Assembly (NCBI GenBank): GCA_900128565.1 | Contig: LT635936.1 | Span: 1-39,882 of the forward strand | Reading direction: 5' to 3' | DNA length: 39,882 nucleotides | DNA from: Stramenopiles sp. TOSAG23-6 | Taxonomy: Eukaryota | In this document: in pieces, positions 1-39,882 of the stretch | How positions within the stretch are numbered: position 1 is the stretch's first letter | How the letters are laid out: each line of letters begins with the position of its first letter | Program-made: the position numbers and the translations under genes | Notes under the pieces: model-generated | What the model was told of the DNA's origin: nothing | The model's input: the letters and a program-made list of their open reading frames with translations, nothing else | The model's database searches: none

Positions 1-54
1 TTTGTACCTAACAAATTTTAGTTTTTTTTTTTGAAATATTTTTCCAAAATACAT
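1..54 (+). other. 3' part of a family intron, truncated by the window edge; probable non-canonical 3' end (...AATACAT)
   Basis: TTTGTACCTAAC (1-12) is the family core. TTTTTTGAAATATTTTTCCAAAATA is identical to the 3' end of intron 13201-13292, but it is followed by CAT rather than G. No AG follows until about 78-79, inside the conserved STGG motif. The exact end (52 or 54) is uncertain. Confidence 0.6.
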
Positions 55-1380
55 GGGCCTGTGATGGCATCTACCGGAGGACCCAATACACTAGTCTCTA
101 CTTCTTTAACACCCGAAGTTTCGGATGCTATACGAATGTCTGCAACTATTGAAAATTCAGGACAATGCACTGCTCTTCGTCATGCAGTGGTTCCGTGTAC
201 TTTAGATGAAGCTCACTCCATTTTTGATGGATGTGTAACACTCTCCTCGCCTAATGAAGCTTTGAAAAAAGGTGAATTTGCTGCGATTTATGACTTTGCT
301 TCAGATGTTATGAAATTAGAGAAAGGTTACAAAACTCATTTAGAAAATTCAAATGTTGCGTTAAAACATTCAAAGAATCTTCCTGGTTATGGTATTGAAG
401 AACACTGGCGGAATGTTTACGCAGATGTGACGTCACCAACTGAAAATATAAAATCGGGCAAATTTATATCAAAACTTTCCCGATGGCTTGTAGAAAATCA
501 ACCGATCACTTTAGCTATCAATGATGAAGAAAATAACTATACCCTTTCAAAACAATTATTTGAACAAACAGGACAGGTAGTTTACACTGTTGGTACAATA
601 CATAATCCAGCACTAACTTGTCAGGCTCGTCCACAAGATTCTGAAATATTTGGTGAATTTCCTGTCCGTCGAGATCTCTCACAATTTACGAAATATCCAG
701 TTATTGTACCATCATCAACTCCATCATACAATTCCACATACAATAAAAAATGGCTGAGTAAAATGGGTGGCTCTGGTCCAAGTGGTTTATTTGAATGGAA
801 AGCAAATGTAGCGCAATCTGCGATACACTTAATAGAATCAGTAAAATCTCAAGAAACAAAAGGATTCATGCGTGTAGTTCATGAATATTTATCTGATGCT
901 TTATTTGAGAATCCTAAATTAGGCCGAGGAGTCCGTACAACTTTATATGGATTACAAACGACACCTTTAAATGGTCAACTCAATTTCATTCGCTGTGATG
1001 AAAAAATGTCATTTGATGACCTTGCACCTTATGTTTGGCCGTTTTTTTTAACTTCTGCTCTACCTTTGCTCAAAGTATCTCTTTCACCATCTAATCAAAA
1101 GATAGCAGATGTACTTAAAACGCATGGTGTGAATACTATCATTGAATCCGCTGAGTCATTTACTGTTACCGCAAACGATGCTTTTAACATCACTTACCCA
1201 GAATTGTTTACAAGACGCAAAGAATGGCCACTCGCAGGTCAATTTATTTCACTTTATTTTTGTTGTGGTCACATCAAATCCACACATGATACTAAAGGTG
1301 GAAACGCCCCAGACAAAAAATTTATAGATGCTTTTGTTTCATCCAAAAAATGGCTTTCTATGAGAACTTTATCTGTTTAA
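55..1380 (+). CDS. Aldehyde dehydrogenase-superfamily protein (PutA/P5C-dehydrogenase-like C-terminal region), last exon; gene is 5'-partial
   Basis: ASTGGPNTLV resembles ETGGxNA and SATIENSGQCTALR resembles SAFxxAGQRCSALR. The ORF start at 31 lies in intron sequence. Confidence 0.65.
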   Translation, partial: GPVMASTGGPNTLVSTSLTPEVSDAIRMSATIENSGQCTALRHAVVPCTLDEAHSIFDGCVTLSSPNEALKKGEFAAIYDFASDVMKLEKGYKTHLENSNVALKHSKNLPGYGIEEHWRNVYADVTSPTENIKSGKFISKLSRWLVENQPITLAINDEENNYTLSKQLFEQTGQVVYTVGTIHNPALTCQARPQDSEIFGEFPVRRDLSQFTKYPVIVPSSTPSYNSTYNKKWLSKMGGSGPSGLFEWKANVAQSAIHLIESVKSQETKGFMRVVHEYLSDALFENPKLGRGVRTTLYGLQTTPLNGQLNFIRCDEKMSFDDLAPYVWPFFLTSALPLLKVSLSPSNQKIADVLKTHGVNTIIESAESFTVTANDAFNITYPELFTRRKEWPLAGQFISLYFCCGHIKSTHDTKGGNAPDKKFIDAFVSSKKWLSMRTLSV

Positions 1381-1547
1381 TACTATTTTCATACTATTTT
1401 TGTAAATAAAAAACGAAATCACCAAAATGATGTGAGGTTGAAAACTTGATATATTTATTTACTATAATCCAAACTATATAAATTATAAATTGTATGAATG
1501 CTCCATATTTCGTTCTGTAAAAAGTTGTGAAATTTTAAAAACTTTGT

Positions 1548-1868
1548 TCAACCGTGTTGGAACACCAAAACACCAACACTACCGACAAAAAAATATATTG
1601 TTTTTGCTTTTTCAGCCGTAATAAAAGATCCAAATGATTTCCCTACAGCAACATGCCAAGTTCCTTGATATTTTTCATCAAATGCTGTTTTTATCAACTT
1701 TGCACAACCTTGGTAGAATTGAACTTCACCCTTTTCTTGTTGTTGCAATACTTTCTGAGCTAAACTGACTGCAAATGTAGCATATTCTTCTTGTGCATCG
1801 ATGAGAATTCGTCGAACCTTTGCATTATATAAAGCACTTTCATCTGACTTTTTTAAAACTTCTGGCAT
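1548..1868 (-). CDS. Dynein light chain, LC8/DNAL4 family
   Basis: AKLIKTAFDEKYQGTWHVAVGKSFGSFIT...IYFFVG matches the LC8 family signature; 106 aa. Confidence 0.9.
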   Translation of the reverse strand: MPEVLKKSDESALYNAKVRRILIDAQEEYATFAVSLAQKVLQQQEKGEVQFYQGCAKLIKTAFDEKYQGTWHVAVGKSFGSFITAEKAKTIYFFVGSVGVLVFQHG

Positions 1869-2278
1869 TCTAAGATATTCTGTAAAGGGTGTTTTAATTT
1901 ACCTTCTTAATGATGCTTCCTAATGTGAACTTTTTTTTTCTCCCGAGACACTTTGAATATCAGAATTCAGATTTAGATTATTGTGAGGTGTATCCTCATT
2001 CCTCAAATTATAGAATGTAACGAACAAATAGATTTCGTGTTTTGAAAAAACATTTGAAGCATAATTTGAAATTTGCCAATCAAATCTAAATCGGCAATGA
2101 TGACATTGTTTGATGTCTCTCTCTTGAGAGTCTCTCTTGACTTGCATCATGTTATAGTAATAGTCTTTTACATTGACGACTCTTTGTATTTGTATTTGAA
2201 TANTTTTTACAACATTCGTTCCCATTACATTTTAGACATTTGACATCACATAAGAACACTTTGTAGTGGTAGAACGAT

Positions 2279-4962
2279 ATGAGCATGAATAATGCTGACC
2301 ATATACCTGTTCAGCGACAATTTAGCGAGCAAGGTTATGAAAACAGCAGTGAAAGTAAAGGAAAAAGCTTCTCAATAGTCAAACCTAAAAATGACCGTGT
2401 GTCGGCAAAATTAAGAGATGCTTCTACGAGAGGGAGAATTGAAAAGAATCTTCAACCTGCAACATCATTTAAATTACTTGAACCTAAATCGTCCCGTGAT
2501 CGTTTGCGTAACAAAAACCGAAGTTTATCTGAAAATGGCGACGTATATTTAGACTATTTGACTCTGAACTTCGTTGATGGTTCCATAAGCGGAATGGCAA
2601 GTCTTTATATTACAGAAATAGAATTAAAATATAGGCAATCTCATGCATATAACTATGCGAGTACTTTTGCGTGGGTGTATGGCGCACTTGCTGTCTGGCA
2701 ACTTCTATATATAATTCTTGGTTTACTTATTATTTTCCAGGGAGAAGTTCATAATGAATGTTATTCCAGGAATATTTATAGCGTATTATTTTCATTTTCT
2801 GCCTGTTTAGCATTCTTAGCGACTGGTTTAACTTTAAAAATACAACCCCAAAATTTGTTTTCCTTTGGGAAAATGGGGGAAAGTACTCGATTACAATATT
2901 TTATCAGTGTCATGTGGATCTTTGTGACAGTAGGGTACAGAATCACATCAATGGAACTTCTTTGCGGTGGTGACGGAACTCCTAACAATGGTATTCGTGC
3001 AGGTGATATTCTTATGGTTGGATTGGGACAACAGAATATTATGTACTTACTCATGTACGTTTTCATCATTTATTATTCAATTTCAAAAAAAAAACATTTC
3101 ATACCAAATTTTGTACTAACAAATTCCAAATTTGACATATTTTTCACCAAAACATGGGCAGTTTATGCTCTGGTTTGCGGTCACCATTTGTGCTTGTCAC
3201 TTTGTGCACAATCAATTCGCTTAGTTGGTTGGAGAGTCTTTACTTTGCTTATCGACCAATGAATGATTATGATGTTATGAATTCAATAGACTCTATCCAT
3301 AACTCTCAGTTGTTACCCGTTTCTTCAACCAATAGAATTGTGCACAGCTTTGATTCTACAGAAATAAGGCAAAGTATTATCAATCTTGGAGTGGTATTAA
3401 TGGCATCATTGATGTGTTATTATATGGTTCGAAAACTTGACCAAATGAAAAGAAGTTCATTTCTCACTTTATGGCAATTGAGGGAAGCAAATGTACGTCA
3501 TGAATTTAAAATTTATTTGTTTTGTACGAAATTTTGTGCCAAAGGATTTCTTTTTGAGTTTTGATGGTGTATATTTAATCTAAATCATGAATGTAAAGTC
3601 ATTCCATAACGAATTCCTAATTGGATATATTTTTTCAAAACAAATATCGATGCTGATATACAAATAAATCCATTTGCAACGCCAAACTTACGAGCATGGT
3701 TAAGTGGTCGATCTAGTTTCCGTTTTTCGCACAATTCAAGTGAAAGAGCCTCTAGAATTGAAGCAAATAGACAATCTAGAAATTTAAGTAAATCTGGTTC
3801 CATACGTACAAATTTACGAAATTCACTTATTGATAATTCTCAATATTCTGAGAGAGGCTATAACGAAAGTAAAGATGGTACAAATAACTACAAGCTAATA
3901 TGGGATATTGAGAATAGTGGAAAATCATTAAACGACGATTCGTTTCAAAACAGAAATAAACAAATAGAAAAAAGCCGAGAATGGATGCTCCGACAACGGC
4001 AGAGACCGTCATTCAGAGGTGCAGTTCAAATCGATCACCAATGGCAAATAGAGTTTTCACGGTTAAATATTTTAGAAAAGGTTGCTTCAGGTGCTTCAGG
4101 TCAAGTATTTAAAGCAGAGTATCTAGGTGTTCCTTTAGCCGTAAAGCAAATCTTTTCCACAATGATTTCAGAAGATCTTGATGAATTTTCTCGCGAACTC
4201 TCACTCCTAGCAAAAGTTGACCGACATCCAAATGTTGTACGACTTATGGGCATAGCAAAGGAGAAACCAAAACAAAAATTACCACCTTCGTTATACATTT
4301 GTATGGAATGGGTTAATGAGAACATGGAAAAGTTATTGGAAGATTCAAAGCGAGCTCCGAAAGATCTCTCTCAAGTCAATGACCTTAAGATTGTACTGCG
4401 ATTAGCACAACAGGTTTGTGCTGCAATGGTTCATTTACATCGTCAACGATGTCTTCATCGTGATCTCAAACCAGCAAATGTGTTAATTACACCTGAAATG
4501 CATGTTAAAGTTTGTGATTTTGGTGTGTCAAATTTGGGCTCAAATATTTTCAGAAAGTCAAAAGGTAAACGAATGCAACTTGCTAGTGGTGTTGGAACGC
4601 CTGGTTATATGGCTCCAGAAATGTACAGTGCTGAGCCTGTCGTTGGCTTTGAAGCCAATGCAAAGGTAGATGTGTTTGCATTTGGAGTACTATTAGCCTC
4701 TTTATGTACCTCAAACCGACCATATGGCAATGAGATCTCAGAACTTTCCCAATGGTGGTCAATTGATCGCTGGACAGTAGCAATGCAAAATGAAGGTTTA
4801 GTACCATATCTCGAGCCTTCCTGCAAAGTACCCAAGCAATTAGCTGATTTAATAGGTCAGTGTTGTGATTTTGATCCGCTTAGTAGACCTTCTTTCAAAC
4901 GTATTTCGTCATATCTTGCTAGAATAAGTAAAACAAGTCTTCCTCGGGAAACACTCGAATGA
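2279..4962 (+). CDS. Multi-pass membrane protein with C-terminal TKL-type protein kinase; join(2279..3054,3156..3492,3646..4962), 809 aa
   Basis: Several hydrophobic helices in exons 1-2. Frame is open from 3610 to 4962. Kinase motifs ASGASGQV, LAVK, HRDLKPAN, CDFG, GTPGYMAPE and DVFAFG are present. Joined length 2430 nt is in frame. Confidence 0.8.
3055..3155 (+). other. Family intron, 101 nt, GTACGT...AACAT (in-frame AG alternative ends at 3161)
   Basis: Explains the frame shift between ORFs 2279 and 3154. Core ATACCAAATTTTGTACTAAC ends at 3120. CATG is repeated at both junctions. Confidence 0.75.
3493..3645 (+). other. Family intron, 153 nt, GTACGT...CAAAT
   Basis: Contains in-frame stops. 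Core GTACGAAATTTTGTGCC near 3524-3540; CATAAC ends at 3610. For the phase-0 donor, the first frame-compatible AG is the GAG at 3850-3852. CAAAT is repeated at both junctions. Confidence 0.7.
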
Positions 4963-5166
4963 GCAAGTATAATTGAACTTTGAGTAAAGAAACATAACTT
5001 TGCTCATCTGAAGTTTGTCAGTGAAAAACAATTCTTTTAATATACTATTACTATAAACTATTTCTGCAAGTGTTTTTATTTTACAAACCAAAGAATGGGT
5101 TTTCAAAAAAGAGTACTCTTAATAAACTTTGGTGGGGATAGTTTTCTCATATATTTGAAGACCATA

Positions 5167-7458
5167 TTAAAATCCAACAAATTCAGGATTTTTTATGTCT
5201 ACCGCCATCGTTTCTTCTCGGGTAAACTCACCTGTGATCATAGGGTTGTATTCAGATCCCATACTTTGAGTCATACGTACACTCGATTTTGTAAAAGCCG
5301 GTGGTTTATTGAAGGGTAAATTGTATTTTTTACTCTCCACTTTTTGCCAGATGATACCATCGAAATATTCATGCATTCTCAAGTCATCAAATCCGCCACT
5401 CATCATTCCTAAGCGGAGAGCAGGGTTTTTGTTGAGTAATGCAGTCACAAAACCATGAGTTGCTTTACCTTCAACGTTCGGGTGGAATGAAAGTGTTTTG
5501 TTACAATGTACAATTCGTGAAAACATAGTCATTTGATCTTCAGAAACAAATGGAGTTTGGTGGTGAATTAACTCATACGCTATAATCCCCAGTGCCCAAT
5601 AATCAACTGCTTTATTGTGACCAGTGGCAAGAATTATTTCTGGTGCCAGATATTCGGGTGTTCCAACAAGCGTGCTAGTTTTTGTTCCAGGTTTTATGCG
5701 CTTAGCAAAACCAAAATCAACGAGCTTTATGTATCCATCTTTGCAGAGTAAAATATTTTCAAGTTTTATATCACGGTGTGCAAAGCCTGCTTCGTGGACT
5801 CTCTTTAGCGCAGATGTCAAAATGGTGACATACACTCGCGCCATACTTGATTGTAAACCCCCAAGCGAAGTTCTTGGAAGATTTTTAGATGCATACATCA
5901 AGTGCCACATATCACCACCAGCAATGTATTCGGTGATAAAGTACAAGGTCTTTTCGTCTTGCCAGGTTCCGAGGAGATCCATGATAAAAGTGGATCCCTT
6001 GAAGCAAATCAGTGCATCTCTCTCACGTGTAATGTTTTCTTCCTGATTTGTATCAAGTAGATGTGATTTATGAATAGCTTTTACAGCCACGTAGTTGCCG
6101 GTAGCTTTATGAGTAGCTAAATACACGTTACCATAAGTACCTGCACCAAGCTGTCCTTCACATTTATAATCTTTGAGTGATATGCGAATATCACACTGGT
6201 CGGGACTTTGTTCTGTCGCAATTATTTCACTGGTATTTGGTACTGCATTAATTAGTTCTTTCTTGAGTTTTACCAGTTTTTCATTGTGTGCTTCAATATG
6301 AGCTGCTTGTTTTGCTCTGTTCTGCTCCTCCCGCTCTATAACAGATTGTTCGATGACTTCTTGAGGCAGTAACTTAACAAAATCATCTGCTGTCAGCTGG
6401 AGGCAAACTACTGTAGTTGAAATTACGGTCACGGTTGCCATTCGTTTTGAAATTTTGTTGTCTTTAGACAGTAATGCCATCTCCCCGAAATGATCTCCTT
6501 TTCGTAATGTGGCCACGGGTACAGTACTTTTGCGGCGACTAATATTCTTCGGGGAACATTTTTTATCATAAGAGTTTTCTTGAGGTGTCGTCTTCGTATT
6601 ACGGCGGTCTGTTGAATCTGGAGAAACTTTTTCCCGTTTCCGACGAGAAAGTATGTTTGTCAACTTAGATTTCATATTTGTTCTTTGAGTTGCATCACCA
6701 TCAAGGTCGTTATTTTCATCATAGTTACAACGAGTAGAATCTTGTGCAACTGAACAGACACCATCAAACACTATGTAGAAAGAATCACCAGCATCACCCT
6801 CTGTAATAATTTTTGTCCCTTGCTTGAACTTCTTTTCAACCATGACATCAGTCAACGCAATCAATTGTAAGTGTGAGAGACTTGAGAGTAGAGTAACTTG
6901 CTTTAAAAACCCTAGAATCTCTACCTGGCGGGATGATGCACACTGATGCATCAAGGAGCGAAATATGGATCTTGTCATTACCCAAACTGTTCCAGGCAAT
7001 GAACAAATTACACTTGCAGTCCGTGGTAACTTTGCGTTGATCAAACCTGTTTCGCCAAAAGCAAATGGTGCACCAATTACACGTTCATCGTCGCCATCAT
7101 CACCTACCCTAATATTGACTTCACCTGATTCGAGCATGAAAAATTCCTCATTATGGGTTTCATCTTTTTGGATTAAGACGTCACCTTTATTTATATCTCT
7201 TTTGAACATTGCATCAATCATAGATCTAAGCTGATACAATTCAATTGCACGAAACAGAACGTGTTTACGCAAAGTTTCTAAAATGATTTCTTTCGTCTTT
7301 GAACTTTTCTCACCAGTAGACGTTGAACTTTCATTGACTTCATCTGAAGCACAATATATATTCTCGCGTGGACAAATTTCAGTCGCTGGCTTTTGCAACT
7401 TGATCGAAGCTCGGCTTTTCCTCGATGGTATATCGATTTTTTTTGCTGATTCCGTCAT
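5167..7458 (-). CDS. cGMP-dependent protein kinase-like (two cNMP-binding domains plus AGC kinase)
   Basis: FGETGL..PRTASV and FGEMAL..RMATV cNMP cassettes; GAGTYG, HRDIKLEN, DFG, GTPEYLAPE and DYWALG kinase motifs. First ATG at 7458. Confidence 0.9.
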   Translation of the reverse strand: MTESAKKIDIPSRKSRASIKLQKPATEICPRENIYCASDEVNESSTSTGEKSSKTKEIILETLRKHVLFRAIELYQLRSMIDAMFKRDINKGDVLIQKDETHNEEFFMLESGEVNIRVGDDGDDERVIGAPFAFGETGLINAKLPRTASVICSLPGTVWVMTRSIFRSLMHQCASSRQVEILGFLKQVTLLSSLSHLQLIALTDVMVEKKFKQGTKIITEGDAGDSFYIVFDGVCSVAQDSTRCNYDENNDLDGDATQRTNMKSKLTNILSRRKREKVSPDSTDRRNTKTTPQENSYDKKCSPKNISRRKSTVPVATLRKGDHFGEMALLSKDNKISKRMATVTVISTTVVCLQLTADDFVKLLPQEVIEQSVIEREEQNRAKQAAHIEAHNEKLVKLKKELINAVPNTSEIIATEQSPDQCDIRISLKDYKCEGQLGAGTYGNVYLATHKATGNYVAVKAIHKSHLLDTNQEENITRERDALICFKGSTFIMDLLGTWQDEKTLYFITEYIAGGDMWHLMYASKNLPRTSLGGLQSSMARVYVTILTSALKRVHEAGFAHRDIKLENILLCKDGYIKLVDFGFAKRIKPGTKTSTLVGTPEYLAPEIILATGHNKAVDYWALGIIAYELIHHQTPFVSEDQMTMFSRIVHCNKTLSFHPNVEGKATHGFVTALLNKNPALRLGMMSGGFDDLRMHEYFDGIIWQKVESKKYNLPFNKPPAFTKSSVRMTQSMGSEYNPMITGEFTREETMAVDIKNPEFVGF

Positions 7459-7783
7459 AGCGTTTACCAAGTATTATTTATTTAATTCTCTTCGAATAGG
7501 GAGTTTGTAATATTATTACTGGGTCGGAGATGAACTGAGTAAGCTTCATCGAAGCTTTAAACCCAAGGCATCTTCTTGACAAGTCCGGGTAAAAAAACAA
7601 AAAAAAAGTACTTTCTTCTTGAACAAACCTGTTTTTCAAATTGGCCTGGCCAACCATCAAGAAGGCAAGTCAGTCCCTAAAAATCATAAAAATCATAAGA
7701 GAAATTTATATTCTTGAATAACATTATTATTGGAGTTTGGAAGTCCGTGACGTTGTCAGGTGAATTGAGAAGTGAAAAAAAAC

Positions 7784-8593
7784 ATGTCAACGTCGTCAAA
7801 GATAAGTGGACAAACGTGTTATTTTTGCGGGAAAATTACACTTTCTGAAATGCGTTGTGGCGGTTGTCATATGGTTTGGTACTGCAATAAGACGTGTCAA
7901 AAAAAATCCTGGAAAGCTGGGCATAAGGAAGAGTGTGCCCAATTCAAGTCTCAAAAGAAATCTAAGGGAAAAGCACTACTGGATGCAAACGCTTATGACC
8001 GTCGGGGTGCACGGTATCTAGGAAAGAGGAAGTGGAAAAAAGCCGAAGCGGAGTTTAGAAAGGCTTTATCCATATTACCACCAAGAGTTGAAGGCGAGCC
8101 ATCCATATTTTTTGAAAATCGTGCCAAAGCTTTAAATAGTATCGCCTGTGCCTTAATACAACAGGGTCGAAAAACCGAAGCAGAGAAAACATTACGCCAG
8201 TCCTTGCAAGAGTGGCCTCAATATTATAAATCTTTGTTTGATTTGGCGCAATTATTCAAAATGAGGGGAGATATAGAAAGATGTTTTAGTACACTTAAAG
8301 AAGGGATTACAGTTGATTCAACATTTAAGCCTATGATCGATATGTTTTGTGGTATGGTATTTGAAGACGTTCAAACAAAAATGAAAACAGAACCTCAACG
8401 CGCCATAGAAGTTGCAAGAGATGCCGTGTCGTTACTTCCACAAAATGTAAAATTGCGAATGGTGTGTTCGACAGCCTTAACTATGAATATGCAATTCGAA
8501 GAAGCAAAGAATGAGATTGAAGTTGCCTTAACAATCGACCCGGGTAACCAGTCACTACTTTCAACACGGGCAAAACTTAACAAAATTATTTGA
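7784..8593 (+). CDS. MYND zinc finger plus TPR repeat protein
   Basis: CYFC...CGGC...YCNKTCQKKSWKAGHKEEC is a MYND finger; TPR-like helices follow (AEAEFRKAL, ALTIDPGN). First ATG at 7784. Confidence 0.85.
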   Translation: MSTSSKISGQTCYFCGKITLSEMRCGGCHMVWYCNKTCQKKSWKAGHKEECAQFKSQKKSKGKALLDANAYDRRGARYLGKRKWKKAEAEFRKALSILPPRVEGEPSIFFENRAKALNSIACALIQQGRKTEAEKTLRQSLQEWPQYYKSLFDLAQLFKMRGDIERCFSTLKEGITVDSTFKPMIDMFCGMVFEDVQTKMKTEPQRAIEVARDAVSLLPQNVKLRMVCSTALTMNMQFEEAKNEIEVALTIDPGNQSLLSTRAKLNKII

Positions 8594-8631
8594 AATTATT
8601 AAAGATATTATTTTGTCATATATTTTATTTG

Positions 8632-11438
8632 TTAGAAAAGCATTATCCACATTATTTGGTATACTATTGCAATCACACAGACAAACACTACTATCTTTCT
8701 ATGCTTCACCACGGTAGATCTGAGTAGAGAAGTTTGATGTGAAGATATCCAGCTTCCACAACGACCTAAACCATTTATAATAATAGTTTTGAATAAATTC
8801 CACAACCAATGAAGAGTCGTGTAACAAGCTTGCAGCATTGACTTTGATGGAACATTACTACCCACTTTTTTTAAGGTTCTAACAGATCCACAACATGGAC
8901 TAAATAAAGATCGCACGATAGAAAAGCAGGCATACATAAGTTTTATAAATGGACTGAGTGTAGATGACAAGATTTTCCATAAAATTGCACCGAGAGCAAT
9001 CGGAAACTGTGCTAATTGAGCTACCATATTATAGATCAACCGAATACCATGCCAAAGTACAATAAATAGACTATTTGAAGGGATAATAACAGCAAAAAGG
9101 GAAGTGATCCTTAAGACAAAAGTTTCTTCAAACCACTGGAACCATGAACCAAATAACCAAGTGAAAAAAACACGAACGATTTCAACTTTGGAAAATAAAT
9201 CATAAAGCCCAATAAACATCATACAAATAGATGCAACCCATACACCAACTACCATCAAAGTACGCATATATTGTGAAAAAATATTTCAAAAAAAAGTCGT
9301 TACGTACAAAATTTCGTACGAAAAAAAAACTTTGAAATTGAAAAAAAAAATAAAACATACATCCACCAACGGTAAAAAATACCATAACTATTAAGGAAAA
9401 TTGCCCAGCTTGGAAGACCTGACTCACATAACTGGGTAAGTTTATCGCTGCTAAGTACGAAATGTTTTACAACAGGGTGAACCAGAGGATCACGAAATCG
9501 AATTTGTACCATTTGATTAATAATTTTTTCCTTAACAGGTTCTTTCATTGAACTAAGAATTTCTTGTTGTTGTGTAGCTCCTGCAAATCTTCGGGAGGAC
9601 CATGCAACGACATGTAATATTGCTCTCTTTATCGCATTTAAAATTTTTCGTCTAACTCCTTCGTCTTGTAATAATTCCGCATTAATACGAAGTTTACTAC
9701 TACTAATTCTATGTTTTTTACGTCTCCGAATTGCCCTATTACCAATGTATTTTCCATGTGAATTTTTCCTTGCTTTATTTTTGAATTTCCTTTTCAATAA
9801 CTCATTACTCTTTAATCTATTATTTACAGAATTACTCGAAGATTCTTTCATACCTGAAGGATTTTTTGCATCACACGAAATATCCATTTCTATATTTGAA
9901 ACTAAAGATAGAGGTATATGACCTATAGAATCATCATTACTATCTATTCCTCTATTTGGTGTATGTGGAGACACACTTGATGATGAATCTTTCATTATTG
10001 GTGAAATTTTGTTTCCGTTATTTTCAGTTGGTGTTCTATCGAAATTGTTATTTTCTGCCAGAGATTTGGGACTTTGTACATTCGAATCTGTACTAAACGA
10101 ATTTCGAATTTGTTGAATACCCTTCCTTTTCTTTTCTGTTGAAGACTCTTCAAATGCAAATTCATTCTTTTGACTATCATTACGATTACTGCGATGAATA
10201 TTATTACCTGTGATATCATTCACTTCTTCATAAACACTTGGAGGAGTGAATGGAGAATTTGGTCGATTCGTACTCAAATCATTAGATGAATTTATATTGT
10301 GATTTTCTGATTCAGGGGATAGAGAAGTATATATGGAATGTTCTCTTTTCTTCGGTGGTTTTATCTTAGGTACTGGTACATCTTGTGTTTTTGGATTCCA
10401 ATGTCTCACTAATTCACCAGTTTCAATAATTATACTTCCCATCGAAGTTATTTCATTAGTATATTTAAAACCAAAAATTTTATCAACAGGAACGATAAAC
10501 AAAGTTTGTCCAATGTATGGGTGGAATGGTGATTCCTTGAGGTGCAATTTGAATGCTCTAAATATAAAAAAAATAACAACTGATCCAAAATATATCGAAA
10601 CTCGTATTGTTAAGTACATTACGACAAATACAGAAATAATGACTGACGACCAAGCAGGAAATATTGTAGTTAACCAATCGTCATCACTCAATTTTTCTGC
10701 ATAACGTACACTTATTATAACCTGCCCGTGTTTTCCTTTTTCGTCATCATTTGAATCATCTGGGGCTATTATTTCCATAGTAAGCTGTTGACCACCAGTG
10801 CTATTAAGTCTCCACAAGCCAACCTGAAATTCATCAATGGGTAGAATGTGTCGATCTAGAGACAAACCATACCAATCTTCACCGTGGCCAGTAGCTAACA
10901 AAAGTCGACTCAATAATTCAGGTCGCATAGAAGAAACTTGGTTGATGAGATCATCATATACGTCTTTTGGGCTAAATTGCTGTGTTCCTGGACTTCTAGG
11001 AGAAGTTGCCATCGAATCAATACTAAGGCGTCGACTGACACTTTTAGAACGACAAAACTGAGAAAGTTTCCGTATGCATTCAATATCAGCGTCTCGCTGA
11101 ATTGATGGATCACCTGCAGCTTCATACGCAAGCCAATCTGCAACTCTTTCACGAACGGCCGGAGAATTTGCCCAGTCAAAAGCCCAAGAAGCAGCCTTTG
11201 ACTTCAACACATCCAAATTACGGCCAGATAGCACTGGTGTGAAAGGATTATCATCATTGCTAAACTCATAGGGACTCGATTTAGACAAATCTGCGCTACG
11301 AGTGCTTGTATTTACATCAGAATTTGCATGTTTAGATCGATTTCTACGAGAAACGGGAGTTTTTACTGGAGTTGACGAAACGCCGTTCTCAGCTCGGTTA
11401 CGTTTTGAACTCAAACGTTTTAAAACGCCTTTGAGCAT
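8632..11438 (-). CDS. Conserved uncharacterised membrane protein; join(complement 9361..11438, 8632..9265), 903 aa
   Basis: Two ORFs are joined by a family intron, giving ESGLPSWAIFLNSYGIFYRWWMRTL...IGLYDLF. This resembles a motif I recall from uncharacterised plant proteins (GxPSWxIFxxSY..YRPWMRxL..IGFYDLY). Joined length 2712 nt is in frame. Confidence 0.7.
9266..9360 (-). other. Family intron, 95 nt, GTATGT...ATATAT
   Basis: Minus strand reads GGAT|GTATGTTTTATTT...TTCGTACGAAATTTTGTACGTAAC...TTGAAATATTTTTTCACAATATAT|GCGT. Splicing restores WWM-RTL. Confidence 0.8.
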
Positions 11439-11797
11439 CTTGAGAGCAGACAATTCCACAAAAGTTTTTACGAAGTTTCAGCTTTCAGTGAATGGTATTG
11501 ATAATTATCAAAAAGTAGATTGCAATGAGATTTGCATCATCAAAACATCCAAGAAACACCAAAGATCTTCAGTGAGATAGACTTCGAAATGATATTAATC
11601 CTACAAATTAAATTATAGGCGAGTTTTCAATTCGTATTTTTTTTATTTTTTCTTCGATTTGGGATTTCGTGTAAATACTACGATTAGGGTTTATTGATTG
11701 ATGTTTTCAAGAGTCAAGTATCATCAATAATATTATAATGACAGTGACATTGCTTTTTCTTAGCTTATTGTTTACATAGATTAGCTGGTTATTGTTA

Positions 11798-14700
11798 ATG
11801 AGCCAAAAGATGGAGCATAGGTTCCAAGGTGAGGGTGTTTCTTTTAATGTAACGCAGAGTGGTTCTGTTACAACTTTGTGGTCTTCTACAGCACGTTGCT
11901 TGACTATTAACTTAAGAACGCGGGAGTTATTTGTCGAAATGTCTGTTTCAGGTTCTAAGGTGCACAAGAGTTATCCAACATCTGGTTTAACAAAGTTGAT
12001 GCCTGGTAAATCCCCTGGTTCTTTAAGTGTCAGTGTGCGTAATGAGGGTAATAAGGCTTTAAAAAAGTATAAATTTCGCGACAGTGCTAGTCGAAACACA
12101 TTTTGCAAATACATTCGATGCGCAAACCAATATGGCTATATTGTCGAGGAGTTGTATCGGAATTGTACGAATTCTTCCGAAGAACACACTGCGAGTAATA
12201 ATAGTTTATGTCCCGCTATAGATATATTTGATGACGACTTGTTATTAAAGGGTATATCGCGACTTGGATTCTCGAATCCTTCCACTCGTAAAGAACTCAG
12301 TGATTTAGTATTTCAGTTACGAAAAGTTGGTACAAAAACATCAAAAAATCTATTAACTGATAAACATTCTATTGATAATTTTCCTGTGATTACATACCGG
12401 GATATTTTTGATATATTCTGTCATTTAGTTATTGAAAACTCGATAAATTCTGGATATGGGAAGGGAAATTCTGAGAATGAATACGAAAATAGTGGGACAA
12501 ATGATTCTCCTGGTACATTTCAGAATTTGACTGCTTTAGGTCTTCAACTGCCTAAACAGGATTTGATTCCAGGAGAAAATTTTGATGAATTTCTAATTTA
12601 TGATCAAGTTTCATTATTATGGTGGCATATGTTCCCTGAAGGTAAAAGACAAGTATATGTCCATGGTCGACTTTTTATTACGCAATACCGTTTGGTGTTT
12701 CTTGCATTTAAAGCACTTCCAAGAACTTCAGGTAAAGCATCTGAAAATAGTGGAATTCGAAGATTATCAGAGGTAGCAAGTGAAACTCTTCAAGCGGAAG
12801 TACCCCTCTCTAATGTCAATTATGTAAGACAACCTCGCGATGATCCTACGTCTATTTGTCTATATTGTAAAGATCTTCGGTCTTTGACTTTTACGTTTAA
12901 CGGTTCTACAAAAGTTGTGGATAATTTTGTGAGTGTTTTGGAAAATCGAATATATTTTGAATATTTACCTAATTCGATCAAAGATTTGAAGATAGATGAT
13001 ATAAATTCAAATTCAAAAATGAATCTTACAAATGAGAAAAAAATTAAAAATTGTGAAGGTACCCGAAATCAAAATAATCTAGATAATAAAGTATTTGCAT
13101 TTATGCAACCTACACCAAAACAAAATATATGTTTAGGAAGAATACGTGCTGACACAAGGGGAAAAAACAGTACAAGGCTTCCCGACTTTTCATCTGAATG
13201 GTATTTTTTATTTTTTTTCAATTTTTGAATTTATTTTTCATACGAAATTTTGTACCTAACGGATTATTTTTTGAAATATTTTTCCAAAATAGGTCTTCAT
13301 ATAATCCCATAAATGAATTTCATCGAATGGGTCTCTTAGATATTTCAATGCAGGAAACATCGAATCAAAAAGATAATATTTTTGATCTTTCTATTTCATC
13401 CAATCCACAAAGTGAGACACCAAACTCAACGAGAAACAACGTTCATAATTCATGTAATTTAAATGTAAATAGAAATGACCTCGAATTTTCAGTACCACAA
13501 AATCATTCTCAATGGCGTTTGTTTCATAATATTAATTTTAAAACAAGTCCAACATATCCTGAATATTTGATCATACCCAACACGCAACTTTTCTCAGATG
13601 AAGATTTATCTGCTGTATGTGCGTGGAGATCAAAAGCGAGATTTCCAGCTGTTACGTGGCATTGTCGTAAAAGTGGTGTTATTTTAGCTCGTTCGGCAAT
13701 GCCATTGAGAGGTCGAGCAGGTATGTCAAATTGTAGAGCTGATGAAAATCTTTGTGACATTTATCGAAAATCTGTGATAAATAGTTATGGAAGTACCACT
13801 CATGTAAATACTGAAAATAAACAAAGAATATCTCCAAAAACTTATATGAAAACACCAGGTAAACCTTCAAATAGACGGCGGATTTTTGGTAGTAAATGGA
13901 ATCCAGATTATGAAACTTCACGAAATCGATCAGTAAGTCAAGAATCACTTTCTAGTACTCCAGCATTTGTGGTGATAGATTGTCGTCCAGCAATTAATGC
14001 AAAAGCAACACAGATTATCAAAGGCGGGGGTGAAGAAAAAGCTTCAAGATATCAAAATACAACTTTAGAAAGGCTATATATAGAAAACATACACGAAATG
14101 CGTAATTCCCTTGTTGAGCTTGCAAAGATATGTCTTCCTGGTTCAATAAGCGATGATGATAATAATTGGTTGTCAGATGTACAAAATACTGGTTGGTTGC
14201 GGCATATCCGGATGGTATTGGCAGGATCTGCTCGCGTCGCTCAACTACTTATTGCAGAAAATACATCTGTTTTGGTTCATTGCAGTGATGGATGGGATAG
14301 AACTGCTCAAATATGTGCTACAGCTCAGTTGTTAGTTGATCCGTACTATCGTACTCTGGAAGGTTTTGGCGTCCTAGTAGAAAAAGATTGGTTGTCATTT
14401 GGCCATAAATTTCATGATAGAATAGGACATGGTCAGCGACCAAGAAAAGGTGACTATGTACATTTTCATCATTAGTTTCAAATTCATTTTGTTTTGTATC
14501 AAATTCTGTAACTAACAAACTTCAAATTTTATATATGTTTTACAAGATATACTCACGGTGGTGGTGGGTTCTTTGCTTCACGAGAAGCTTCGCCAATATT
14601 CACACAATGGATAGATTGTGTCTGGCAGCTGACGCGGCAATTCCCTACTGCATTTGAATTCAGTGAAAGAATGCTCATCTTCGTTGCAGACATGTCATCC

Positions 14701-15109
14701 TCATGTCGTTTTGGTAATTTCTTATGTAACTCAGAACGAGAAAGATCAGAACTTAATGTGAAGCAGAAAACTCCATGTATCTGGTCATATATATGTAGCC
14801 GAAATCATCATAGGAATAACAAATCAAATCGAGAACTTTTTAGTAATCCATGTACGTAATCATTTATTATTCATTTCAATTGTTTTTTGTACCAAATGTT
14901 GTACCTAACGAATTTTAAATGTAACAATTATTCCCAAAAGTACATGCTATCGAAAGGTGGATAGACCATTGTATCCCTCCACTTCACCGAAACGATTAGT
15001 GCTGTGGGATAAATTGTATCTTCGATTCGACCCAGCCTTATCCATTCCCGGGTCCGATGATGAAACTTGGGAAGGTAAATCAAGAGTTTTATCTCCTAGA
15101 GCTAGGTAG
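11798..15109 (+). CDS. Myotubularin-family PI3P/PI(3,5)P2 phosphatase with GRAM-like domain; join(11798..13200,13293..14457,14551..14851,14946..15109), 1010 aa
   Basis: GRLFITQYRLVF (GRAM-like), WSSYNPINEFHRMG, RSKARFP, catalytic HCSDGWDRT, EKDWLSFGHKF, SPIFTQWIDCVWQL, FGNFLCNSERER, NPCY and LWDKLYLRF. Joined length 3033 nt is in frame. Confidence 0.9.
13201..13292 (+). other. Family intron, 92 nt, canonical GT-AG
   Basis: TG|GTATTT...ATACGAAATTTTGTACCTAAC...CCAAAATAG|G restores the conserved W in WxxY. Confidence 0.9.
14458..14550 (+). other. Family intron, 93 nt, GTACAT...GATAT
   Basis: In-frame stop at 14473-14475; ACTAAC ends at 14516; the AG at 14545-14546 is out of frame; TAT is repeated at both junctions. 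A 135-nt canonical alternative (14450-14584) exists. Confidence 0.65.
14852..14945 (+). other. Family intron, 94 nt, GTACGT...TACAT
   Basis: Restores NPCY (myotubularin NPxY). CCTAAC ends at 14909; CATG is repeated at both junctions. A canonical alternative (14856-14940) gives NPCTTCY. Confidence 0.7.
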
Positions 15110-15220
15110 TTGCATGTGTTAGATTGATACCCGAGTACATGTAATGGTTATTAAAATGAAAATTGAAATGAAAACGAATATTCAAAACTGTTTTTTATTT
15201 ATCATTGTACTCTGAGGATA

Positions 15221-18200
15221 TTATAAATTTAATTTTTTTAAGGCTTCCTTCCATGATGCAGAGAGGCCCCAGGTCTGATCATTCTCTTCTAAAAATATCT
15301 CCACTGGAGTTCCATTAAAACGAATTCGATCTTCAGTCTCCTCCAAATATTTAAGCAAATTAATTTTCTCTTTGTCAAATTCTCCAGCGGTATCTGCCCT
15401 AGACTTCAAATTGATTTGAATCCATGTACACATTCGTTTGATTTCAGCTTGTTGCATTTGCATAATAGCAATCGATTGAACTCTAGTACGTTGCATTTCT
15501 AATTGTTTGTCAGTCTGTGTGACTGTGCATACGTGTCGAACAGCAGATTGAAGAGCCACCAAATAGTATGAACTTTGACCCGTGCAACCATTTGGCTGTG
15601 ATCCGTAAACCATAGCCCAACGAAGAGACTCCGGGAGATTTGGGGCTTCACAGTGCACAACAGCAGCAATAAGAACTGGTAGGAGGGAATCTGCTTCAAG
15701 AAGTTTTCGCGCCTTGCTGTTATACTTTTCATTCTCTTGATTAGAGTTGCTACTTTTACTCTCTTGAATATCCTTGTGTTGGGACAATGCATCATTAACT
15801 TCATCATGTGCAATCTGCACAATACAGAGAAGTAAACGGAGCATGCGCATGGGTACTCGGCATTGGGAAAAGTATGTTAGGGCGAGTGATGTGCGAGGAA
15901 AAGGACTAGTCGGTCGGAGCATACATATTTTGTCATTGGTAGGATTCCCATCGAATGAAATAACTGTGTCCATTTCAACTCCATTGCCTTCCCAACGCTC
16001 ATCAGACATACAAAACTCTCTAGGTACACCTAATTCTTCTGGTGTTAAAAGTCGCATCCAATGCTGTTGTTCAAGCCATACTCGATTATCGCCAGATCGA
16101 CCATTATCGCCCATTGTAGAGGCCACTGCCGTAGCAGCTATAGTAGCACTTTCCTTAATAGCGCTGCAACAATATATCAAACCTTCAGAGAGCTCATACA
16201 GTGCTTTCAAAATCTGCGGAGTTTCTATATCGAAATCATAGGCAATAACATCTCCAAGAAATGTTGCAACCATTGGAATCACTTCAACCAGAGAACTAAT
16301 CTTGGCTGCGGCCGTATTATCTTCATTTTGAAGATGAATATTTGTCGCAAGATGCTGCAATTGTGCAAGTAGTCTCTCTAATAATTGGCCCTGTGGATTT
16401 CTTTTGTCAACAATCAAAGAATTAAATACTTTTTGTATTTTTTTCCATTGTATTTCCTGATTAAGAATCAAAAGATTTTTAATATCATCACCTTCACGTT
16501 TAGGTCCACCATGAGGTACCGGAGGTCGTTTGTTCTCATTTGAATTTTGGCAATCGCTACGAATACTGCTATTTTGTAGTGTAATCGCCTTTTTCACTAT
16601 ATCAGAAAGTTTTGCACGACGTTCATCAAATGATAATGTTTGAAGTAAATATCGCGAATCATAAACAGCTTGGTCAGCATCACGGAGCTGATTATGTATC
16701 TGTAGTATGGACTCCGCAAGCGACATGATTGCAGTATCGTTGCTTAAAAGTGCATTTTCATTTAGATAAAATTCGACATTTATCATACATAAATCTGAAT
16801 CTTGTGCTTCTTGTGAGTTCAGAGAAACTCGTTCAAGTGATTGCTCACTCGAACCTTCATTGCATTTTCGTTTAGCATTTGATGCAATAGCAGCCACAGC
16901 TGCAGCAGCCACAGCATTTCCATCGCTAGCTGCTTGGAGGATATCAATATCTCCAACTGGAGTTGCGTATACAGAATTTGTGCCATATTTTGCTTCAGTA
17001 GAAGCAGTCATTGCAGTTATTTCATGTATTTTGCTAGCAATTATAGATCCTGCTAGCTTTTCACCTTGCATGAGCAGTTCCAGGTGTTGAATGAGCATTG
17101 CATTTCGAGATTCTAAACAGGGAATTTGACCCAACTTTCCCCAATCTGATAATATTTTTTTCTGTGCGTTCCATAAAGTTTTTGCATTCTCAAGCGTTGA
17201 TCGAATAGAATCCCACACTTTATGCCTCTTTTCTAATGCCAGACGCAATTCTTTATCATATGCTGTAAGGCGTAACGCATCGGTTTTATATTTGATACAA
17301 AATGATAATTTATCATTTATCGTAATATTTTGTTCTTGGGTTAATTGGTTTCGAGCGACCTCAATTGCATCAGCCGAATTTCCTCTTCGGACATCCAAGT
17401 CATCACCTAATTCAACTAAAATCGGAGATGCTTTTATGTCTGCATCTCCAATTACAATATCACTAGCAGAGATGTGTTTTGGTTTAGAATCTAGAGAATT
17501 TTTGTGCAATAATTTCCTAGCCCAGTTTTGCGCTTTCTGTGCAGTTGCTGCGACACCACGAGCTACTTCACCCGCCATCTTTTTCATGGTTTCTCTGTTT
17601 GATGAATCTACTGTAGTTGTTGTATTTGTCAAAAAGACATTGTTTGGGTTCAGATTATTGCAATGACTCTTCAACGCATCATATCCTAAATCAGCAACTG
17701 GGATCAAAAGTTTTTTGATATCTTTCCTTAATTGGACTAACAATCTCAATTGCCTCCGCCTTAATTTTTTATTTCCATTAGAATTAATAGTTTTTGTTCC
17801 CTCAAACATTTCTCTACTCGTTTGTTTAACAATGTCTACGACCATATTCTTTGAAGCAGTTTCTGTACAAGTAATTTCAATGTCTTCGAATAGCCAATGT
17901 GCACTAGCAACAGTTATGTAATAGCTTTGTTTTTCGTCCGGGAGAGCTTGAAAATATTCTCTTTTTCTTGGTGGCATATCTGTTTCGGTAAATGATGTCA
18001 ATCCAAGACCTGAACGACCAGCTTCAAGAAGCTTTTTGAATGTAGAAACAGTCTGTATTTGAAAACGATGAAGTCCACCAATGCCACGCTGTTTCAGCAG
18101 CTTTAGTTGTCTTATCTGGTCTCTTGGGGATACCATTTTCTTTTGATATACATAATCATTTGAACTTGCAGATGCCATAGCCATTGCGATGAGATCGTCG

Positions 18201-20599
18201 CCTTCCACAATAGGCGTGTCATTAACACGAATGGGGTGTATATACTGAATTGGTACACTAGACTCATAATCACCATCATCATATCGAACTGCAACAGTTT
18301 TCAAGTCGGGTGACACATCACAGATAAATCCAGGATATATATCTTCTAAATTGTATTCCCCATTTTCATTCCAATTTACTTTAACGCGCATTCCCCTTTT
18401 TAAATACTTAAGTGTATTATGCCTTTCTTTATAATTAATATTCTCAACTTGTTGCAAAGGAAGTTCTTCTTCATGTTTTATAGAGCTCGTGGTTGAAGCA
18501 AGGGCGACAGTGGTTCCTATAGCATTTGACACCTCTGCCTTCGAAATTACTAAACCTTCAAACAACTTCACTTCATGAGTATCAATTGTAGTGCTAGATG
18601 TAGTTTCTTCTGCTGCATTACTTTCTTCGTTACCTTCTTCACGTCCAACTAAAAGTCGTTGTTCTTGCCAAGCCATCATATTTTTCTGGTGTTTTTCTCG
18701 TTTAGTTGTTCGTTCTGATAATGAAGTATTATTATCAAGTAACCATTGTATTGCTCTGGTAATGTCACCATCGGCATTTTTAAGGGCTACAATTCCTAAA
18801 TCTTTCTCAAAGCCCATATCTACGAGAGATTCTTCCAATTCGTGTTTGACTCTATGTTGCTTTGCGTTCAGAAGATATATCGCCGCTTCATTTTCATCAC
18901 CTTTACAATGTATCAATGCGTCACTACATTCGTGAATTGGAAAACCAAGATCTGATAATCGTCGAGAAGATTCCAGACGACGAATTTCCTCTACTACTGT
19001 ATTAGAATAAATACTTTTAGGTTGAATATAATCATCACTCCCAGTATCAGAAGTATGCTCGTTGCTAGTAGTGGTGTCGATACTTGTTTCACTGAGAATA
19101 CTTCCTGGTGTACCACTCCTATGAATGCTTACAACCGGTGTATTGGAGCGACTACTTTGAGGGCTTCCTATATATCGTTTAATTACATCAAACTGAATCT
19201 CGCGACTACTTTGACGTCTATGATGAGTTGGAGACACGACTTGTCTGTCTAGTTCTTTTATACTTGGCGTGCCACTTCTAGAATTGCTCACAAAAGGTGT
19301 ATTGGGGCGACTACTATGAGGGCTTCCTATATATTCTATAATTTGATCCAACTGAATTTCGCGATTATTTTGACTTCTACGATGACTTGGAGACACTACC
19401 TGTCTGTCTAATTCTTTTTTACTTTCATTATTTTCACTACTGTCTTTACCTTTAACAAGCTCAGTTCCCAAAACTTCTGGTGGAGCAACCCATGTTGTAT
19501 TGCCTGTAATTGTATGTTCATAATATGGAAAAGAAGAATTTGGATCTATTTGGACTGTCCAACCACCTGCCAGTGGTCGAGGCCATTGCGATTCTCCTGA
19601 TAATAGATTCAAATAATATGGTTCCCCAGATGAAACATCTCTCATTTCTAACCAACCATCAGCCACTGCATAAATTGGATGCGAATTACCCAATTCAGTA
19701 TTCCAGTTCCATTCATCTGCAGTTTCAAATGGATTTGTACTTTCGACTGGATTTACCCATTGGCTCTCATTAGTTACTTGATTAAAATAATATTTGTTCC
19801 CATCATCATCTAAAAGTTCAATCCATTCCGATGAATTGTCATTTGGAATATTAGTCGTCATCTTTAGATCATTGTTGCTTTTCGTAGTAGTATTTTCTGT
19901 AGTAGAAGTAGCACTTGATATTGCAGTAGCCGAGTGTGTAGATTCATCATCAATTGCTGTTACTTGATTATTTGAAGTTCTTGGTGGCCTTGGAGGGCGA
20001 TTCATTGTAGTTTCAATGAGTTTTTCATTTAGAACTTTTGGGGAGGCTACAGGTAAATTACCCATTGCATCATTTAGGTTTTCATTTAGAACTTGTGGAG
20101 ATGCTAGAGGTAAATTACCTGGAGCATCATTTAGTTTTTCGATTACAACAGGTGGAGTTGCCAGAGGTAAATTGGCAGTAACATCATTTAATTTTTCATC
20201 TTTATTTTTATTAGCATGATGTGGTGACTGTGGTGGTGTCAGTTGTTCCAACATGGCTTTCACAAAAGAAGATCGGGGTGTTAGGGCATCTATTTGTTTT
20301 GTAAAGGTAAAAGGAACTTCTCCTACCTCATCGTTTCTTTCATTGAAAACAAGTAGCCACTGGGGATCACTTGGGTTAGGTGTACCAACGAGAAAGTCAC
20401 CGGATTGAACTGACAGTTCACTCGGCTCCTGAGCGTCAAAGTCATAAAGGACCAAGTATCGTTTAGGCTCGTGAGAAGCACTATTACTAGTACTTTTGTG
20501 AATCTCTGGTGGCACTATTGTGTCTTTGCTTGCATCTGTAACACCTGTTAAGTGTTCCTTGACAACTTTCTTCAAGTCAGCTTTACTTTCTTTCGCCAT
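15221..20599 (-). CDS. Large multidomain VPS9 (Rab5 GEF) protein with SH3, three WW, two UBA and a Tudor-like domain
   Basis: LYDFDAQEPSELS..W..GEVP (SH3); W..YY...WxxP three times (WW); LSDLGF and LVDMGF (UBA); VAVRYDDGD (Tudor-like); EADSLLPVL...GQSSYYLVALQSAV (VPS9). Intronless, 1792 aa. Confidence 0.85.
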   Translation of the reverse strand: MAKESKADLKKVVKEHLTGVTDASKDTIVPPEIHKSTSNSASHEPKRYLVLYDFDAQEPSELSVQSGDFLVGTPNPSDPQWLLVFNERNDEVGEVPFTFTKQIDALTPRSSFVKAMLEQLTPPQSPHHANKNKDEKLNDVTANLPLATPPVVIEKLNDAPGNLPLASPQVLNENLNDAMGNLPVASPKVLNEKLIETTMNRPPRPPRTSNNQVTAIDDESTHSATAISSATSTTENTTTKSNNDLKMTTNIPNDNSSEWIELLDDDGNKYYFNQVTNESQWVNPVESTNPFETADEWNWNTELGNSHPIYAVADGWLEMRDVSSGEPYYLNLLSGESQWPRPLAGGWTVQIDPNSSFPYYEHTITGNTTWVAPPEVLGTELVKGKDSSENNESKKELDRQVVSPSHRRSQNNREIQLDQIIEYIGSPHSSRPNTPFVSNSRSGTPSIKELDRQVVSPTHHRRQSSREIQFDVIKRYIGSPQSSRSNTPVVSIHRSGTPGSILSETSIDTTTSNEHTSDTGSDDYIQPKSIYSNTVVEEIRRLESSRRLSDLGFPIHECSDALIHCKGDENEAAIYLLNAKQHRVKHELEESLVDMGFEKDLGIVALKNADGDITRAIQWLLDNNTSLSERTTKREKHQKNMMAWQEQRLLVGREEGNEESNAAEETTSSTTIDTHEVKLFEGLVISKAEVSNAIGTTVALASTTSSIKHEEELPLQQVENINYKERHNTLKYLKRGMRVKVNWNENGEYNLEDIYPGFICDVSPDLKTVAVRYDDGDYESSVPIQYIHPIRVNDTPIVEGDDLIAMAMASASSNDYVYQKKMVSPRDQIRQLKLLKQRGIGGLHRFQIQTVSTFKKLLEAGRSGLGLTSFTETDMPPRKREYFQALPDEKQSYYITVASAHWLFEDIEITCTETASKNMVVDIVKQTSREMFEGTKTINSNGNKKLRRRQLRLLVQLRKDIKKLLIPVADLGYDALKSHCNNLNPNNVFLTNTTTTVDSSNRETMKKMAGEVARGVAATAQKAQNWARKLLHKNSLDSKPKHISASDIVIGDADIKASPILVELGDDLDVRRGNSADAIEVARNQLTQEQNITINDKLSFCIKYKTDALRLTAYDKELRLALEKRHKVWDSIRSTLENAKTLWNAQKKILSDWGKLGQIPCLESRNAMLIQHLELLMQGEKLAGSIIASKIHEITAMTASTEAKYGTNSVYATPVGDIDILQAASDGNAVAAAAVAAIASNAKRKCNEGSSEQSLERVSLNSQEAQDSDLCMINVEFYLNENALLSNDTAIMSLAESILQIHNQLRDADQAVYDSRYLLQTLSFDERRAKLSDIVKKAITLQNSSIRSDCQNSNENKRPPVPHGGPKREGDDIKNLLILNQEIQWKKIQKVFNSLIVDKRNPQGQLLERLLAQLQHLATNIHLQNEDNTAAAKISSLVEVIPMVATFLGDVIAYDFDIETPQILKALYELSEGLIYCCSAIKESATIAATAVASTMGDNGRSGDNRVWLEQQHWMRLLTPEELGVPREFCMSDERWEGNGVEMDTVISFDGNPTNDKICMLRPTSPFPRTSLALTYFSQCRVPMRMLRLLLCIVQIAHDEVNDALSQHKDIQESKSSNSNQENEKYNSKARKLLEADSLLPVLIAAVVHCEAPNLPESLRWAMVYGSQPNGCTGQSSYYLVALQSAVRHVCTVTQTDKQLEMQRTRVQSIAIMQMQQAEIKRMCTWIQINLKSRADTAGEFDKEKINLLKYLEETEDRIRFNGTPVEIFLEENDQTWGLSASWKEALKKLNL
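19110..19420 (-). repeat. Two-copy intragenic duplication of about 53 codons
   Basis: KELDRQVVSP..REIQ.D.I..YIGSP.SSR.NTP..S..SGTP occurs twice; the DNA copies are visibly similar. Confidence 0.8.
20020..20200 (-). repeat. Three-copy intragenic repeat of about 57-60 nt
   Basis: (K/N)LNDxxxNLPxA(T/S)PxV occurs three times. Confidence 0.75.
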
Positions 20600-20616
20600 T
20601 CTATATTTTAGTTAAG

Positions 20617-20789
20617 GCATGTAGCTTGTGAACTGAGAGAGTTATCAGCGAACATCAATTTTCTTTCCTTTCAGTTTTAACAGACACAGTATAGTAGTAG
20701 TTATTGCATGTAGCTTGTGAACTGAAAGAGTTATCAGCAAACATCAATTTTCTTTCCTTTCAGTTTTAACAGGCACAGTATAGTAGTAG
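20617..20789. repeat. Tandem duplication of an 84-bp unit (20617-20700 and 20706-20789)
   Basis: GCATGTAGCTTGTGAACTG...CACAGTATAGTAGTAG occurs twice with 3 mismatches, just upstream of the VPS9 gene ATG. Confidence 0.9.
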
Positions 20790-20963
20790 TAGGTAGTATA
20801 CCTACTATATAGCTACAGTAGTAGGTAATTACAAATTTGAAATTGACAGTTACTTTACTACTTTTTGGTAGCAAAATTAATTTTGAAATTTCATCCATAA
20901 AAAAAATTTAAAAAAATATAAAATTCATGGGTGGGTTCTTTATTACTATAAAAAATATAAGTA

Positions 20964-22316
20964 TTAAATTTTGTCAACTAGTTTCTCAATTTTGGACAAC
21001 TTATCTTTGCATGTCACGAAATCTCCAAAAGTGTCATCACTAAGAGAACTGCCTGTACAACTATTTTCTGCATCATCCTTTACTAACGAGACTTCACTAC
21101 GATTTTGTTTTTCTATATTATTTTTTACTTCAGCACGATTTTGTTTTTCTATATTATTTTTTTTTCTAATGGAAACCACTTTGGGTTTAATTTCCGGCGG
21201 TTTCAAAGGATTTTTCAATTCTTTAGCTTCTCCATCTACAGTAGCGACACCAATGCGTAATCTGAGAAGATCAAGGGCTAATTTAGAGGGTGGTCGTGGC
21301 ACTGGGGGTGGTTTTTTCCCACTATTAGTCAGGGTTGGGGTTATATCTTTTGACTCTTTTTCCTGGCCAAGTTTGCAGGTTTTTGAGTGTGTATCAATTG
21401 TATCTATATGAATCCGCTCACCACATACAAAACATTTAATCATTACGTCGGATTGTAGCTCATGTCCTCTATTTACAATTTGTTTCGCCTTTCTTGGGAC
21501 AGTGAGAGCAATTAAACGCGATTTGCCCATAACTTGTCCACATTTATCCTCTGTGACGACTTGAAATATAGTTGCAGTTAAAAGCATCCACTCATTCAGT
21601 GTCACACCTCCATCGTCTTCTTCCATTGTTGTTAAACTATAAGTGTTGACAGAAGTGATTACAACCTGATTATTTTGAATTTGGATTTCTATACTAGTCG
21701 GTGAAGCATTTGAATTATTCACTGGGACAATGTGCAAATCTTTCCTACCAAATAATTTCTCAACTACAAAGTAAGAATCTCCACCAGATAGTGTTCGCGC
21801 AGCAAAACGCATAACAAAATTTTGAAATTTAACGACATCTTTCTCATCATCGCTCTTCATAATTTTAGTGAGAGAGTTTCTTAAAGCTTTGAGTAGACAC
21901 GGATCAGAACCGTTAAAAACGACACCATCAACCTCAATAAACTCACGGGCAGCATCTTTCATTACTTGATCTAAATCAGGAAGTTGAGAAGGTGGCAATT
22001 TCATACCAGCAAGATCCCTTTGATAATCTTTGACTATTTTATATAGCTCTAAAGGAGTAGAAGCCTTTAGTGTTTGGCTTGAAATATCCTCGACTAAACC
22101 AGGTGAAATTAGCGAAAATAGTTCATCAGGCTGCGCACCAGGATCTCTAATTTCTGTTCCGCGCACAATACCCATCAACTTGCTAGTTTTTTCACGTATA
22201 AATGTCGAACCTAGACGACGAATATTGTTTATGGAAGCTACATTGATGGTATTTTGTTTTAGAAAAGTGGAACCTCGTCGGCGAAGTTTTCCCCCCTTGT
22301 CTTTTAGGATATTCAT
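20964..22316 (-). CDS. Hypothetical protein with a C2HC zinc finger and a proline-rich segment
   Basis: Long ORF; CFVC-x11-HSKTC; KKPPPVPRPPS. First ATG at 22316. Confidence 0.7.
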   Translation of the reverse strand: MNILKDKGGKLRRRGSTFLKQNTINVASINNIRRLGSTFIREKTSKLMGIVRGTEIRDPGAQPDELFSLISPGLVEDISSQTLKASTPLELYKIVKDYQRDLAGMKLPPSQLPDLDQVMKDAAREFIEVDGVVFNGSDPCLLKALRNSLTKIMKSDDEKDVVKFQNFVMRFAARTLSGGDSYFVVEKLFGRKDLHIVPVNNSNASPTSIEIQIQNNQVVITSVNTYSLTTMEEDDGGVTLNEWMLLTATIFQVVTEDKCGQVMGKSRLIALTVPRKAKQIVNRGHELQSDVMIKCFVCGERIHIDTIDTHSKTCKLGQEKESKDITPTLTNSGKKPPPVPRPPSKLALDLLRLRIGVATVDGEAKELKNPLKPPEIKPKVVSIRKKNNIEKQNRAEVKNNIEKQNRSEVSLVKDDAENSCTGSSLSDDTFGDFVTCKDKLSKIEKLVDKI

Positions 22317-22536
22317 ACTATTATGAATTCTAAGCTTCAAACATAAGGGATGATACCAGAGTAATAAAATGTAATCATATGTATATAGATGTTATTATTG
22401 AACCTAAGTGATTTTTTTATCTCCAGATAGCGTTCACTACTATCTCGGTATATTATTCATTTACAATATATGAATGATATTAGTAAAAAGTTACGTGCGA
22501 GATATCCATATCTCCGATCTTGAAATAACGGGTGAA

Positions 22537-23358
22537 CAGGGTTGCATGGGCACGGCCGTTCCGAAGAATTTTTCGGAACGGGCAAAAATTTTATTCCCGT
22601 TCCGGAATGATTTTTCGGAACGGGCAAATATTTTATTCCGTTCCGAAATGATTTTTCGGAACGGGCAAATATTATATTCCCGTTCCGGAATGATTTTTGC
22701 AGATTTCGCGGAACGGGCAAATATTATATTCCCGTTCCGGAAGAATTTTGCGGAACGGGAATGGACCGGAACGGAATGAAGCTTTTGTTCCGGTTTTGTT
22801 CCTTTTAAACCCTAACCCTAATAATTTCGAATTTATTTTTTTCGTACGAAATTTTGTACCTAACAAAAAAATCAAAGTTTTGGAATATCGCCCGTGGACA
22901 AATCTGCTCAGATTTACCCGACTACCTTAACAAAAAAAAATCACAAAAAAAATTTCAAAAAAGAAATCTCATAGTAGTATCACGTGAACATTGTAGTATA
23001 AATGAATACTAGTAAAAAGAAAAGAATCAAAAATAAAATTTTATCTTCAAATTTTGATTATCCATAAATTAAATAGGCAAAATGTAATATTTCATTTTTG
23101 TGCCCGTTCCGCCGTTCCGCACTCTAGTGCGGAACGGGCAAATATTTTATTCCCGTTCCGAAATGATTTTTCGGAACGGGCAAATATTATATTCCCGTTC
23201 CGGGCAGATTTTGCGGAACGGGCAAATATTATATTCCCGTTCCGAAAAATTTTGCGGAACGGGAATGGACCGGAACGGGAACGGAATGGACCGGAACGGG
23301 AACGGAACGCAGTTTTGTTCCCAAAAAAATCAGCGAAAATTGTGCCCGTGCAACCCTG
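22537..23358. mobile_element. Non-autonomous hAT-type DNA transposon (MITE), 822 bp
   Basis: TIRs CAGGGTTGCATGGGCAC (22537-22553) and GTGCCCGTGCAACCCTG (23342-23358) match at 16/17. Perfect 8-bp TSD CGGGTGAA at 22529-22536 and 23359-23366. Subterminal arrays of CGGAACGG/CCGTTCCG; no transposase ORF. Confidence 0.92.
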
Positions 23359-23549
23359 CGGGTGAAAGTTACACAAAAAAAACAAAATTTTTTCCATATC
23401 ACGAAATATTAATTAATATTTATTATACGGCATTACGATTACCCGGTAATGACATTGCTTCGCGATTTTTGGAGTCTCATGGAGATCTGTGGTTGCACTC
23501 CGAAGCGAAGTTCGAACGAACAACATTGAAAGCGCTGCTGAAGTAGACG

Positions 23550-26486
23550 ATGGCTCTTGAGCAGCATTGCACGCTTCTTGTGCATCTCAGAGATGTCAAG
23601 ACCGCTGCAACTCAAATCGATGAAGTGACTGCAGATTTGGAAAGAGGTGATGACGAAGCAAAGTGTAGAGCTCTAAAGACAACTATTTTATTACTTCTTA
23701 ATGGTGAAGATATGAGTGAACTACTGATGACAGTGATTCGCTACTGTGTCAACACGAAGCACCATAAATTAAAGAAACTACTCGAACTTTACTGGGAAGC
23801 AGTACCTAAGTATAACAGTAATGGGGAACTACGCCCAGAAATGATTCTAGTATGTAATGCGCTTCGTAACGATCTCATTCACCCCAACGAATATATTGCT
23901 GGTTGTACACTTCGTTTCCTCTGCAAGTTGCAAGAACCCGAGTTATTGGAGCCTCTTATCCCATCGATAAAGCAACTATTGGAGCACAGAGATGCATACA
24001 CTCGGGCAAATGCAGTATTGTGTATTTATAATATCTTTAAAGTGTTTCCACGTTTGCTTCCTGACGCACCTGAACTAATTGACACTTTTTTGGAGAATGA
24101 GGATGACTCTCAAGCTCAACGTAATGCGTTCACTTCACTTTTTGAGGTAGACCAGGAGCGCGCCGTAGACTACTTAGTAGAACACATTGAACAGGTAGAG
24201 AAATTTTCTGATGGTATGCAACTTGCTGTTCTCGCTGTCGCTCGTCGCGTTTGTCGAGCTGATCCTTCTCAAAAGTCTCGGTTTGTGCGTTGCATTTTTG
24301 AGTTACTACAGTCTCCCAACCCTGCAGTTGCTTATGAATCTGCGTCAACACTTGTGGCATTGTCAGCATCACCTACAGCAGTCCGTGCAGCTGCCAGTTG
24401 TTTCTGTAAATTGCTTGTAGAACATAGTGACAATAATGTTAAATTAATTGTACTTGAGATGTTAGGAGCTCTTCGAAAGCGTCACTTGCGGGTAATGGAA
24501 GAACTAGTGATTGACGTGCTGAGAGCTTTATCCACTCCTAGTTTTGCTATTCGCCGCCGAACACTTGAAATTACAACCACATTGTTATCGAAAAGAAATA
24601 TTAGTGCAGTTATGCATGTCTTGCGAAAGGAGTTGACGGAGTCTAAAAATGAAGGAAATTCGTCGGAATATCAAACACTGTTAGTGAAAAGCATACATCA
24701 GTGTGCAAAAGCATTTCCATCGGTTGCAGGAAGTGTTGTCCACTTGCTCATGGATTTTATCACTGGTACAAATGATGACACTCAAGCACTTCCGGTGGTT
24801 CAATTTATACGAGAAATTTTACAGACTTACGACTCTCTTCGCGAGGGTATCATTTCAAAATTGTTAGATTTGTTACCTACAGTTTCAAATCCTCAGGTTG
24901 CAGAGGTCGTTTTATGGATCATTGGTGAATACTGTGAAGATGTTTCTGGTATTTCAAATGCATTTGATGTTCTTCAAGAGTGCCTTGGTCCAATTCCATT
25001 CATTCCAAAAGAGGATAAAAAGGAAGAAGATGAGCCATCTGATGAAGAAGGAGAAGATCGAAGTTCAGAACAGACCGCCAATAAAAATAAAGCTCCGAAA
25101 ATTAATTCTGATGGTACTTATGCATCTCAAACCGCAATCAGTCTATCCAATAGCAATAATGATGAAATATCCCTAGAAGATGATAATACACCAAATCTTC
25201 GCAAGCTTCTTTTAAAAGGTGAACCACTTGTGATTTCAGCTATTGCTTCTATGGCTACGAAAATGTCGTTGCGAGTATTAAAAGAGTTAGGCGAGGAAGC
25301 AAAACCTGCTAAAATGATGGCTGTGAAGGTTATGCTTATAATCTGCGCTATACTTGATCTTGGGCGATCTACGCATGTGAATCAAAAGATGGAACAAGGA
25401 ACAGTTGAGCGTCTTCGCGGATGTTTATGTATGTTGCTTCATCCAGGTTGTCGCGATGAACTTGCAGCCGTGTTTTTGGAGGAGTGTCGCTCAAGGTTTG
25501 AGATTCTATTGGATCAAAAACAGAAGATGTTAGAAGAAGAGAAGTCAGCGAGGGAACCTGCAAAGGAAGTTGTCCAACCAGATCGAGTAATTACGTTTCG
25601 CCATTTAAGAAGTAAGGCAGAAAATCTTGCAGGCGTTGAGTTAGACGATGATCTTGACTTATCTCTTGCTGTTGGAAGTAGTAGTTACACAAATATTGGA
25701 TTGGCCGGTCATTTAAAAAGAGTACACCAGTTAACTGGTTTCTCGGACCCCGTGTATGTTGAAGCATTTATGACAGTACATGACTACGATATTGTAATCC
25801 AATTTACTGTTATCAATCGTACGGACTATGTGCTCAATGATTTCTCAATTGAACTTGCGACAATGGGAGATTTGAGAATTGTCGAAAGACCTCAAAATTT
25901 CACTGTACCTGCACGTGGGGTACAAAAAATTTCCGGTAGTATTAAAGTATCATCAACAGAGACAGGACATGTATTTGGTAATGTAGTCTATTGTGCTGGA
26001 TCAAGTAATGAAAAAACAACAACCAATTTGAATGATATTCATGTTGATATTATGGATTATATTCGCCCAGCATTTTGTACTGAAGATAAATTTCGTGATA
26101 TGTGGGCTGAGTTCGAATGGGAAAATAAAGTTGCAGTCAACACAGAGATTCAAGATGTAGCCGTGTTTTTGAAACATATTCAAAAAATTGCAAATATGTC
26201 ATGTCTTACACCTGGTGCGGTTTTATCTGGAAGTTGTAACTTTTTAGCTGCAAATTTATATGCTAGTTCAGTTTTCGGCGAAGACGCTTTATTAAACGTT
26301 AGTGTTGAAAAGCGAGACATTTCAACCACTCATGGCATGACACCCGATACTAAAAATGACGAAAGTACACCTGGAGCATGTAAGTTGGTTGGTTATATGC
26401 GGATTCGTAGTAAGACTCAAGGAATTGCTCTTAGTTTGGGTGATCGTGTACAATTGATGCAACGAAACCTACTTCCTGAAGACTAA
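23550..26486 (+). CDS. COPB1: Coatomer subunit beta
   Basis: EMILVCNALRNDLIHPNEYIAGCTLRFLCKL, QLTGFSDPVYVEA, IKVSSTETG, FRDMWAEFEWENKV and RIRSKTQGIALSLGD. Confidence 0.97.
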   Translation: MALEQHCTLLVHLRDVKTAATQIDEVTADLERGDDEAKCRALKTTILLLLNGEDMSELLMTVIRYCVNTKHHKLKKLLELYWEAVPKYNSNGELRPEMILVCNALRNDLIHPNEYIAGCTLRFLCKLQEPELLEPLIPSIKQLLEHRDAYTRANAVLCIYNIFKVFPRLLPDAPELIDTFLENEDDSQAQRNAFTSLFEVDQERAVDYLVEHIEQVEKFSDGMQLAVLAVARRVCRADPSQKSRFVRCIFELLQSPNPAVAYESASTLVALSASPTAVRAAASCFCKLLVEHSDNNVKLIVLEMLGALRKRHLRVMEELVIDVLRALSTPSFAIRRRTLEITTTLLSKRNISAVMHVLRKELTESKNEGNSSEYQTLLVKSIHQCAKAFPSVAGSVVHLLMDFITGTNDDTQALPVVQFIREILQTYDSLREGIISKLLDLLPTVSNPQVAEVVLWIIGEYCEDVSGISNAFDVLQECLGPIPFIPKEDKKEEDEPSDEEGEDRSSEQTANKNKAPKINSDGTYASQTAISLSNSNNDEISLEDDNTPNLRKLLLKGEPLVISAIASMATKMSLRVLKELGEEAKPAKMMAVKVMLIICAILDLGRSTHVNQKMEQGTVERLRGCLCMLLHPGCRDELAAVFLEECRSRFEILLDQKQKMLEEEKSAREPAKEVVQPDRVITFRHLRSKAENLAGVELDDDLDLSLAVGSSSYTNIGLAGHLKRVHQLTGFSDPVYVEAFMTVHDYDIVIQFTVINRTDYVLNDFSIELATMGDLRIVERPQNFTVPARGVQKISGSIKVSSTETGHVFGNVVYCAGSSNEKTTTNLNDIHVDIMDYIRPAFCTEDKFRDMWAEFEWENKVAVNTEIQDVAVFLKHIQKIANMSCLTPGAVLSGSCNFLAANLYASSVFGEDALLNVSVEKRDISTTHGMTPDTKNDESTPGACKLVGYMRIRSKTQGIALSLGDRVQLMQRNLLPED

Positions 26487-26749
26487 GTTTTAAGTTACAC
26501 TTTGTAGATGATATTACGATCTGTTGGTACTTGGATGTTGGCGTATTAGTTGTGTTTTGTGCTACTTTTATGTGAAAAATACAGATAAATAGTATTATTT
26601 GAATAAGTAATAAAATAAACCAAAAATTGAATTGACTATAACTAGGTTTTTATTGATGAGAAAGGATTTGTACGAATAATACAATGAATTTCAATCACAT
26701 ATTTCAATATCATGTACAAATCATATACAATATTAAATACAATGTTTGC

Positions 26750-28453
26750 TTATTGTTGTTTTGGTCGCACACCAGCTTTTGGTGCGAAGGAAAATCCAGT
26801 GAAATCTGCACCTTTAGCAAATGCACGCTCTTCTTCAGTTTCAGGTTCTTCTCGGGTAGGAACAGCTTCTTGCGTGAAGCACCTATCTACATTAGAAATA
26901 TCAGCTTCGCCTTTTACTGCTGGTTTGAAAGGTGGTGATAGTTTTCGTGCTGTCAATTTTTCCCAGTCTAATCCAGCAAACCATGGATGACACTTTATTT
27001 CATCAAGATCTCGCTGACACCCAAGACGTTTCCTAGGATCACGATGCAAGAGTTTAGTAATTAAGTCACGAATTGTATTTGACATACGAGGAGGAAATCG
27101 CACAGGAGATGTCTCTATGAGCCTGTACATAAGATGCACATTATCAGAATAAAAAGGTGGTACACCAGCAAGCATCTCATAAATAAGAATACCTAAGGAC
27201 CACCAATCAACTTCTTTATCGTGGGGTTTTCCTTTGACAATTTCAGGTGCCAAATATTCTGGAGTACCACAAAATGTCATTGTGGTGGCTCCAGATGTCA
27301 TGTTACCTTTACTTAGACCAAAGTCAGTCATGCGAATATGACCATCTCGATCTAAAAGGATATTTTCTGGTTTCAAATCTCGATAAATGATATTTTTTGA
27401 ATGTAAATGACCAATGCCAAGAGCTATCTCAGCTGCATAAAATCGGGCTCTTGATTCATCAAGTTTGTGTTCATTTTTCAAATGGAAGAACAATTCACCA
27501 CCTGGTAAATAGTCCATAACAAAATAGAGTTTTGTTTCTGTCTGAAAAGCATAGTGAAGTTTCATAAGGAATGGAAAATCAATCTTCTCCATAATTTCAC
27601 GTTCGGCTTTTGTATGTTCTACTTGATTTCGCTCAATAATAGCTTGCTTTTTCAACTCTTTTAATGCATAAAATGAACCGCGGTCAACACCATTACACTT
27701 CTGTACTAAATAAACTTTACCAAAGCTACCTCTTCCAATAACTTTTGAAAGTTTGAAGTCCTTCAAAGTTACAGGAGGAGCTGCACAGCTCCAGCCTCTA
27801 GTACGTCCTTCCCCTCTGTCGGGAACAAGCGGTGGGGAACGATCATTACTAGGACATGTCTGACCAATCGAAAGTTGAAGCATTTGTTTACTTGGTTCTT
27901 CTGTCATGCCGTCGTGGGTTATATCACGTAACTCATTTACGGTGAGCTGAACAATCTTACGCTGTTTGCTTGACATATCTTTCTGGACCACAAGGCCGCG
28001 TAAATCATGTCTAGAACTCTGATTAACTCGAAGGGGTTTGCCGCCACTACATGCAGCATAACACAAACGCATAGATTGGAGCAGAGCATTCCGCCTCAAT
28101 GAAATAAATCGATAATCGTACTCACTAGGGATATGAATAATAAATTCGTTTGAGGAAGGATGGCCTGAAATTGTAACACTACCAACTAGCGAAAATGGAA
28201 CTCGGCGTTTACATTTTTTGTAATTTGTAGGGAGAATATTATAAATAGCACGATCTGTCATCATTATTACACGTTCTTGTGGTTTGTTACGTCTATTCAC
28301 TTTAATAACTACGTCGGACGACTGAACTGTTTCTGTCGCATGTCCGTGCTTCGCAATCATGTCTTTCACTGTCTTCAAGTTTGCCAACTTGAGTTTGTCT
28401 GAACGATTTGCCGACTTTGCATAGAGCTTATGGAGAGCGCTTGTATCAGCCAT
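26750..28453 (-). CDS. AGC kinase (Akt/SGK/S6K-like) with N-terminal myosin-I TH1/PH-like domain
   Basis: SDVVIKVNRRNKPQERVIMMTDRAIYNI..IHIPSEYDYRF (TH1-like); GRGSFG, YRDLKPEN, TFCGTPEYLAPE; hydrophobic motif FTGFSF. First ATG at 28453. Confidence 0.9.
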   Translation of the reverse strand: MADTSALHKLYAKSANRSDKLKLANLKTVKDMIAKHGHATETVQSSDVVIKVNRRNKPQERVIMMTDRAIYNILPTNYKKCKRRVPFSLVGSVTISGHPSSNEFIIHIPSEYDYRFISLRRNALLQSMRLCYAACSGGKPLRVNQSSRHDLRGLVVQKDMSSKQRKIVQLTVNELRDITHDGMTEEPSKQMLQLSIGQTCPSNDRSPPLVPDRGEGRTRGWSCAAPPVTLKDFKLSKVIGRGSFGKVYLVQKCNGVDRGSFYALKELKKQAIIERNQVEHTKAEREIMEKIDFPFLMKLHYAFQTETKLYFVMDYLPGGELFFHLKNEHKLDESRARFYAAEIALGIGHLHSKNIIYRDLKPENILLDRDGHIRMTDFGLSKGNMTSGATTMTFCGTPEYLAPEIVKGKPHDKEVDWWSLGILIYEMLAGVPPFYSDNVHLMYRLIETSPVRFPPRMSNTIRDLITKLLHRDPRKRLGCQRDLDEIKCHPWFAGLDWEKLTARKLSPPFKPAVKGEADISNVDRCFTQEAVPTREEPETEEERAFAKGADFTGFSFAPKAGVRPKQQ

Positions 28454-28582
28454 TCTAATGTTGTATTTTGTTTTTTCTGTGTCGATAATCAAATGGAAGG
28501 TCTCCCCTTAAGAACCGGATAGTAAATCTGAAAAAAATCAAATCTCAATCGAAATCAAACGAGAAGAAGAAGATATTATTTT

Positions 28583-29530
28583 TTATATTTGAGTTGTCTT
28601 GACATCATTTTCAAAATTCGTTGTTTTCGTGTTTTCACGATTAAAATTTAAATTTGTCCTGAGTTGTTGAGTCATTAATATGCTTTGTCTTTCTTCACAA
28701 GCATGAACTTGGGGCGAGTACATCAACAAAATAGATGACCACACAGTGACTGAAAAGTATACACTCATCCATAGACAATCGCCTTTCCACTTGGCCCAAT
28801 TTTGAGTAGGATTTCTAGTCACTAATGCGTCATACAAACCCTCGAAAAAACCTAAATATTTTTTATGATGCAATTCATCTTCTTTCCAGCGGTAAAGTAA
28901 TGTAGGAATATTTGAAATTAGCATAAATGGAGTCAAAATTGCGCCTGAAATGCTGAGAATTATCGTGAATGTTTTTGCTGACTTTGCATTTGTTTCTCTT
29001 TTTTTTTTAAGGTAACAGAACAGGTAAGTTCCAGTTACTGCACCTATCATATATATTGAACACCAACAGCATGCTTCAAATACAGCAAATAACTGCGATT
29101 TAGTTGCAGTGCTAATGAAACTATTAATCTCTCCAAGTATTGAAAGAGCTACGATGCTGACAGCAGCAACTTCAACTGCTATGCTATTCAACTTGGATGT
29201 GGAATTTGTGACACTCAATGCCATTGCAACCTGAAGCATCCAGCAAACTTCACCAATGGCAGCAAAGGAACGATTAATAAGTATTGAATCAAATGGACTA
29301 TCCCAAAACGTTTGTCTTTCTACGTATAAAGCTGGAAATATTGATCGATATGCGCACTCAAATACAAATGGAAACGCGAGCCACTTCATCAAACACTTAT
29401 AAATGCGTCCTTTATGGTTAGTTTCATATTTGTAGCTTACTAAACGGAACGTGTACAAAAATAAAACGCAATTAATGAAACTAATGATAACAAGACAAAT
29501 CCACCAGATCAAAGATGTTGTATCCTTCAT
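28583..29530 (-). CDS. Hypothetical multi-pass membrane protein
   Basis: 315-aa ORF with several hydrophobic helices and an RSFAAIGEVCW motif. Confidence 0.7.
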   Translation of the reverse strand: MKDTTSLIWWICLVIISFINCVLFLYTFRLVSYKYETNHKGRIYKCLMKWLAFPFVFECAYRSIFPALYVERQTFWDSPFDSILINRSFAAIGEVCWMLQVAMALSVTNSTSKLNSIAVEVAAVSIVALSILGEINSFISTATKSQLFAVFEACCWCSIYMIGAVTGTYLFCYLKKKRETNAKSAKTFTIILSISGAILTPFMLISNIPTLLYRWKEDELHHKKYLGFFEGLYDALVTRNPTQNWAKWKGDCLWMSVYFSVTVWSSILLMYSPQVHACEERQSILMTQQLRTNLNFNRENTKTTNFENDVKTTQI

Positions 29531-29760
29531 TCCTCAATAGAATTCGTGCGGATAATTGATGCAGCAACAAACAAGGTTGTTAATAATAATAAATACCTTG
29601 CAGGTTCGATGATTGTGATCTTGATGTTGACGCCACAAAATTTCCATTTTTCGATTTCGATAATTTTCCTTCGATTTCATATGCATTTCGATTGTTGGCC
29701 ACTCTGAGTCTTCTCGCGACCGATACCGATTGTGATTTAATATACCCTGTATTGTTTATT

Positions 29761-30846
29761 ATGGTGGCTGTAAAACCTGGAGCTACAGTTGCGGTAACAG
29801 GAGCTAATGGCTTTGTTGCCTCACATATCGTATTTAAATTGCTTGAACATGGATTTAATGTTCGAGCAGCTGTAAGGGATGCGTCAGATTCAACAAAGAC
29901 TGACCATCTTAAAAAGATGTTGCCAAAGGGAGCAGCAAAAGACGCTTTGACATTTTTTACAACCTCATTAGACATCGATGGATCTTATGATGCTTGTTTT
30001 TGTGGTGCAGATGCAGTTATTCACACTGCTGCTGTAGTTCACCAAAAATGGAGTGTAGCTCTCCTAGACTCACACGAAAAAGGTACAAAAAGAGTTTTAG
30101 CCTCAGCTTGCAAAAGTTCCACAGTTTGCAGGTTCATTCAAACAAGTAGTATTGCTGCATGCTTTGATGCATTTAAATTAAAAGATGATCCATCGATAAT
30201 ATTCACCGAATCTGACTGGAATAGCACAATAACTGAGGATCAGGCAAGTCAAACAGGTGATTGGTATGGTTTTGCAAAGCAAAAATCAGAAAAACTAGTT
30301 ATGGCTGCTTCTTGCAATGGTGGTAATCCTAACTCAAACTTTGACTGCGTCTGCCTTTTACCTAGTATGGTTATTGGGGAGGTTTTCTGTAAGAAACATA
30401 CCAAGGCATCGCCAATGATGATTCGTGAACTTCTTTACGGGAATAGTAATCCTAAATCTTATATTGGTTTTCCGTATGTTGATGGACGAGACGTAGGTGA
30501 AGCTCACGTTCAAGCCCTATTGCAAGATTCCGCTGCGAAAAGTCCAGCAAGGTATATACTGACTAATGGGTATACCGGAACGTGTTTTGAACTTGAGTCT
30601 AAATTAAGAAAACTTTTCCCAAAATATAAATTTGACGCTGTGCCACTTCACTGGTTGAAAATGCTGCTTGCTCCACTCGTTTCATCCTCGTGGGAAAATG
30701 CAATGCTCAAGGCTAGTCTGAGACTGGAAAACAGTCGTGCACGAAGTGATCTTGGCATCGAATTCTCAGATATGGAAACATCTTTGACTCGAACTGTAGA
30801 GAGTATGGTTAATAATGGTTGGATGAAGCCACGTATAAAGTTATAA
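29761..30846 (+). CDS. NAD(P)-dependent epimerase/dehydratase family reductase (dihydroflavonol/cinnamoyl-CoA reductase-like)
   Basis: VTGANGFVASH, HTAA, TSSIAA, YGFAK (YxxxK) and VDGRDVGEAHV. First ATG at 29761. Confidence 0.9.
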   Translation: MVAVKPGATVAVTGANGFVASHIVFKLLEHGFNVRAAVRDASDSTKTDHLKKMLPKGAAKDALTFFTTSLDIDGSYDACFCGADAVIHTAAVVHQKWSVALLDSHEKGTKRVLASACKSSTVCRFIQTSSIAACFDAFKLKDDPSIIFTESDWNSTITEDQASQTGDWYGFAKQKSEKLVMAASCNGGNPNSNFDCVCLLPSMVIGEVFCKKHTKASPMMIRELLYGNSNPKSYIGFPYVDGRDVGEAHVQALLQDSAAKSPARYILTNGYTGTCFELESKLRKLFPKYKFDAVPLHWLKMLLAPLVSSSWENAMLKASLRLENSRARSDLGIEFSDMETSLTRTVESMVNNGWMKPRIKL

Positions 30847-31013
30847 AGGATTTTAGAAATAAATATCTTTCTCGAATTGTAATAAATTTCTTGCTTTACA
30901 AAAAGCAACAAAAAGTCCAACAAAAAGCTGTTCAAAAAAATCCGAAAAATGACCAGTTCAAATTTACCACAACACCAAATGGAGGATATTCCATTCCAAA
31001 TGCCGAGTTCGTA

Positions 31014-32177
31014 ATGGGACTTGAAGCTAAGCCGAGACTTTGGGCATTCAATTGCTCATCATGGCAACCTACAGAAAGTGAATGGACTGCTCTACTTGCT
31101 GCAATAGACCCAGCAGAATGTACCCGAATTAGTCGCTTCCGAAACAAAATTGATGCAAAACGTTCTTTGATAGGCAGGTTGCTGATTCGGTGTTTATTAT
31201 TTCGGGACCTCAAACTAAAGTTTATGGAATGTAAACTTGGCCGAACAAGCACGAAGAAACCTTACCTTTTAGATCCAGTTCCTGCTGGAATATCACCATA
31301 CTTTAACTTTAATGTATCACATCATGGCTCATGGGTAGTTCTTGCCTCACATTCTAAACAACTCGTCGGTGTTGATGTGATGAACGTTGAGTGGCCTCGT
31401 GGTTGTAAAAGTATTACAGCCTACTTTGATTTAATGAAGAATTGTTTTGCAGAGTACGAATGGAATACAATCAAATCTGCAGCACGTCAGCTTTGTGGTG
31501 TTGCTATAACTGGTGATATTAACTCTTATCCTGACTCTTTCTCTGTTAGGCCCTCTATCGCTAAAAGTGAAAGTTGTAGTACGAATCCACCCTGCGGACC
31601 ATGTATTTATCCCATAAATAAAACTGATATGACTCTATTAGATAAAAAACGAATGAAGATGCTTCCTATTGGGTGGAATAAGTCTAATGAGGAATGGGCT
31701 CAACTAACTGAATTTTCAAGACACTGGGCAATGAAAGAGTCTTATATTAAAGCAATTGGGATTGGGCTTGGTCTTGAGGACTTGACTCGAGCAAAGTTTA
31801 TGTATCTACATAACTATAATAGAGCAAACCAAACAAAAGGAAATAATACGTTAGATGAAAATGCCAACTCCCCCAAAACAGTAATAGAAGAACACAAGAT
31901 TAGTTCGATGCAGTTGGAGTTCGATGGTAAAATAAAAAAGGATTGGAAGTTTAGATTATTTCAACTTGATCATTTACATGTAGTTTCTGTTGCACTTGGG
32001 CCAATTAATGAAGCTACACGAAGTTTCGGAGATGTTTTGTACGCTCGGAGGTCGTCTGAGCAGAGTATTATAGAGGATGAAAGTATAGACATTTTTCCAA
32101 GTATAATTCAAACTATAACCATAAATGATATCCTTGTTGATATTCATACTAGCAATTTGCGTTTTAATACTAAATAA
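31014..32177 (+). CDS. 4'-phosphopantetheinyl transferase (Sfp/AASDHPPT/Lys5-like)
   Basis: DAKRSLIGRLL, KPYL, FNFNVSHHGSWV, VGVDVM and WAMKESYIKAIGIGL. Homology begins near the ATG at 31014; the upstream ATG at 30819 overlaps the previous gene. Confidence 0.9.
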   Translation: MGLEAKPRLWAFNCSSWQPTESEWTALLAAIDPAECTRISRFRNKIDAKRSLIGRLLIRCLLFRDLKLKFMECKLGRTSTKKPYLLDPVPAGISPYFNFNVSHHGSWVVLASHSKQLVGVDVMNVEWPRGCKSITAYFDLMKNCFAEYEWNTIKSAARQLCGVAITGDINSYPDSFSVRPSIAKSESCSTNPPCGPCIYPINKTDMTLLDKKRMKMLPIGWNKSNEEWAQLTEFSRHWAMKESYIKAIGIGLGLEDLTRAKFMYLHNYNRANQTKGNNTLDENANSPKTVIEEHKISSMQLEFDGKIKKDWKFRLFQLDHLHVVSVALGPINEATRSFGDVLYARRSSEQSIIEDESIDIFPSIIQTITINDILVDIHTSNLRFNTK

Positions 32178-32408
32178 ATAAATTAATTTGAAAAAATGAT
32201 GTTAGCGATCTGTGACAATGAACAAAATCTTAGGAAGTATCATTTATACAGTTGGTAAGTCCATTTATCACTCTTCCTGGAATTCGAAGTGTATCTACTA
32301 TTATCGTATGTCGATTATAGTATTATTAGTGATGAGCATTGATTTGATAGATAAGAATATTTCCAAAAAACGCTATTTCATGAAGTTCAGAGTCATTCTC
32401 CATCAAAC

Positions 32409-35400
32409 TCATCTATATCTTTTTACAAGCCGTTCAAACAAAAGCTGTGGATTATCAATGCAATGCTCCACAACCTCATCAATAAAATTAATGTCTGACA
32501 ATTTTGAAGGACAATAAACTTCATAGTATTTTCTAACTCTTTCGGTTAAAGCTACTTTTCTCTCTTCTAAACTTAATCTTCCTGATTGATCACTTGTACC
32601 TTCTGCTACAGTTTCACTATTAGATACTGTAATCGCTGGCACACTAGTCATACTTTTCGTTGAAGAGAAAAGCGATGTCGGAACAATAGTTGTACTTGTC
32701 TCTTCCAGGGATAGCGTTGATGGCACACTGGTCGTACTTGTCTCTTCCAGGGATAGCCCTGATGGCACAATGGTCGTACTTGTCTCTTCCAGGGATAGCA
32801 TTGATGGCACACTGGTGAAACTTGTTTCTTCCTGGGATATCGTTGATGTCACACTGGTTACATTTTTCTCTTCTAAGGCGGGCATCATTGGGGTACTCAA
32901 GTTGGAATGATTTATTGAATCGTGCATTGATTGTTTTGCGTTTTTTAACTGTAGTTTCAATTCTGTGTTTTCTTCTTCTTTCTGGATTAAAAATATATTA
33001 GTTTCTTCCAATTGGTGATTTCTTTGAAGATTCAGCTCTTGCACATTTTTACCGATTTCTATTTGTCTCAACAGTTTTGCACCCATGCTTTTACGTAGCA
33101 GTGTTGTTTCTTCTTCCATTTTTCTCATCTCATTATTTCTACTTTCGAGCTCTCTTTTAAGCATAATATTAGTCTGATTTTGAAATTTATGATTAAACTT
33201 CTCTTTCGCAGTTTCATTCTGCATTATATTTTCAATTTTTGTTTTCATTTGTGTTTCCATTTCATCAATAGTTTCATGTATTCCTCTAGCATGCATTGCT
33301 TCCATATGCTCCTTTGTAGCGTCAATCTCTAAACCCATACTATTTCGCATCATTTCTTCCTCCAGATGTTTCTCTTTTTCTATTTCTACTTCAACTGCTT
33401 TGCGTACTGCTTCAATAGATTTCTGGTACTCTTGTTCCTGAATAAAATTGGCTTCTTTTTGTAACGCAAGATTAGCACTGTGTTCTTGCATTAAGAGTTC
33501 TATTACGTCATTATGCTTTTTCTGATTCAACGTGGTAGCGATATTACGATCATGTATTTCTTTTGCATGGATTGCTTCCATATACTCCTTCGTATCATTA
33601 ATTTCTGAAGCCAAACTATTACGTATCATTTCTTCTTCCAGATACTTCTCTTTTTCTATTTCTGCTACAGCTTCTTTGTAAGCTGCTTCAATAGATTTTT
33701 GGTACTCTTGTTCCTGCATGACATTGGCTTCTTTTTGTAAGGCAAGATTGTCACGATTCTTGTGCATTAAGTTTTCAACTTTCATATTCATTTGTACTTC
33801 CATTTCGGCAATAGTGTCATTAATGCCTAACATATGCATCGCTTCCATATGCTCCTTTGTAGCGTTAATTTCTGATACCATACTATTGCGCATTATTTCT
33901 TCTTCCAGGCGATTTTCATTTTCCATTTCTAATACAGCTGATGCTACCATATTCTTTGAAGCTTCTAAAGCAGTTTTTAATCTTTCATTGTGTTGAAAAG
34001 TTTCAAATTCAGTCTGTTTTACTTTATATAAATTTTCTTCCATCTTACACTTTATTAATTTATGCATTTCGCCCATTTCACTAATTTTAGAATCTTTCTC
34101 AATCAAATTATTTTCGTTGTTTCGTAATTTTTGGTGCAGTCCTTGAACAATTTCATGTTCCTGTTTCTGGAGTATGGCATGTTTATTTTCTGTATGAATA
34201 TTAGCTGCTTTCAACTTGTTTACTGCTTCTTTTATGGAGGTTTTCAAATTCTTTGCTGAAAATTTCTTCATTTGGGCATTTTCATTCTGCAATGTCAATA
34301 ATTTTGATTTTAAAAATACTACATCGTTTTTAGGATCACTTTTGCCCTCCTTTATTTCTATCTCTTTTGATTGTAAACTATTATTTGATGCAGACTTGAG
34401 CCTTTCCTGAAGGATAATCATAACACCTTGAATTTTCTCCTTTGTGAGCTTAAGATCTTCCATGATATCGGACATTTTTGATTCTGTGTCTACGTCAGTT
34501 ACATTAACGACTTCTTTTAACGCAGCACTAATTGCTGACGACATTGAACTTTCATTGGCCAACCAAATGTCGTTGTGTTTTTTCTTTTTTGCTACTTCGG
34601 CTAAATACTCACTTTTAAGATTTTCATTGTGCAGAAGTGTTGTCCGCATATTCTGTTGAAGTGCATCACATTCTCCCTTACTTTGCGTTTGCAATACATT
34701 GTGTTCCTCCTGCAAGAGATCTATATGCATTTTGTATTTATTTGTACTTAATGTTGCTGTGGACATTTCTTGTTGTGCAACAGCAAGATCATCTTGAAGG
34801 GATTGCAATGTTTCTTTCAGTCGAATGCATTCTTTCGAAGCCTCTTTTGCATCAGCATCTGAATACATTGCTAGAGTATGGTGTTCCAACATGTCTTCAT
34901 ATTTATCTAGTTGGTCAAGGAATGCGTCTTTATCTTGGGTTAAATCATCAATCTGTTTTTTAGACTCCTCATACTCGAGCATTACACTTGATAAATGATT
35001 TTGGGATATTGAAAGATCATCTTCAAGGCGAGCTTGCAAATCTCCCACTTGCTGTAAACTATTTTTATGCATATGAATCTCACTCTTAGCTTCATCACGA
35101 TGTTTCCTTGCTATATCTAATTCATTTAAGGAGTAATTTAATTTCTCCTTTACATTATCTAATTCCACAATAGACTCAGCTTTATAGTCTTGAAGTAGCT
35201 TTAGTTCCTCTTGAAAATGCCTACACTCTTCCGATTTATATTCAGCATACGCCTTTATTTCATTTGACTCTTGTGCCCATTCATTGCATCTACGTTCTGC
35301 TAATAAACATCGATTTCTGACAGAGTTTTCATCGGACCAATCTTCTATTTGTTTTTTTGCTCTTTCTCGTTCTTTACCATTTATTGCATTACTAGAATTT

Positions 35401-36791
35401 GCAATACTTTTTTTTTCTGTTGGTTTTACCGGGATTCCAAAAACCTCAGTTTTTATTGCATCTTTGGCGCATTGGATTGGTGTTTGATTAGCATTATTTA
35501 TACAATTTTTATTCGCACCAGCTGCCAAAAGTAGTTTGGCAGCTTCTACATTTCCACTTTCACAAGCTATATGTAACGGCGTGTTACCATGAATGTGTTC
35601 AATAAGATCAACACTACAATCTCGAAGAAGAAGAATTCGCAATACTTCGATGTCTTTTGGCTTTGAAGCAACAATGTGTGCAGCTGTTCGACCTTTATAA
35701 TCTCTCATATCAGAAATATTTGTTTTATATCTGTCGATTTTATCAAGATTGTCAATGATTGAAAAAATTGTTTCGACCACTGAATAGTTTCCACATCCAC
35801 TGGCAATATGCAATGGTGTGAAATAACCCCTGTCAAGATTAGTATGTTGAAAAAGTCGCGTTAACTTCAACTTGTTAGAGGCAACACATCCATTACGGGC
35901 ATCGGCTTTAACTAATTTATGTAATATACTAGAATTTCCTAATTCTGCTGCATAATGCACCGCAGACCATCCTGCTTCATCAGTTGATTCCACAGATGCA
36001 CCACATTGTAAAAGGGCTTCGATTTCACCCCCATCTCCAGCAGCTACTGCGTCCAATAGCAAATGATCATAAGTAAGATGAGAAGCAGAACAGTCTTGGG
36101 TATTTGTACTATTTTTTGTACCTAAAATTTGGTTTGTATTTGGCAAGTACTTTTCTTCTTTTTGCTCATTTTTTAAAACTTCTGGATTATTTTCATCTAA
36201 TGAAGTGACTTTATCTTCTAATACCAGTACACATGGGTTAGATAAACCTGATGTGCGCGCAATTTCGTACGGAGTTTGCCCATTGAAGTTGACAAGTAAA
36301 GATATACCACATTGAACTAAGGCTTGTGCACATAATTTATTGCCAAAACGACAGCATATATGCAATGCAGTGTCACCATTTGTAATACGCTGATAACTAG
36401 CACTTGCACCAGCTGATATCAGGGTTTTGACTATCATAGGATATCCGGTTTCGCAAGCCCACATAAGGGGTGTTTCTCCACTGACAGTTTTGCAGTCCAG
36501 CTCTGCGCCAGTCATAATTAATGTTGCCACAGTTTCTAGATTACCGGAGCGAGCAGCATGATGTAGTGCACTAGATCCGTCATTTGCAGTGGCATTAATA
36601 TCAGCTCCGCTTATAAGCATTTTATATAGCTTCGCTGATGAACCACTGCAGGCAGCAATGTGGAGCGCACTTCGACCTAACTCGTCGGTTTCACTAAATT
36701 CAGCACCTTCACGTAGTACTAGTAGTTGTTCTATAATTTTCGGCTTTGGAAGTTTTGTAGGTCGTACAAGGTCTTTTTGTTGTGCCGACAT
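32409..36791 (-). CDS. Ankyrin-repeat plus long coiled-coil protein
   Basis: Multiple G.(S/T)ALH / TPLH ankyrin repeats in the N-terminal third; E/K/Q-rich coiled coil; Ser/Thr repeats near the C-terminus. Confidence 0.85.
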   Translation of the reverse strand: MSAQQKDLVRPTKLPKPKIIEQLLVLREGAEFSETDELGRSALHIAACSGSSAKLYKMLISGADINATANDGSSALHHAARSGNLETVATLIMTGAELDCKTVSGETPLMWACETGYPMIVKTLISAGASASYQRITNGDTALHICCRFGNKLCAQALVQCGISLLVNFNGQTPYEIARTSGLSNPCVLVLEDKVTSLDENNPEVLKNEQKEEKYLPNTNQILGTKNSTNTQDCSASHLTYDHLLLDAVAAGDGGEIEALLQCGASVESTDEAGWSAVHYAAELGNSSILHKLVKADARNGCVASNKLKLTRLFQHTNLDRGYFTPLHIASGCGNYSVVETIFSIIDNLDKIDRYKTNISDMRDYKGRTAAHIVASKPKDIEVLRILLLRDCSVDLIEHIHGNTPLHIACESGNVEAAKLLLAAGANKNCINNANQTPIQCAKDAIKTEVFGIPVKPTEKKSIANSSNAINGKERERAKKQIEDWSDENSVRNRCLLAERRCNEWAQESNEIKAYAEYKSEECRHFQEELKLLQDYKAESIVELDNVKEKLNYSLNELDIARKHRDEAKSEIHMHKNSLQQVGDLQARLEDDLSISQNHLSSVMLEYEESKKQIDDLTQDKDAFLDQLDKYEDMLEHHTLAMYSDADAKEASKECIRLKETLQSLQDDLAVAQQEMSTATLSTNKYKMHIDLLQEEHNVLQTQSKGECDALQQNMRTTLLHNENLKSEYLAEVAKKKKHNDIWLANESSMSSAISAALKEVVNVTDVDTESKMSDIMEDLKLTKEKIQGVMIILQERLKSASNNSLQSKEIEIKEGKSDPKNDVVFLKSKLLTLQNENAQMKKFSAKNLKTSIKEAVNKLKAANIHTENKHAILQKQEHEIVQGLHQKLRNNENNLIEKDSKISEMGEMHKLIKCKMEENLYKVKQTEFETFQHNERLKTALEASKNMVASAVLEMENENRLEEEIMRNSMVSEINATKEHMEAMHMLGINDTIAEMEVQMNMKVENLMHKNRDNLALQKEANVMQEQEYQKSIEAAYKEAVAEIEKEKYLEEEMIRNSLASEINDTKEYMEAIHAKEIHDRNIATTLNQKKHNDVIELLMQEHSANLALQKEANFIQEQEYQKSIEAVRKAVEVEIEKEKHLEEEMMRNSMGLEIDATKEHMEAMHARGIHETIDEMETQMKTKIENIMQNETAKEKFNHKFQNQTNIMLKRELESRNNEMRKMEEETTLLRKSMGAKLLRQIEIGKNVQELNLQRNHQLEETNIFLIQKEEENTELKLQLKNAKQSMHDSINHSNLSTPMMPALEEKNVTSVTSTISQEETSFTSVPSMLSLEETSTTIVPSGLSLEETSTTSVPSTLSLEETSTTIVPTSLFSSTKSMTSVPAITVSNSETVAEGTSDQSGRLSLEERKVALTERVRKYYEVYCPSKLSDINFIDEVVEHCIDNPQLLFERLVKRYR
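32671..32860 (-). repeat. 39-nt coding minisatellite, about 4-5 copies (SLEETSTTxVPSx)
   Basis: GTACTTGTCTCTTCCAGGGATAGC recurs every 39 nt. Confidence 0.9.
33230..33930 (-). repeat. Internal coding duplications in the coiled coil
   Basis: LEEExxRNSxxxEIxxTKExMEAxH occurs three times; NLALQKEANxxQEQEYQKSIEA occurs twice. Confidence 0.8.
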
Positions 36792-37146
36792 CACACTAAT
36801 TTCATATAACTATTTGATTACAATAAAAACAATACATTATTTAGTTCTGGTGAGACATGGCAAAAGATATGTGCAACTAAATACAAGGAGGTAAGGAAAG
36901 GGAGAGTTGGATTTCGTACGTTGAATTTTTTTATTTGCAAACCAAAGCAACAAACAAACGGACGGATGGCCAATCAATTATTGCGTCATCATCGATCTCA
37001 TCATCGTAAGCCTACTCCAAGTGTATACTGTGCGTAAAATTTCTTTTATATATTATCACCACTTGCGAGGGATTTATTTTAGTTTTTATTACACTGTACA
37101 ACATCATAACTGAGTGGATATATTTAAGACTCACTGCTAGTATACA

Positions 37147-38340
37147 ATGACCCTAGTCAATTCCGATATGGAAATAAAAACGTTCGCAGCTGCACCGAAT
37201 ATTGCAATTGTGAAATATTGGGGCAAACGAGACGCAGGTAAACTAAATCTCCCACTGAATTCGTCAATTTCACTAACAATGGATTCAAAAGACTTACATG
37301 CTCTAACATCAATTGCAGTTAGTTCCAGTTTTGAAAAAGATCGCATGTGGCTCAATTCCAAAGAGGTTAGCGTTGAAGAGGGTCGTGTGGCAACAGTAAT
37401 AGCGGAACTTAGGTGTCGAGCAAAGCGCAACGCTAACGTACGTCTTCACATTGTCTCCCGTAACAATTTCCCGACTGCTGCTGGTTTAGCTTCATCCGCA
37501 GCAGGGTATGCCGCTCTCGTTACAACTTTATCAGCCGTCTTTGGTGTAAAAGAAAGTTATCCAGGTGAGTTGACTGTCATTGCTCGAATGGGGTCTGGAA
37601 GTGCATGTAGAAGCTTATATGGAGGACTTGTGCGCTGGGACTGTGGTTCAAATGCAGATGGCAGTGACAGCATAGCAACATGTGTGGATGACTGCACGAG
37701 TGGTTCAAGAATGAAAATAGATATTTCTTGTATGGTAATGGACGCAGGGCAAAAAAAAGTTAGTAGTACAGAGGGTATGCGTCGCAGCATTGAAACAAGT
37801 TCTATGCTAGCGCTTAGATCAGGTCAAACGGGTATTGCTGCAAAAAGAATATCCGAGCTAGAGTCGGCATTTTCTGATAACAACTTTTCCTTATTTGCTG
37901 ATATTGCAATGCGGGATAGTAATAACTTCCATTCCATATGTATGGATTCGTTTCCTCCGATCTACTATATGAATGACAACTCGAGGAAAGTCCAGAATGT
38001 CGTTCACAGTATTAACAAAATCGCCGGGAGTAATATAGTCGCATACACTTTCGATGCAGGTCCTAATGCTGTTATTTTTACGGAAAAGTGTAATACAAAA
38101 CGTGTAATGAATGCGATGATGTATTTTTTCCCTCTCCCAGATGATAAAAAATGCAAAACAAAATTTGATGAAAATTTTGAAAATAATTTTGATATGGTCA
38201 CTTTAGAAAACCTTGTCGGATTTGGACCCCAATGTAATTCATTACGTGAAGTCATTTATACACGTGTTGGTGGACCTCCAAAAGCATCGGATGAATGTCT
38301 CATTGATATTTCATCGGGGTTACCAAAAAGTATCATCTGA
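37147..38340 (+). CDS. MVD: Diphosphomevalonate decarboxylase
   Basis: NIAIVKYWGKRD, LPLNSSIS, NNFPTAAGLASSAAG, ARMGSGSACRSLYGG, DSNNFH and YTFDAGPNAV. Confidence 0.97.
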   Translation: MTLVNSDMEIKTFAAAPNIAIVKYWGKRDAGKLNLPLNSSISLTMDSKDLHALTSIAVSSSFEKDRMWLNSKEVSVEEGRVATVIAELRCRAKRNANVRLHIVSRNNFPTAAGLASSAAGYAALVTTLSAVFGVKESYPGELTVIARMGSGSACRSLYGGLVRWDCGSNADGSDSIATCVDDCTSGSRMKIDISCMVMDAGQKKVSSTEGMRRSIETSSMLALRSGQTGIAAKRISELESAFSDNNFSLFADIAMRDSNNFHSICMDSFPPIYYMNDNSRKVQNVVHSINKIAGSNIVAYTFDAGPNAVIFTEKCNTKRVMNAMMYFFPLPDDKKCKTKFDENFENNFDMVTLENLVGFGPQCNSLREVIYTRVGGPPKASDECLIDISSGLPKSII

Positions 38341-38454
38341 TTGAAATTTATAGTAAAGAGGTACAAGAATATGTTACAAAATAATACTGAGTATTTTTTG
38401 TATATTTTTTGTATATTTTTTGTATTTGTAAATAAAATAAAAACAAAGTTATCC

Positions 38455-39598
38455 TCAAATATTTCTTTCATCCACGAGTTCTGATAGATGTTGTGCAGTA
38501 CTATTATCATTTGTATCCATATTTATTTCTGTTTGTTTAGTATTTGCGGTAGAGGATACAAACAATCCAATGATAATTACACCTCCATACAATACTGATG
38601 TTAAAGCCACCGAATCTTTTTGCACTGCTAACAAGATAGCGATCAATATCGTCATAGGAGGTTGTACAGTAGTATACAGATTCACTATCGTGGCATCAAC
38701 GTATTGATTAGCCCAACTCAAAAGACCATAATTTAAGCTTGTTGCCACGACAACAGTGTATACCATTACAGGAATTTCGTTATGTGTAATTCCACAATAC
38801 TCTGGTGCAATGATATAAAAGTAAGTAGCGGGAATACTAGTAAAAAATAATCCGACAAACACATTCATAAATGTCAAGAATATTGGAGAATATCTTTTCA
38901 GCAAAGGTTTTTGAAGCAGACCTAAACTAGCCGCGCCCATTGCATTTACTAATAAAAATAAGTTTCCAGGAATTTGAAGACTTTTATCATCATGCAAAGA
39001 TGTGTCATTCTTATTTCCCTTATGCCCTGCAGACCATAGTATCCCAGCAACACCAACAACTGAAAAAACAACTCCTCCTACGCGTAAATAAGAAAATCTT
39101 TCAAATCCACTCAATATTGCAAAGAATGCTGTAAAAATTCGTGCAAAAAGCATGTCTAATCAAAGTNNNNNNNNNNNNNNNNNNNNNNNNNNNNNNNNNN
39201 NNNNNNNNNNNNNNNNNNNNNNNNNNNNNNNNNNNNNNNNNNNNNNNNNNNNNNNNNNNNNNNNNNNNNNNNNNNNNNNNNNNNNNNNNNNNNNNNNNNN
39301 NNNNNNNNNNNNNNNNNNNNNNNNNNNNNNNNNNNNNNNNNNNNNNNNNNNNNNNNNNNNNNNNNNNAAATAAAAGCCTATACCAAGCAAAAAAACTTGC
39401 TCTTGCTATAGAGTTGAGAATTTGAGTATTATCTGTCTTGATGACAACTGAAATCAAAACGTTCATGAGTGAAAAACTACAACCGGTAAATACAAGTGCA
39501 AAATGAGACAATACTCTTTTGCATGACGGAACTGCTTTTATATGAGATAAACTATATTCCGATTGATGTATGAGACTTTCTGTTGAAGAAGCTTCCAT
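38455..39598 (-). CDS. EamA/DMT-family transporter, interrupted by an assembly gap
   Basis: Hydrophobic helices on both sides of the N-run; GNLFLLVN...LQKPLLKRY and WAN....T.V..Y..VQP are typical of EamA/WAT1-like proteins. Confidence 0.7.
39167..39367. other. Assembly gap (N-run)
   Basis: Run of N bases. Confidence 1.
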
Positions 39599-39882
39599 TT
39601 TTAAATAATGTATTTTGGGTAAAAGTAAAAGGAATGAAACTTTAAACTTGCTCCTTATGAATGCATTATGTATGGAATCCGCAAAGAGCAAACATCAACA
39701 TCAAAAACCCAGACGCTTTCTGACCGTTAAATTTTAAACGGTTACTTACTTAGTTACAAAAATATTACGTTATACACAGTGAGTGCCTTAATTGCTTAAA
39801 TAAATGCACCATTGAAAAATTACAGAGTAGTTTTATGAATTTTGCTTGCGTATACGTGAGTTCACTATTTTCTCAATGGTAA

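What the first reader, a model, noticed from the sequence alone, without database searches (positions are those of the whole stretch)
1..14945. Introns in unrelated genes are sequence-related and fall into two subfamilies (introner-like burst)
Seen: group A (3055, 14458, 14852) starts GTACRT..TCATT(T/A) followed by TTCA. Group B (13201, minus 9360, partial 1-54) has GTATKTTTTATTTTTTTT and ends TTTTTTGAAATATTTTT(T)C; 25 nt are identical between the window-start intron and 13201-13292. Meanwhile COPB1, the VPS9 gene, the PKG-like gene, the ankyrin gene and MVD (1.2-5.4 kb) have no introns. Established: introner elements are transposon-derived repeated introns in algae, fungi and other eukaryotes. 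Inference: these are recent mobile intron gains in an intron-poor genome.
Basis: partly seen in the sequence, partly recalled or inferred. Interest (0 to 1): 0.75.

Follow-up and report, generated by a model that had tools for sequence, protein, structure and literature searches.

The report
Repeated mobile-type introns in MAST-3
All seven introns in this stretch of an uncultured marine protist genome are copies of one ~95-base repeated element that occurs thousands of times in seawater DNA, so they look like transposon-type "introner" introns, and most of them seem to end without the usual AG splice signal.

Summary
The window is from a MAST-3 stramenopile (COPB1 is 89% identical to a MAST-3 single-cell gene model).

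All seven are one family of 92-101 nt (one composite of 153 nt). They share GTAYRT, CAATTTCAA, a palindromic core AAATTTTGTACCTAAC (branch site) and TTTGAAATATTTTTCCAAAAYAT. The likeness exceeds shuffled and intergenic controls and persists after the splice signals are removed.

Group B is tight. Group A is loose and no closer within itself than to B.

In two seawater metagenomes, summed contig depth over group-B introns is about 1000-fold above single-copy flanks. About 4,900 contigs of one run match.

A family fragment lies outside genes, inside a hAT-like MITE.

Boundaries carry 3-5-nt direct repeats. Frame and homology show that at least three introns (1-54, 14458-14550, 14852-14945) cannot end in AG.

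Splicing itself was not seen in RNA, and no presence/absence polymorphism was found.

Best reading: an introner-type mobile intron family (0.7). The non-AG 3' end is the unusual part.

The parts
1..54 (+). I1: 3' part of a group-B family intron, cut by the window edge. It sits in a gene of a conserved family of unnamed function (homologues).
   Evidence: nhmmer E=2.9e-6, not in the profile. 25 nt are identical to 13267-13291; the two closest of 24 homologues read ..L-HGPV(I/M)ASTGG, and an H stands at that position in 8 of the 24, so the mRNA must read CAT GGG at 52-57. There is no AG between 22 and 77.
3055..3155 (+). I2: group-A intron in a membrane-protein/kinase gene (2273-4962). The 3' end is ambiguous between 3155 (..ACAT|G) and 3161 (..GGGCAG|T).
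   Evidence: (E=9.2e-20). Both ends keep the frame. CATG is a direct repeat.
3493..3645 (+). It is one degenerate full copy (3488-3578) plus a second 3' half-copy (3605-3645).
   Evidence: E=4.9e-12 and 0.009. GT 3493 to AT 3645 keeps the frame. No in-frame GT-AG pair within 60 nt; the in-frame ones end at 3694 or beyond. Direct repeat CAAAT.
9266..9360 (-). I3: group-B intron in an unnamed membrane-protein gene (8632-11477, minus).
   Evidence: E=2.4e-20. GT 9360 to AT 9266 is in frame, but a canonical alternative GT 9382 to AG 9249 (134 nt) is in frame too. A second copy of the family 5' end (ATGGTATTTTTTA) lies 22 nt upstream.
13201..13292 (+). I4: group-B intron in the myotubularin gene. 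It is the one copy with canonical GT-AG ends.
   Evidence: (E=2.2e-15). 13201..13292 is the in-frame pair that uses the family's 5' end; a GC 13177..AG 13292 pair is also in frame.
14458..14550 (+). I5: group-A intron in the myotubularin phosphatase domain, with a non-AG 3' end.
   Evidence: (E=7e-14); the closest homologues keep xPxx after GHGQ and FFATKECSP, so the donor lies after about 14447 and the acceptor before about 14560. No GT-AG or GC-AG pair fits there. Direct repeat TAT. An independent metagenome contig spans 13262-14908 without gaps.
14852..14945 (+). I6: group-A intron in the myotubularin gene. Its ends CATGTAC...GTACATG form a 7-nt inverted repeat.
   Evidence: (E=1.9e-18); the GT..AT junction gives 8 residues between the NP and LYP anchors, as in 16 of 22 homologues. 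The only nearby GT-AG pair (14856..14940) gives 11, as in 1 of 22.
22824..22867 (+). Extragenic fragment of the family (middle block with the branch-site core; no 5' GT end). It follows CCCTAACCCTAA directly.
   Evidence: E=8.5e-8, model columns 29-73, not in the profile..
22529..23366 (.). 822-bp non-autonomous DNA transposon (22537-23358) that holds the fragment. It has an 8-bp direct repeat CGGGTGAA on both sides, 17-nt terminal inverted repeats and arrays of a 41-42-nt palindromic subterminal unit.
   Evidence: (D1, D3, I2-I13).

Best explanation
These are introner-type introns: copies of a short (about 95 nt), AT-rich, non-autonomous mobile element that has spread through the genes of a MAST-3 stramenopile.

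Anatomy:
- The element carries its own 5' splice site at its very first bases (GTAYRT).
- It carries a strong yeast-like branch site (TTGTACYTAAC, inside the near-palindrome GTACGAAATTTTGTAC) 33-43 nt before its last base.
- It is flanked by a 3-5-nt direct repeat, most simply a 3-bp NAT target duplication.

Inferred mechanism: after insertion in sense orientation, the transcript is cut at the element's first G and after the downstream copy of the repeat. Exactly the insert plus one repeat copy is removed and the reading frame is restored.

Subfamilies: B (I1, I3, I4) is the highly amplified form. The A-type copies (I2, I2b, I5, I6) are more diverged members of the same family.

Shown: family likeness beyond the splice signals; copy number; position in ORFs; frame restoration at family-defined ends; the extragenic fragment.

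Inferred: DNA-level transposition; removal by the major spliceosome; use of a non-AG 3' site.
For: (1) One family. The profile hits and E-values are and the alignment. With the 5' hexamer, the branch motif and the last 3 nt removed, 7 of 10 pairs upstream of the branch site and 3 of 10 downstream still beat all 300 shuffles.

(2) Amplification. Summed contig depth in seawater DNA run X3:
- bin 1-510: 10,983
- bin 9181-9690: 12,134
- bin 12751-13260: 5,084
- single-copy bins, including AT-rich intergenic ones: 2-12
At base 9303, depth is 181,437 (X3) and 68,795 (X4). At least 94 and 67 contigs carry the family consensus base there rather than the window's. 4,967 (X3) and 1,905 (X4) contigs were laid on 15.3 kb.

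(3) All 7 of 7 genic copies are in the sense orientation of their gene.

(4) Intron G+C is 0.17-0.25 against 0.34-0.44 in the 150-nt flanks.

(5) Cutting from the G of GTAYRT to the end of the family's 3' block gives an open frame in 6 of 6 complete copies.

(6) Direct repeats of 4, 5, 3, 3, 3 and 4 nt lie at the six junctions. Among the five copies that end in AT, the base before the shared AT matches in 4 of 5.

(7) A family fragment lies in intergenic DNA inside a transposon.

Against: - No spliced RNA was seen. The one RNA-library contig that crosses a junction (X7, 2769-3134) runs unspliced into I2. Intron-to-exon depth ratios in the RNA runs (about 10,000) are close to those in DNA (about 15,000-22,000), so DNA carry-over or retained introns cannot be told apart.
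- No empty site or insertion polymorphism was found. The metagenome contigs that span I2 and I5 contain them.
- Terminal inverted repeats are short (3-7 nt), and only 7 copies are available for judging the duplication.
- No autonomous partner or transposase is in the window.
- The depth may pool several related species.
- Four scans of public contig collections found no copy.
Confidence: 0.7

Rival explanations
1. Same repeated intron family, but spread at the RNA level (reverse splicing or intron transposition, as proposed for fungal introner-like elements) rather than by a DNA transposon.
For: Uniform length near 100 nt. Own 5' splice site and branch site. Only weak terminal inverted repeats. 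No transposase in the window.
Against: Reverse splicing leaves no flanking duplication, yet 6 of 6 junctions have 3-5-nt direct repeats. A fragment without splice ends sits in intergenic DNA. Predicted folds are no more stable than shuffles in 4 of 5 copies (z from -2.25 to +1.35), unlike what I recall being reported for fungal elements.
Confidence: 0.15
2. Not mobile. The introns look alike because an intron-poor genome keeps long, strict splicing signals (as in budding yeasts or Trichomonas) plus T-rich filler.
For: The best-conserved blocks are the 5' splice site and the branch site. The genome is AT-rich. Several long genes have no introns.
Against: The likeness remains after the signals are removed. 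25-nt and 81-nt stretches are shared. There is subfamily structure. The extragenic fragment, the direct repeats and the thousand-fold depth at 90% likeness or more are not expected from signals of 6-9 nt.
Confidence: 0.08
3. The non-AG ends are an artefact. The introns are ordinary GT-AG introns that use other nearby sites, and the protein simply gains or loses a few residues.
For: I2 (3055..3161), I3 (9382..9249) and I6 (14856..14940) each have an in-frame GT-AG pair, and I4 is GT-AG.
Against: I1 has no AG between 22 and 77, while the two closest of 24 homologues require HGPVMASTGG to be coding. For I5, homology fixes both exon edges and no GT/GC-AG pair fits. For I6, the GT-AG pair ignores the conserved GTACGT donor and adds 3 residues, giving a spacing seen in 1 of 22 homologues against 16 of 22 for the family-defined cut. 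An independent contig confirms the DNA without indels.
Confidence: 0.25

Closest known systems
Introners of marine protists (Micromonas, Aureococcus, and Tara MAG taxa; Gozashti et al. 2022, PMC9860276, passages read; Huff et al. 2016, known to me only through citations)
   Same: Short non-autonomous elements present as hundreds to thousands of similar introns in unrelated genes. Lower G+C than exons. Flanking 3-9-bp duplications in some families. Removal restores the frame. The Chrysochromulina family described there carries its 5' splice site and takes the 3' site from a 4-bp duplication without terminal inverted repeats, which is the same layout as here.
   Different: In those families the borrowed 3' site is AG. 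Here the repeat ends in AT in 6 of 7 copies. The lineage (MAST-3) is not named in any passage I read.
Non-canonical introner elements of Amoebophrya (Farhat et al. 2021, PMC7789003, passages read)
   Same: Repeated introns with 3-5-nt direct repeats that overlap the exon/intron boundaries, so the cut site is ambiguous. Ends that can pair. Splice dinucleotides other than GT-AG.
   Different: Amoebophrya elements have 8-20-nt inverted repeats, no fixed 5' motif, and U1 was not found. Here the 5' site (GTAYRT) and the branch site are textbook U2-type, inverted repeats are 7 nt or less, and only the 3' end is odd.
Fungal introner-like elements (van der Burgt et al. 2012; recalled, seen only as a reference)
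   Same: Intron families of about 100 nt at unrelated positions.
   Different: As I recall, those have canonical splice sites, no duplications and unusually stable predicted folds. Here there are direct repeats, and the folds are unremarkable.
Budding-yeast introns (GTATGT ... TACTAAC; recalled)
   Same: The 5' hexamer GTATGT/GTACGT and the branch motif TACTAAC (exact in I2).
   Different: Yeast introns are not a repeat family and end in YAG.
U12-type AT-AC introns (recalled)
   Same: If the cut is slid 2 nt within the direct repeat, the termini read AT-AC (I1, I2, I6), AT-AT (I3, I5) and AT-AA (I2b). As I recall, these pairs are known from minor-spliceosome introns.
   Different: The 5' end reads ATGTAYRT, not ATATCCTT. 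The branch motif lies 33-43 nt from the 3' end, not 10-20 nt.

Membership tests
Introner (transposon-type repeated spliceosomal intron) | Interrupts ORFs, and its removal restores one reading frame | tested here: met
   6 of 6 complete copies by frame. Homology across the junction for I1, I5 and I6.
Introner (transposon-type repeated spliceosomal intron) | Many similar copies at unrelated positions | tested here: met
   7 copies in 4 genes. Depth about 1000-fold above single copy, and about 4,900 matching contigs in one metagenome. This is pooled over whatever organisms share the family.
Introner (transposon-type repeated spliceosomal intron) | Similarity over the whole element, not only at the splice signals | tested here: met
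   7 of 10 and 3 of 10 pairs beat all 300 shuffles after the signals were removed; 81 nt at 79% between I3 and I4.
Introner (transposon-type repeated spliceosomal intron) | Transposon hallmarks (target-site duplication, terminal inverted repeats, copies outside genes) | tested here: inconclusive
   Direct repeats of 3-5 nt at 6 of 6 junctions. Inverted runs of 3-7 nt. One extragenic fragment. The sample is too small for a logo.
Introner (transposon-type repeated spliceosomal intron) | Shown to be spliced from RNA | tested here: inconclusive
   only contigs of two RNA runs from one sample were available. No spliced joint appears among the 15 joints shown (126 not shown). One contig runs unspliced into I2.
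Introner (transposon-type repeated spliceosomal intron) | Lineage-specific or polymorphic positions (recent gain) | not testable with these tools
   No genome is held for the window and no related DNA was found. Contigs of X3 that span I2 and I5 contain them.
Amoebophrya-type non-canonical introner | 8-20-nt inverted repeats at the intron ends | tested here: not met
   The longest exact inverted run is 7 nt (I6); the others are 3-6 nt. The ends pair in the minimum-energy fold of 3 of 5 copies.
Amoebophrya-type non-canonical introner | 3-5-nt direct repeats overlapping the boundaries, and non-GT-AG termini | tested here: met
   Non-AG 3' ends for I1, I5 and I6.
U12-type (minor spliceosome) intron | 5' motif RTATCCTT and a branch motif TCCTTAAC 10-20 nt from the 3' end (motifs recalled) | tested here: not met
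   The 5' ends read (AT)GTAYRT. The branch motif ends 33-43 nt from the 3' end (positions).
Fungal introner-like element | Predicted fold more stable than expected (recalled) | tested here: not met
   z-scores -0.24, -2.25, +0.48, +1.35 and -1.37. Only 1 of 5 is below -2.
hAT-type MITE (the 822-bp element at 22537-23358) | 8-bp target duplication, short terminal inverted repeats, subterminal repeats, no ORF (features recalled) | tested here: met
   CGGGTGAA at 22529-22536 and 23359-23366. The 17-nt ends CAGGGTTGCATGGGCAC and GTGCCCGTGCAACCCTG match at 16 of 17 by eye. Repeat arrays. No transposase homology was tested.

The most novel reading that the evidence does not exclude
In this MAST-3 lineage, thousands of introns with textbook U2-type 5' splice sites and branch sites are cut at a 3' site fixed by the end of the inserted element and its target duplication (..NAT|), not by an AG. 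The spliceosome would then choose the 3' site without AG on a genomic scale, perhaps by distance from the branch point (33-43 nt) or by pairing of the intron ends. The one GT-AG copy (I4) would show how such inserts later gain canonical ends.
Probability: 0.35. Interest if true: 0.85.

Novelty: new variant of a known kind. Interest (0 to 1): 0.62.

Why it matters
Introners are the best-documented way that genomes gain introns in bulk. Each new lineage shows how a transposon supplies or borrows splice signals.

This family would add an abundant, uncultured group of ocean grazers (MAST-3). In the passages I read from four MAST genome or single-cell papers, two never use the word intron, and the other two use it only for methods or genome-fraction statistics. 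None describes repeated introns. A library search for 'introners' together with 'MAST' found nothing.

The practical consequence is visible in the window. A public gene model of the first gene (P0241) is 100% identical in its matched parts. It starts at an internal Met and lacks three internal segments (23, about 29 and 9 residues) that homologues retain. Standard GT-AG gene finders will mis-annotate genomes full of such introns.

If the non-AG 3' ends are confirmed, the family offers a natural test of how the second splicing step finds its site.

Tried and rejected
- Public contig collections gave nothing. A two-block pattern found 0 matches in metagenome, viral and genome contigs. All of them are chance matches: only one weak nhmmer hit (E=0.003), and it covers the searched core itself. 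The 21-nt 3' block found 14 bacterial loci with single chance matches and 0 viral.
- RNA evidence was limited to Logan contigs of two runs from one sample. Exon depth was 0-3, no spliced joint appeared among the 15 shown, and contigs at 9002-9252 end near the AG at 9249-9250 without a joint. This is not usable for or against splicing.
- A protein search with the C-terminal 276 residues of the upstream exon of the I3 gene found no homologue, so I3's two in-frame solutions stay open.
- A PDB sequence search with the first gene gave no significant match. My first impression that it is ALDH-like rests on recalled motifs only and is dropped.
- Rfam and tRNA scans of the window gave no hits, so the conserved intron core is not a known RNA gene.
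- Earlier-findings look-ups gave nothing.
- The global percent identities are not used, because the same aligner gives 70% on shuffled sequence.
- The U12-type reading and the fungal ILE reading were considered and not met (see the membership table).


Full report
**Source.** The window is AT-rich (32-41% G+C per kb) and densely packed with long eukaryotic ORFs.
- Its COPB1 is 100% identical to a protein from a Logan assembly.
- It is 89% identical to a gene model named GSMAST32 in EukProt, which I read as a MAST-3 single-cell assembly.
- It is about 50% identical to a record named INCI..., which I read as Incisomonas.

I therefore treat the source as a MAST-3 (Nanomonadea) stramenopile. No whole genome is held for it.

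**The observation.**
- Repeat finding and a profile search add a seventh intron at 3493-3645 in the same gene as 3055.
- They also add a fragment at 22824-22867 in intergenic DNA.
- The alignment shows that groups A and B are homologous from end to end. The order is: 5' GTAYRT; a T-rich or TCATCATT stretch; CAATTTCAA; YRTACSAAATTTTGTACYTAAC; TTTGAMATATTTTTC(A)CCAAAA; then a few bases ending in AT.
- The core is a near-palindrome (GTACGAAATTTTGTAC). That explains the weak reverse-strand echoes.

**More than chance, and more than splice signals.**
- The 16-nt core occurs 9 times at up to 3 mismatches, against 1.22 expected.
- 12 of 21 intron pairs score above the best of 2,100 dinucleotide shuffles, and 15 of 21 above the best of 122 intergenic 100-mers.
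- A profile of six copies recovers the two copies not used to build it, at E=8.5e-8 and 2.9e-6. Its nine rows with E<0.01 all lie at family loci.
- After deleting the 5' hexamer, the branch motif and the last three bases, 7 of 10 pairs (upstream segment) and 3 of 10 pairs (downstream segment) still beat all 300 shuffles. One upstream pair (I4/I5) and one downstream pair (I5/I6) are no better than shuffles.

**Subfamilies.** I3/I4 score 61, and I1 shares 25 exact bases with I4, so B is tight. The A pairs score 31-39 and the A-to-B pairs 28-39. 'Group A' is therefore a set of more diverged members, not a second clade.

**Copy number.** Contigs of two independent seawater DNA runs and two RNA runs (one sample) were laid on 1-15300 at 90% likeness or more.

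Summed depth in run X3, by bin:

| Bin | Content | Depth |
|---|---|---|
| 1-510 | group B (I1) | 10,983 |
| 9181-9690 | group B (I3) | 12,134 |
| 12751-13260 | group B (I4) | 5,084 |
| 3061-3570 | group A | 32 |
| 14281-14790 | group A | 22.5 |
| 14791-15300 | group A | 235 |
| 20 single-copy bins, including AT-rich intergenic stretches | single copy | 2-12 |

- At base 9303, inside the core, depth is 181,437 (X3), 68,795 (X4), 34,118 (X7) and 33,187 (X8). Nearly all of it carries the family consensus base, not the window's.
- 4,967 contigs of X3 and 1,905 of X4 were laid on 15.3 kb. Only a few dozen can be single-copy pieces.
- Many 'joints' are cross-joins between copies, for example 54 to 13201 and 3516 to 14885.
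- So the family exists in thousands of contexts. How many belong to this species rather than to relatives cannot be said.

**They are introns.**
- Each of the six complete copies separates two ORFs of one gene, and all seven lie in the sense orientation.
- They are much poorer in G+C than their flanks (0.17-0.25 against 0.34-0.44).
- Cutting from the G of GTAYRT to the end of the family 3' block yields an open frame in 6 of 6.
- For the composite I2b, the in-frame 3' end (3645) is the end of the second half-copy that the profile located independently.

**The 3' ends.** Only I4 ends in AG at the family-defined end. The others end in ..NAT, and the exon upstream also ends in NAT, so the junction can slide within a direct repeat. 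The repeats are CATG, CAAAT, ATG, TAT and CATG, with GGT in I4.

I tested whether nearby canonical sites could serve instead:
- **I1.** There is no AG between 22 and 77. The two closest of 24 homologues read ..L-HGPV(I/M)ASTGGPNTLV, the ASTGGPNT block is kept almost throughout, and an H stands at that position in 8 of the 24. CAT GGG at 52-57 must therefore be in the mRNA. The 25 bases before it are the stretch that is intronic in I4.
- **I5.** The three closest long-loop homologues keep GHG(Q/K)-xPEL and FFATKECSP, or YFPTKESSP. This fixes the donor after about 14447 and the acceptor before about 14560. No GT-AG or GC-AG pair keeps the frame there. A metagenome contig spanning 13262-14908 agrees with the window without gaps.
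- **I6.** The family-defined cut gives 8 residues between the NP and LYP anchors, as in 16 of 22 homologues, with the conserved aromatic residue in register. The only nearby GT-AG pair skips the conserved GTACGT donor and gives 11 residues, as in 1 of 22.
- **I2 and I3.** Both have in-frame GT-AG alternatives (3055..3161; 9382..9249) and remain open.
- **I2b.** It has none within 60 nt.

At least three of seven copies therefore lack a 3' AG. Read as GT..AT, the ends are uniform. Slid by two bases they read AT-AC, AT-AT or AT-AA. The product is the same either way, so RNA reads alone would not tell the two readings apart.

**Transposon marks.**
- Direct repeats are present at 6 of 6 junctions. 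Among the five copies that end in AT, the variable base before the shared AT matches in 4 of 5. This suggests a 3-bp NAT duplication, but five cases are few.
- Terminal inverted runs are 3-7 nt. The intron ends pair in the minimum-energy fold of 3 of 5 copies, and overall stability is unremarkable.
- The fragment at 22824-22867 has no 5' splice end. It sits in the middle of an 822-bp element with an 8-bp flanking repeat, 17-nt inverted ends and subterminal repeat arrays. Family sequence therefore exists outside genes, and cut-and-paste elements have been active here.

**Against the mobile reading.**
- No spliced RNA was seen, and one RNA-library contig (2769-3134) runs into I2 unspliced.
- RNA and DNA runs show similar intron-to-exon depth ratios.
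- No empty site was found.
- No copy turned up in the public contig collections searched.

**Comparison with what is known.**
- The layout 'element carries the 5' site, 3' site taken from the duplication' is described for a Chrysochromulina introner family (PMC9860276, passages).
- Repeats overlapping the boundaries with non-canonical termini are described for Amoebophrya (PMC7789003, passages). There they come with long inverted repeats and without a standard 5' motif.
- The four MAST genome or single-cell papers I searched by passage do not describe repeated introns. A library search for 'introners' together with 'MAST' found nothing.
- The large introner surveys used Tara MAGs.

**Verdict.**
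- The element of real novelty is the apparently AG-less 3' boundary joined to a textbook 5' site and branch site. It rests on frame and homology, not on RNA.

Noticed in passing
window 22529-23366: An 822-bp non-autonomous DNA transposon sits in the divergent promoter region before COPB1. It has an 8-bp flanking repeat CGGGTGAA, 17-nt inverted ends, and arrays of a 41-42-nt unit with the palindrome CGGAACGGG...CCCGTTCCG. By recalled criteria it looks like hAT/Ac-Ds. Its middle holds CCCTAACCCTAA (telomere-like) next to the intron-family fragment.
   Followed up: partly
window 64-1380 (protein P0241): A public gene model of this locus is 100% identical in its matched parts. It starts at the internal Met at 64 and lacks three internal segments (23, about 29 and 9 residues) that are open reading frame here and are kept by homologues. 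These are probably spurious GT-AG introns from automatic annotation.
   Followed up: partly
window 9373-9385 (minus strand): A second copy of the family's 5' end (ATGGTATTTTTTA, identical to the start of the intron at 13201) lies 22 nt upstream of the 9360 intron. This gives an alternative in-frame GT-AG intron 9382..9249. It could be a nested or duplicated terminus.
   Followed up: partly
window 3488-3645: The intron at 3493 is about 1.5 copies of the family. The first copy has a decayed branch motif (TTGTGCCAAAG), and a second 3' half-copy supplies CCATAAC and the 3' end.
   Followed up: partly
window 26750-28507 (minus): One ORF combines a myosin TH1 tail domain with a protein kinase domain and an AGC-type C-terminal extension (Pfam).
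   Followed up: no
window 19106-19423, 20013-20183, 20609-20786, 32637-32846, 33217-33940: Tandem repeats of 159, 57, 89, 42 and 276 nt. All but the 89-nt one lie inside the long VPS9/WW and ankyrin ORFs. The two 89-nt units (94% alike) lie just upstream of the VPS9 gene's ORF.
   Followed up: no
window 2203 and 39167-39367: A single N and a 201-base run of N. The run splits the EamA transporter gene near the window's end.
   Followed up: no
window 1880-1940 and 29533-29580 (minus strand): Two other ORF breaks might hold short introns that do not belong to the family: GTAAATTAAAACACCCTTTACAG, and GTATTTATTATTATTAAC...TTGAG. Their frames were not checked.
   Followed up: no

What the first reader, a model, noticed from the sequence alone, without database searches (positions are those of the whole stretch)
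3055..14945. A family of spliceosomal-looking introns that mostly end in AT instead of AG
Seen: six complete introns in three genes (3055-3155, 3493-3645, minus 9360-9266, 13201-13292, 14458-14550, 14852-14945) have ordinary GTAY donors and a TAAC branch-like motif. Only one ends in AG at the family position. The others end in CAT, AAT, TAT, TAT and CAT, and the partial intron at 1-54 also lacks AG there. These ends restore the frame in every case, give tight lengths (92, 93, 94, 95, 101 nt, plus one of 153), and rebuild conserved motifs (NPxY in myotubularin; YRWWMRTL). Established: U2 introns almost always end in AG; abundant non-canonical introns are known from a few lineages such as Fritillaria, Amoebophrya and euglenids. 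Inference: this organism routinely splices non-AG acceptors, implying a relaxed or altered 3' splice-site recognition. Caveat: in-frame GT-AG alternatives exist close by for three introns (3055-3161, 14450-14584, 14856-14940); for the other two they would delete likely coding sequence.
Basis: partly seen in the sequence, partly recalled or inferred. Interest (0 to 1): 0.95.

Follow-up and report, generated by a model that had tools for sequence, protein, structure and literature searches.

The report
Transposon-born introns ending in AT
Genes of this marine protist carry copies of one short, mobile-element-like intron whose two borders repeat the insertion target, so restoring each gene needs a cut after AT instead of the usual AG, although no spliced RNA has yet been seen.

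Summary
Seven introns lie at the stated places (six complete, one partial). All have GTAY starts and a TAAC branch motif. One ends in AG and the others in CAT, AAT, TAT, TAT and CAT.

They are more than look-alike introns. They are copies of one high-copy repeat, which thousands of contigs in two DNA runs carry. All seven lie in the sense direction in four genes.

In the five non-AG copies, the last 2-5 letters of the upstream exon recur as the last letters of the intron. That is the mark of a target-site duplication, so this is an introner family. It also explains the tight lengths and why exact removal restores every frame. Frame restoration therefore reflects insertion history and does not prove splicing.

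Evidence that the AT ends are actually used is indirect but fair. At intron 9360-9266, 10 of 11 homologues run gap-free through a conserved YR.WMR motif that only exact removal rebuilds (371 against 334 bits). Two of the five have no plausible GT-AG route.

No spliced RNA junction was seen, and the two RNA runs look DNA-like. I put the introner reading at about 0.9 and real GT..AT splicing at about 0.65. No paper reporting this was found.

The parts
1..54 (+). 3' part of family intron #1 (cut by the window edge). It ends ACAT, and the exon starts at 55. An AG at 20-21 lies 9-10 nt after the branch motif.
   Evidence: E 6e-09
3055..3155 (+). Family intron #2, 101 nt, GT..AT. Direct repeat CAT|G at both borders. 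A GT-AG alternative ends at 3161.
3493..3645 (+). Family intron #3, 153 nt, GT..AT. It is a family copy with about 52 extra bases in the middle (3554-3605). Direct repeat CAAAT.
   Evidence: (two profile hits, 3483-3553 and 3606-3655)
9266..9360 (-). Family intron #4, 95 nt, GT..AT. Direct repeat AT|G. It splits the M codon of the conserved YR.WMR motif.
13201..13292 (+). Family intron #5, 92 nt, the one GT..AG copy. Direct repeat G|GT.
14458..14550 (+). Family intron #6, 93 nt, GT..AT. Direct repeat TAT. The most diverged copy.
14852..14945 (+). Family intron #7, 94 nt, GT..AT. Direct repeat CAT|G. The ends CATGTAC / GTACATG pair over 7 bp.
22823..22866 (+). Intergenic fragment of the family core (CGTACGAAATTTTGTACCTAAC). 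It sits beside CCCTAACCCTAA and between blocks of 41-42 nt hairpin repeats.
   Evidence: (E 2.5e-08)
55..1380 (+). Last exon of gene A (no Pfam family).
2279..4962 (+). Gene B: a membrane region plus a protein kinase, three exons.
8632..11438 (-). Gene C: no Pfam family, 12 remote homologues, two exons.
11810..15110 (+). Gene D: myotubularin-like phosphatase, four exons.

Best explanation
These are copies of a short (about 92-101 nt) non-autonomous mobile element that works as an intron, that is, an introner family.

What each copy carries: a major-spliceosome type donor (GTAYGT) at its first base, and a strong branch box (TACYTAAC) 33-36 nt before its end.

How the AT end arises: insertion duplicated a few bases of the target, mostly (C)AT, often followed by G. 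The upstream exon therefore ends in ..AT and the intron ends in the second copy of ..AT. Restoring the original message means removing the element plus one copy of the duplication, so the cut falls after AT. The one copy whose target began differently ends in AG.

Inferred, not shown: the major spliceosome of this organism carries out the second step at YAT as well as YAG. It would place the cut by distance from the branch point. A short helix may help, in which AU|GUA at the 5' junction pairs with UAYAU at the 3' end.

Shown: the family, the copy number, the direct repeats, the sense bias, and the ancestral coding sequence at two junctions.

For the CATG class the same message would also result from borders written AT..AC.
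For: - Family: the 7 copies align and a profile finds them again at E 8e-22 to 3e-07.
- Copy number: 6,497 contigs of run X1 and 4,973 of run X3 lay on this 20 kb, almost all at the intron copies. Intron-bearing bins reach 8,400-187,000 depth against 8-48 in exon bins.
- Other copies share the borders. At least 30 X3 and 34 X1 contigs match up to place 55 (..ACATG) and then diverge. RNA-library contigs matching copy #5 go on after ..AAAATA with CATG (table 7).
- Direct repeats: the exon end equals the intron end over 3, 5, 2, 3 and 3 nt in the 5 non-AG copies. At random, P(>=2) is 0.077 per site.
- Orientation: 7 of 7 genic copies are in the sense direction.
- All 7 introns seen in the window belong to the family. 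Ten other open frames read as single ORFs, 8 of them with Pfam domains and 2 with none.
- Junction #4: 10 of 11 aligned homologues run without a gap through YR.WMR. Exact removal scores 371.2 bits against 334.3 for the best GT-AG alternative.
- Junction #7: exact removal gives NPCYR, matching NPFYR in P0056, and scores +2.3 bits over the GT-AG alternative.
- The first AG after the branch box is in frame with the family donor in only 1 of the 5 non-AG copies. For #4 and #6 neither the family donor nor a donor 4 nt on gives a frame.
- Copies are 52-73% identical yet all keep GT, TAAC and the AT end.
Against: - No spliced RNA junction was seen.
- The one RNA-library contig that reaches a border (X7, 2769-3134) continues 80 nt into intron #2.
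- In-frame GT-AG alternatives exist near all five. One of them (3055-3161) uses the element's own donor and the first AG after the branch box.
- At #6 the homologue profile prefers the GT-AG alternative (385.2 against 376.8 bits).
- GT..AT is not a known productive pairing of first and last intron bases in major-type introns (my own knowledge).
- Frame restoration and the direct repeats would look the same if the AT ends were never used.
- The sample is only 6 complete copies. No whole genome is held, and no further copy was found in three public collections.
Confidence: 0.6

Rival explanations
1. The introner family is real, but splicing is ordinary GT-AG. The spliceosome uses nearby AGs, and where needed nearby exonic GTs, which gives small in-frame deletions or insertions. 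The AT ends are only scars of the target duplication.
For: In-frame GT-AG pairs without stops exist near all five non-AG copies. 3055-3161 uses the family donor and the first AG after the branch box. For #3 and #7 a donor 4 nt on, paired with the first AG, is in frame. The public gene model P0001 is built this way. The profile prefers the alternative at #6 by 8.4 bits.
Against: At #4 the nearest alternative removes the conserved RWWMRTLMV stretch and costs 37 bits. #4 and #6 would have to skip the conserved family donor for weak exonic GTs 10 and 8 nt upstream. By my estimate, not computed, GT and AG are frequent enough here that in-frame pairs would turn up by chance, so their existence proves little. 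P0001 needs a 5-residue mini-exon and translates intron #5, so it is not a credible model. A single T-to-G change would make each AT end a perfect in-frame AG, yet even the diverged copies keep AT.
Confidence: 0.15
2. The elements are removed exactly, but the 3' cut is not chosen by the usual spliceosomal rule. The cuts are set by the short helix between the two junctions, as proposed for euglenid nonconventional introns and Amoebophrya introners.
For: In one fixed register the 5' junction pairs with the 3' end over 7, 6, 5 and 7 bp in 4 of 5 non-AG copies, 2 bp in #3 and 1 bp in the AG copy. At random, P(>=5) is 0.037. Minimum-energy folds close the ends in #2, #4, #6 and #7. Direct repeats overlapping the borders, together with inverted repeats, are the hallmark of Amoebophrya introners (PMC7789003, passages).
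Against: The helix follows largely from a palindromic duplication (CATG, AT) next to GTAC. Whole-intron folding energies are no better than shuffles (z +1.3 to -1.6). The conserved GTAYGT and TACYTAAC argue for ordinary first-step chemistry. #3 has only 2 bp.
Confidence: 0.12
3. The insertions are not removed from RNA at all. Either the genes are broken or carried as one allele beside an intact one, or the elements are cut out of the DNA in the expressed nucleus, like ciliate eliminated sequences.
For: The unspliced RNA-library contig 2769-3134. Direct repeats at both borders are also what DNA excision would leave.
Against: 7 of 7 copies are in the sense direction. Long intact frames lie on both sides in four genes. 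Copies have diverged to 52-73% identity, so they are not fresh hits. The same insertions stand in an independent 2024 metagenome run (X3 contigs 2874-3339 and 13262-14908). The borders are AT, not TA. Nothing here points to nuclear dimorphism.
Confidence: 0.08

Closest known systems
Introner elements of Micromonas pusilla and Aureococcus anophagefferens (short DNA-transposon-like introns)
   Same: Many similar short introns sit in unrelated genes. There is a target duplication of about 3 nt. The element supplies the 5' GT and the 3' site lies in the duplicated target, so the element plus one duplication is removed (review PMC11282704, passages and the Fig. 2 legend).
   Different: In those families the duplicated target supplies AG and the introns are canonical. 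Here it supplies AT in 5 of 6 complete copies. Terminal inverted repeats here are at most 5-7 bp.
Non-canonical introns of the tunicate Fritillaria borealis
   Same: They derive from miniature transposons. An exonic target (TAC) forms the 3' splice site. AC and AT ends are common and are handled by the major spliceosome (PMC11282704, passages; the primary paper was not read).
   Different: Fritillaria introns start with AG, not GT. Here the donor is a textbook GTAYGT and the branch box is strong. The lineage is also different: an animal against a stramenopile protist.
Non-canonical introns / introner elements of Amoebophrya (parasitic dinoflagellate)
   Same: Direct repeats of 3-5 nt overlap the exon/intron borders, inverted repeats pair the intron ends, and the introns occur as repeated families (PMC7789003, passages).
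   Different: Amoebophrya shows no preferred end dinucleotides and has 8-20 nt inverted repeats. Here one pattern (GT..AT) dominates, and the donor and branch box are conserved.
Euglenid nonconventional introns
   Same: The borders are non-canonical, the ends are brought together by pairing, and duplication-like repeats sit at the junctions (PMC11282704, passages).
   Different: Those lack GT, a branch box and a pyrimidine tract. These have the first two.
AT-AC introns (minor U12-type, and the rare major-type AT-AC class)
   Same: They tolerate a non-AG 3' end. For the three CATG-class copies the borders can be written AT..AC without changing the message.
   Different: The 5' motif ATATCC is absent. 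The branch box lies 33-36 nt from the end, against the roughly 10-20 nt I recall for U12-type. The other three copies would read AT..AA or AT..AT.

Membership tests
Introner (transposon-derived intron family) | Many similar introns in unrelated genes | tested here: met
   7 copies in 4 genes. Thousands of contigs in runs X1 and X3 carry the family.
Introner (transposon-derived intron family) | Target-site duplication at the borders | tested here: met
   Direct repeats of 3-5 nt in total at all 6 complete copies. The exon-end/intron-end run is >=2 nt in 5 of 5 non-AG copies against 0.077 at random.
Introner (transposon-derived intron family) | Terminal inverted repeats | tested here: inconclusive
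   Only 5-7 bp in 4 of 5, partly a by-product of palindromic CATG/AT next to GTAC.
Introner (transposon-derived intron family) | Removed from mRNA | tested here: inconclusive
   No junction was seen. The RNA runs X7/X8 give thin, DNA-like cover. No spliced fragment was in the protein collection.
Introner (transposon-derived intron family) | Absent from the same site in relatives (recent gain) | not testable with these tools
   Homologue proteins are continuous across site #4, but their gene structures are not available.
Major (U2-type) GT-AG intron | GT donor matching the U1 consensus | tested here: met
   GTACGT x3, GTATGT, GTACAT and GTATTT.
Major (U2-type) GT-AG intron | Branch box upstream of the 3' end | tested here: met
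   TACTAAC / TACCTAAC / TACGTAAC / TAACTAAC, 33-36 nt from the end in five of the six complete copies. For #7 the script took a later TAAC (21 nt); the family box lies about 37 nt from the end by my reading. This is a motif match only.
Major (U2-type) GT-AG intron | AG at the 3' end | tested here: not met
   1 of 6 complete copies ends in AG. The other 5 end in AT at the frame-restoring position.
Minor (U12-type) intron | 5' [AG]TATCCTT, and a branch motif TCCTTAAC 10-20 nt from the 3' end (recalled definition) | tested here: not met
   No copy has the ATCC donor. The branch-to-end distance is 33-36 nt.
Amoebophrya / euglenid type structure-defined introns | Ends paired by inverted repeats, and no fixed end dinucleotides | tested here: inconclusive
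   A short helix is present in 4 of 5, but GT and the branch box are conserved and the whole folds are not unusual.
Ciliate-type DNA-eliminated sequence | TA-bounded, absent from expressed DNA | tested here: not met
   The borders are AT, not TA. The insertions are present in the SAG-like run X1 and in metagenome run X3. An element-free DNA form was not seen, but the tables were cut.

The most novel reading that the evidence does not exclude
In this MAST-3-like stramenopile, most of the intron complement (thousands of copies) is one introner family whose duplicated target ends in AT. The major spliceosome has adapted to finish splicing at YAT as readily as at YAG. That would be a lineage-wide relaxation of the most conserved splice-site dinucleotide, driven by a mobile element. 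The donor and branch signals are left fully canonical, so the 3'-site change can be studied in isolation.
Probability: 0.45. Interest if true: 0.85.

Novelty: new variant of a known kind. Interest (0 to 1): 0.72.

Why it matters
If the AT ends are used, this is a natural system in which thousands of otherwise textbook major-type introns (GTAYGT donor, TACTAAC-like branch) lack the terminal AG. It would bear directly on how the second step of splicing picks its site, and on how far a mobile element can push the spliceosome to change. It would be a stramenopile parallel to Fritillaria and Amoebophrya.

There is also a practical consequence. Gene finders that insist on GT-AG mis-model these genes. 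The public model P0001 invents a 5-residue exon and translates an intron. Protein catalogues of these abundant, uncultured ocean flagellates may therefore be damaged systematically.

Tried and rejected
RNA evidence
- Read laying on runs X7/X8. Cover was thin (0.14 of words) and no splice joint appeared among the 15 of 255 rows shown. One contig, 2769-3134, is unspliced.
- I do not count that contig against splicing, because the libraries look DNA-like. The intron-to-exon depth ratio is about 10^3, as in DNA run X3. Both bins spanning 1335-2668, which hold the dynein light chain gene (Pfam), have zero depth. One contig spans an intergenic gap (15095-15481).

Whole genome
- None is held, so there could be no census of all copies and no look at U2AF, Prp8 or the snRNAs.

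More copies elsewhere
- A 17-nt core pattern gave 31 loci in genome contigs, 64 in metagenome contigs and 6 in viral contigs.
- The family profile matched none of them, apart from one 28-nt hit at E 5e-4 in L030. These are chance matches.

Spliced protein fragments
- Exon 14551-14850 searched against longer and near-length proteins gave only P0001, a forced GT-AG gene model, and distant homologues.
- Gene C residues 440-692 found nothing by the word search. The full HMMER search then found 12.

Other checks
- Rfam on the window gave 0 matches.
- Whole-intron folds were not better than shuffles.
- The first-AG rule, the U12 reading and the ciliate-type reading were considered and rejected (see the membership rows).
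- In one search my stop filter dropped every candidate for intron #7, because the gene's own stop lies within the checked span. That alternative was tested instead.
- Supplements of the papers were not available.
Full report
WHAT IS THERE

The window is AT-rich (GC 0.33-0.41) and gene-dense eukaryotic DNA. Reading it directly confirms every coordinate in the finding. There are six complete introns of 101, 153, 95, 92, 93 and 94 nt, plus the last 54 nt of a seventh at the window edge. Gene D is a myotubularin-like phosphatase and gene B ends in a protein kinase. One intron (13201-13292) ends in TAG. The other complete introns end in CAT, AAT, TAT, TAT and CAT, and the partial one ends in CAT.

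ONE REPEAT FAMILY

The seven introns align along their whole length. The consensus runs AT|GTACGT ... TTCAATTTCAAA ... CGTACGAAATTTTGTACCTAAC ... TTGAAATATTTTTCCAAAA.A.AT|. A profile built from them recovers all seven (E 8e-22 to 3e-07). The only other hit in the 39.9 kb is a 44-nt core fragment at 22823-22866, in an intergenic repeat block. Intron #3 is a family copy with about 52 extra bases in its middle. Pairwise identity among five copies is 52-73%, counted with 12-nt flanks.

I saw no intron of any other kind in the window. Ten further open frames read as single ORFs. Eight of them hold Pfam domains, among them a 979-residue coatomer beta and 1796- and 1466-residue proteins, and two hold none.

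COPY NUMBER

Public runs were laid on bases 1-20000. Run X1 may be the source of this DNA. Run X3 is an independent 2024 seawater metagenome. They gave 6,497 and 4,973 contigs, although about ten contigs tile the unique sequence. Bins holding introns #1, #4 and #5 reach summed depths of 107,000-187,000 (X1) and 4,300-9,100 (X3), against about 48 and about 8 in exon-only bins. The tool warns that summed depth is not a copy number. I therefore claim only that thousands of distinct contigs carry the family.

The assembly graph of X1 breaks exactly at these introns (pieces 31-9292, 9334-13252 and 13236-20000).

Other copies share the borders. At least 30 (X3) and 34 (X1) contigs match up to place 55 (..ACATG) and then diverge. 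Contigs matching intron #4 run through the AT that precedes its GT. RNA-library contigs matching #5 continue after ..AAAATA with CATG (table 7).

DIRECT REPEATS: THE KEY TO THE AT ENDS

In each of the five non-AG copies, the last bases of the upstream exon equal the last bases of the intron: CAT, CAAAT, AT, TAT and CAT. In three copies the match extends by the G that follows. At random pairs of places about 95 nt apart in this window, a run of two or more occurs with frequency 0.077 and a run of three or more with 0.023. Five of five is therefore far beyond chance, about 3e-6 by my arithmetic.

This is what a target-site duplication looks like. The design matches published introners, where the element brings the GT and the 3' site falls in the duplicated target (PMC11282704, passages). 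The AG copy fits the same logic with a different target: G|GT on both sides, with the element ending in A.

Removing an insertion plus one copy of its duplication always restores the original gene. The tight lengths, the restored frames and the rebuilt motifs therefore show where the element went in. They do not show where RNA is cut. The claim of non-AG splicing needs other support.

SUPPORT FOR REAL USE OF THE AT ENDS

(a) All 7 genic copies are in the sense direction. That is expected only if their splice signals matter.

(b) The family is very abundant and its copies have diverged, yet all keep GT, TAAC and the AT end. A single T-to-G change would give a perfect in-frame AG.

(c) Gene C has 12 remote homologues. 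Eleven align near the junction, and ten of them run without a gap through SYG.(F/Y)YR.WMR. One of the ten has L for M (P0130). The eleventh (P0127) has YYKWMR in place of YR.WMR. The query reads FYRWW|MRTL, and its M codon is split by the intron. Against a profile of those homologues, exact removal scores 371.2 bits. The three nearest in-frame GT-AG alternatives score 334.3, 308.9 and 297.3.

(d) At intron #7, exact removal gives NPCYR, like NPFYR in P0056, and scores 2.3 bits above the GT-AG alternative.

(e) The first AG after the branch box, used with the family donor, is in frame in 1 of the 5 non-AG copies. Allowing a donor 4 nt on adds two more. Introns #4 and #6 have no such route.

EVIDENCE AGAINST, OR MISSING

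- No RNA junction was seen. The two RNA-library runs hold only 0.14 of the sampled words. The joint table showed 15 of 255 rows, all repeat artefacts. The single contig that reaches a border (X7, 2769-3134) runs 80 nt into intron #2.
- I read these libraries as DNA-like for this organism, for three reasons. The intron-to-exon depth ratio matches that of DNA run X3. The bins holding the dynein light chain gene are empty. One contig spans an intergenic gap. This is inference.
- In-frame GT-AG alternatives exist near all five.
- At intron #6 the myotubularin profile, built from 119 homologues that are mostly animal, prefers the 14450-14584 alternative by 8.4 bits. Exact removal leaves a loop 14 residues longer there.
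- The public gene model P0001 is 99% identical over 88% of the exon. It uses GT-AG throughout, but only by inventing a five-residue exon inside intron #6 and by translating intron #5. I give it no weight either way.

THE ENDS PAIR

In one fixed register, exon -2/-1 and intron +1..+5 pair with the last bases of the intron over 7, 2, 6, 5 and 7 contiguous pairs in the non-AG copies. The AG copy has 1. At random, P(>=5) is 0.037. Minimum-energy folds close the ends in #2, #4, #6 and #7, but the overall energies are ordinary (z +1.3 to -1.6). Much of this helix follows from a palindromic target (CATG, AT) lying next to GTAC. It may be a short terminal inverted repeat, a splicing aid, or both.

WHAT IT IS CLOSEST TO

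It has the architecture of Micromonas and Aureococcus introners, with the non-AG outcome seen in Fritillaria borealis and the border repeats seen in Amoebophrya. It differs from all of them in combining a textbook donor and branch box with one dominant non-AG end.

It is not U12-like. There is no ATCC donor, and the branch box lies 33-36 nt from the end. For the CATG class the borders could be written AT..AC, but the other three copies would then read AT..AA or AT..AT. GT..AT is the only uniform description.

ORGANISM AND PRIOR REPORTS

The source name of P0001 points to a MAST-3-type marine stramenopile assembly.

- A paper on such single-cell assemblies mentions introns only in its methods (PMC5778133, passages).
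- An Incisomonas paper has no occurrence of 'intron'.
- A 2026 preprint on protist single-cell genomes speaks only of intronic fractions.
- Searches for introner with non-canonical and stramenopile, for MAST-3 with introns, for GT-AT with introner, and for non-canonical introns with stramenopiles found no report of this family.
- The pan-eukaryote introner survey has no occurrence of 'stramenopile' or 'MAST' in its main text. Its supplements could not be seen and might list more taxa.

VERDICT

I put the introner reading at about 0.9, real GT..AT splicing at about 0.65, and the two together at about 0.6. It is a new variant of a known kind and of high interest, but it still needs RNA evidence.

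Noticed in passing
window 22527-23316: Blocks of 41-42 nt units (CGGAACGGGCAAATATTATATTCCCGTTCCG-type hairpins) lie in direct and inverted order on both sides of a core of about 300 nt. The core holds two telomere-like units (CCCTAACCCTAA at 22810) and the intron-family core fragment. This could be a larger mobile element, or the parent of the intron family.
   Followed up: partly
P0001 against window 13201-15110: The public gene model for the myotubularin gene starts inside intron #5 and translates it. It also inserts a five-residue exon from inside intron #6 and uses 14856-14940 at intron #7. GT-AG-only gene finding mis-models these genes.
   Followed up: yes
window 15221-39000: Ten further open frames read as single long ORFs without introns. 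Eight hold Pfam domains: coatomer beta, a cNMP-binding kinase, a myosin-TH1 kinase, a WW/UBA/VPS9 protein, an ankyrin protein, an epimerase, a MYND-TPR protein and dynein light chain. Two hold none. Introns in this window are all of one family and are confined to 4 genes.
   Followed up: partly
window 39167-39367 and 2203: A run of 201 N (an assembly gap) and a single N.
   Followed up: no
window 8632-11438 (minus): Gene C has no Pfam family. It shares a conserved membrane-proximal block (..CESGLP.W..FL.SYG..YR.WMR..) with 12 unnamed proteins of 166-1149 residues. This appears to be an undescribed family.
   Followed up: partly
window 1-20000, run X3: The 2024 seawater metagenome holds a strain differing at roughly 3 per 1000 bases. 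It has several small insertions in intergenic DNA, for example 22 bases behind 8604.
   Followed up: no

What the first reader, a model, noticed from the sequence alone, without database searches (positions are those of the whole stretch)
3052..14946. Intron 3' end copies the end of the upstream exon (junction direct repeats)
Seen: each complete intron is bracketed by a short direct repeat: CATG (3052-3055/3153-3156), CAAAT (3488-3492/3641-3645), ATG (minus-strand intron), GGT (13200-13202/13292-13294), TAT (14455-14457/14548-14550) and CATG (14849-14852/14943-14946). The last intron base equals the last upstream-exon base in 6/6: all AT-ending introns follow an exon ending in AT, and the one AG-ending intron follows an exon ending in G. 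Inference: either the acceptor derives from a target-site duplication, as in introner elements, or splicing requires the match. The true register is therefore ambiguous: GT-AT, a one-base shift (TG...HA), or AT-AN (ATGTAY...AC/AA/AT). The AT-AN reading recalls U12 ends but lacks the RTATCCTT donor.
Basis: partly seen in the sequence, partly recalled or inferred. Interest (0 to 1): 0.85.

Follow-up and report, generated by a model that had tools for sequence, protein, structure and literature searches.

The report
Repeated introns ending in AT, not AG
All the introns in this stretch of a marine protist genome are copies of one ~95-base mobile-element-like sequence, and most appear to end in AT (a copy of the last bases of the preceding exon) instead of the near-universal AG, which, if confirmed by RNA data, would be an unusual splicing rule.

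Summary
All six repeat pairs sit at the stated coordinates. Removing one repeat period restores the long reading frame in 6 of 6 introns.

All seven genic introns, six complete and one cut by the window start, belong to one sequence family of 92-153 nt. It has GTAYGT at the 5' end, a YTAAC branch box and a T-rich/CCAAAA tail, and every copy lies in sense orientation. The family core is about 10^2-10^3 times deeper than unique sequence in independent metagenome DNA.

Protein homology fixes two junctions in the myotubularin gene:
- i3 is an ordinary GT-AG intron.
- i5 must lose exactly 94 nt. No register of that removal gives GT-AG, and an AG 5 nt upstream is skipped.

Best reading (about 0.55): an introner-like, transposon-derived family. 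The element supplies GT and the branch site, and the intron's 3' end is the duplicated target (N)AT, giving GT-AT.

The U12 reading is not supported.

Gaps: no spliced RNA was seen, the genome is not held, and attempts to enlarge the sample failed. The exact register, the choice between target-site duplication and a fixed splice consensus, and the genome-wide rule all remain open.

Verdict: a new variant of a known kind (compare Micromonas introners and Fritillaria TAC-derived 3' sites).

The parts
1..54 (+). i0: 3' part of a family intron cut by the window start. It ends ...CCAAAATACAT|G, and the exon (ALDH-like ORF) starts at 55.
   Evidence: nhmmer hit 2-49, E = 0.012. Branch box TTGTACCTAAC at 2-12. 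Sequence. In metagenome DNA, 26 (X3) and 17 (X4) contigs resemble it up to position 55 and then diverge (table 7).
3055..3155 (+). i1: 101-nt family intron, GTACGT...ACAT. Direct repeat CATG at 3052-3055 and 3153-3156. Branch box TACTAAC at 3114-3120.
   Evidence: Removal restores the frame. A canonical alternative, GT...CAG 6 nt further on (107 nt), is also in frame. X3 DNA contig 2874-3339 keeps it. RNA-run contig X7 2769-3134 runs 80 nt into it unspliced.
3493..3645 (+). i2: 153-nt composite intron made of two partial family copies. Its 5' site comes from the first copy; the branch box CCATAAC and the tail come from the second. Direct repeat CAAAT at 3488-3492 and 3641-3645.
   Evidence: Two nhmmer hits: 3499-3546 (profile positions 7-64) and 3547-3640 (12-91). 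Frame restored. An equally long repeat lies at +20 but is out of frame.
9266..9360 (-). im: 95-nt family intron on the minus strand, GTATGT...ATAT. Repeat AT(+G). Branch box GTACGTAAC. An alternative in-frame 3' end (GAT|G) lies at 9254.
   Evidence: Independent nhmmer hit, E = 6.7e-08. Sequence. Frame restored. Alternative at +12.
13201..13292 (+). i3: 92-nt family intron with canonical GT...AG. Repeat GGT at 13200-13202 and 13292-13294.
   Evidence: The junction builds a Trp codon (TG|G) where all 20 printed homologues (of 26 aligned) have G-W, followed without a gap by the x-x-aromatic-(D/E/N/K)-P motif.
14458..14550 (+). i4: 93-nt family intron, GTACAT...ATAT. Repeat TAT at 14455-14457 and 14548-14550. 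An AG 4 nt upstream of the end would be out of frame.
   Evidence: X3 DNA contig 13262-14908 keeps it. Homology is ambiguous. The loop between GHG and SPIF is 9 residues in 107 of 109 homologues, 21 here, and 6-7 with a canonical alternative that uses a donor 8 nt upstream.
14852..14945 (+). i5: 94-nt family intron, GTACGT...GTACAT. Repeat CATG at 14849-14852 and 14943-14946. Termini form a 7-bp palindrome-type pairing. An AG lies 5 nt upstream of the end.
   Evidence: Homology: exon 4 ends on the conserved N-P (60/60, 57/60) and exon 5 starts on the conserved Y/F (60/60), with exactly one column between them, which is the split codon. Duplex -9.0 kcal/mol against -2.8 for shuffles, P = 0.002.
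22824..22883 (+). Truncated, degenerate copy of the family core (includes TTGTACCTAAC) in an intergenic region. It lacks both splice ends and abuts CCCTAACCCTAA (22810-22821).
   Evidence: nhmmer E = 1.8e-07, profile positions 23-77. Sequence.

Best explanation
The introns are copies of one short, mobile, introner-like (MITE-like) element that has colonised the genes of a compact marine stramenopile. The best protein hit carries a MAST-3-type source label.

How it most likely works:
- The element brings its own 5' splice site (GTAYGT), a U2-type branch box (TACTAAC/YTAAC) and a T-rich tail.
- It inserts at (C)AT(G)-like targets and duplicates 2-4 bases of the target.
- The major spliceosome removes the element plus one copy of the duplication. 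The intron therefore starts with the element's GT and ends with the duplicated exon bases (N)AT. This gives GT-AT introns and restores the original reading frame exactly.
- One copy (i3) has a canonical AG.

Shown here: family membership, copy number, sense orientation, frame restoration, and two junctions fixed by protein homology.

Inferred: transposition with target duplication, the GT-AT register, and use of the major spliceosome.
For: 1. One family.
- A profile built from 4 introns finds the other 3 genic copies and 1 intergenic copy (E from 6.7e-08 to 0.012).
- Nothing else in 39.9 kb scores below E = 0.07, apart from a second piece of i2.
- Mean column identity is 70% over the whole length, not only at the splice signals.

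2. Copy number.
- Local depth on the core is 8026 (X3) and 3005 (X4), against about 7-8 and 4-6 for unique contigs, in two independent DNA metagenomes (tables 4 and 8).

3. Orientation.
- All 7 genic copies are in sense orientation. No other interrupted ORFs were found in the window.

4. Frame.
- Removing one repeat period restores the frame in 6 of 6 introns.
- The repeat position predicts the frame in 6 of 6 (P = 0.0014).

5. Junctions fixed by homology.
- The i5 junction leaves exactly one residue between N-P and Y/F (57-60 of 60 homologues). This is a 94-nt removal whose five possible registers are CA-TA, AT-AC, TG-CA, GT-AT and TA-TG, none of them GT-AG.
- The same gene's i3 is validated as GT-AG. 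The 5' G of GTAYGT is therefore the natural common register.

6. Base -3 varies, and it matches between exon end and intron end in 4 of 5 AT introns (P = 0.033).

7. Weak terminal inverted repeats.
- The reverse complements of the 3' ends of i0 and i5 match CATGTAYGT with 1 mismatch.
- Summed end-duplex energy is -27.6 against -17.2 for shuffles (P = 0.006).

8. A dead, truncated copy lies outside genes.

9. Precedents exist for a 3' site made from a duplicated target: Micromonas introners and Fritillaria introns preceded by exonic TAC (passages of PMC11282704).
Against: - No spliced RNA was seen. Of 121 joints found by read laying only 15 were printed, and none is an intron removal.
- One RNA-run contig (X7, 2769-3134) carries i1 unspliced.
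- The intron core is only about two-fold less enriched over unique sequence in the RNA runs (1401 against about 2.4-3.7) than in DNA (8026 against about 8). Those libraries therefore show DNA or unspliced RNA, not splicing.
- Canonical in-frame GT/GC-AG alternatives exist for all six introns.
- For i4, the GT-AT reading gives a 21-residue loop where 107 of 109 homologues have 9.
- Many copies share the same CAT(G) 3' end (table 7). That fits a fixed consensus as well as it fits a target preference.
- The inverted repeats are short, and only i5's is individually significant.
- There are only seven introns, and the covariation rests on two informative cases (i2, i4) against one mismatch (im).
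- No intron-less allele was found to prove a duplication.
Confidence: 0.55

Rival explanations
1. Fixed splice consensus, not a duplication. This lineage's spliceosome recognises CAT|GTAYGT at the donor and CAT|G at the acceptor, the mirror of the ordinary CAG|GTAAGT...CAG|G with T in place of G. A changed U1 5' end could cause this. The family may have spread by reverse splicing into matching proto-splice sites. The 'direct repeat' is then just two copies of a consensus.
For: - Exon ends are AT in 5 of 6 introns, and intron ends are AT in 6 of 7.
- In metagenome DNA, 26 + 17 contigs share i0's end through ACATG before diverging (table 7). CAT(G) therefore behaves as part of the family consensus.
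- The downstream exon starts with a purine in 7 of 7 introns.
- Ordinary introns show the same exon-end/intron-end likeness (AG|G).
Against: - The -3 base co-varies (AAT/AAT, TAT/TAT) instead of staying C (4 of 5 match, P = 0.033).
- i2 shares 5 bases.
- Weak terminal inverted repeats and a dead intergenic copy point to a DNA element.
- The U1 gene could not be examined because no genome is held.
Confidence: 0.22
2. Different register. The true introns are AT-AC/AA/AT (cut two bases upstream), removed by a U12-like spliceosome or by a U2-type AT-AC pathway.
For: - The register cannot be fixed from mRNA.
- With a -2 shift, i0, i1 and i5 read AT...AC, and i5 has the perfect terminal palindrome ATGTAC...GTACAT.
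- U12-type splicing tolerates AT-AN and GT-AT ends (passages of PMC1557818).
Against: - i3, a family member validated by homology, does not allow a -2 shift.
- No RTATCCTT lies at any intron start: none of the 4 window matches.
- The branch box is U2-like and lies 33-43 nt from the 3' end.
- GTAYGT is a good U2-type donor.
- No minor snRNA was found in the window, though 40 kb says little.
Confidence: 0.07
3. Ordinary GT-AG introns that were misread. The real splice sites are nearby canonical pairs, and the AT ends and repeats are artefacts of choosing in-frame ends in AT-rich DNA.
For: - In-frame, stop-free GT/GC-AG pairs exist for all six introns. Examples are i1 GT...CAG at +6 and i5 GTAATC...AAAAG. 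A deposited gene model (P0002) uses the latter.
- AT is not a uniquely shared in-frame dinucleotide.
- For i4, the canonical pair with a donor at -8 gives a loop of 6-7 residues, closer to the homologues' 9 than 21 is.
Against: - The canonical pairs sit at inconsistent offsets from the conserved family positions: 5' shifts from -38 to +31 and 3' shifts from -5 to +59. Their number is about what chance gives.
- With the conserved donor, the first AG after the branch box is in frame in only 2 of 6 introns (read).
- For i5, the canonical alternative puts T where 60 of 60 homologues have Y/F and breaks N-P-x-Y/F.
- The deposited model translates intron i3 and invents a micro-exon in i4. This shows that forcing GT-AG fails here.
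Confidence: 0.08
4. Non-spliceosomal excision. The palindromic ends pair and bring the two cut sites together, as in euglenid non-conventional introns or Amoebophrya introners. Another enzyme activity then cuts and rejoins the RNA. Alternatively the DNA itself is excised.
For: - The ends are more complementary than shuffles (sum P = 0.006).
- The repeat units AT and CATG are self-complementary, so exon end and intron end can pair.
- AT ends cannot be chosen by simple scanning, because many ATs precede them.
Against: - The GTAYGT donor and CTAAC branch box are conserved in sense orientation.
- The consensus fold is negligible: -1.58 kcal/mol, with no helix joining the ends.
- End pairing is significant only in i5.
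- Independent metagenome DNA contigs keep i1 and i4, so there is no sign of DNA excision.
Confidence: 0.05

Closest known systems
Introner elements of Micromonas pusilla and Aureococcus anophagefferens (Huff et al. 2016, recalled; described in passages of PMC11282704, and PMC7789003)
   Same: - Many homologous short introns sit in unrelated genes.
- Short (about 3-nt) direct repeats lie at the borders.
- One splice site is carried by the element and the other is made in the duplicated target.
- It occurs in a marine picoeukaryote; Aureococcus is also a stramenopile.
   Different: - Those families splice at canonical GT/GC-AG sites and have clear inverted repeats of constant length.
- Here 6 of 7 copies end in AT, the inverted repeats are weak, and the element carries a yeast-like branch box.
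Non-canonical MITE-derived introns of the tunicate Fritillaria borealis (Henriet et al. 2019; seen only as described in PMC11282704)
   Same: - The intron's 3' end copies the end of the upstream exon. There, exonic TAC is said to have formed the 3' site.
- Non-AG acceptors, including AT, are processed genome-wide, apparently by the major spliceosome.
   Different: - Fritillaria donors are also non-canonical (AG-AC, AG-AT) and the introns are diverse.
- Here the donor is a conserved GTAYGT and all the introns seen are one family.
Amoebophrya introners (PMC7789003, passages) and euglenid non-conventional introns (PMC11282704)
   Same: - Direct repeats of 3-5 nt overlap the exon/intron borders, which makes the register ambiguous.
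- The ends are complementary.
   Different: - Those lack any dinucleotide rule and rely on 8-20-nt inverted repeats or hairpins.
- Here GT, a branch box and A at the penultimate position are conserved, and end pairing is at most 7 bp.
Rare GT-AT and AT-AN introns of animals and plants (PMC1557818, passages)
   Same: GT-AT termini can be spliced. Examples are a U2-type GT-AT intron conserved between human and mouse, and 7 U12-type GT-AT introns.
   Different: - Those are isolated exceptions, a handful per genome, and most have U12 signals.
- Here GT-AT would be the majority class, with U2-type signals.

Membership tests
Introner elements (transposon-derived intron families) | Many introns in unrelated genes share sequence over their whole length | tested here: met
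   7 genic copies lie in 4 genes. Core depth is about 10^2-10^3 times that of unique sequence in two DNA metagenomes.
Introner elements (transposon-derived intron families) | Target-site duplication flanking the element | tested here: inconclusive
   Direct repeats of 3-5 nt occur at 6 of 6 introns, placed in frame (P = 0.0014). The -3 base matches in 4 of 5 (P = 0.033). A shared CAT(G) consensus could also produce them, and no empty site was found.
Introner elements (transposon-derived intron families) | Terminal inverted repeats | tested here: inconclusive
   The 3' ends of i0 and i5 are reverse complements of CATGTAYGT with 1 mismatch. The summed duplex energy gives P = 0.006, but only i5 is individually significant.
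Introner elements (transposon-derived intron families) | Canonical GT/GC-AG splicing, as in the described Micromonas and Aureococcus families | tested here: not met
   Only i3 ends in AG. The homology-fixed i5 junction allows no GT-AG register.
Introner elements (transposon-derived intron families) | Evidence of recent mobility (presence/absence between strains, an autonomous partner) | not tested
   The genome is not held. The metagenome scan returned only unrelated loci.
U12-type (minor) introns | RTATCCTT donor | tested here: not met
   There are 4 matches in the window (2.5 expected) and none lies at an intron start. The donors are GTAYGT/GTACAT/GTATTT.
U12-type (minor) introns | TCCTTAAC branch site 10-26 nt from the 3' end (range recalled) | tested here: not met
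   The branch boxes are TACTAAC, ACCTAAC, ACGTAAC, AACTAAC and CCATAAC. They lie 33-43 nt from the proposed 3' end (counted).
U12-type (minor) introns | U11, U12, U4atac and U6atac snRNA genes in the genome | not testable with these tools
   No genome is held. Rfam finds no snRNA in the window.
Fritillaria-type non-canonical introns | Intron 3' end formed from a copy of the upstream exon end | tested here: met
   The last base matches in 6 of 6 introns. The last two bases (AT) match in 5 of 6.
Fritillaria-type non-canonical introns | Non-canonical donor (AG-AC / AG-AT) | tested here: not met
   All six complete introns start with GT in the only register common to all of them.
Amoebophrya / euglenid hairpin introns | Long (8-20 nt) inverted repeats joining the intron ends, with no conserved splice signals | tested here: not met
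   The consensus fold is -1.58 kcal/mol with no helix joining the ends. The best end duplex is 7 bp, in i5 only. GT and the branch box are conserved.
DNA-level eliminated sequences (ciliate IES type) | The sequence is missing from part of the organism's DNA | tested here: inconclusive
   Contigs of an independent DNA metagenome keep i1 and i4 (X3 records 2 and 7). No intron-less DNA form appeared among the 15 of 121 joints shown.

The most novel reading that the evidence does not exclude
In this MAST-3-type stramenopile, GT-AT is the standard intron type genome-wide, in the order of a thousand introns that all descend from one element. Its major spliceosome chooses an AT acceptor even when an AG lies 4-6 nt upstream. 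The acceptor is not found by scanning. It is specified by its identity with, or pairing to, the last bases of the upstream exon. That would be a new rule for defining the 3' splice site.
Probability: 0.25. Interest if true: 0.85.

Novelty: new variant of a known kind. Interest (0 to 1): 0.62.

Why it matters
1. The near-universal AG acceptor is read by fixed contacts in the spliceosome's catalytic centre. A free-living lineage in which most introns end in AT, with a normal GT donor and a yeast-like branch site, would be a clean natural experiment on how the 3' splice site is chosen. So far, mainly Fritillaria and Amoebophrya offer anything comparable.

2. It would add a heterotrophic marine stramenopile to the organisms in which a single transposon-like element created essentially the whole intron complement. 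That supports intron gain by transposition.

3. There is a practical consequence. Gene prediction that insists on GT-AG corrupts the proteins of this organism. The deposited model of the myotubularin gene translates one intron, invents a micro-exon in another and adds two residues at a third. Published proteomes and gene counts for this lineage are therefore probably wrong wherever an intron occurs.

Tried and rejected
- Whole genome: not held. No genome-wide contingency test and no snRNA search were possible.
- RNA evidence.
  - Only 15 of 121 joints were printed. All 15 are links between different family copies, and none is an intron removal.
  - RNA cover of this organism is about 2-4x in short contigs.
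  - This is no verdict on splicing.
- Enlarging the intron sample.
None resembles the family (best nhmmer E = 0.045).
  - A 23-base gapped motif found 1 chance match in a bacterial MAG.
  - The same motif found 0 matches in viral contigs.
- Transcript-derived proteins spanning junctions.
  - A search with exon 4 (100 aa) gave no near-identical fragment: 7 candidates, none at E <= 1e-30.
  - A profile of read-through intron translations, run against 1.84 billion representatives, found only the known model P0002 plus 3 other hits. The two I fetched are unrelated repeat proteins; the third (P0123) I did not look at.
- Conserved RNA structure: the consensus fold is negligible.
- Pfam on the exons flanking i1, i2 and im: no domain spans those junctions, so homology cannot fix them.
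- A simple acceptor rule ('first AT after the T-rich box') fails for im, i4 and i3, read.
- Known RNA families: nothing reached gathering score. There were three weak chance-level hits in an intergenic hairpin array. No tRNAs were found.
- Literature: no paper in the held library joins MAST-3 with 'introner' or with 'introns' plus 'non-canonical'.
  - The main text of the MAST single-cell genome paper has no occurrence of 'splice'.
  - Supplements are closed and were not seen. They may hold intron statistics.


Full report
**What the window is.**
The window is 39.9 kb of gene-dense, intron-poor eukaryotic DNA at 33-40% GC, with long uninterrupted ORFs of up to 1796 codons. The large exon of a myotubularin-type phosphatase (P0001) finds thousands of homologues. 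Its best hit, P0002, carries the source label eukprot:GSMAST32..., which suggests a MAST-3-type marine stramenopile. P0002 is the same gene under a faulty model. It translates intron i3, builds a micro-exon inside i4, and uses GTAATC...AAAAG in i5.

**Checking the observation.**
In the register that starts with GT, the six complete introns are:
- 3055-3155 (101 nt)
- 3493-3645 (153 nt)
- 9360-9266 on the minus strand (95 nt)
- 13201-13292 (92 nt, GT-AG)
- 14458-14550 (93 nt)
- 14852-14945 (94 nt)

Removing each one joins the flanking ORFs without a stop. Keeping any of them gives a stop or a frameshift. A seventh intron is cut by the window start and ends ACAT|G at position 54.

Repeats of 3 nt or more are rare at arbitrary positions nearby, 25 of 366. 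I then searched a 20-nt zone anchored on the conserved T-run rather than on the reading frame. The longest repeat there lies in frame in 6 of 6 introns, against a chance of 0.0014.

The caveats are these:
- The minus-strand intron has a second in-frame, AT-ending candidate 12 nt further on.
- In AT-rich sequence, AT is not a uniquely shared in-frame dinucleotide.

A profile built from four introns recovers four further copies:
- the minus-strand intron (E = 6.7e-08)
- both halves of the composite i2
- the partial i0
- a truncated copy in an intergenic region at 22824-22883, next to CCCTAACCCTAA

The alignment has 70% mean column identity along its whole length. It shows GTAYGT at the start, a TTGTAC(N)TAAC box and a GAAATATTTTTCCAAAA-like tail. 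All seven genic copies are in sense orientation. I found no intron of any other kind in the window.

Contigs of two independent DNA metagenomes were laid on the window. Local depth on the core reaches 8026 and 3005, against about 8 and about 5 for unique sequence. The family therefore has in the order of hundreds to a thousand copies per genome equivalent. The caveat is that depths from related organisms add up. DNA contigs from those metagenomes run straight through i1 and i4, so the introns are real DNA and not an assembly artefact.

**Are the ends really non-canonical?**
ORF continuity fixes only the intron length modulo 3, and canonical in-frame GT/GC-AG pairs exist for every intron. Those pairs lie at scattered offsets from the conserved family positions, and their number is about what chance predicts. 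With the conserved donor, the first AG after the branch box is in frame in only 2 of 6 introns.

Protein homology settles two junctions in the myotubularin gene.
- **i3.** The split codon TG|G builds the Trp that all 20 printed homologues (of 26 aligned) have before the x-x-aromatic-(D/E/N/K)-P motif. i3 is a normal GT-AG intron.
- **i5.** I aligned 60 homologues, the first 60 of 62 that carry the C-terminal part, out of 119 hits. Exon 4 ends on the conserved N-P (60/60 and 57/60). Exon 5 begins on the conserved Y/F (60/60). Exactly one column lies between them, and the split codon fills it.
  - This fixes a 94-nt removal inside the CATG repeat.
  - Its five possible registers read CA-TA, AT-AC, TG-CA, GT-AT or TA-TG, never GT-AG.
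  - The AG 5 nt upstream of the end is not used with the conserved donor, because that pairing would be out of frame.
  - The canonical pair used in P0002 puts Thr where 60 of 60 homologues have Y/F.
- **i4** is ambiguous. The GT-AT reading gives a 21-residue loop where 107 of 109 homologues have 9 residues. A canonical pair with a donor 8 nt upstream gives 6-7.
- **i1, i2 and im.** No conserved domain spans their junctions.

**Register.**
The mRNA is the same for any register inside a repeat. i3 allows only shifts of 0 or -1 among upstream shifts, so the only registers common to all family members are GT...A(T/G) and its one-base shift. GTAYGT is a good U2-type donor and the branch box is TACTAAC/CTAAC-like. 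The U12 features are absent:
- There is no RTATCCTT at any intron start.
- The branch box lies 33-43 nt from the 3' end.
- No minor snRNA is in the window, although 40 kb says little.

**Why the 3' end copies the exon end.**
Three explanations remain.

(a) *Target-site duplication by a transposon-like introner.*
- The variable base at -3 matches between exon end and intron end in 4 of 5 AT introns: CAT, AAT, TAT and CAT match, while GAT/TAT does not (permutation P = 0.033).
- i2 shares five bases.
- The 3' ends of i0 and i5 are reverse complements of the 5' consensus CATGTAYGT with one mismatch.
- End complementarity exceeds shuffles overall (P = 0.006), though only i5 is individually strong.
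- i2 is a dimer of partial copies, and a dead copy lies outside genes.
- The duplication could be 2 bases (AT), 3 (NAT) or 4 (NATR). The data cannot say which.

(b) *A fixed consensus, CAT|GTAYGT...CAT|G.* This mirrors the ordinary CAG|GT...CAG|G. In metagenome DNA, 26 + 17 contigs share i0's end through ACATG before diverging (table 7). CAT(G) is therefore either a strong target preference or part of the functional consensus.

(c) *Pairing.* AT and CATG are palindromes, so exon end and intron end can also pair. The consensus fold, however, shows no helix joining the ends.

I rank (a) first at about 0.55 and (b) second at about 0.22.

**What is not shown.**
- No spliced read was seen.
- One RNA-run contig carries i1 unspliced.
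- The intron core is almost as enriched in the RNA runs as in DNA. Those libraries therefore do not inform on splicing.
- All attempts to enlarge the sample failed.

**Comparison with what is known.**
- Introners with roughly 3-nt duplications, in which the element gives one splice site and the duplicated target gives the other, are known from Micromonas and from the stramenopile Aureococcus.
- Fritillaria introns are described as preceded by exonic TAC that formed the 3' site.
- Amoebophrya introners have 3-5-nt direct repeats over the borders (passages of PMC11282704 and PMC7789003).
- GT-AT ends are known only as rare exceptions (PMC1557818).
- I found no paper in the held library linking MAST-3 to introners or to non-canonical introns. 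The main text of the MAST single-cell genome paper never mentions splice sites. Its supplements could not be seen.

**Verdict.**
It is best read as a new variant of a known kind: an introner family with a canonical donor and branch site and a duplication-derived AT acceptor. RNA junctions and a genome-wide covariation test would decide it.

Noticed in passing
window 22556-22759 and 23128-23263: Two arrays of a 42-nt hairpin-forming tandem repeat (CGGAACGGG...CCCGTTCCG type, 3.3-4.7 copies). They lie in the intergenic region between two divergent genes and flank the dead intron-core copy. They give only weak chance-level Rfam hits. This may be a second small repeat family or a promoter element.
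   Followed up: partly
window 22810-22821: Two telomere-like units, CCCTAACCCTAA, lie inside the contig. They abut the 5'-truncated intron-core copy at 22824-22883.
   Followed up: no
P0002 versus window 13198-15106: The deposited protein model of the myotubularin gene is corrupted by forcing canonical splice sites. It starts inside intron i3 and translates it. It skips low-complexity coding stretches as if they were introns, makes a micro-exon in i4, and adds two residues at i5. Other gene models for this organism are likely affected in the same way.
   Followed up: partly
window 3493-3645: Intron i2 is a dimer of two partial family copies (profile positions 7-64 and then 12-91). The branch box of the first copy is degenerate. 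This suggests nested insertion or tandem duplication.
   Followed up: partly
window 9254-9266 (minus strand): The minus-strand intron has two in-frame AT-ending acceptor candidates 12 nt apart (TAT|G and GAT|G). The farther one gives the longer repeat with the exon end.
   Followed up: partly
window 1548-1898 (minus strand): A small intron-less ORF looks by eye like an LC8-type dynein light chain. It was not run against Pfam.
   Followed up: no
window 19106-19424 and 20022-20199, inside the 1796-codon ORF; 32692-32858, inside the 1466-codon ORF: In-frame tandem repeats of 159, 57 and 42 nt lie within very long coding ORFs.
   Followed up: no
window 39167-39367 and 2203: The assembly has a gap of 201 N and a single N. 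The minus-strand ORF at 38455-39159 runs into the gap.
   Followed up: no

Follow-up and report, generated by a model that had tools for sequence, protein, structure and literature searches.

A family of introns ending mostly in AT in a MAST-3-like stramenopile, with acceptors probably set by a transposon-derived 3′ box

The terminal AG of introns is among the most conserved signals of eukaryotic genes, and the question raised by this locus is how a 3′ splice site is chosen where such an AG appears to be passed over. The DNA analyzed here, referred to as the window, is a stretch of 39,882 nt (contig LT635936.1) from the genome of a MAST-3-like stramenopile. A sequence-only reading had described six introns with a core motif, in which a hairpin abuts a TAAC branch motif at a near-fixed distance from the acceptor, and had proposed that the acceptor is chosen by distance or structure. 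We found that the core motif is the center of a family of introns of about 95 nt. It is our view, with a probability of roughly three in four, that these are U2-type GT-AT introns of transposon origin, in which the 3′ box of the element itself sets the acceptor. For the finding as first posed, the result is negative, as both the hairpin and the ruler are unnecessary. The features of the window on which the analysis is based are as follows.

1..54, plus strand: family intron, 3′ half, with the branch motif GTACCTAAC at 4-12 and, after a spacing of 42 nt, the end ...ACAT at 54
3055..3155, plus strand: family intron GT...AT, 101 nt, AT-flanked, recovered by its ends alone
3493..3645, plus strand: probable degenerate family intron GT...AT, 153 nt, based on frame and a family-like 3′ box
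9266..9360, minus strand: family intron GT...AT, 95 nt, core at 9299-9323; removal gives a 916-codon open frame (11477-8635)
11798..15109, plus strand: myotubularin-related phosphatase gene, host of three family introns (PF06602, E 1.6e-83; homologs)
13201..13292, plus strand: family intron with canonical GT...AG ends, 92 nt, core at 13236-13260, in the myotubularin gene
14458..14550, plus strand: family intron GT...AT of 93 nt with a decayed hairpin; the AAG at 14544-14546 is passed over
14852..14945, plus strand: family intron GT...AT of 94 nt with the ends GTAC...GTAC; the AAG at 14938-14940 is passed over
22840..22864, plus strand: exact copy of the core, the sole one in the window; not an intron, with no donor and no 3′ box

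The core motif described earlier is present and abundant. Its 25 nt have four matches in the window at up to three mismatches, with none expected from shuffles, and a collection of genomic copies from the redundant 21-Mb assembly gave 7,158 matches at up to two mismatches, compared with none for the reversed control; since the assembly contains duplicate contigs (as well as Ns), this figure is not a copy number. Similar introns were found at many unrelated loci, with 249 end-detected copies in an overlapping sample of 922 kb, and family copies in sense orientation interrupt conserved genes such as those for Hsp90, kinesin, and myotubularin. Two sets were used. For the core-anchored set, both ends were present in 196 of 270 core hits, and 149 of these copies were informative; the end-detected set went from 249 to 198 informative and 180 in-frame copies, 168 of which have a core with at most seven mismatches and 165 of these no N. 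A first end-only detector with loose patterns returned 2,143 candidates and was too noisy, so weight matrices were used instead, which gave 343 hits, compared with 6 when the sequence was reversed; core-anchored copies served to train the end models, and some of the sampled stretches were picked for containing known matches.

Within the window, the open frame that follows the intron half at 1..54 runs to 1380, the 5′ half of this intron lying outside. Cutting out 3055..3155, which has a branch motif of the GTACTAAC variant ending at 3120 and a broken 5′ hairpin arm, joins the frames 2282-3054 and 3156-3492, and the additional removal of 3493-3645 gives an open 808-codon frame for a membrane protein kinase (Pkinase) up to 4962. 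The latter intron has 12 other in-frame candidate ends, and 3645 was chosen because of its family-like 3′ box.

Most members of the family do not end in the AG that is usual for U2-type introns. The ends of the 180 in-frame copies are AT in 146 cases, AG in 10, TT in 9, and GT in 5, and the last three bases are CAT in 123 and TAT in 23, while the donor is GT in 167 and 10 copies start with AT. A pyrimidine at -3 and A at -2 are still preferred, the last base alone being relaxed. Removal from GT to NT keeps the reading frame in 135/149 core-anchored and 180/198 end-detected copies, where chance would give one third; the frame is broken by the remaining 18 of the 198 end calls. The intron at 13201..13292 is one that ends in AG, and there only the GT...AG cut keeps the frame.

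The AAG triplets at 14544-14546 and 14938-14940 do lie 4 and 5 nt ahead of the intron ends, as previously reported, and a comparison of the host protein with 120 myotubularins (blastp) indicates that they are skipped. The AT join at 14458..14550 avoids the end of the frame at 424 amino acids that AAG use would give, and the AT join at 14852..14945 carries the homology to residue 541 of 542, while the AAG join stops at 507. The C-terminal homology is thus kept only by the combination of both AT joins. A search for a full-length transcript-derived version of this protein found none (the best match has 65% identity over 23% of the query). In the wider family, 51 of 168 validated introns contain an internal AG, and in 34 of these 51, all the AGs ending at least 9 nt past TAAC are out of frame. 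The myotubularin homology and the frames therefore bear out the claim that splicing does not simply use the first AG past the branch motif. Neither the first AG nor the first YAT after the branch can be the general acceptor, since 152/168 introns skip at least one YAT located at least 9 nt past TAAC.

RNA evidence comes from another locus with five family introns. A joint skipping exactly 105 nt was found in RNA contigs of two studies, one of them a contig of 342 nt with no mismatch, and a joint skipping 107 nt (GT..AT) was found in one of the same two runs; both match the ends that had been predicted beforehand. This support consists of three low-depth poly(A) contigs (depth 2.5-3.9), with no DNA control, and covers two of the five introns; for the other three, no joint was found under patchy coverage, which is not evidence either way. 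The 105-nt joint is compatible with both GT-AT and AT-AC ends, while the 107-nt joint, flagged as “between: not known,” has unlike flanks and a leftmost placement of GT..AT. In both introns, the cut lies past an internal TAG or CAG. One could propose that the joined RNAs come from element-free DNA alleles, and that many of the copies are harmful unspliced insertions or assembly artefacts. The lack of a DNA control, the presence in two other RNA runs of unspliced contigs crossing the same junctions, and the duplicate contigs and Ns of the assembly would agree with this proposal. We nevertheless regard it as highly improbable, given the sense insertions in Hsp90, kinesin, and myotubularin, the exact restoration of the frame in 180/198 copies, and the match of U1 to the family donor described below; frames are restored as well by diverged copies whose flanks differ, one of which is joined in RNA.

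The spacing from the end of the branch motif to the end of the intron was at the center of the sequence-only reading, and its six values were reproduced: 35 nt in 3055-3155, 35 nt in 3493-3645 (counted from the TAAC at 3607-3610), 33 nt in 9266-9360, 32 nt in 13201-13292, 34 nt in 14458-14550, and 36 nt in 14852-14945. The distance of 58-66 nt from donor to motif in the five short introns of the window also stood. The near-fixed spacing thus holds for these six introns, but a seventh copy, at 1..54, has 42 nt. Among the 168 frame-validated copies, the distance is broad and bimodal, with peaks at 33 and 42 nt and quartiles of 33-42, and 68 of them fall within 32-36 nt. Short and tight branch-to-acceptor spacing along with a strong branch motif is known from U12 introns, in which non-AG ends are also tolerated, and from Giardia, Trichomonas, and Yarrowia; in contrast, the range here extends from 31 to about 50 nt with two peaks. 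The distribution is cut off sharply near 31 nt, with only 5/168 copies below this value, three of which resemble misplaced ends, and this floor may be what remains of the ruler, in the form of a minimum distance. The distance from donor to motif is no looser than that from motif to end (quartiles 57-62; median deviations of 2 and 4, respectively; Levene p 0.08), and the RNA-supported introns have spacings of 43 and 40 nt, one of them without the 5′ arm of the hairpin. Selection of the acceptor by a fixed distance is thus not supported.

The other half of the proposal, that a hairpin beside the branch site places the acceptor, fares no better. The consensus can form a 6-bp stem adjoining CTAAC (-4.4 kcal/mol, z -1.79), and conservation of the AAATTT in its loop region reaches 93-97%. 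However, the two 8-nt arms cannot all pair because they abut, the predicted fold being a stem of 6-7 bp, and when the five short window introns were folded whole, the full stem formed in only one (9266-9360, fold z -2.72). This is also the only short window intron with the palindrome TTCGTACGAA of the earlier description, at 9313; elsewhere in the window, the palindrome occurs only at 22841, outside any intron. In 3493-3645, no TAAC follows the hairpin-like core (3520-3544), and no hairpin precedes the TAAC at 3607-3610. None of the eight stem pairs covaries above column shuffles (smallest p 0.07, n=165): the closing G-C pair is kept in 91/165 copies compared with a shuffle mean of 90.5, and a C-G pair in 110/165. 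The mean pair probability in 160 whole introns is 0.25-0.35, and one third of the 18-mers remain unfolded. The broad distance and the absence of covariation are two of the three outcomes that the sequence-only reading had named as counting against it. On the basis of these pair counts and foldings we reject a function of the hairpin, and placement of the acceptor by hairpin or ruler, already largely refuted, seems very unlikely to us.

Several features point instead to a mobile element. The flanking dinucleotides are AT on both sides in 113/180 copies, with no match beyond 2 nt; they are unlike in the other 67, including 32 with a non-AT upstream and AT downstream. Moreover, 11 of the 15 TT, GT, and CT acceptors equal the upstream dinucleotide, which corresponds to a locus-specific target-site duplication, as is asked of introners. 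The ends, GTA(Y)...(A)TAC, are complementary over 3-4 nt, or 6 with the flanks, with +4/-6 mismatched in 75/180 copies, and may be short terminal inverted repeats. A 2-bp AT duplication with terminal inverted repeats is also described for ISL2EU elements in the accessible portion of PMC4482050, in which, however, the target is A|AT|T and the ends are usually GG, while here the target leans to C-AT-G (C at -3 in 36%, G at +1 in 51%), N-T targets occur, and the termini are GTA...TAC. No coding partner like the THAP-DDE and YqaJ genes of ISL2EU was found. A search for PF13359 transposases gave five hits, none with the family ends: a Harbinger-like element, present in four contigs, and another transposase. 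The family would derive from a small foldback DNA transposon with the anatomy exon NT | GTAYGTTTT ... T-run ... TTYRTACSAAATTTYGTACCTAAC ... T-run ... TTTTTYCAMAATAC NT | exon. Its insertion would have duplicated a 2-nt target, usually AT, and with the donor and branch motif supplied by the element and the acceptor by the downstream duplicate of the target, its removal would leave the mRNA exactly as it was.

The snRNAs suggest that these introns are removed by the major spliceosome. Three bases are changed in the sole U1 snRNA found, which forms 9.16 of 11 Watson-Crick pairs with CAT|GTAYGTTT (10.12 with G-U pairs), compared with 6.88 for the Rfam consensus, and the duplex energies are -9.5 and -1.8 kcal/mol, respectively. 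This candidate scored 54.1 bits, below the Rfam cut-off of 69.5, its start position is taken from the alignment, and its minimum-energy fold buries bases 4-8; since 41 of 253 candidates were scored, a second, ordinary U1 may exist. In the search for the U1 of relatives, a U5-U2 tandem pattern gave no loci in metagenome contigs and a 5′-end pattern gave 26 loci, none with an Rfam match. The branch-pairing region of U2 (GUAGUA), the U5 loop, and the U6 ACAGAGA are identical to the Rfam consensus. U2 is thus unchanged and complementary to the predicted branch motif, CTAAC, which is 91-99% conserved per position. As the end of U1 matches the start of the intron, the splicing machinery seems adapted to the family.

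When AT lies on both sides of an intron, the cut can slide by 2 nt to give AT...AC, which the 105-nt joint permits, and the family could then be read as minor-spliceosome-like AT-AC introns with the upstream AT inside the intron. Nevertheless, the base at -2 of the upstream copy is non-A in 23/52 introns at third codon positions, compared with 4/52 in the downstream copy (p 3e-5) and with 26/128 upstream at codon positions 1-2 (p 0.002). This asymmetry places the upstream copy in the exon, and a stop codon would arise in two introns if the alternative register were used. In addition, the 107-nt joint excludes a shift to the left, U1 forms 9.2/11 pairs in the GT register but 3.4 in the AT register, the donor has GT at +5/+6, and a search for U12 snRNA gave no match (a weak negative). 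We give this reading almost no credence. Another proposal would be that the intron ends pair with each other and bring the cut sites together, as in the non-conventional introns of euglenids. The complementary ends GTAT...ATAC (ATGTAT...ATACAT with the flanks), the folding of the 9266-9360 intron into one long stem, and the central location of the hairpin (median distances of 46 nt to the donor and 48 nt to the end) make this conceivable. However, the terminal 6-bp stem has a mean probability of 0.28, positions +4/-6 form a C-A mismatch in 75/180 copies and C-G in 4, the donor bases in question are also those complementary to U1, and a strongly conserved branch motif is present, so we deem such a mechanism improbable.

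Returning to transposon-derived U2-type introns, pairing of the altered U1 with CAT|GTAYGTTT, including the exonic AT, is computed and would fix the 5′ cut ahead of GT. U2 would pair with CTAAC; the GTACCTAAC half of the core would be conserved as the branch site, the other arm being a decaying relic of the dyad symmetry of the element. The 3′ cut then falls 2 nt past the terminal ATAC, at a distance of 31 to about 50 nt beyond the branch motif and with earlier AG and YAT passed over, an outcome shown by the frames and the two RNA joints. The relaxation of the last base might most simply involve the contact between G(+1) and U(-1); a U(-1)/G(+1) pair has been proposed by the authors of PMC10711555 in the accessible text, which also reports that, when Prp18 is absent, yeast splices at CAU and UAU sites preceded by poly(U). 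It is possible, if somewhat doubtful, that the loss or divergence of Prp18 and U2AF35 permits the AT ends. Prp18 was not found in the assembly, a weak negative given that completeness is not established and there was no positive control, and U2AF35 was not among the seven single zinc-finger loci read of 16 matches, likewise a weak negative with no positive control. Prp8 was considered as the cause and rejected; its alpha-finger is unchanged, including the Gln equivalent to human 1522. According to the part of 10.1101/212811 available, the pyrimidine at -3 is read by this Gln, and A(-2) by the branch A. Prp8 does have private changes at human positions 1246, 1251, 1301, and 1416, shared by none of 49 non-redundant homologs, and no role for them was found in the literature.

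The closest known cases are Fritillaria borealis and F. pellucida, for which the sections available of PMC13326754 and PMC11282704 also describe transposon-derived introns spliced by the major spliceosome, in which the donor is preceded by a YAY triplet and the intron also ends in one. AT is the commonest 3′ end there too (34% and 44%; here 146/180). In contrast, the Fritillaria donors are mostly non-GT (AG), U1 has no strong complementarity to them while here U1 itself is changed, and the U2AF genes are duplicated while here one U2AF65-like gene was found. Since one lineage is a stramenopile and the other a chordate, we infer that the likeness is convergent. Introners of the Chrysochromulina type, as far as PMC9860276 was available, share with this family the many look-alike introns, the acceptor supplied by the duplication, and the unchanged mRNA length; they differ in having 4-bp duplications and no inverted repeats, compared with 2 bp, short putative inverted repeats, and a non-AG acceptor here. 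The accessible part of PMC12130899 gives AG and AC as the expected 3′ sites of introners. No MAST-3 row was seen in the supplements of these two papers at two of six “mast” places in PMC9860276 and two of four places in PMC12130899. A U1 with its 5′ end changed to fit an atypical donor is also reported for Entamoeba and Mastigamoeba in the portion seen of 10.1101/2022.06.08.495308, which considers such coevolution rare and notes that yeast and Giardia have a standard U1 despite a +4 pyrimidine. Here, by contrast, one change fits the exonic T at -1, and the introns are a single repeat family with non-AG ends. In yeast lacking prp18, the non-G 3′ sites used best are CAU and UAU, and an upstream poly(U) helps, similar to CAT and TAT here, but in the available text of PMC10711555 this is a low-level error of a mutant that in addition uses more branch-proximal sites, while in this family an AT end is the norm and AGs further upstream are passed over. 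We found no description of this family, of a stramenopile with a GT-AT majority, or of the U1 change in the literature covered, which included few subscription papers.

A majority of AT ends among the sampled introns, with a preference for Y(-3) and A(-2) retained and the alpha-finger of Prp8 unchanged, isolates one relaxed contact, and the family is a testable case of mutual adaptation between transposons and the spliceosome, in which the U1 change is a direct handle that predicts the register. Gene finders that require AG will mis-build genes in this abundant marine group. One may go further and suggest that the major spliceosome was re-tuned around one transposon, with nearly all introns being copies of the element, U1 rewritten for the donor and the exonic half of the duplication, U2AF35 and Prp18 lost or replaced, and the 3′ cut set by the terminal box; we hold this to be rather unlikely, but if true it would be a natural, genome-wide form of the yeast prp18 phenotype in a GT-AT-majority genome. 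Finally, the exact core copy at 22840..22864 sits within an 822-nt element (22537-23358) with terminal inverted repeats, flanked by an 8-nt duplication (22529-22536 and 23359-23366).

Matches to the 25-nt core at two mismatches or fewer number 7,158 in the 21.1-Mb assembly, a count that includes duplicate contigs, and none were found in the reversed control. Our sample comprised the window together with 30 loci placed around exact matches and 80 10-kb stretches, in all 922 kb with overlaps counted; some of the stretches had been selected for containing core matches. In these sequences the GT-AT element is about 95 nt long, starting with GTAYGTTTT, followed by T-runs, with the branch motif mid-element and a terminal box of ATAC plus two bases at its end. 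Excising it, from GT through the terminal box, leaves the reading frame intact in 135 of the 149 core-anchored copies that are informative. The same holds for 180 of the 198 copies recognised by their ends, with end models trained on the core-anchored copies (343 hits versus 6 in reversed sequence). The 180 in-frame introns start with GT (167) or AT (10) and mostly end in AT (146), while a crude search of the same sample for non-family introns of the ordinary GT-AG type yielded three candidates, one of them convincing. The coatomer beta protein of the window shares 89% identity with a EukProt protein labelled GSMAST32 and no more than 52% with any other protein listed; we take this label, and hence the source, to be a MAST-3 stramenopile.

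The sequence-only reading suggested that the acceptor is not the first AG after the branch, and this point is supported. In the myotubularin gene of the window, homology to 120 homologs reaches residue 541 of 542 with the two AT joins only, and the frame terminates at 424 or 507 aa if AAGs are used; both AAGs previously noticed before proposed intron ends were found in place. An AG lies in the motif-to-end stretch of 51 of the 168 validated copies; in 34, using any AG located at least 9 nt along would break the reading frame. Earlier YAT triplets are bypassed in 152 of the 168. Thus, scanning to the first AG or first AT does not operate.

The same reading proposed that a hairpin, or a fixed distance from the end of TAAC to the intron end, may choose the acceptor, but neither is supported. 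We recovered all six distances on which this was based, five in short introns and one in the 153-nt intron 3493-3645, in which TAAC stands apart from the hairpin-like core; in a seventh family copy, which opens the window, the spacing is 42 nt. Over the 168 copies the distance has a median of 37 nt (quartiles 33-42), with peaks at 33 and 42 and 68 copies within 32-36, so that a fixed distance is unsupported; by chance the window contains the short class. The spacing from donor to motif varies no more widely (quartiles 57-62, Levene p 0.08). What does appear is a floor near 31 nt, with five of the 168 copies under it, three of them with likely misplaced ends.

As for structure, the core is present in the window (four matches at three mismatches or fewer, 0 expected by chance), but a single one of the six introns contains the 10-nt palindrome, whose other occurrence is non-intronic, the sole exact core (22840) lies outside any intron, and the full stem forms in one (9266-9360) of the five short introns folded. 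None of eight stem pairs covaries above column shuffles (smallest p 0.07); in 165 copies one G-C pair is kept in 91 (A-C in 56) and one C-G pair in 110. The arm overlapping the branch motif is 91-99% conserved and the other arm 55-92%. Given this absence of covariation and the low mean pair probability in whole introns (0.25-0.35), hairpin-based choice is also unsupported.

RNA data point the same way. Small parts of L098, another locus of the assembly, were matched in ten RNA runs, of which we examined four from three studies. X1 and X6 both contain a joint skipping exactly the 105 nt of the predicted Hsp90 intron, in X6 on a 342-nt contig with no mismatch; the joint bypasses a TAG within the intron, whose motif-to-end spacing is 43 nt. 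Another joint in X1, flagged as uncertain, skips 107 nt (GT..AT); the intron concerned has flanks that differ, a 5′ arm that has decayed, a CAG in its interior and 40 nt from motif to end. Both spacings fall outside the proposed 32-36 nt. This support amounts to three contigs at depth 2.5-3.9, covering two of the five L098 introns and none in the window, without a DNA control, and unspliced contigs also occur at L098. L098 cores additionally match hundreds of contigs in the X2 and X3 libraries, with a summed depth in the thousands, which could be other copies present as DNA, pre-mRNA or excised introns.

Because the hairpin loop lies near midway (median distances of 46 nt to the donor and 48 nt to the intron end), the core would fit the centre of symmetry of a foldback element. 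Its dyad also occurs outside introns. GTAC-N8-GTAC stands alone, lacking intron ends, in L039, L043, L059, L064, L084, L092 and L093 and at window 36101-36126, in some cases tandemly repeated or perfectly palindromic; 31 of 50 such dyads were left after 19 unmasked intron copies were removed by eye, compared with about 10 for other spacings, and they are possibly DNA-binding sites. A Harbinger-like element (PF04827, PF13359; L117:1050-1090, G000:C2432, 2433, 2439, 2440) carries a core copy between the transposase and a convergent second frame. An 822-nt element at window 22529-23366, presumably hAT-like, has terminal inverted repeats, an 8-nt flank duplication and numerous internal palindromes, with the exact core at its centre after a CCCTAA repeat.

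The dinucleotide before the donor is exonic, as its -2 base varies chiefly at third codon positions: it is non-A there in 23 of 52 upstream copies, versus 4 of 52 downstream (p 3e-5) and 26 of 128 upstream at positions 1-2 (p 0.002). The shifted register creates a stop in two introns. Of 15 ends reading TT, GT or CT, 11 match the dinucleotide upstream, which shows a genuine 2-nt duplication for some members of the family at least. Synonymous drift also suggests an old age for many copies, and selection therefore probably maintains the conserved ends and the branch motif. AG ends occur at window 13201-13292 and in 10 of the 180 sampled introns; the upstream dinucleotide differs in eight of these ten, which suggests later conversion to a canonical end.

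The spliceosomal RNAs include one cluster:

L074:9-645 (G000:C1146, duplicated in C6122): U5, U2, U1 and U4 snRNAs, head to tail, 640 nt, gaps of 2, 23 and 5 nt

Such short gaps suggest one precursor transcript. The U2 branch-pairing region, the U5 loop and the U6 ACAGAGA equal the Rfam consensus. The candidate U1 (E 7.5e-12, full length, 54.1 bits, below the 69.5 cut-off) starts with AAACGUACAUG, versus AUACUUACCUG in the Rfam consensus line. It pairs with the donor at 9.16 of 11 positions (10.12 with G-U), compared with 6.88 for the consensus, in the GT register only, and the duplex energies are -9.5 and -1.8 kcal/mol, respectively. In the computed pairing, G5 meets C or T at +4, A9 an exonic T and A2 the +7 T; its minimum-energy fold pairs bases 4-8, which counts against donor pairing. 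A second U1 may exist in the genome, and a search for a relative's U1 found none. One candidate ordinary intron (L107: GTAAGT donor, TACTAAT, TAG) has a +4 A that mismatches the changed U1.

Among splicing proteins, the Prp8 alpha-finger is intact and one U2AF65-like gene was found. Changes at otherwise invariant Prp8 positions (L121) cluster near human 1246-1254, with a divergent stretch near 1440-1451. The assembly search gave no Prp18 candidate and a PRP4-like domain search returned only Prp4, neither being proof of absence; the same applies to U2AF35, not seen among the seven zinc-finger loci read out of 16 matches.

We propose that the family is of transposon origin and would be spliced with U1 and U2. 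The terminal box would fix the 3′ cut, Y(-3) and A(-2) would be recognised as in normal splicing (10.1101/212811), and G(+1) may contact U(-1). This contact is proposed for yeast without Prp18, with CAU or UAU after poly(U) as the best non-G sites (PMC10711555). Prp18 may likewise be lost here. However, the yeast mutant also prefers branch-proximal sites (PMC10711555), which are avoided in this organism, so a factor binding the terminal box would still be needed.

Fritillaria transposon-derived introns likewise carry YAY at each side and often have AT at the 3′ end (PMC13326754), but here the GT donor is kept and U1 is changed, the latter as in Entamoeba (10.1101/2022.06.08.495308). The family fits the class of introners in which the duplication provides the acceptor (PMC9860276). 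It does not belong with U12 introns (GT register; no U12 snRNA match, a weak negative), euglenid-type introns or ISL2EU (PMC4482050). Our literature search, covering papers and supplements in part, found no published description of such a family.

Family copies are unevenly spread in the window, where very long intronless genes (15221-20611, about 1,790 codons; 23550-26486, about 978 codons) stand next to intron-bearing ones, and a direct duplication of about 90 nt, spotted by eye, lies at 20613-20790 upstream of a long minus-strand gene. Telomere-like TTAGGG or CCCTAA repeats occur within some family introns (L059, L091, L077, L002, L055), and the branch motif itself includes CCTAA. Finally, judging by translation, a family intron in Prp4 (L131:1306-2853) appears to be read through in frame with no stop, and such an intron would escape gene finders.
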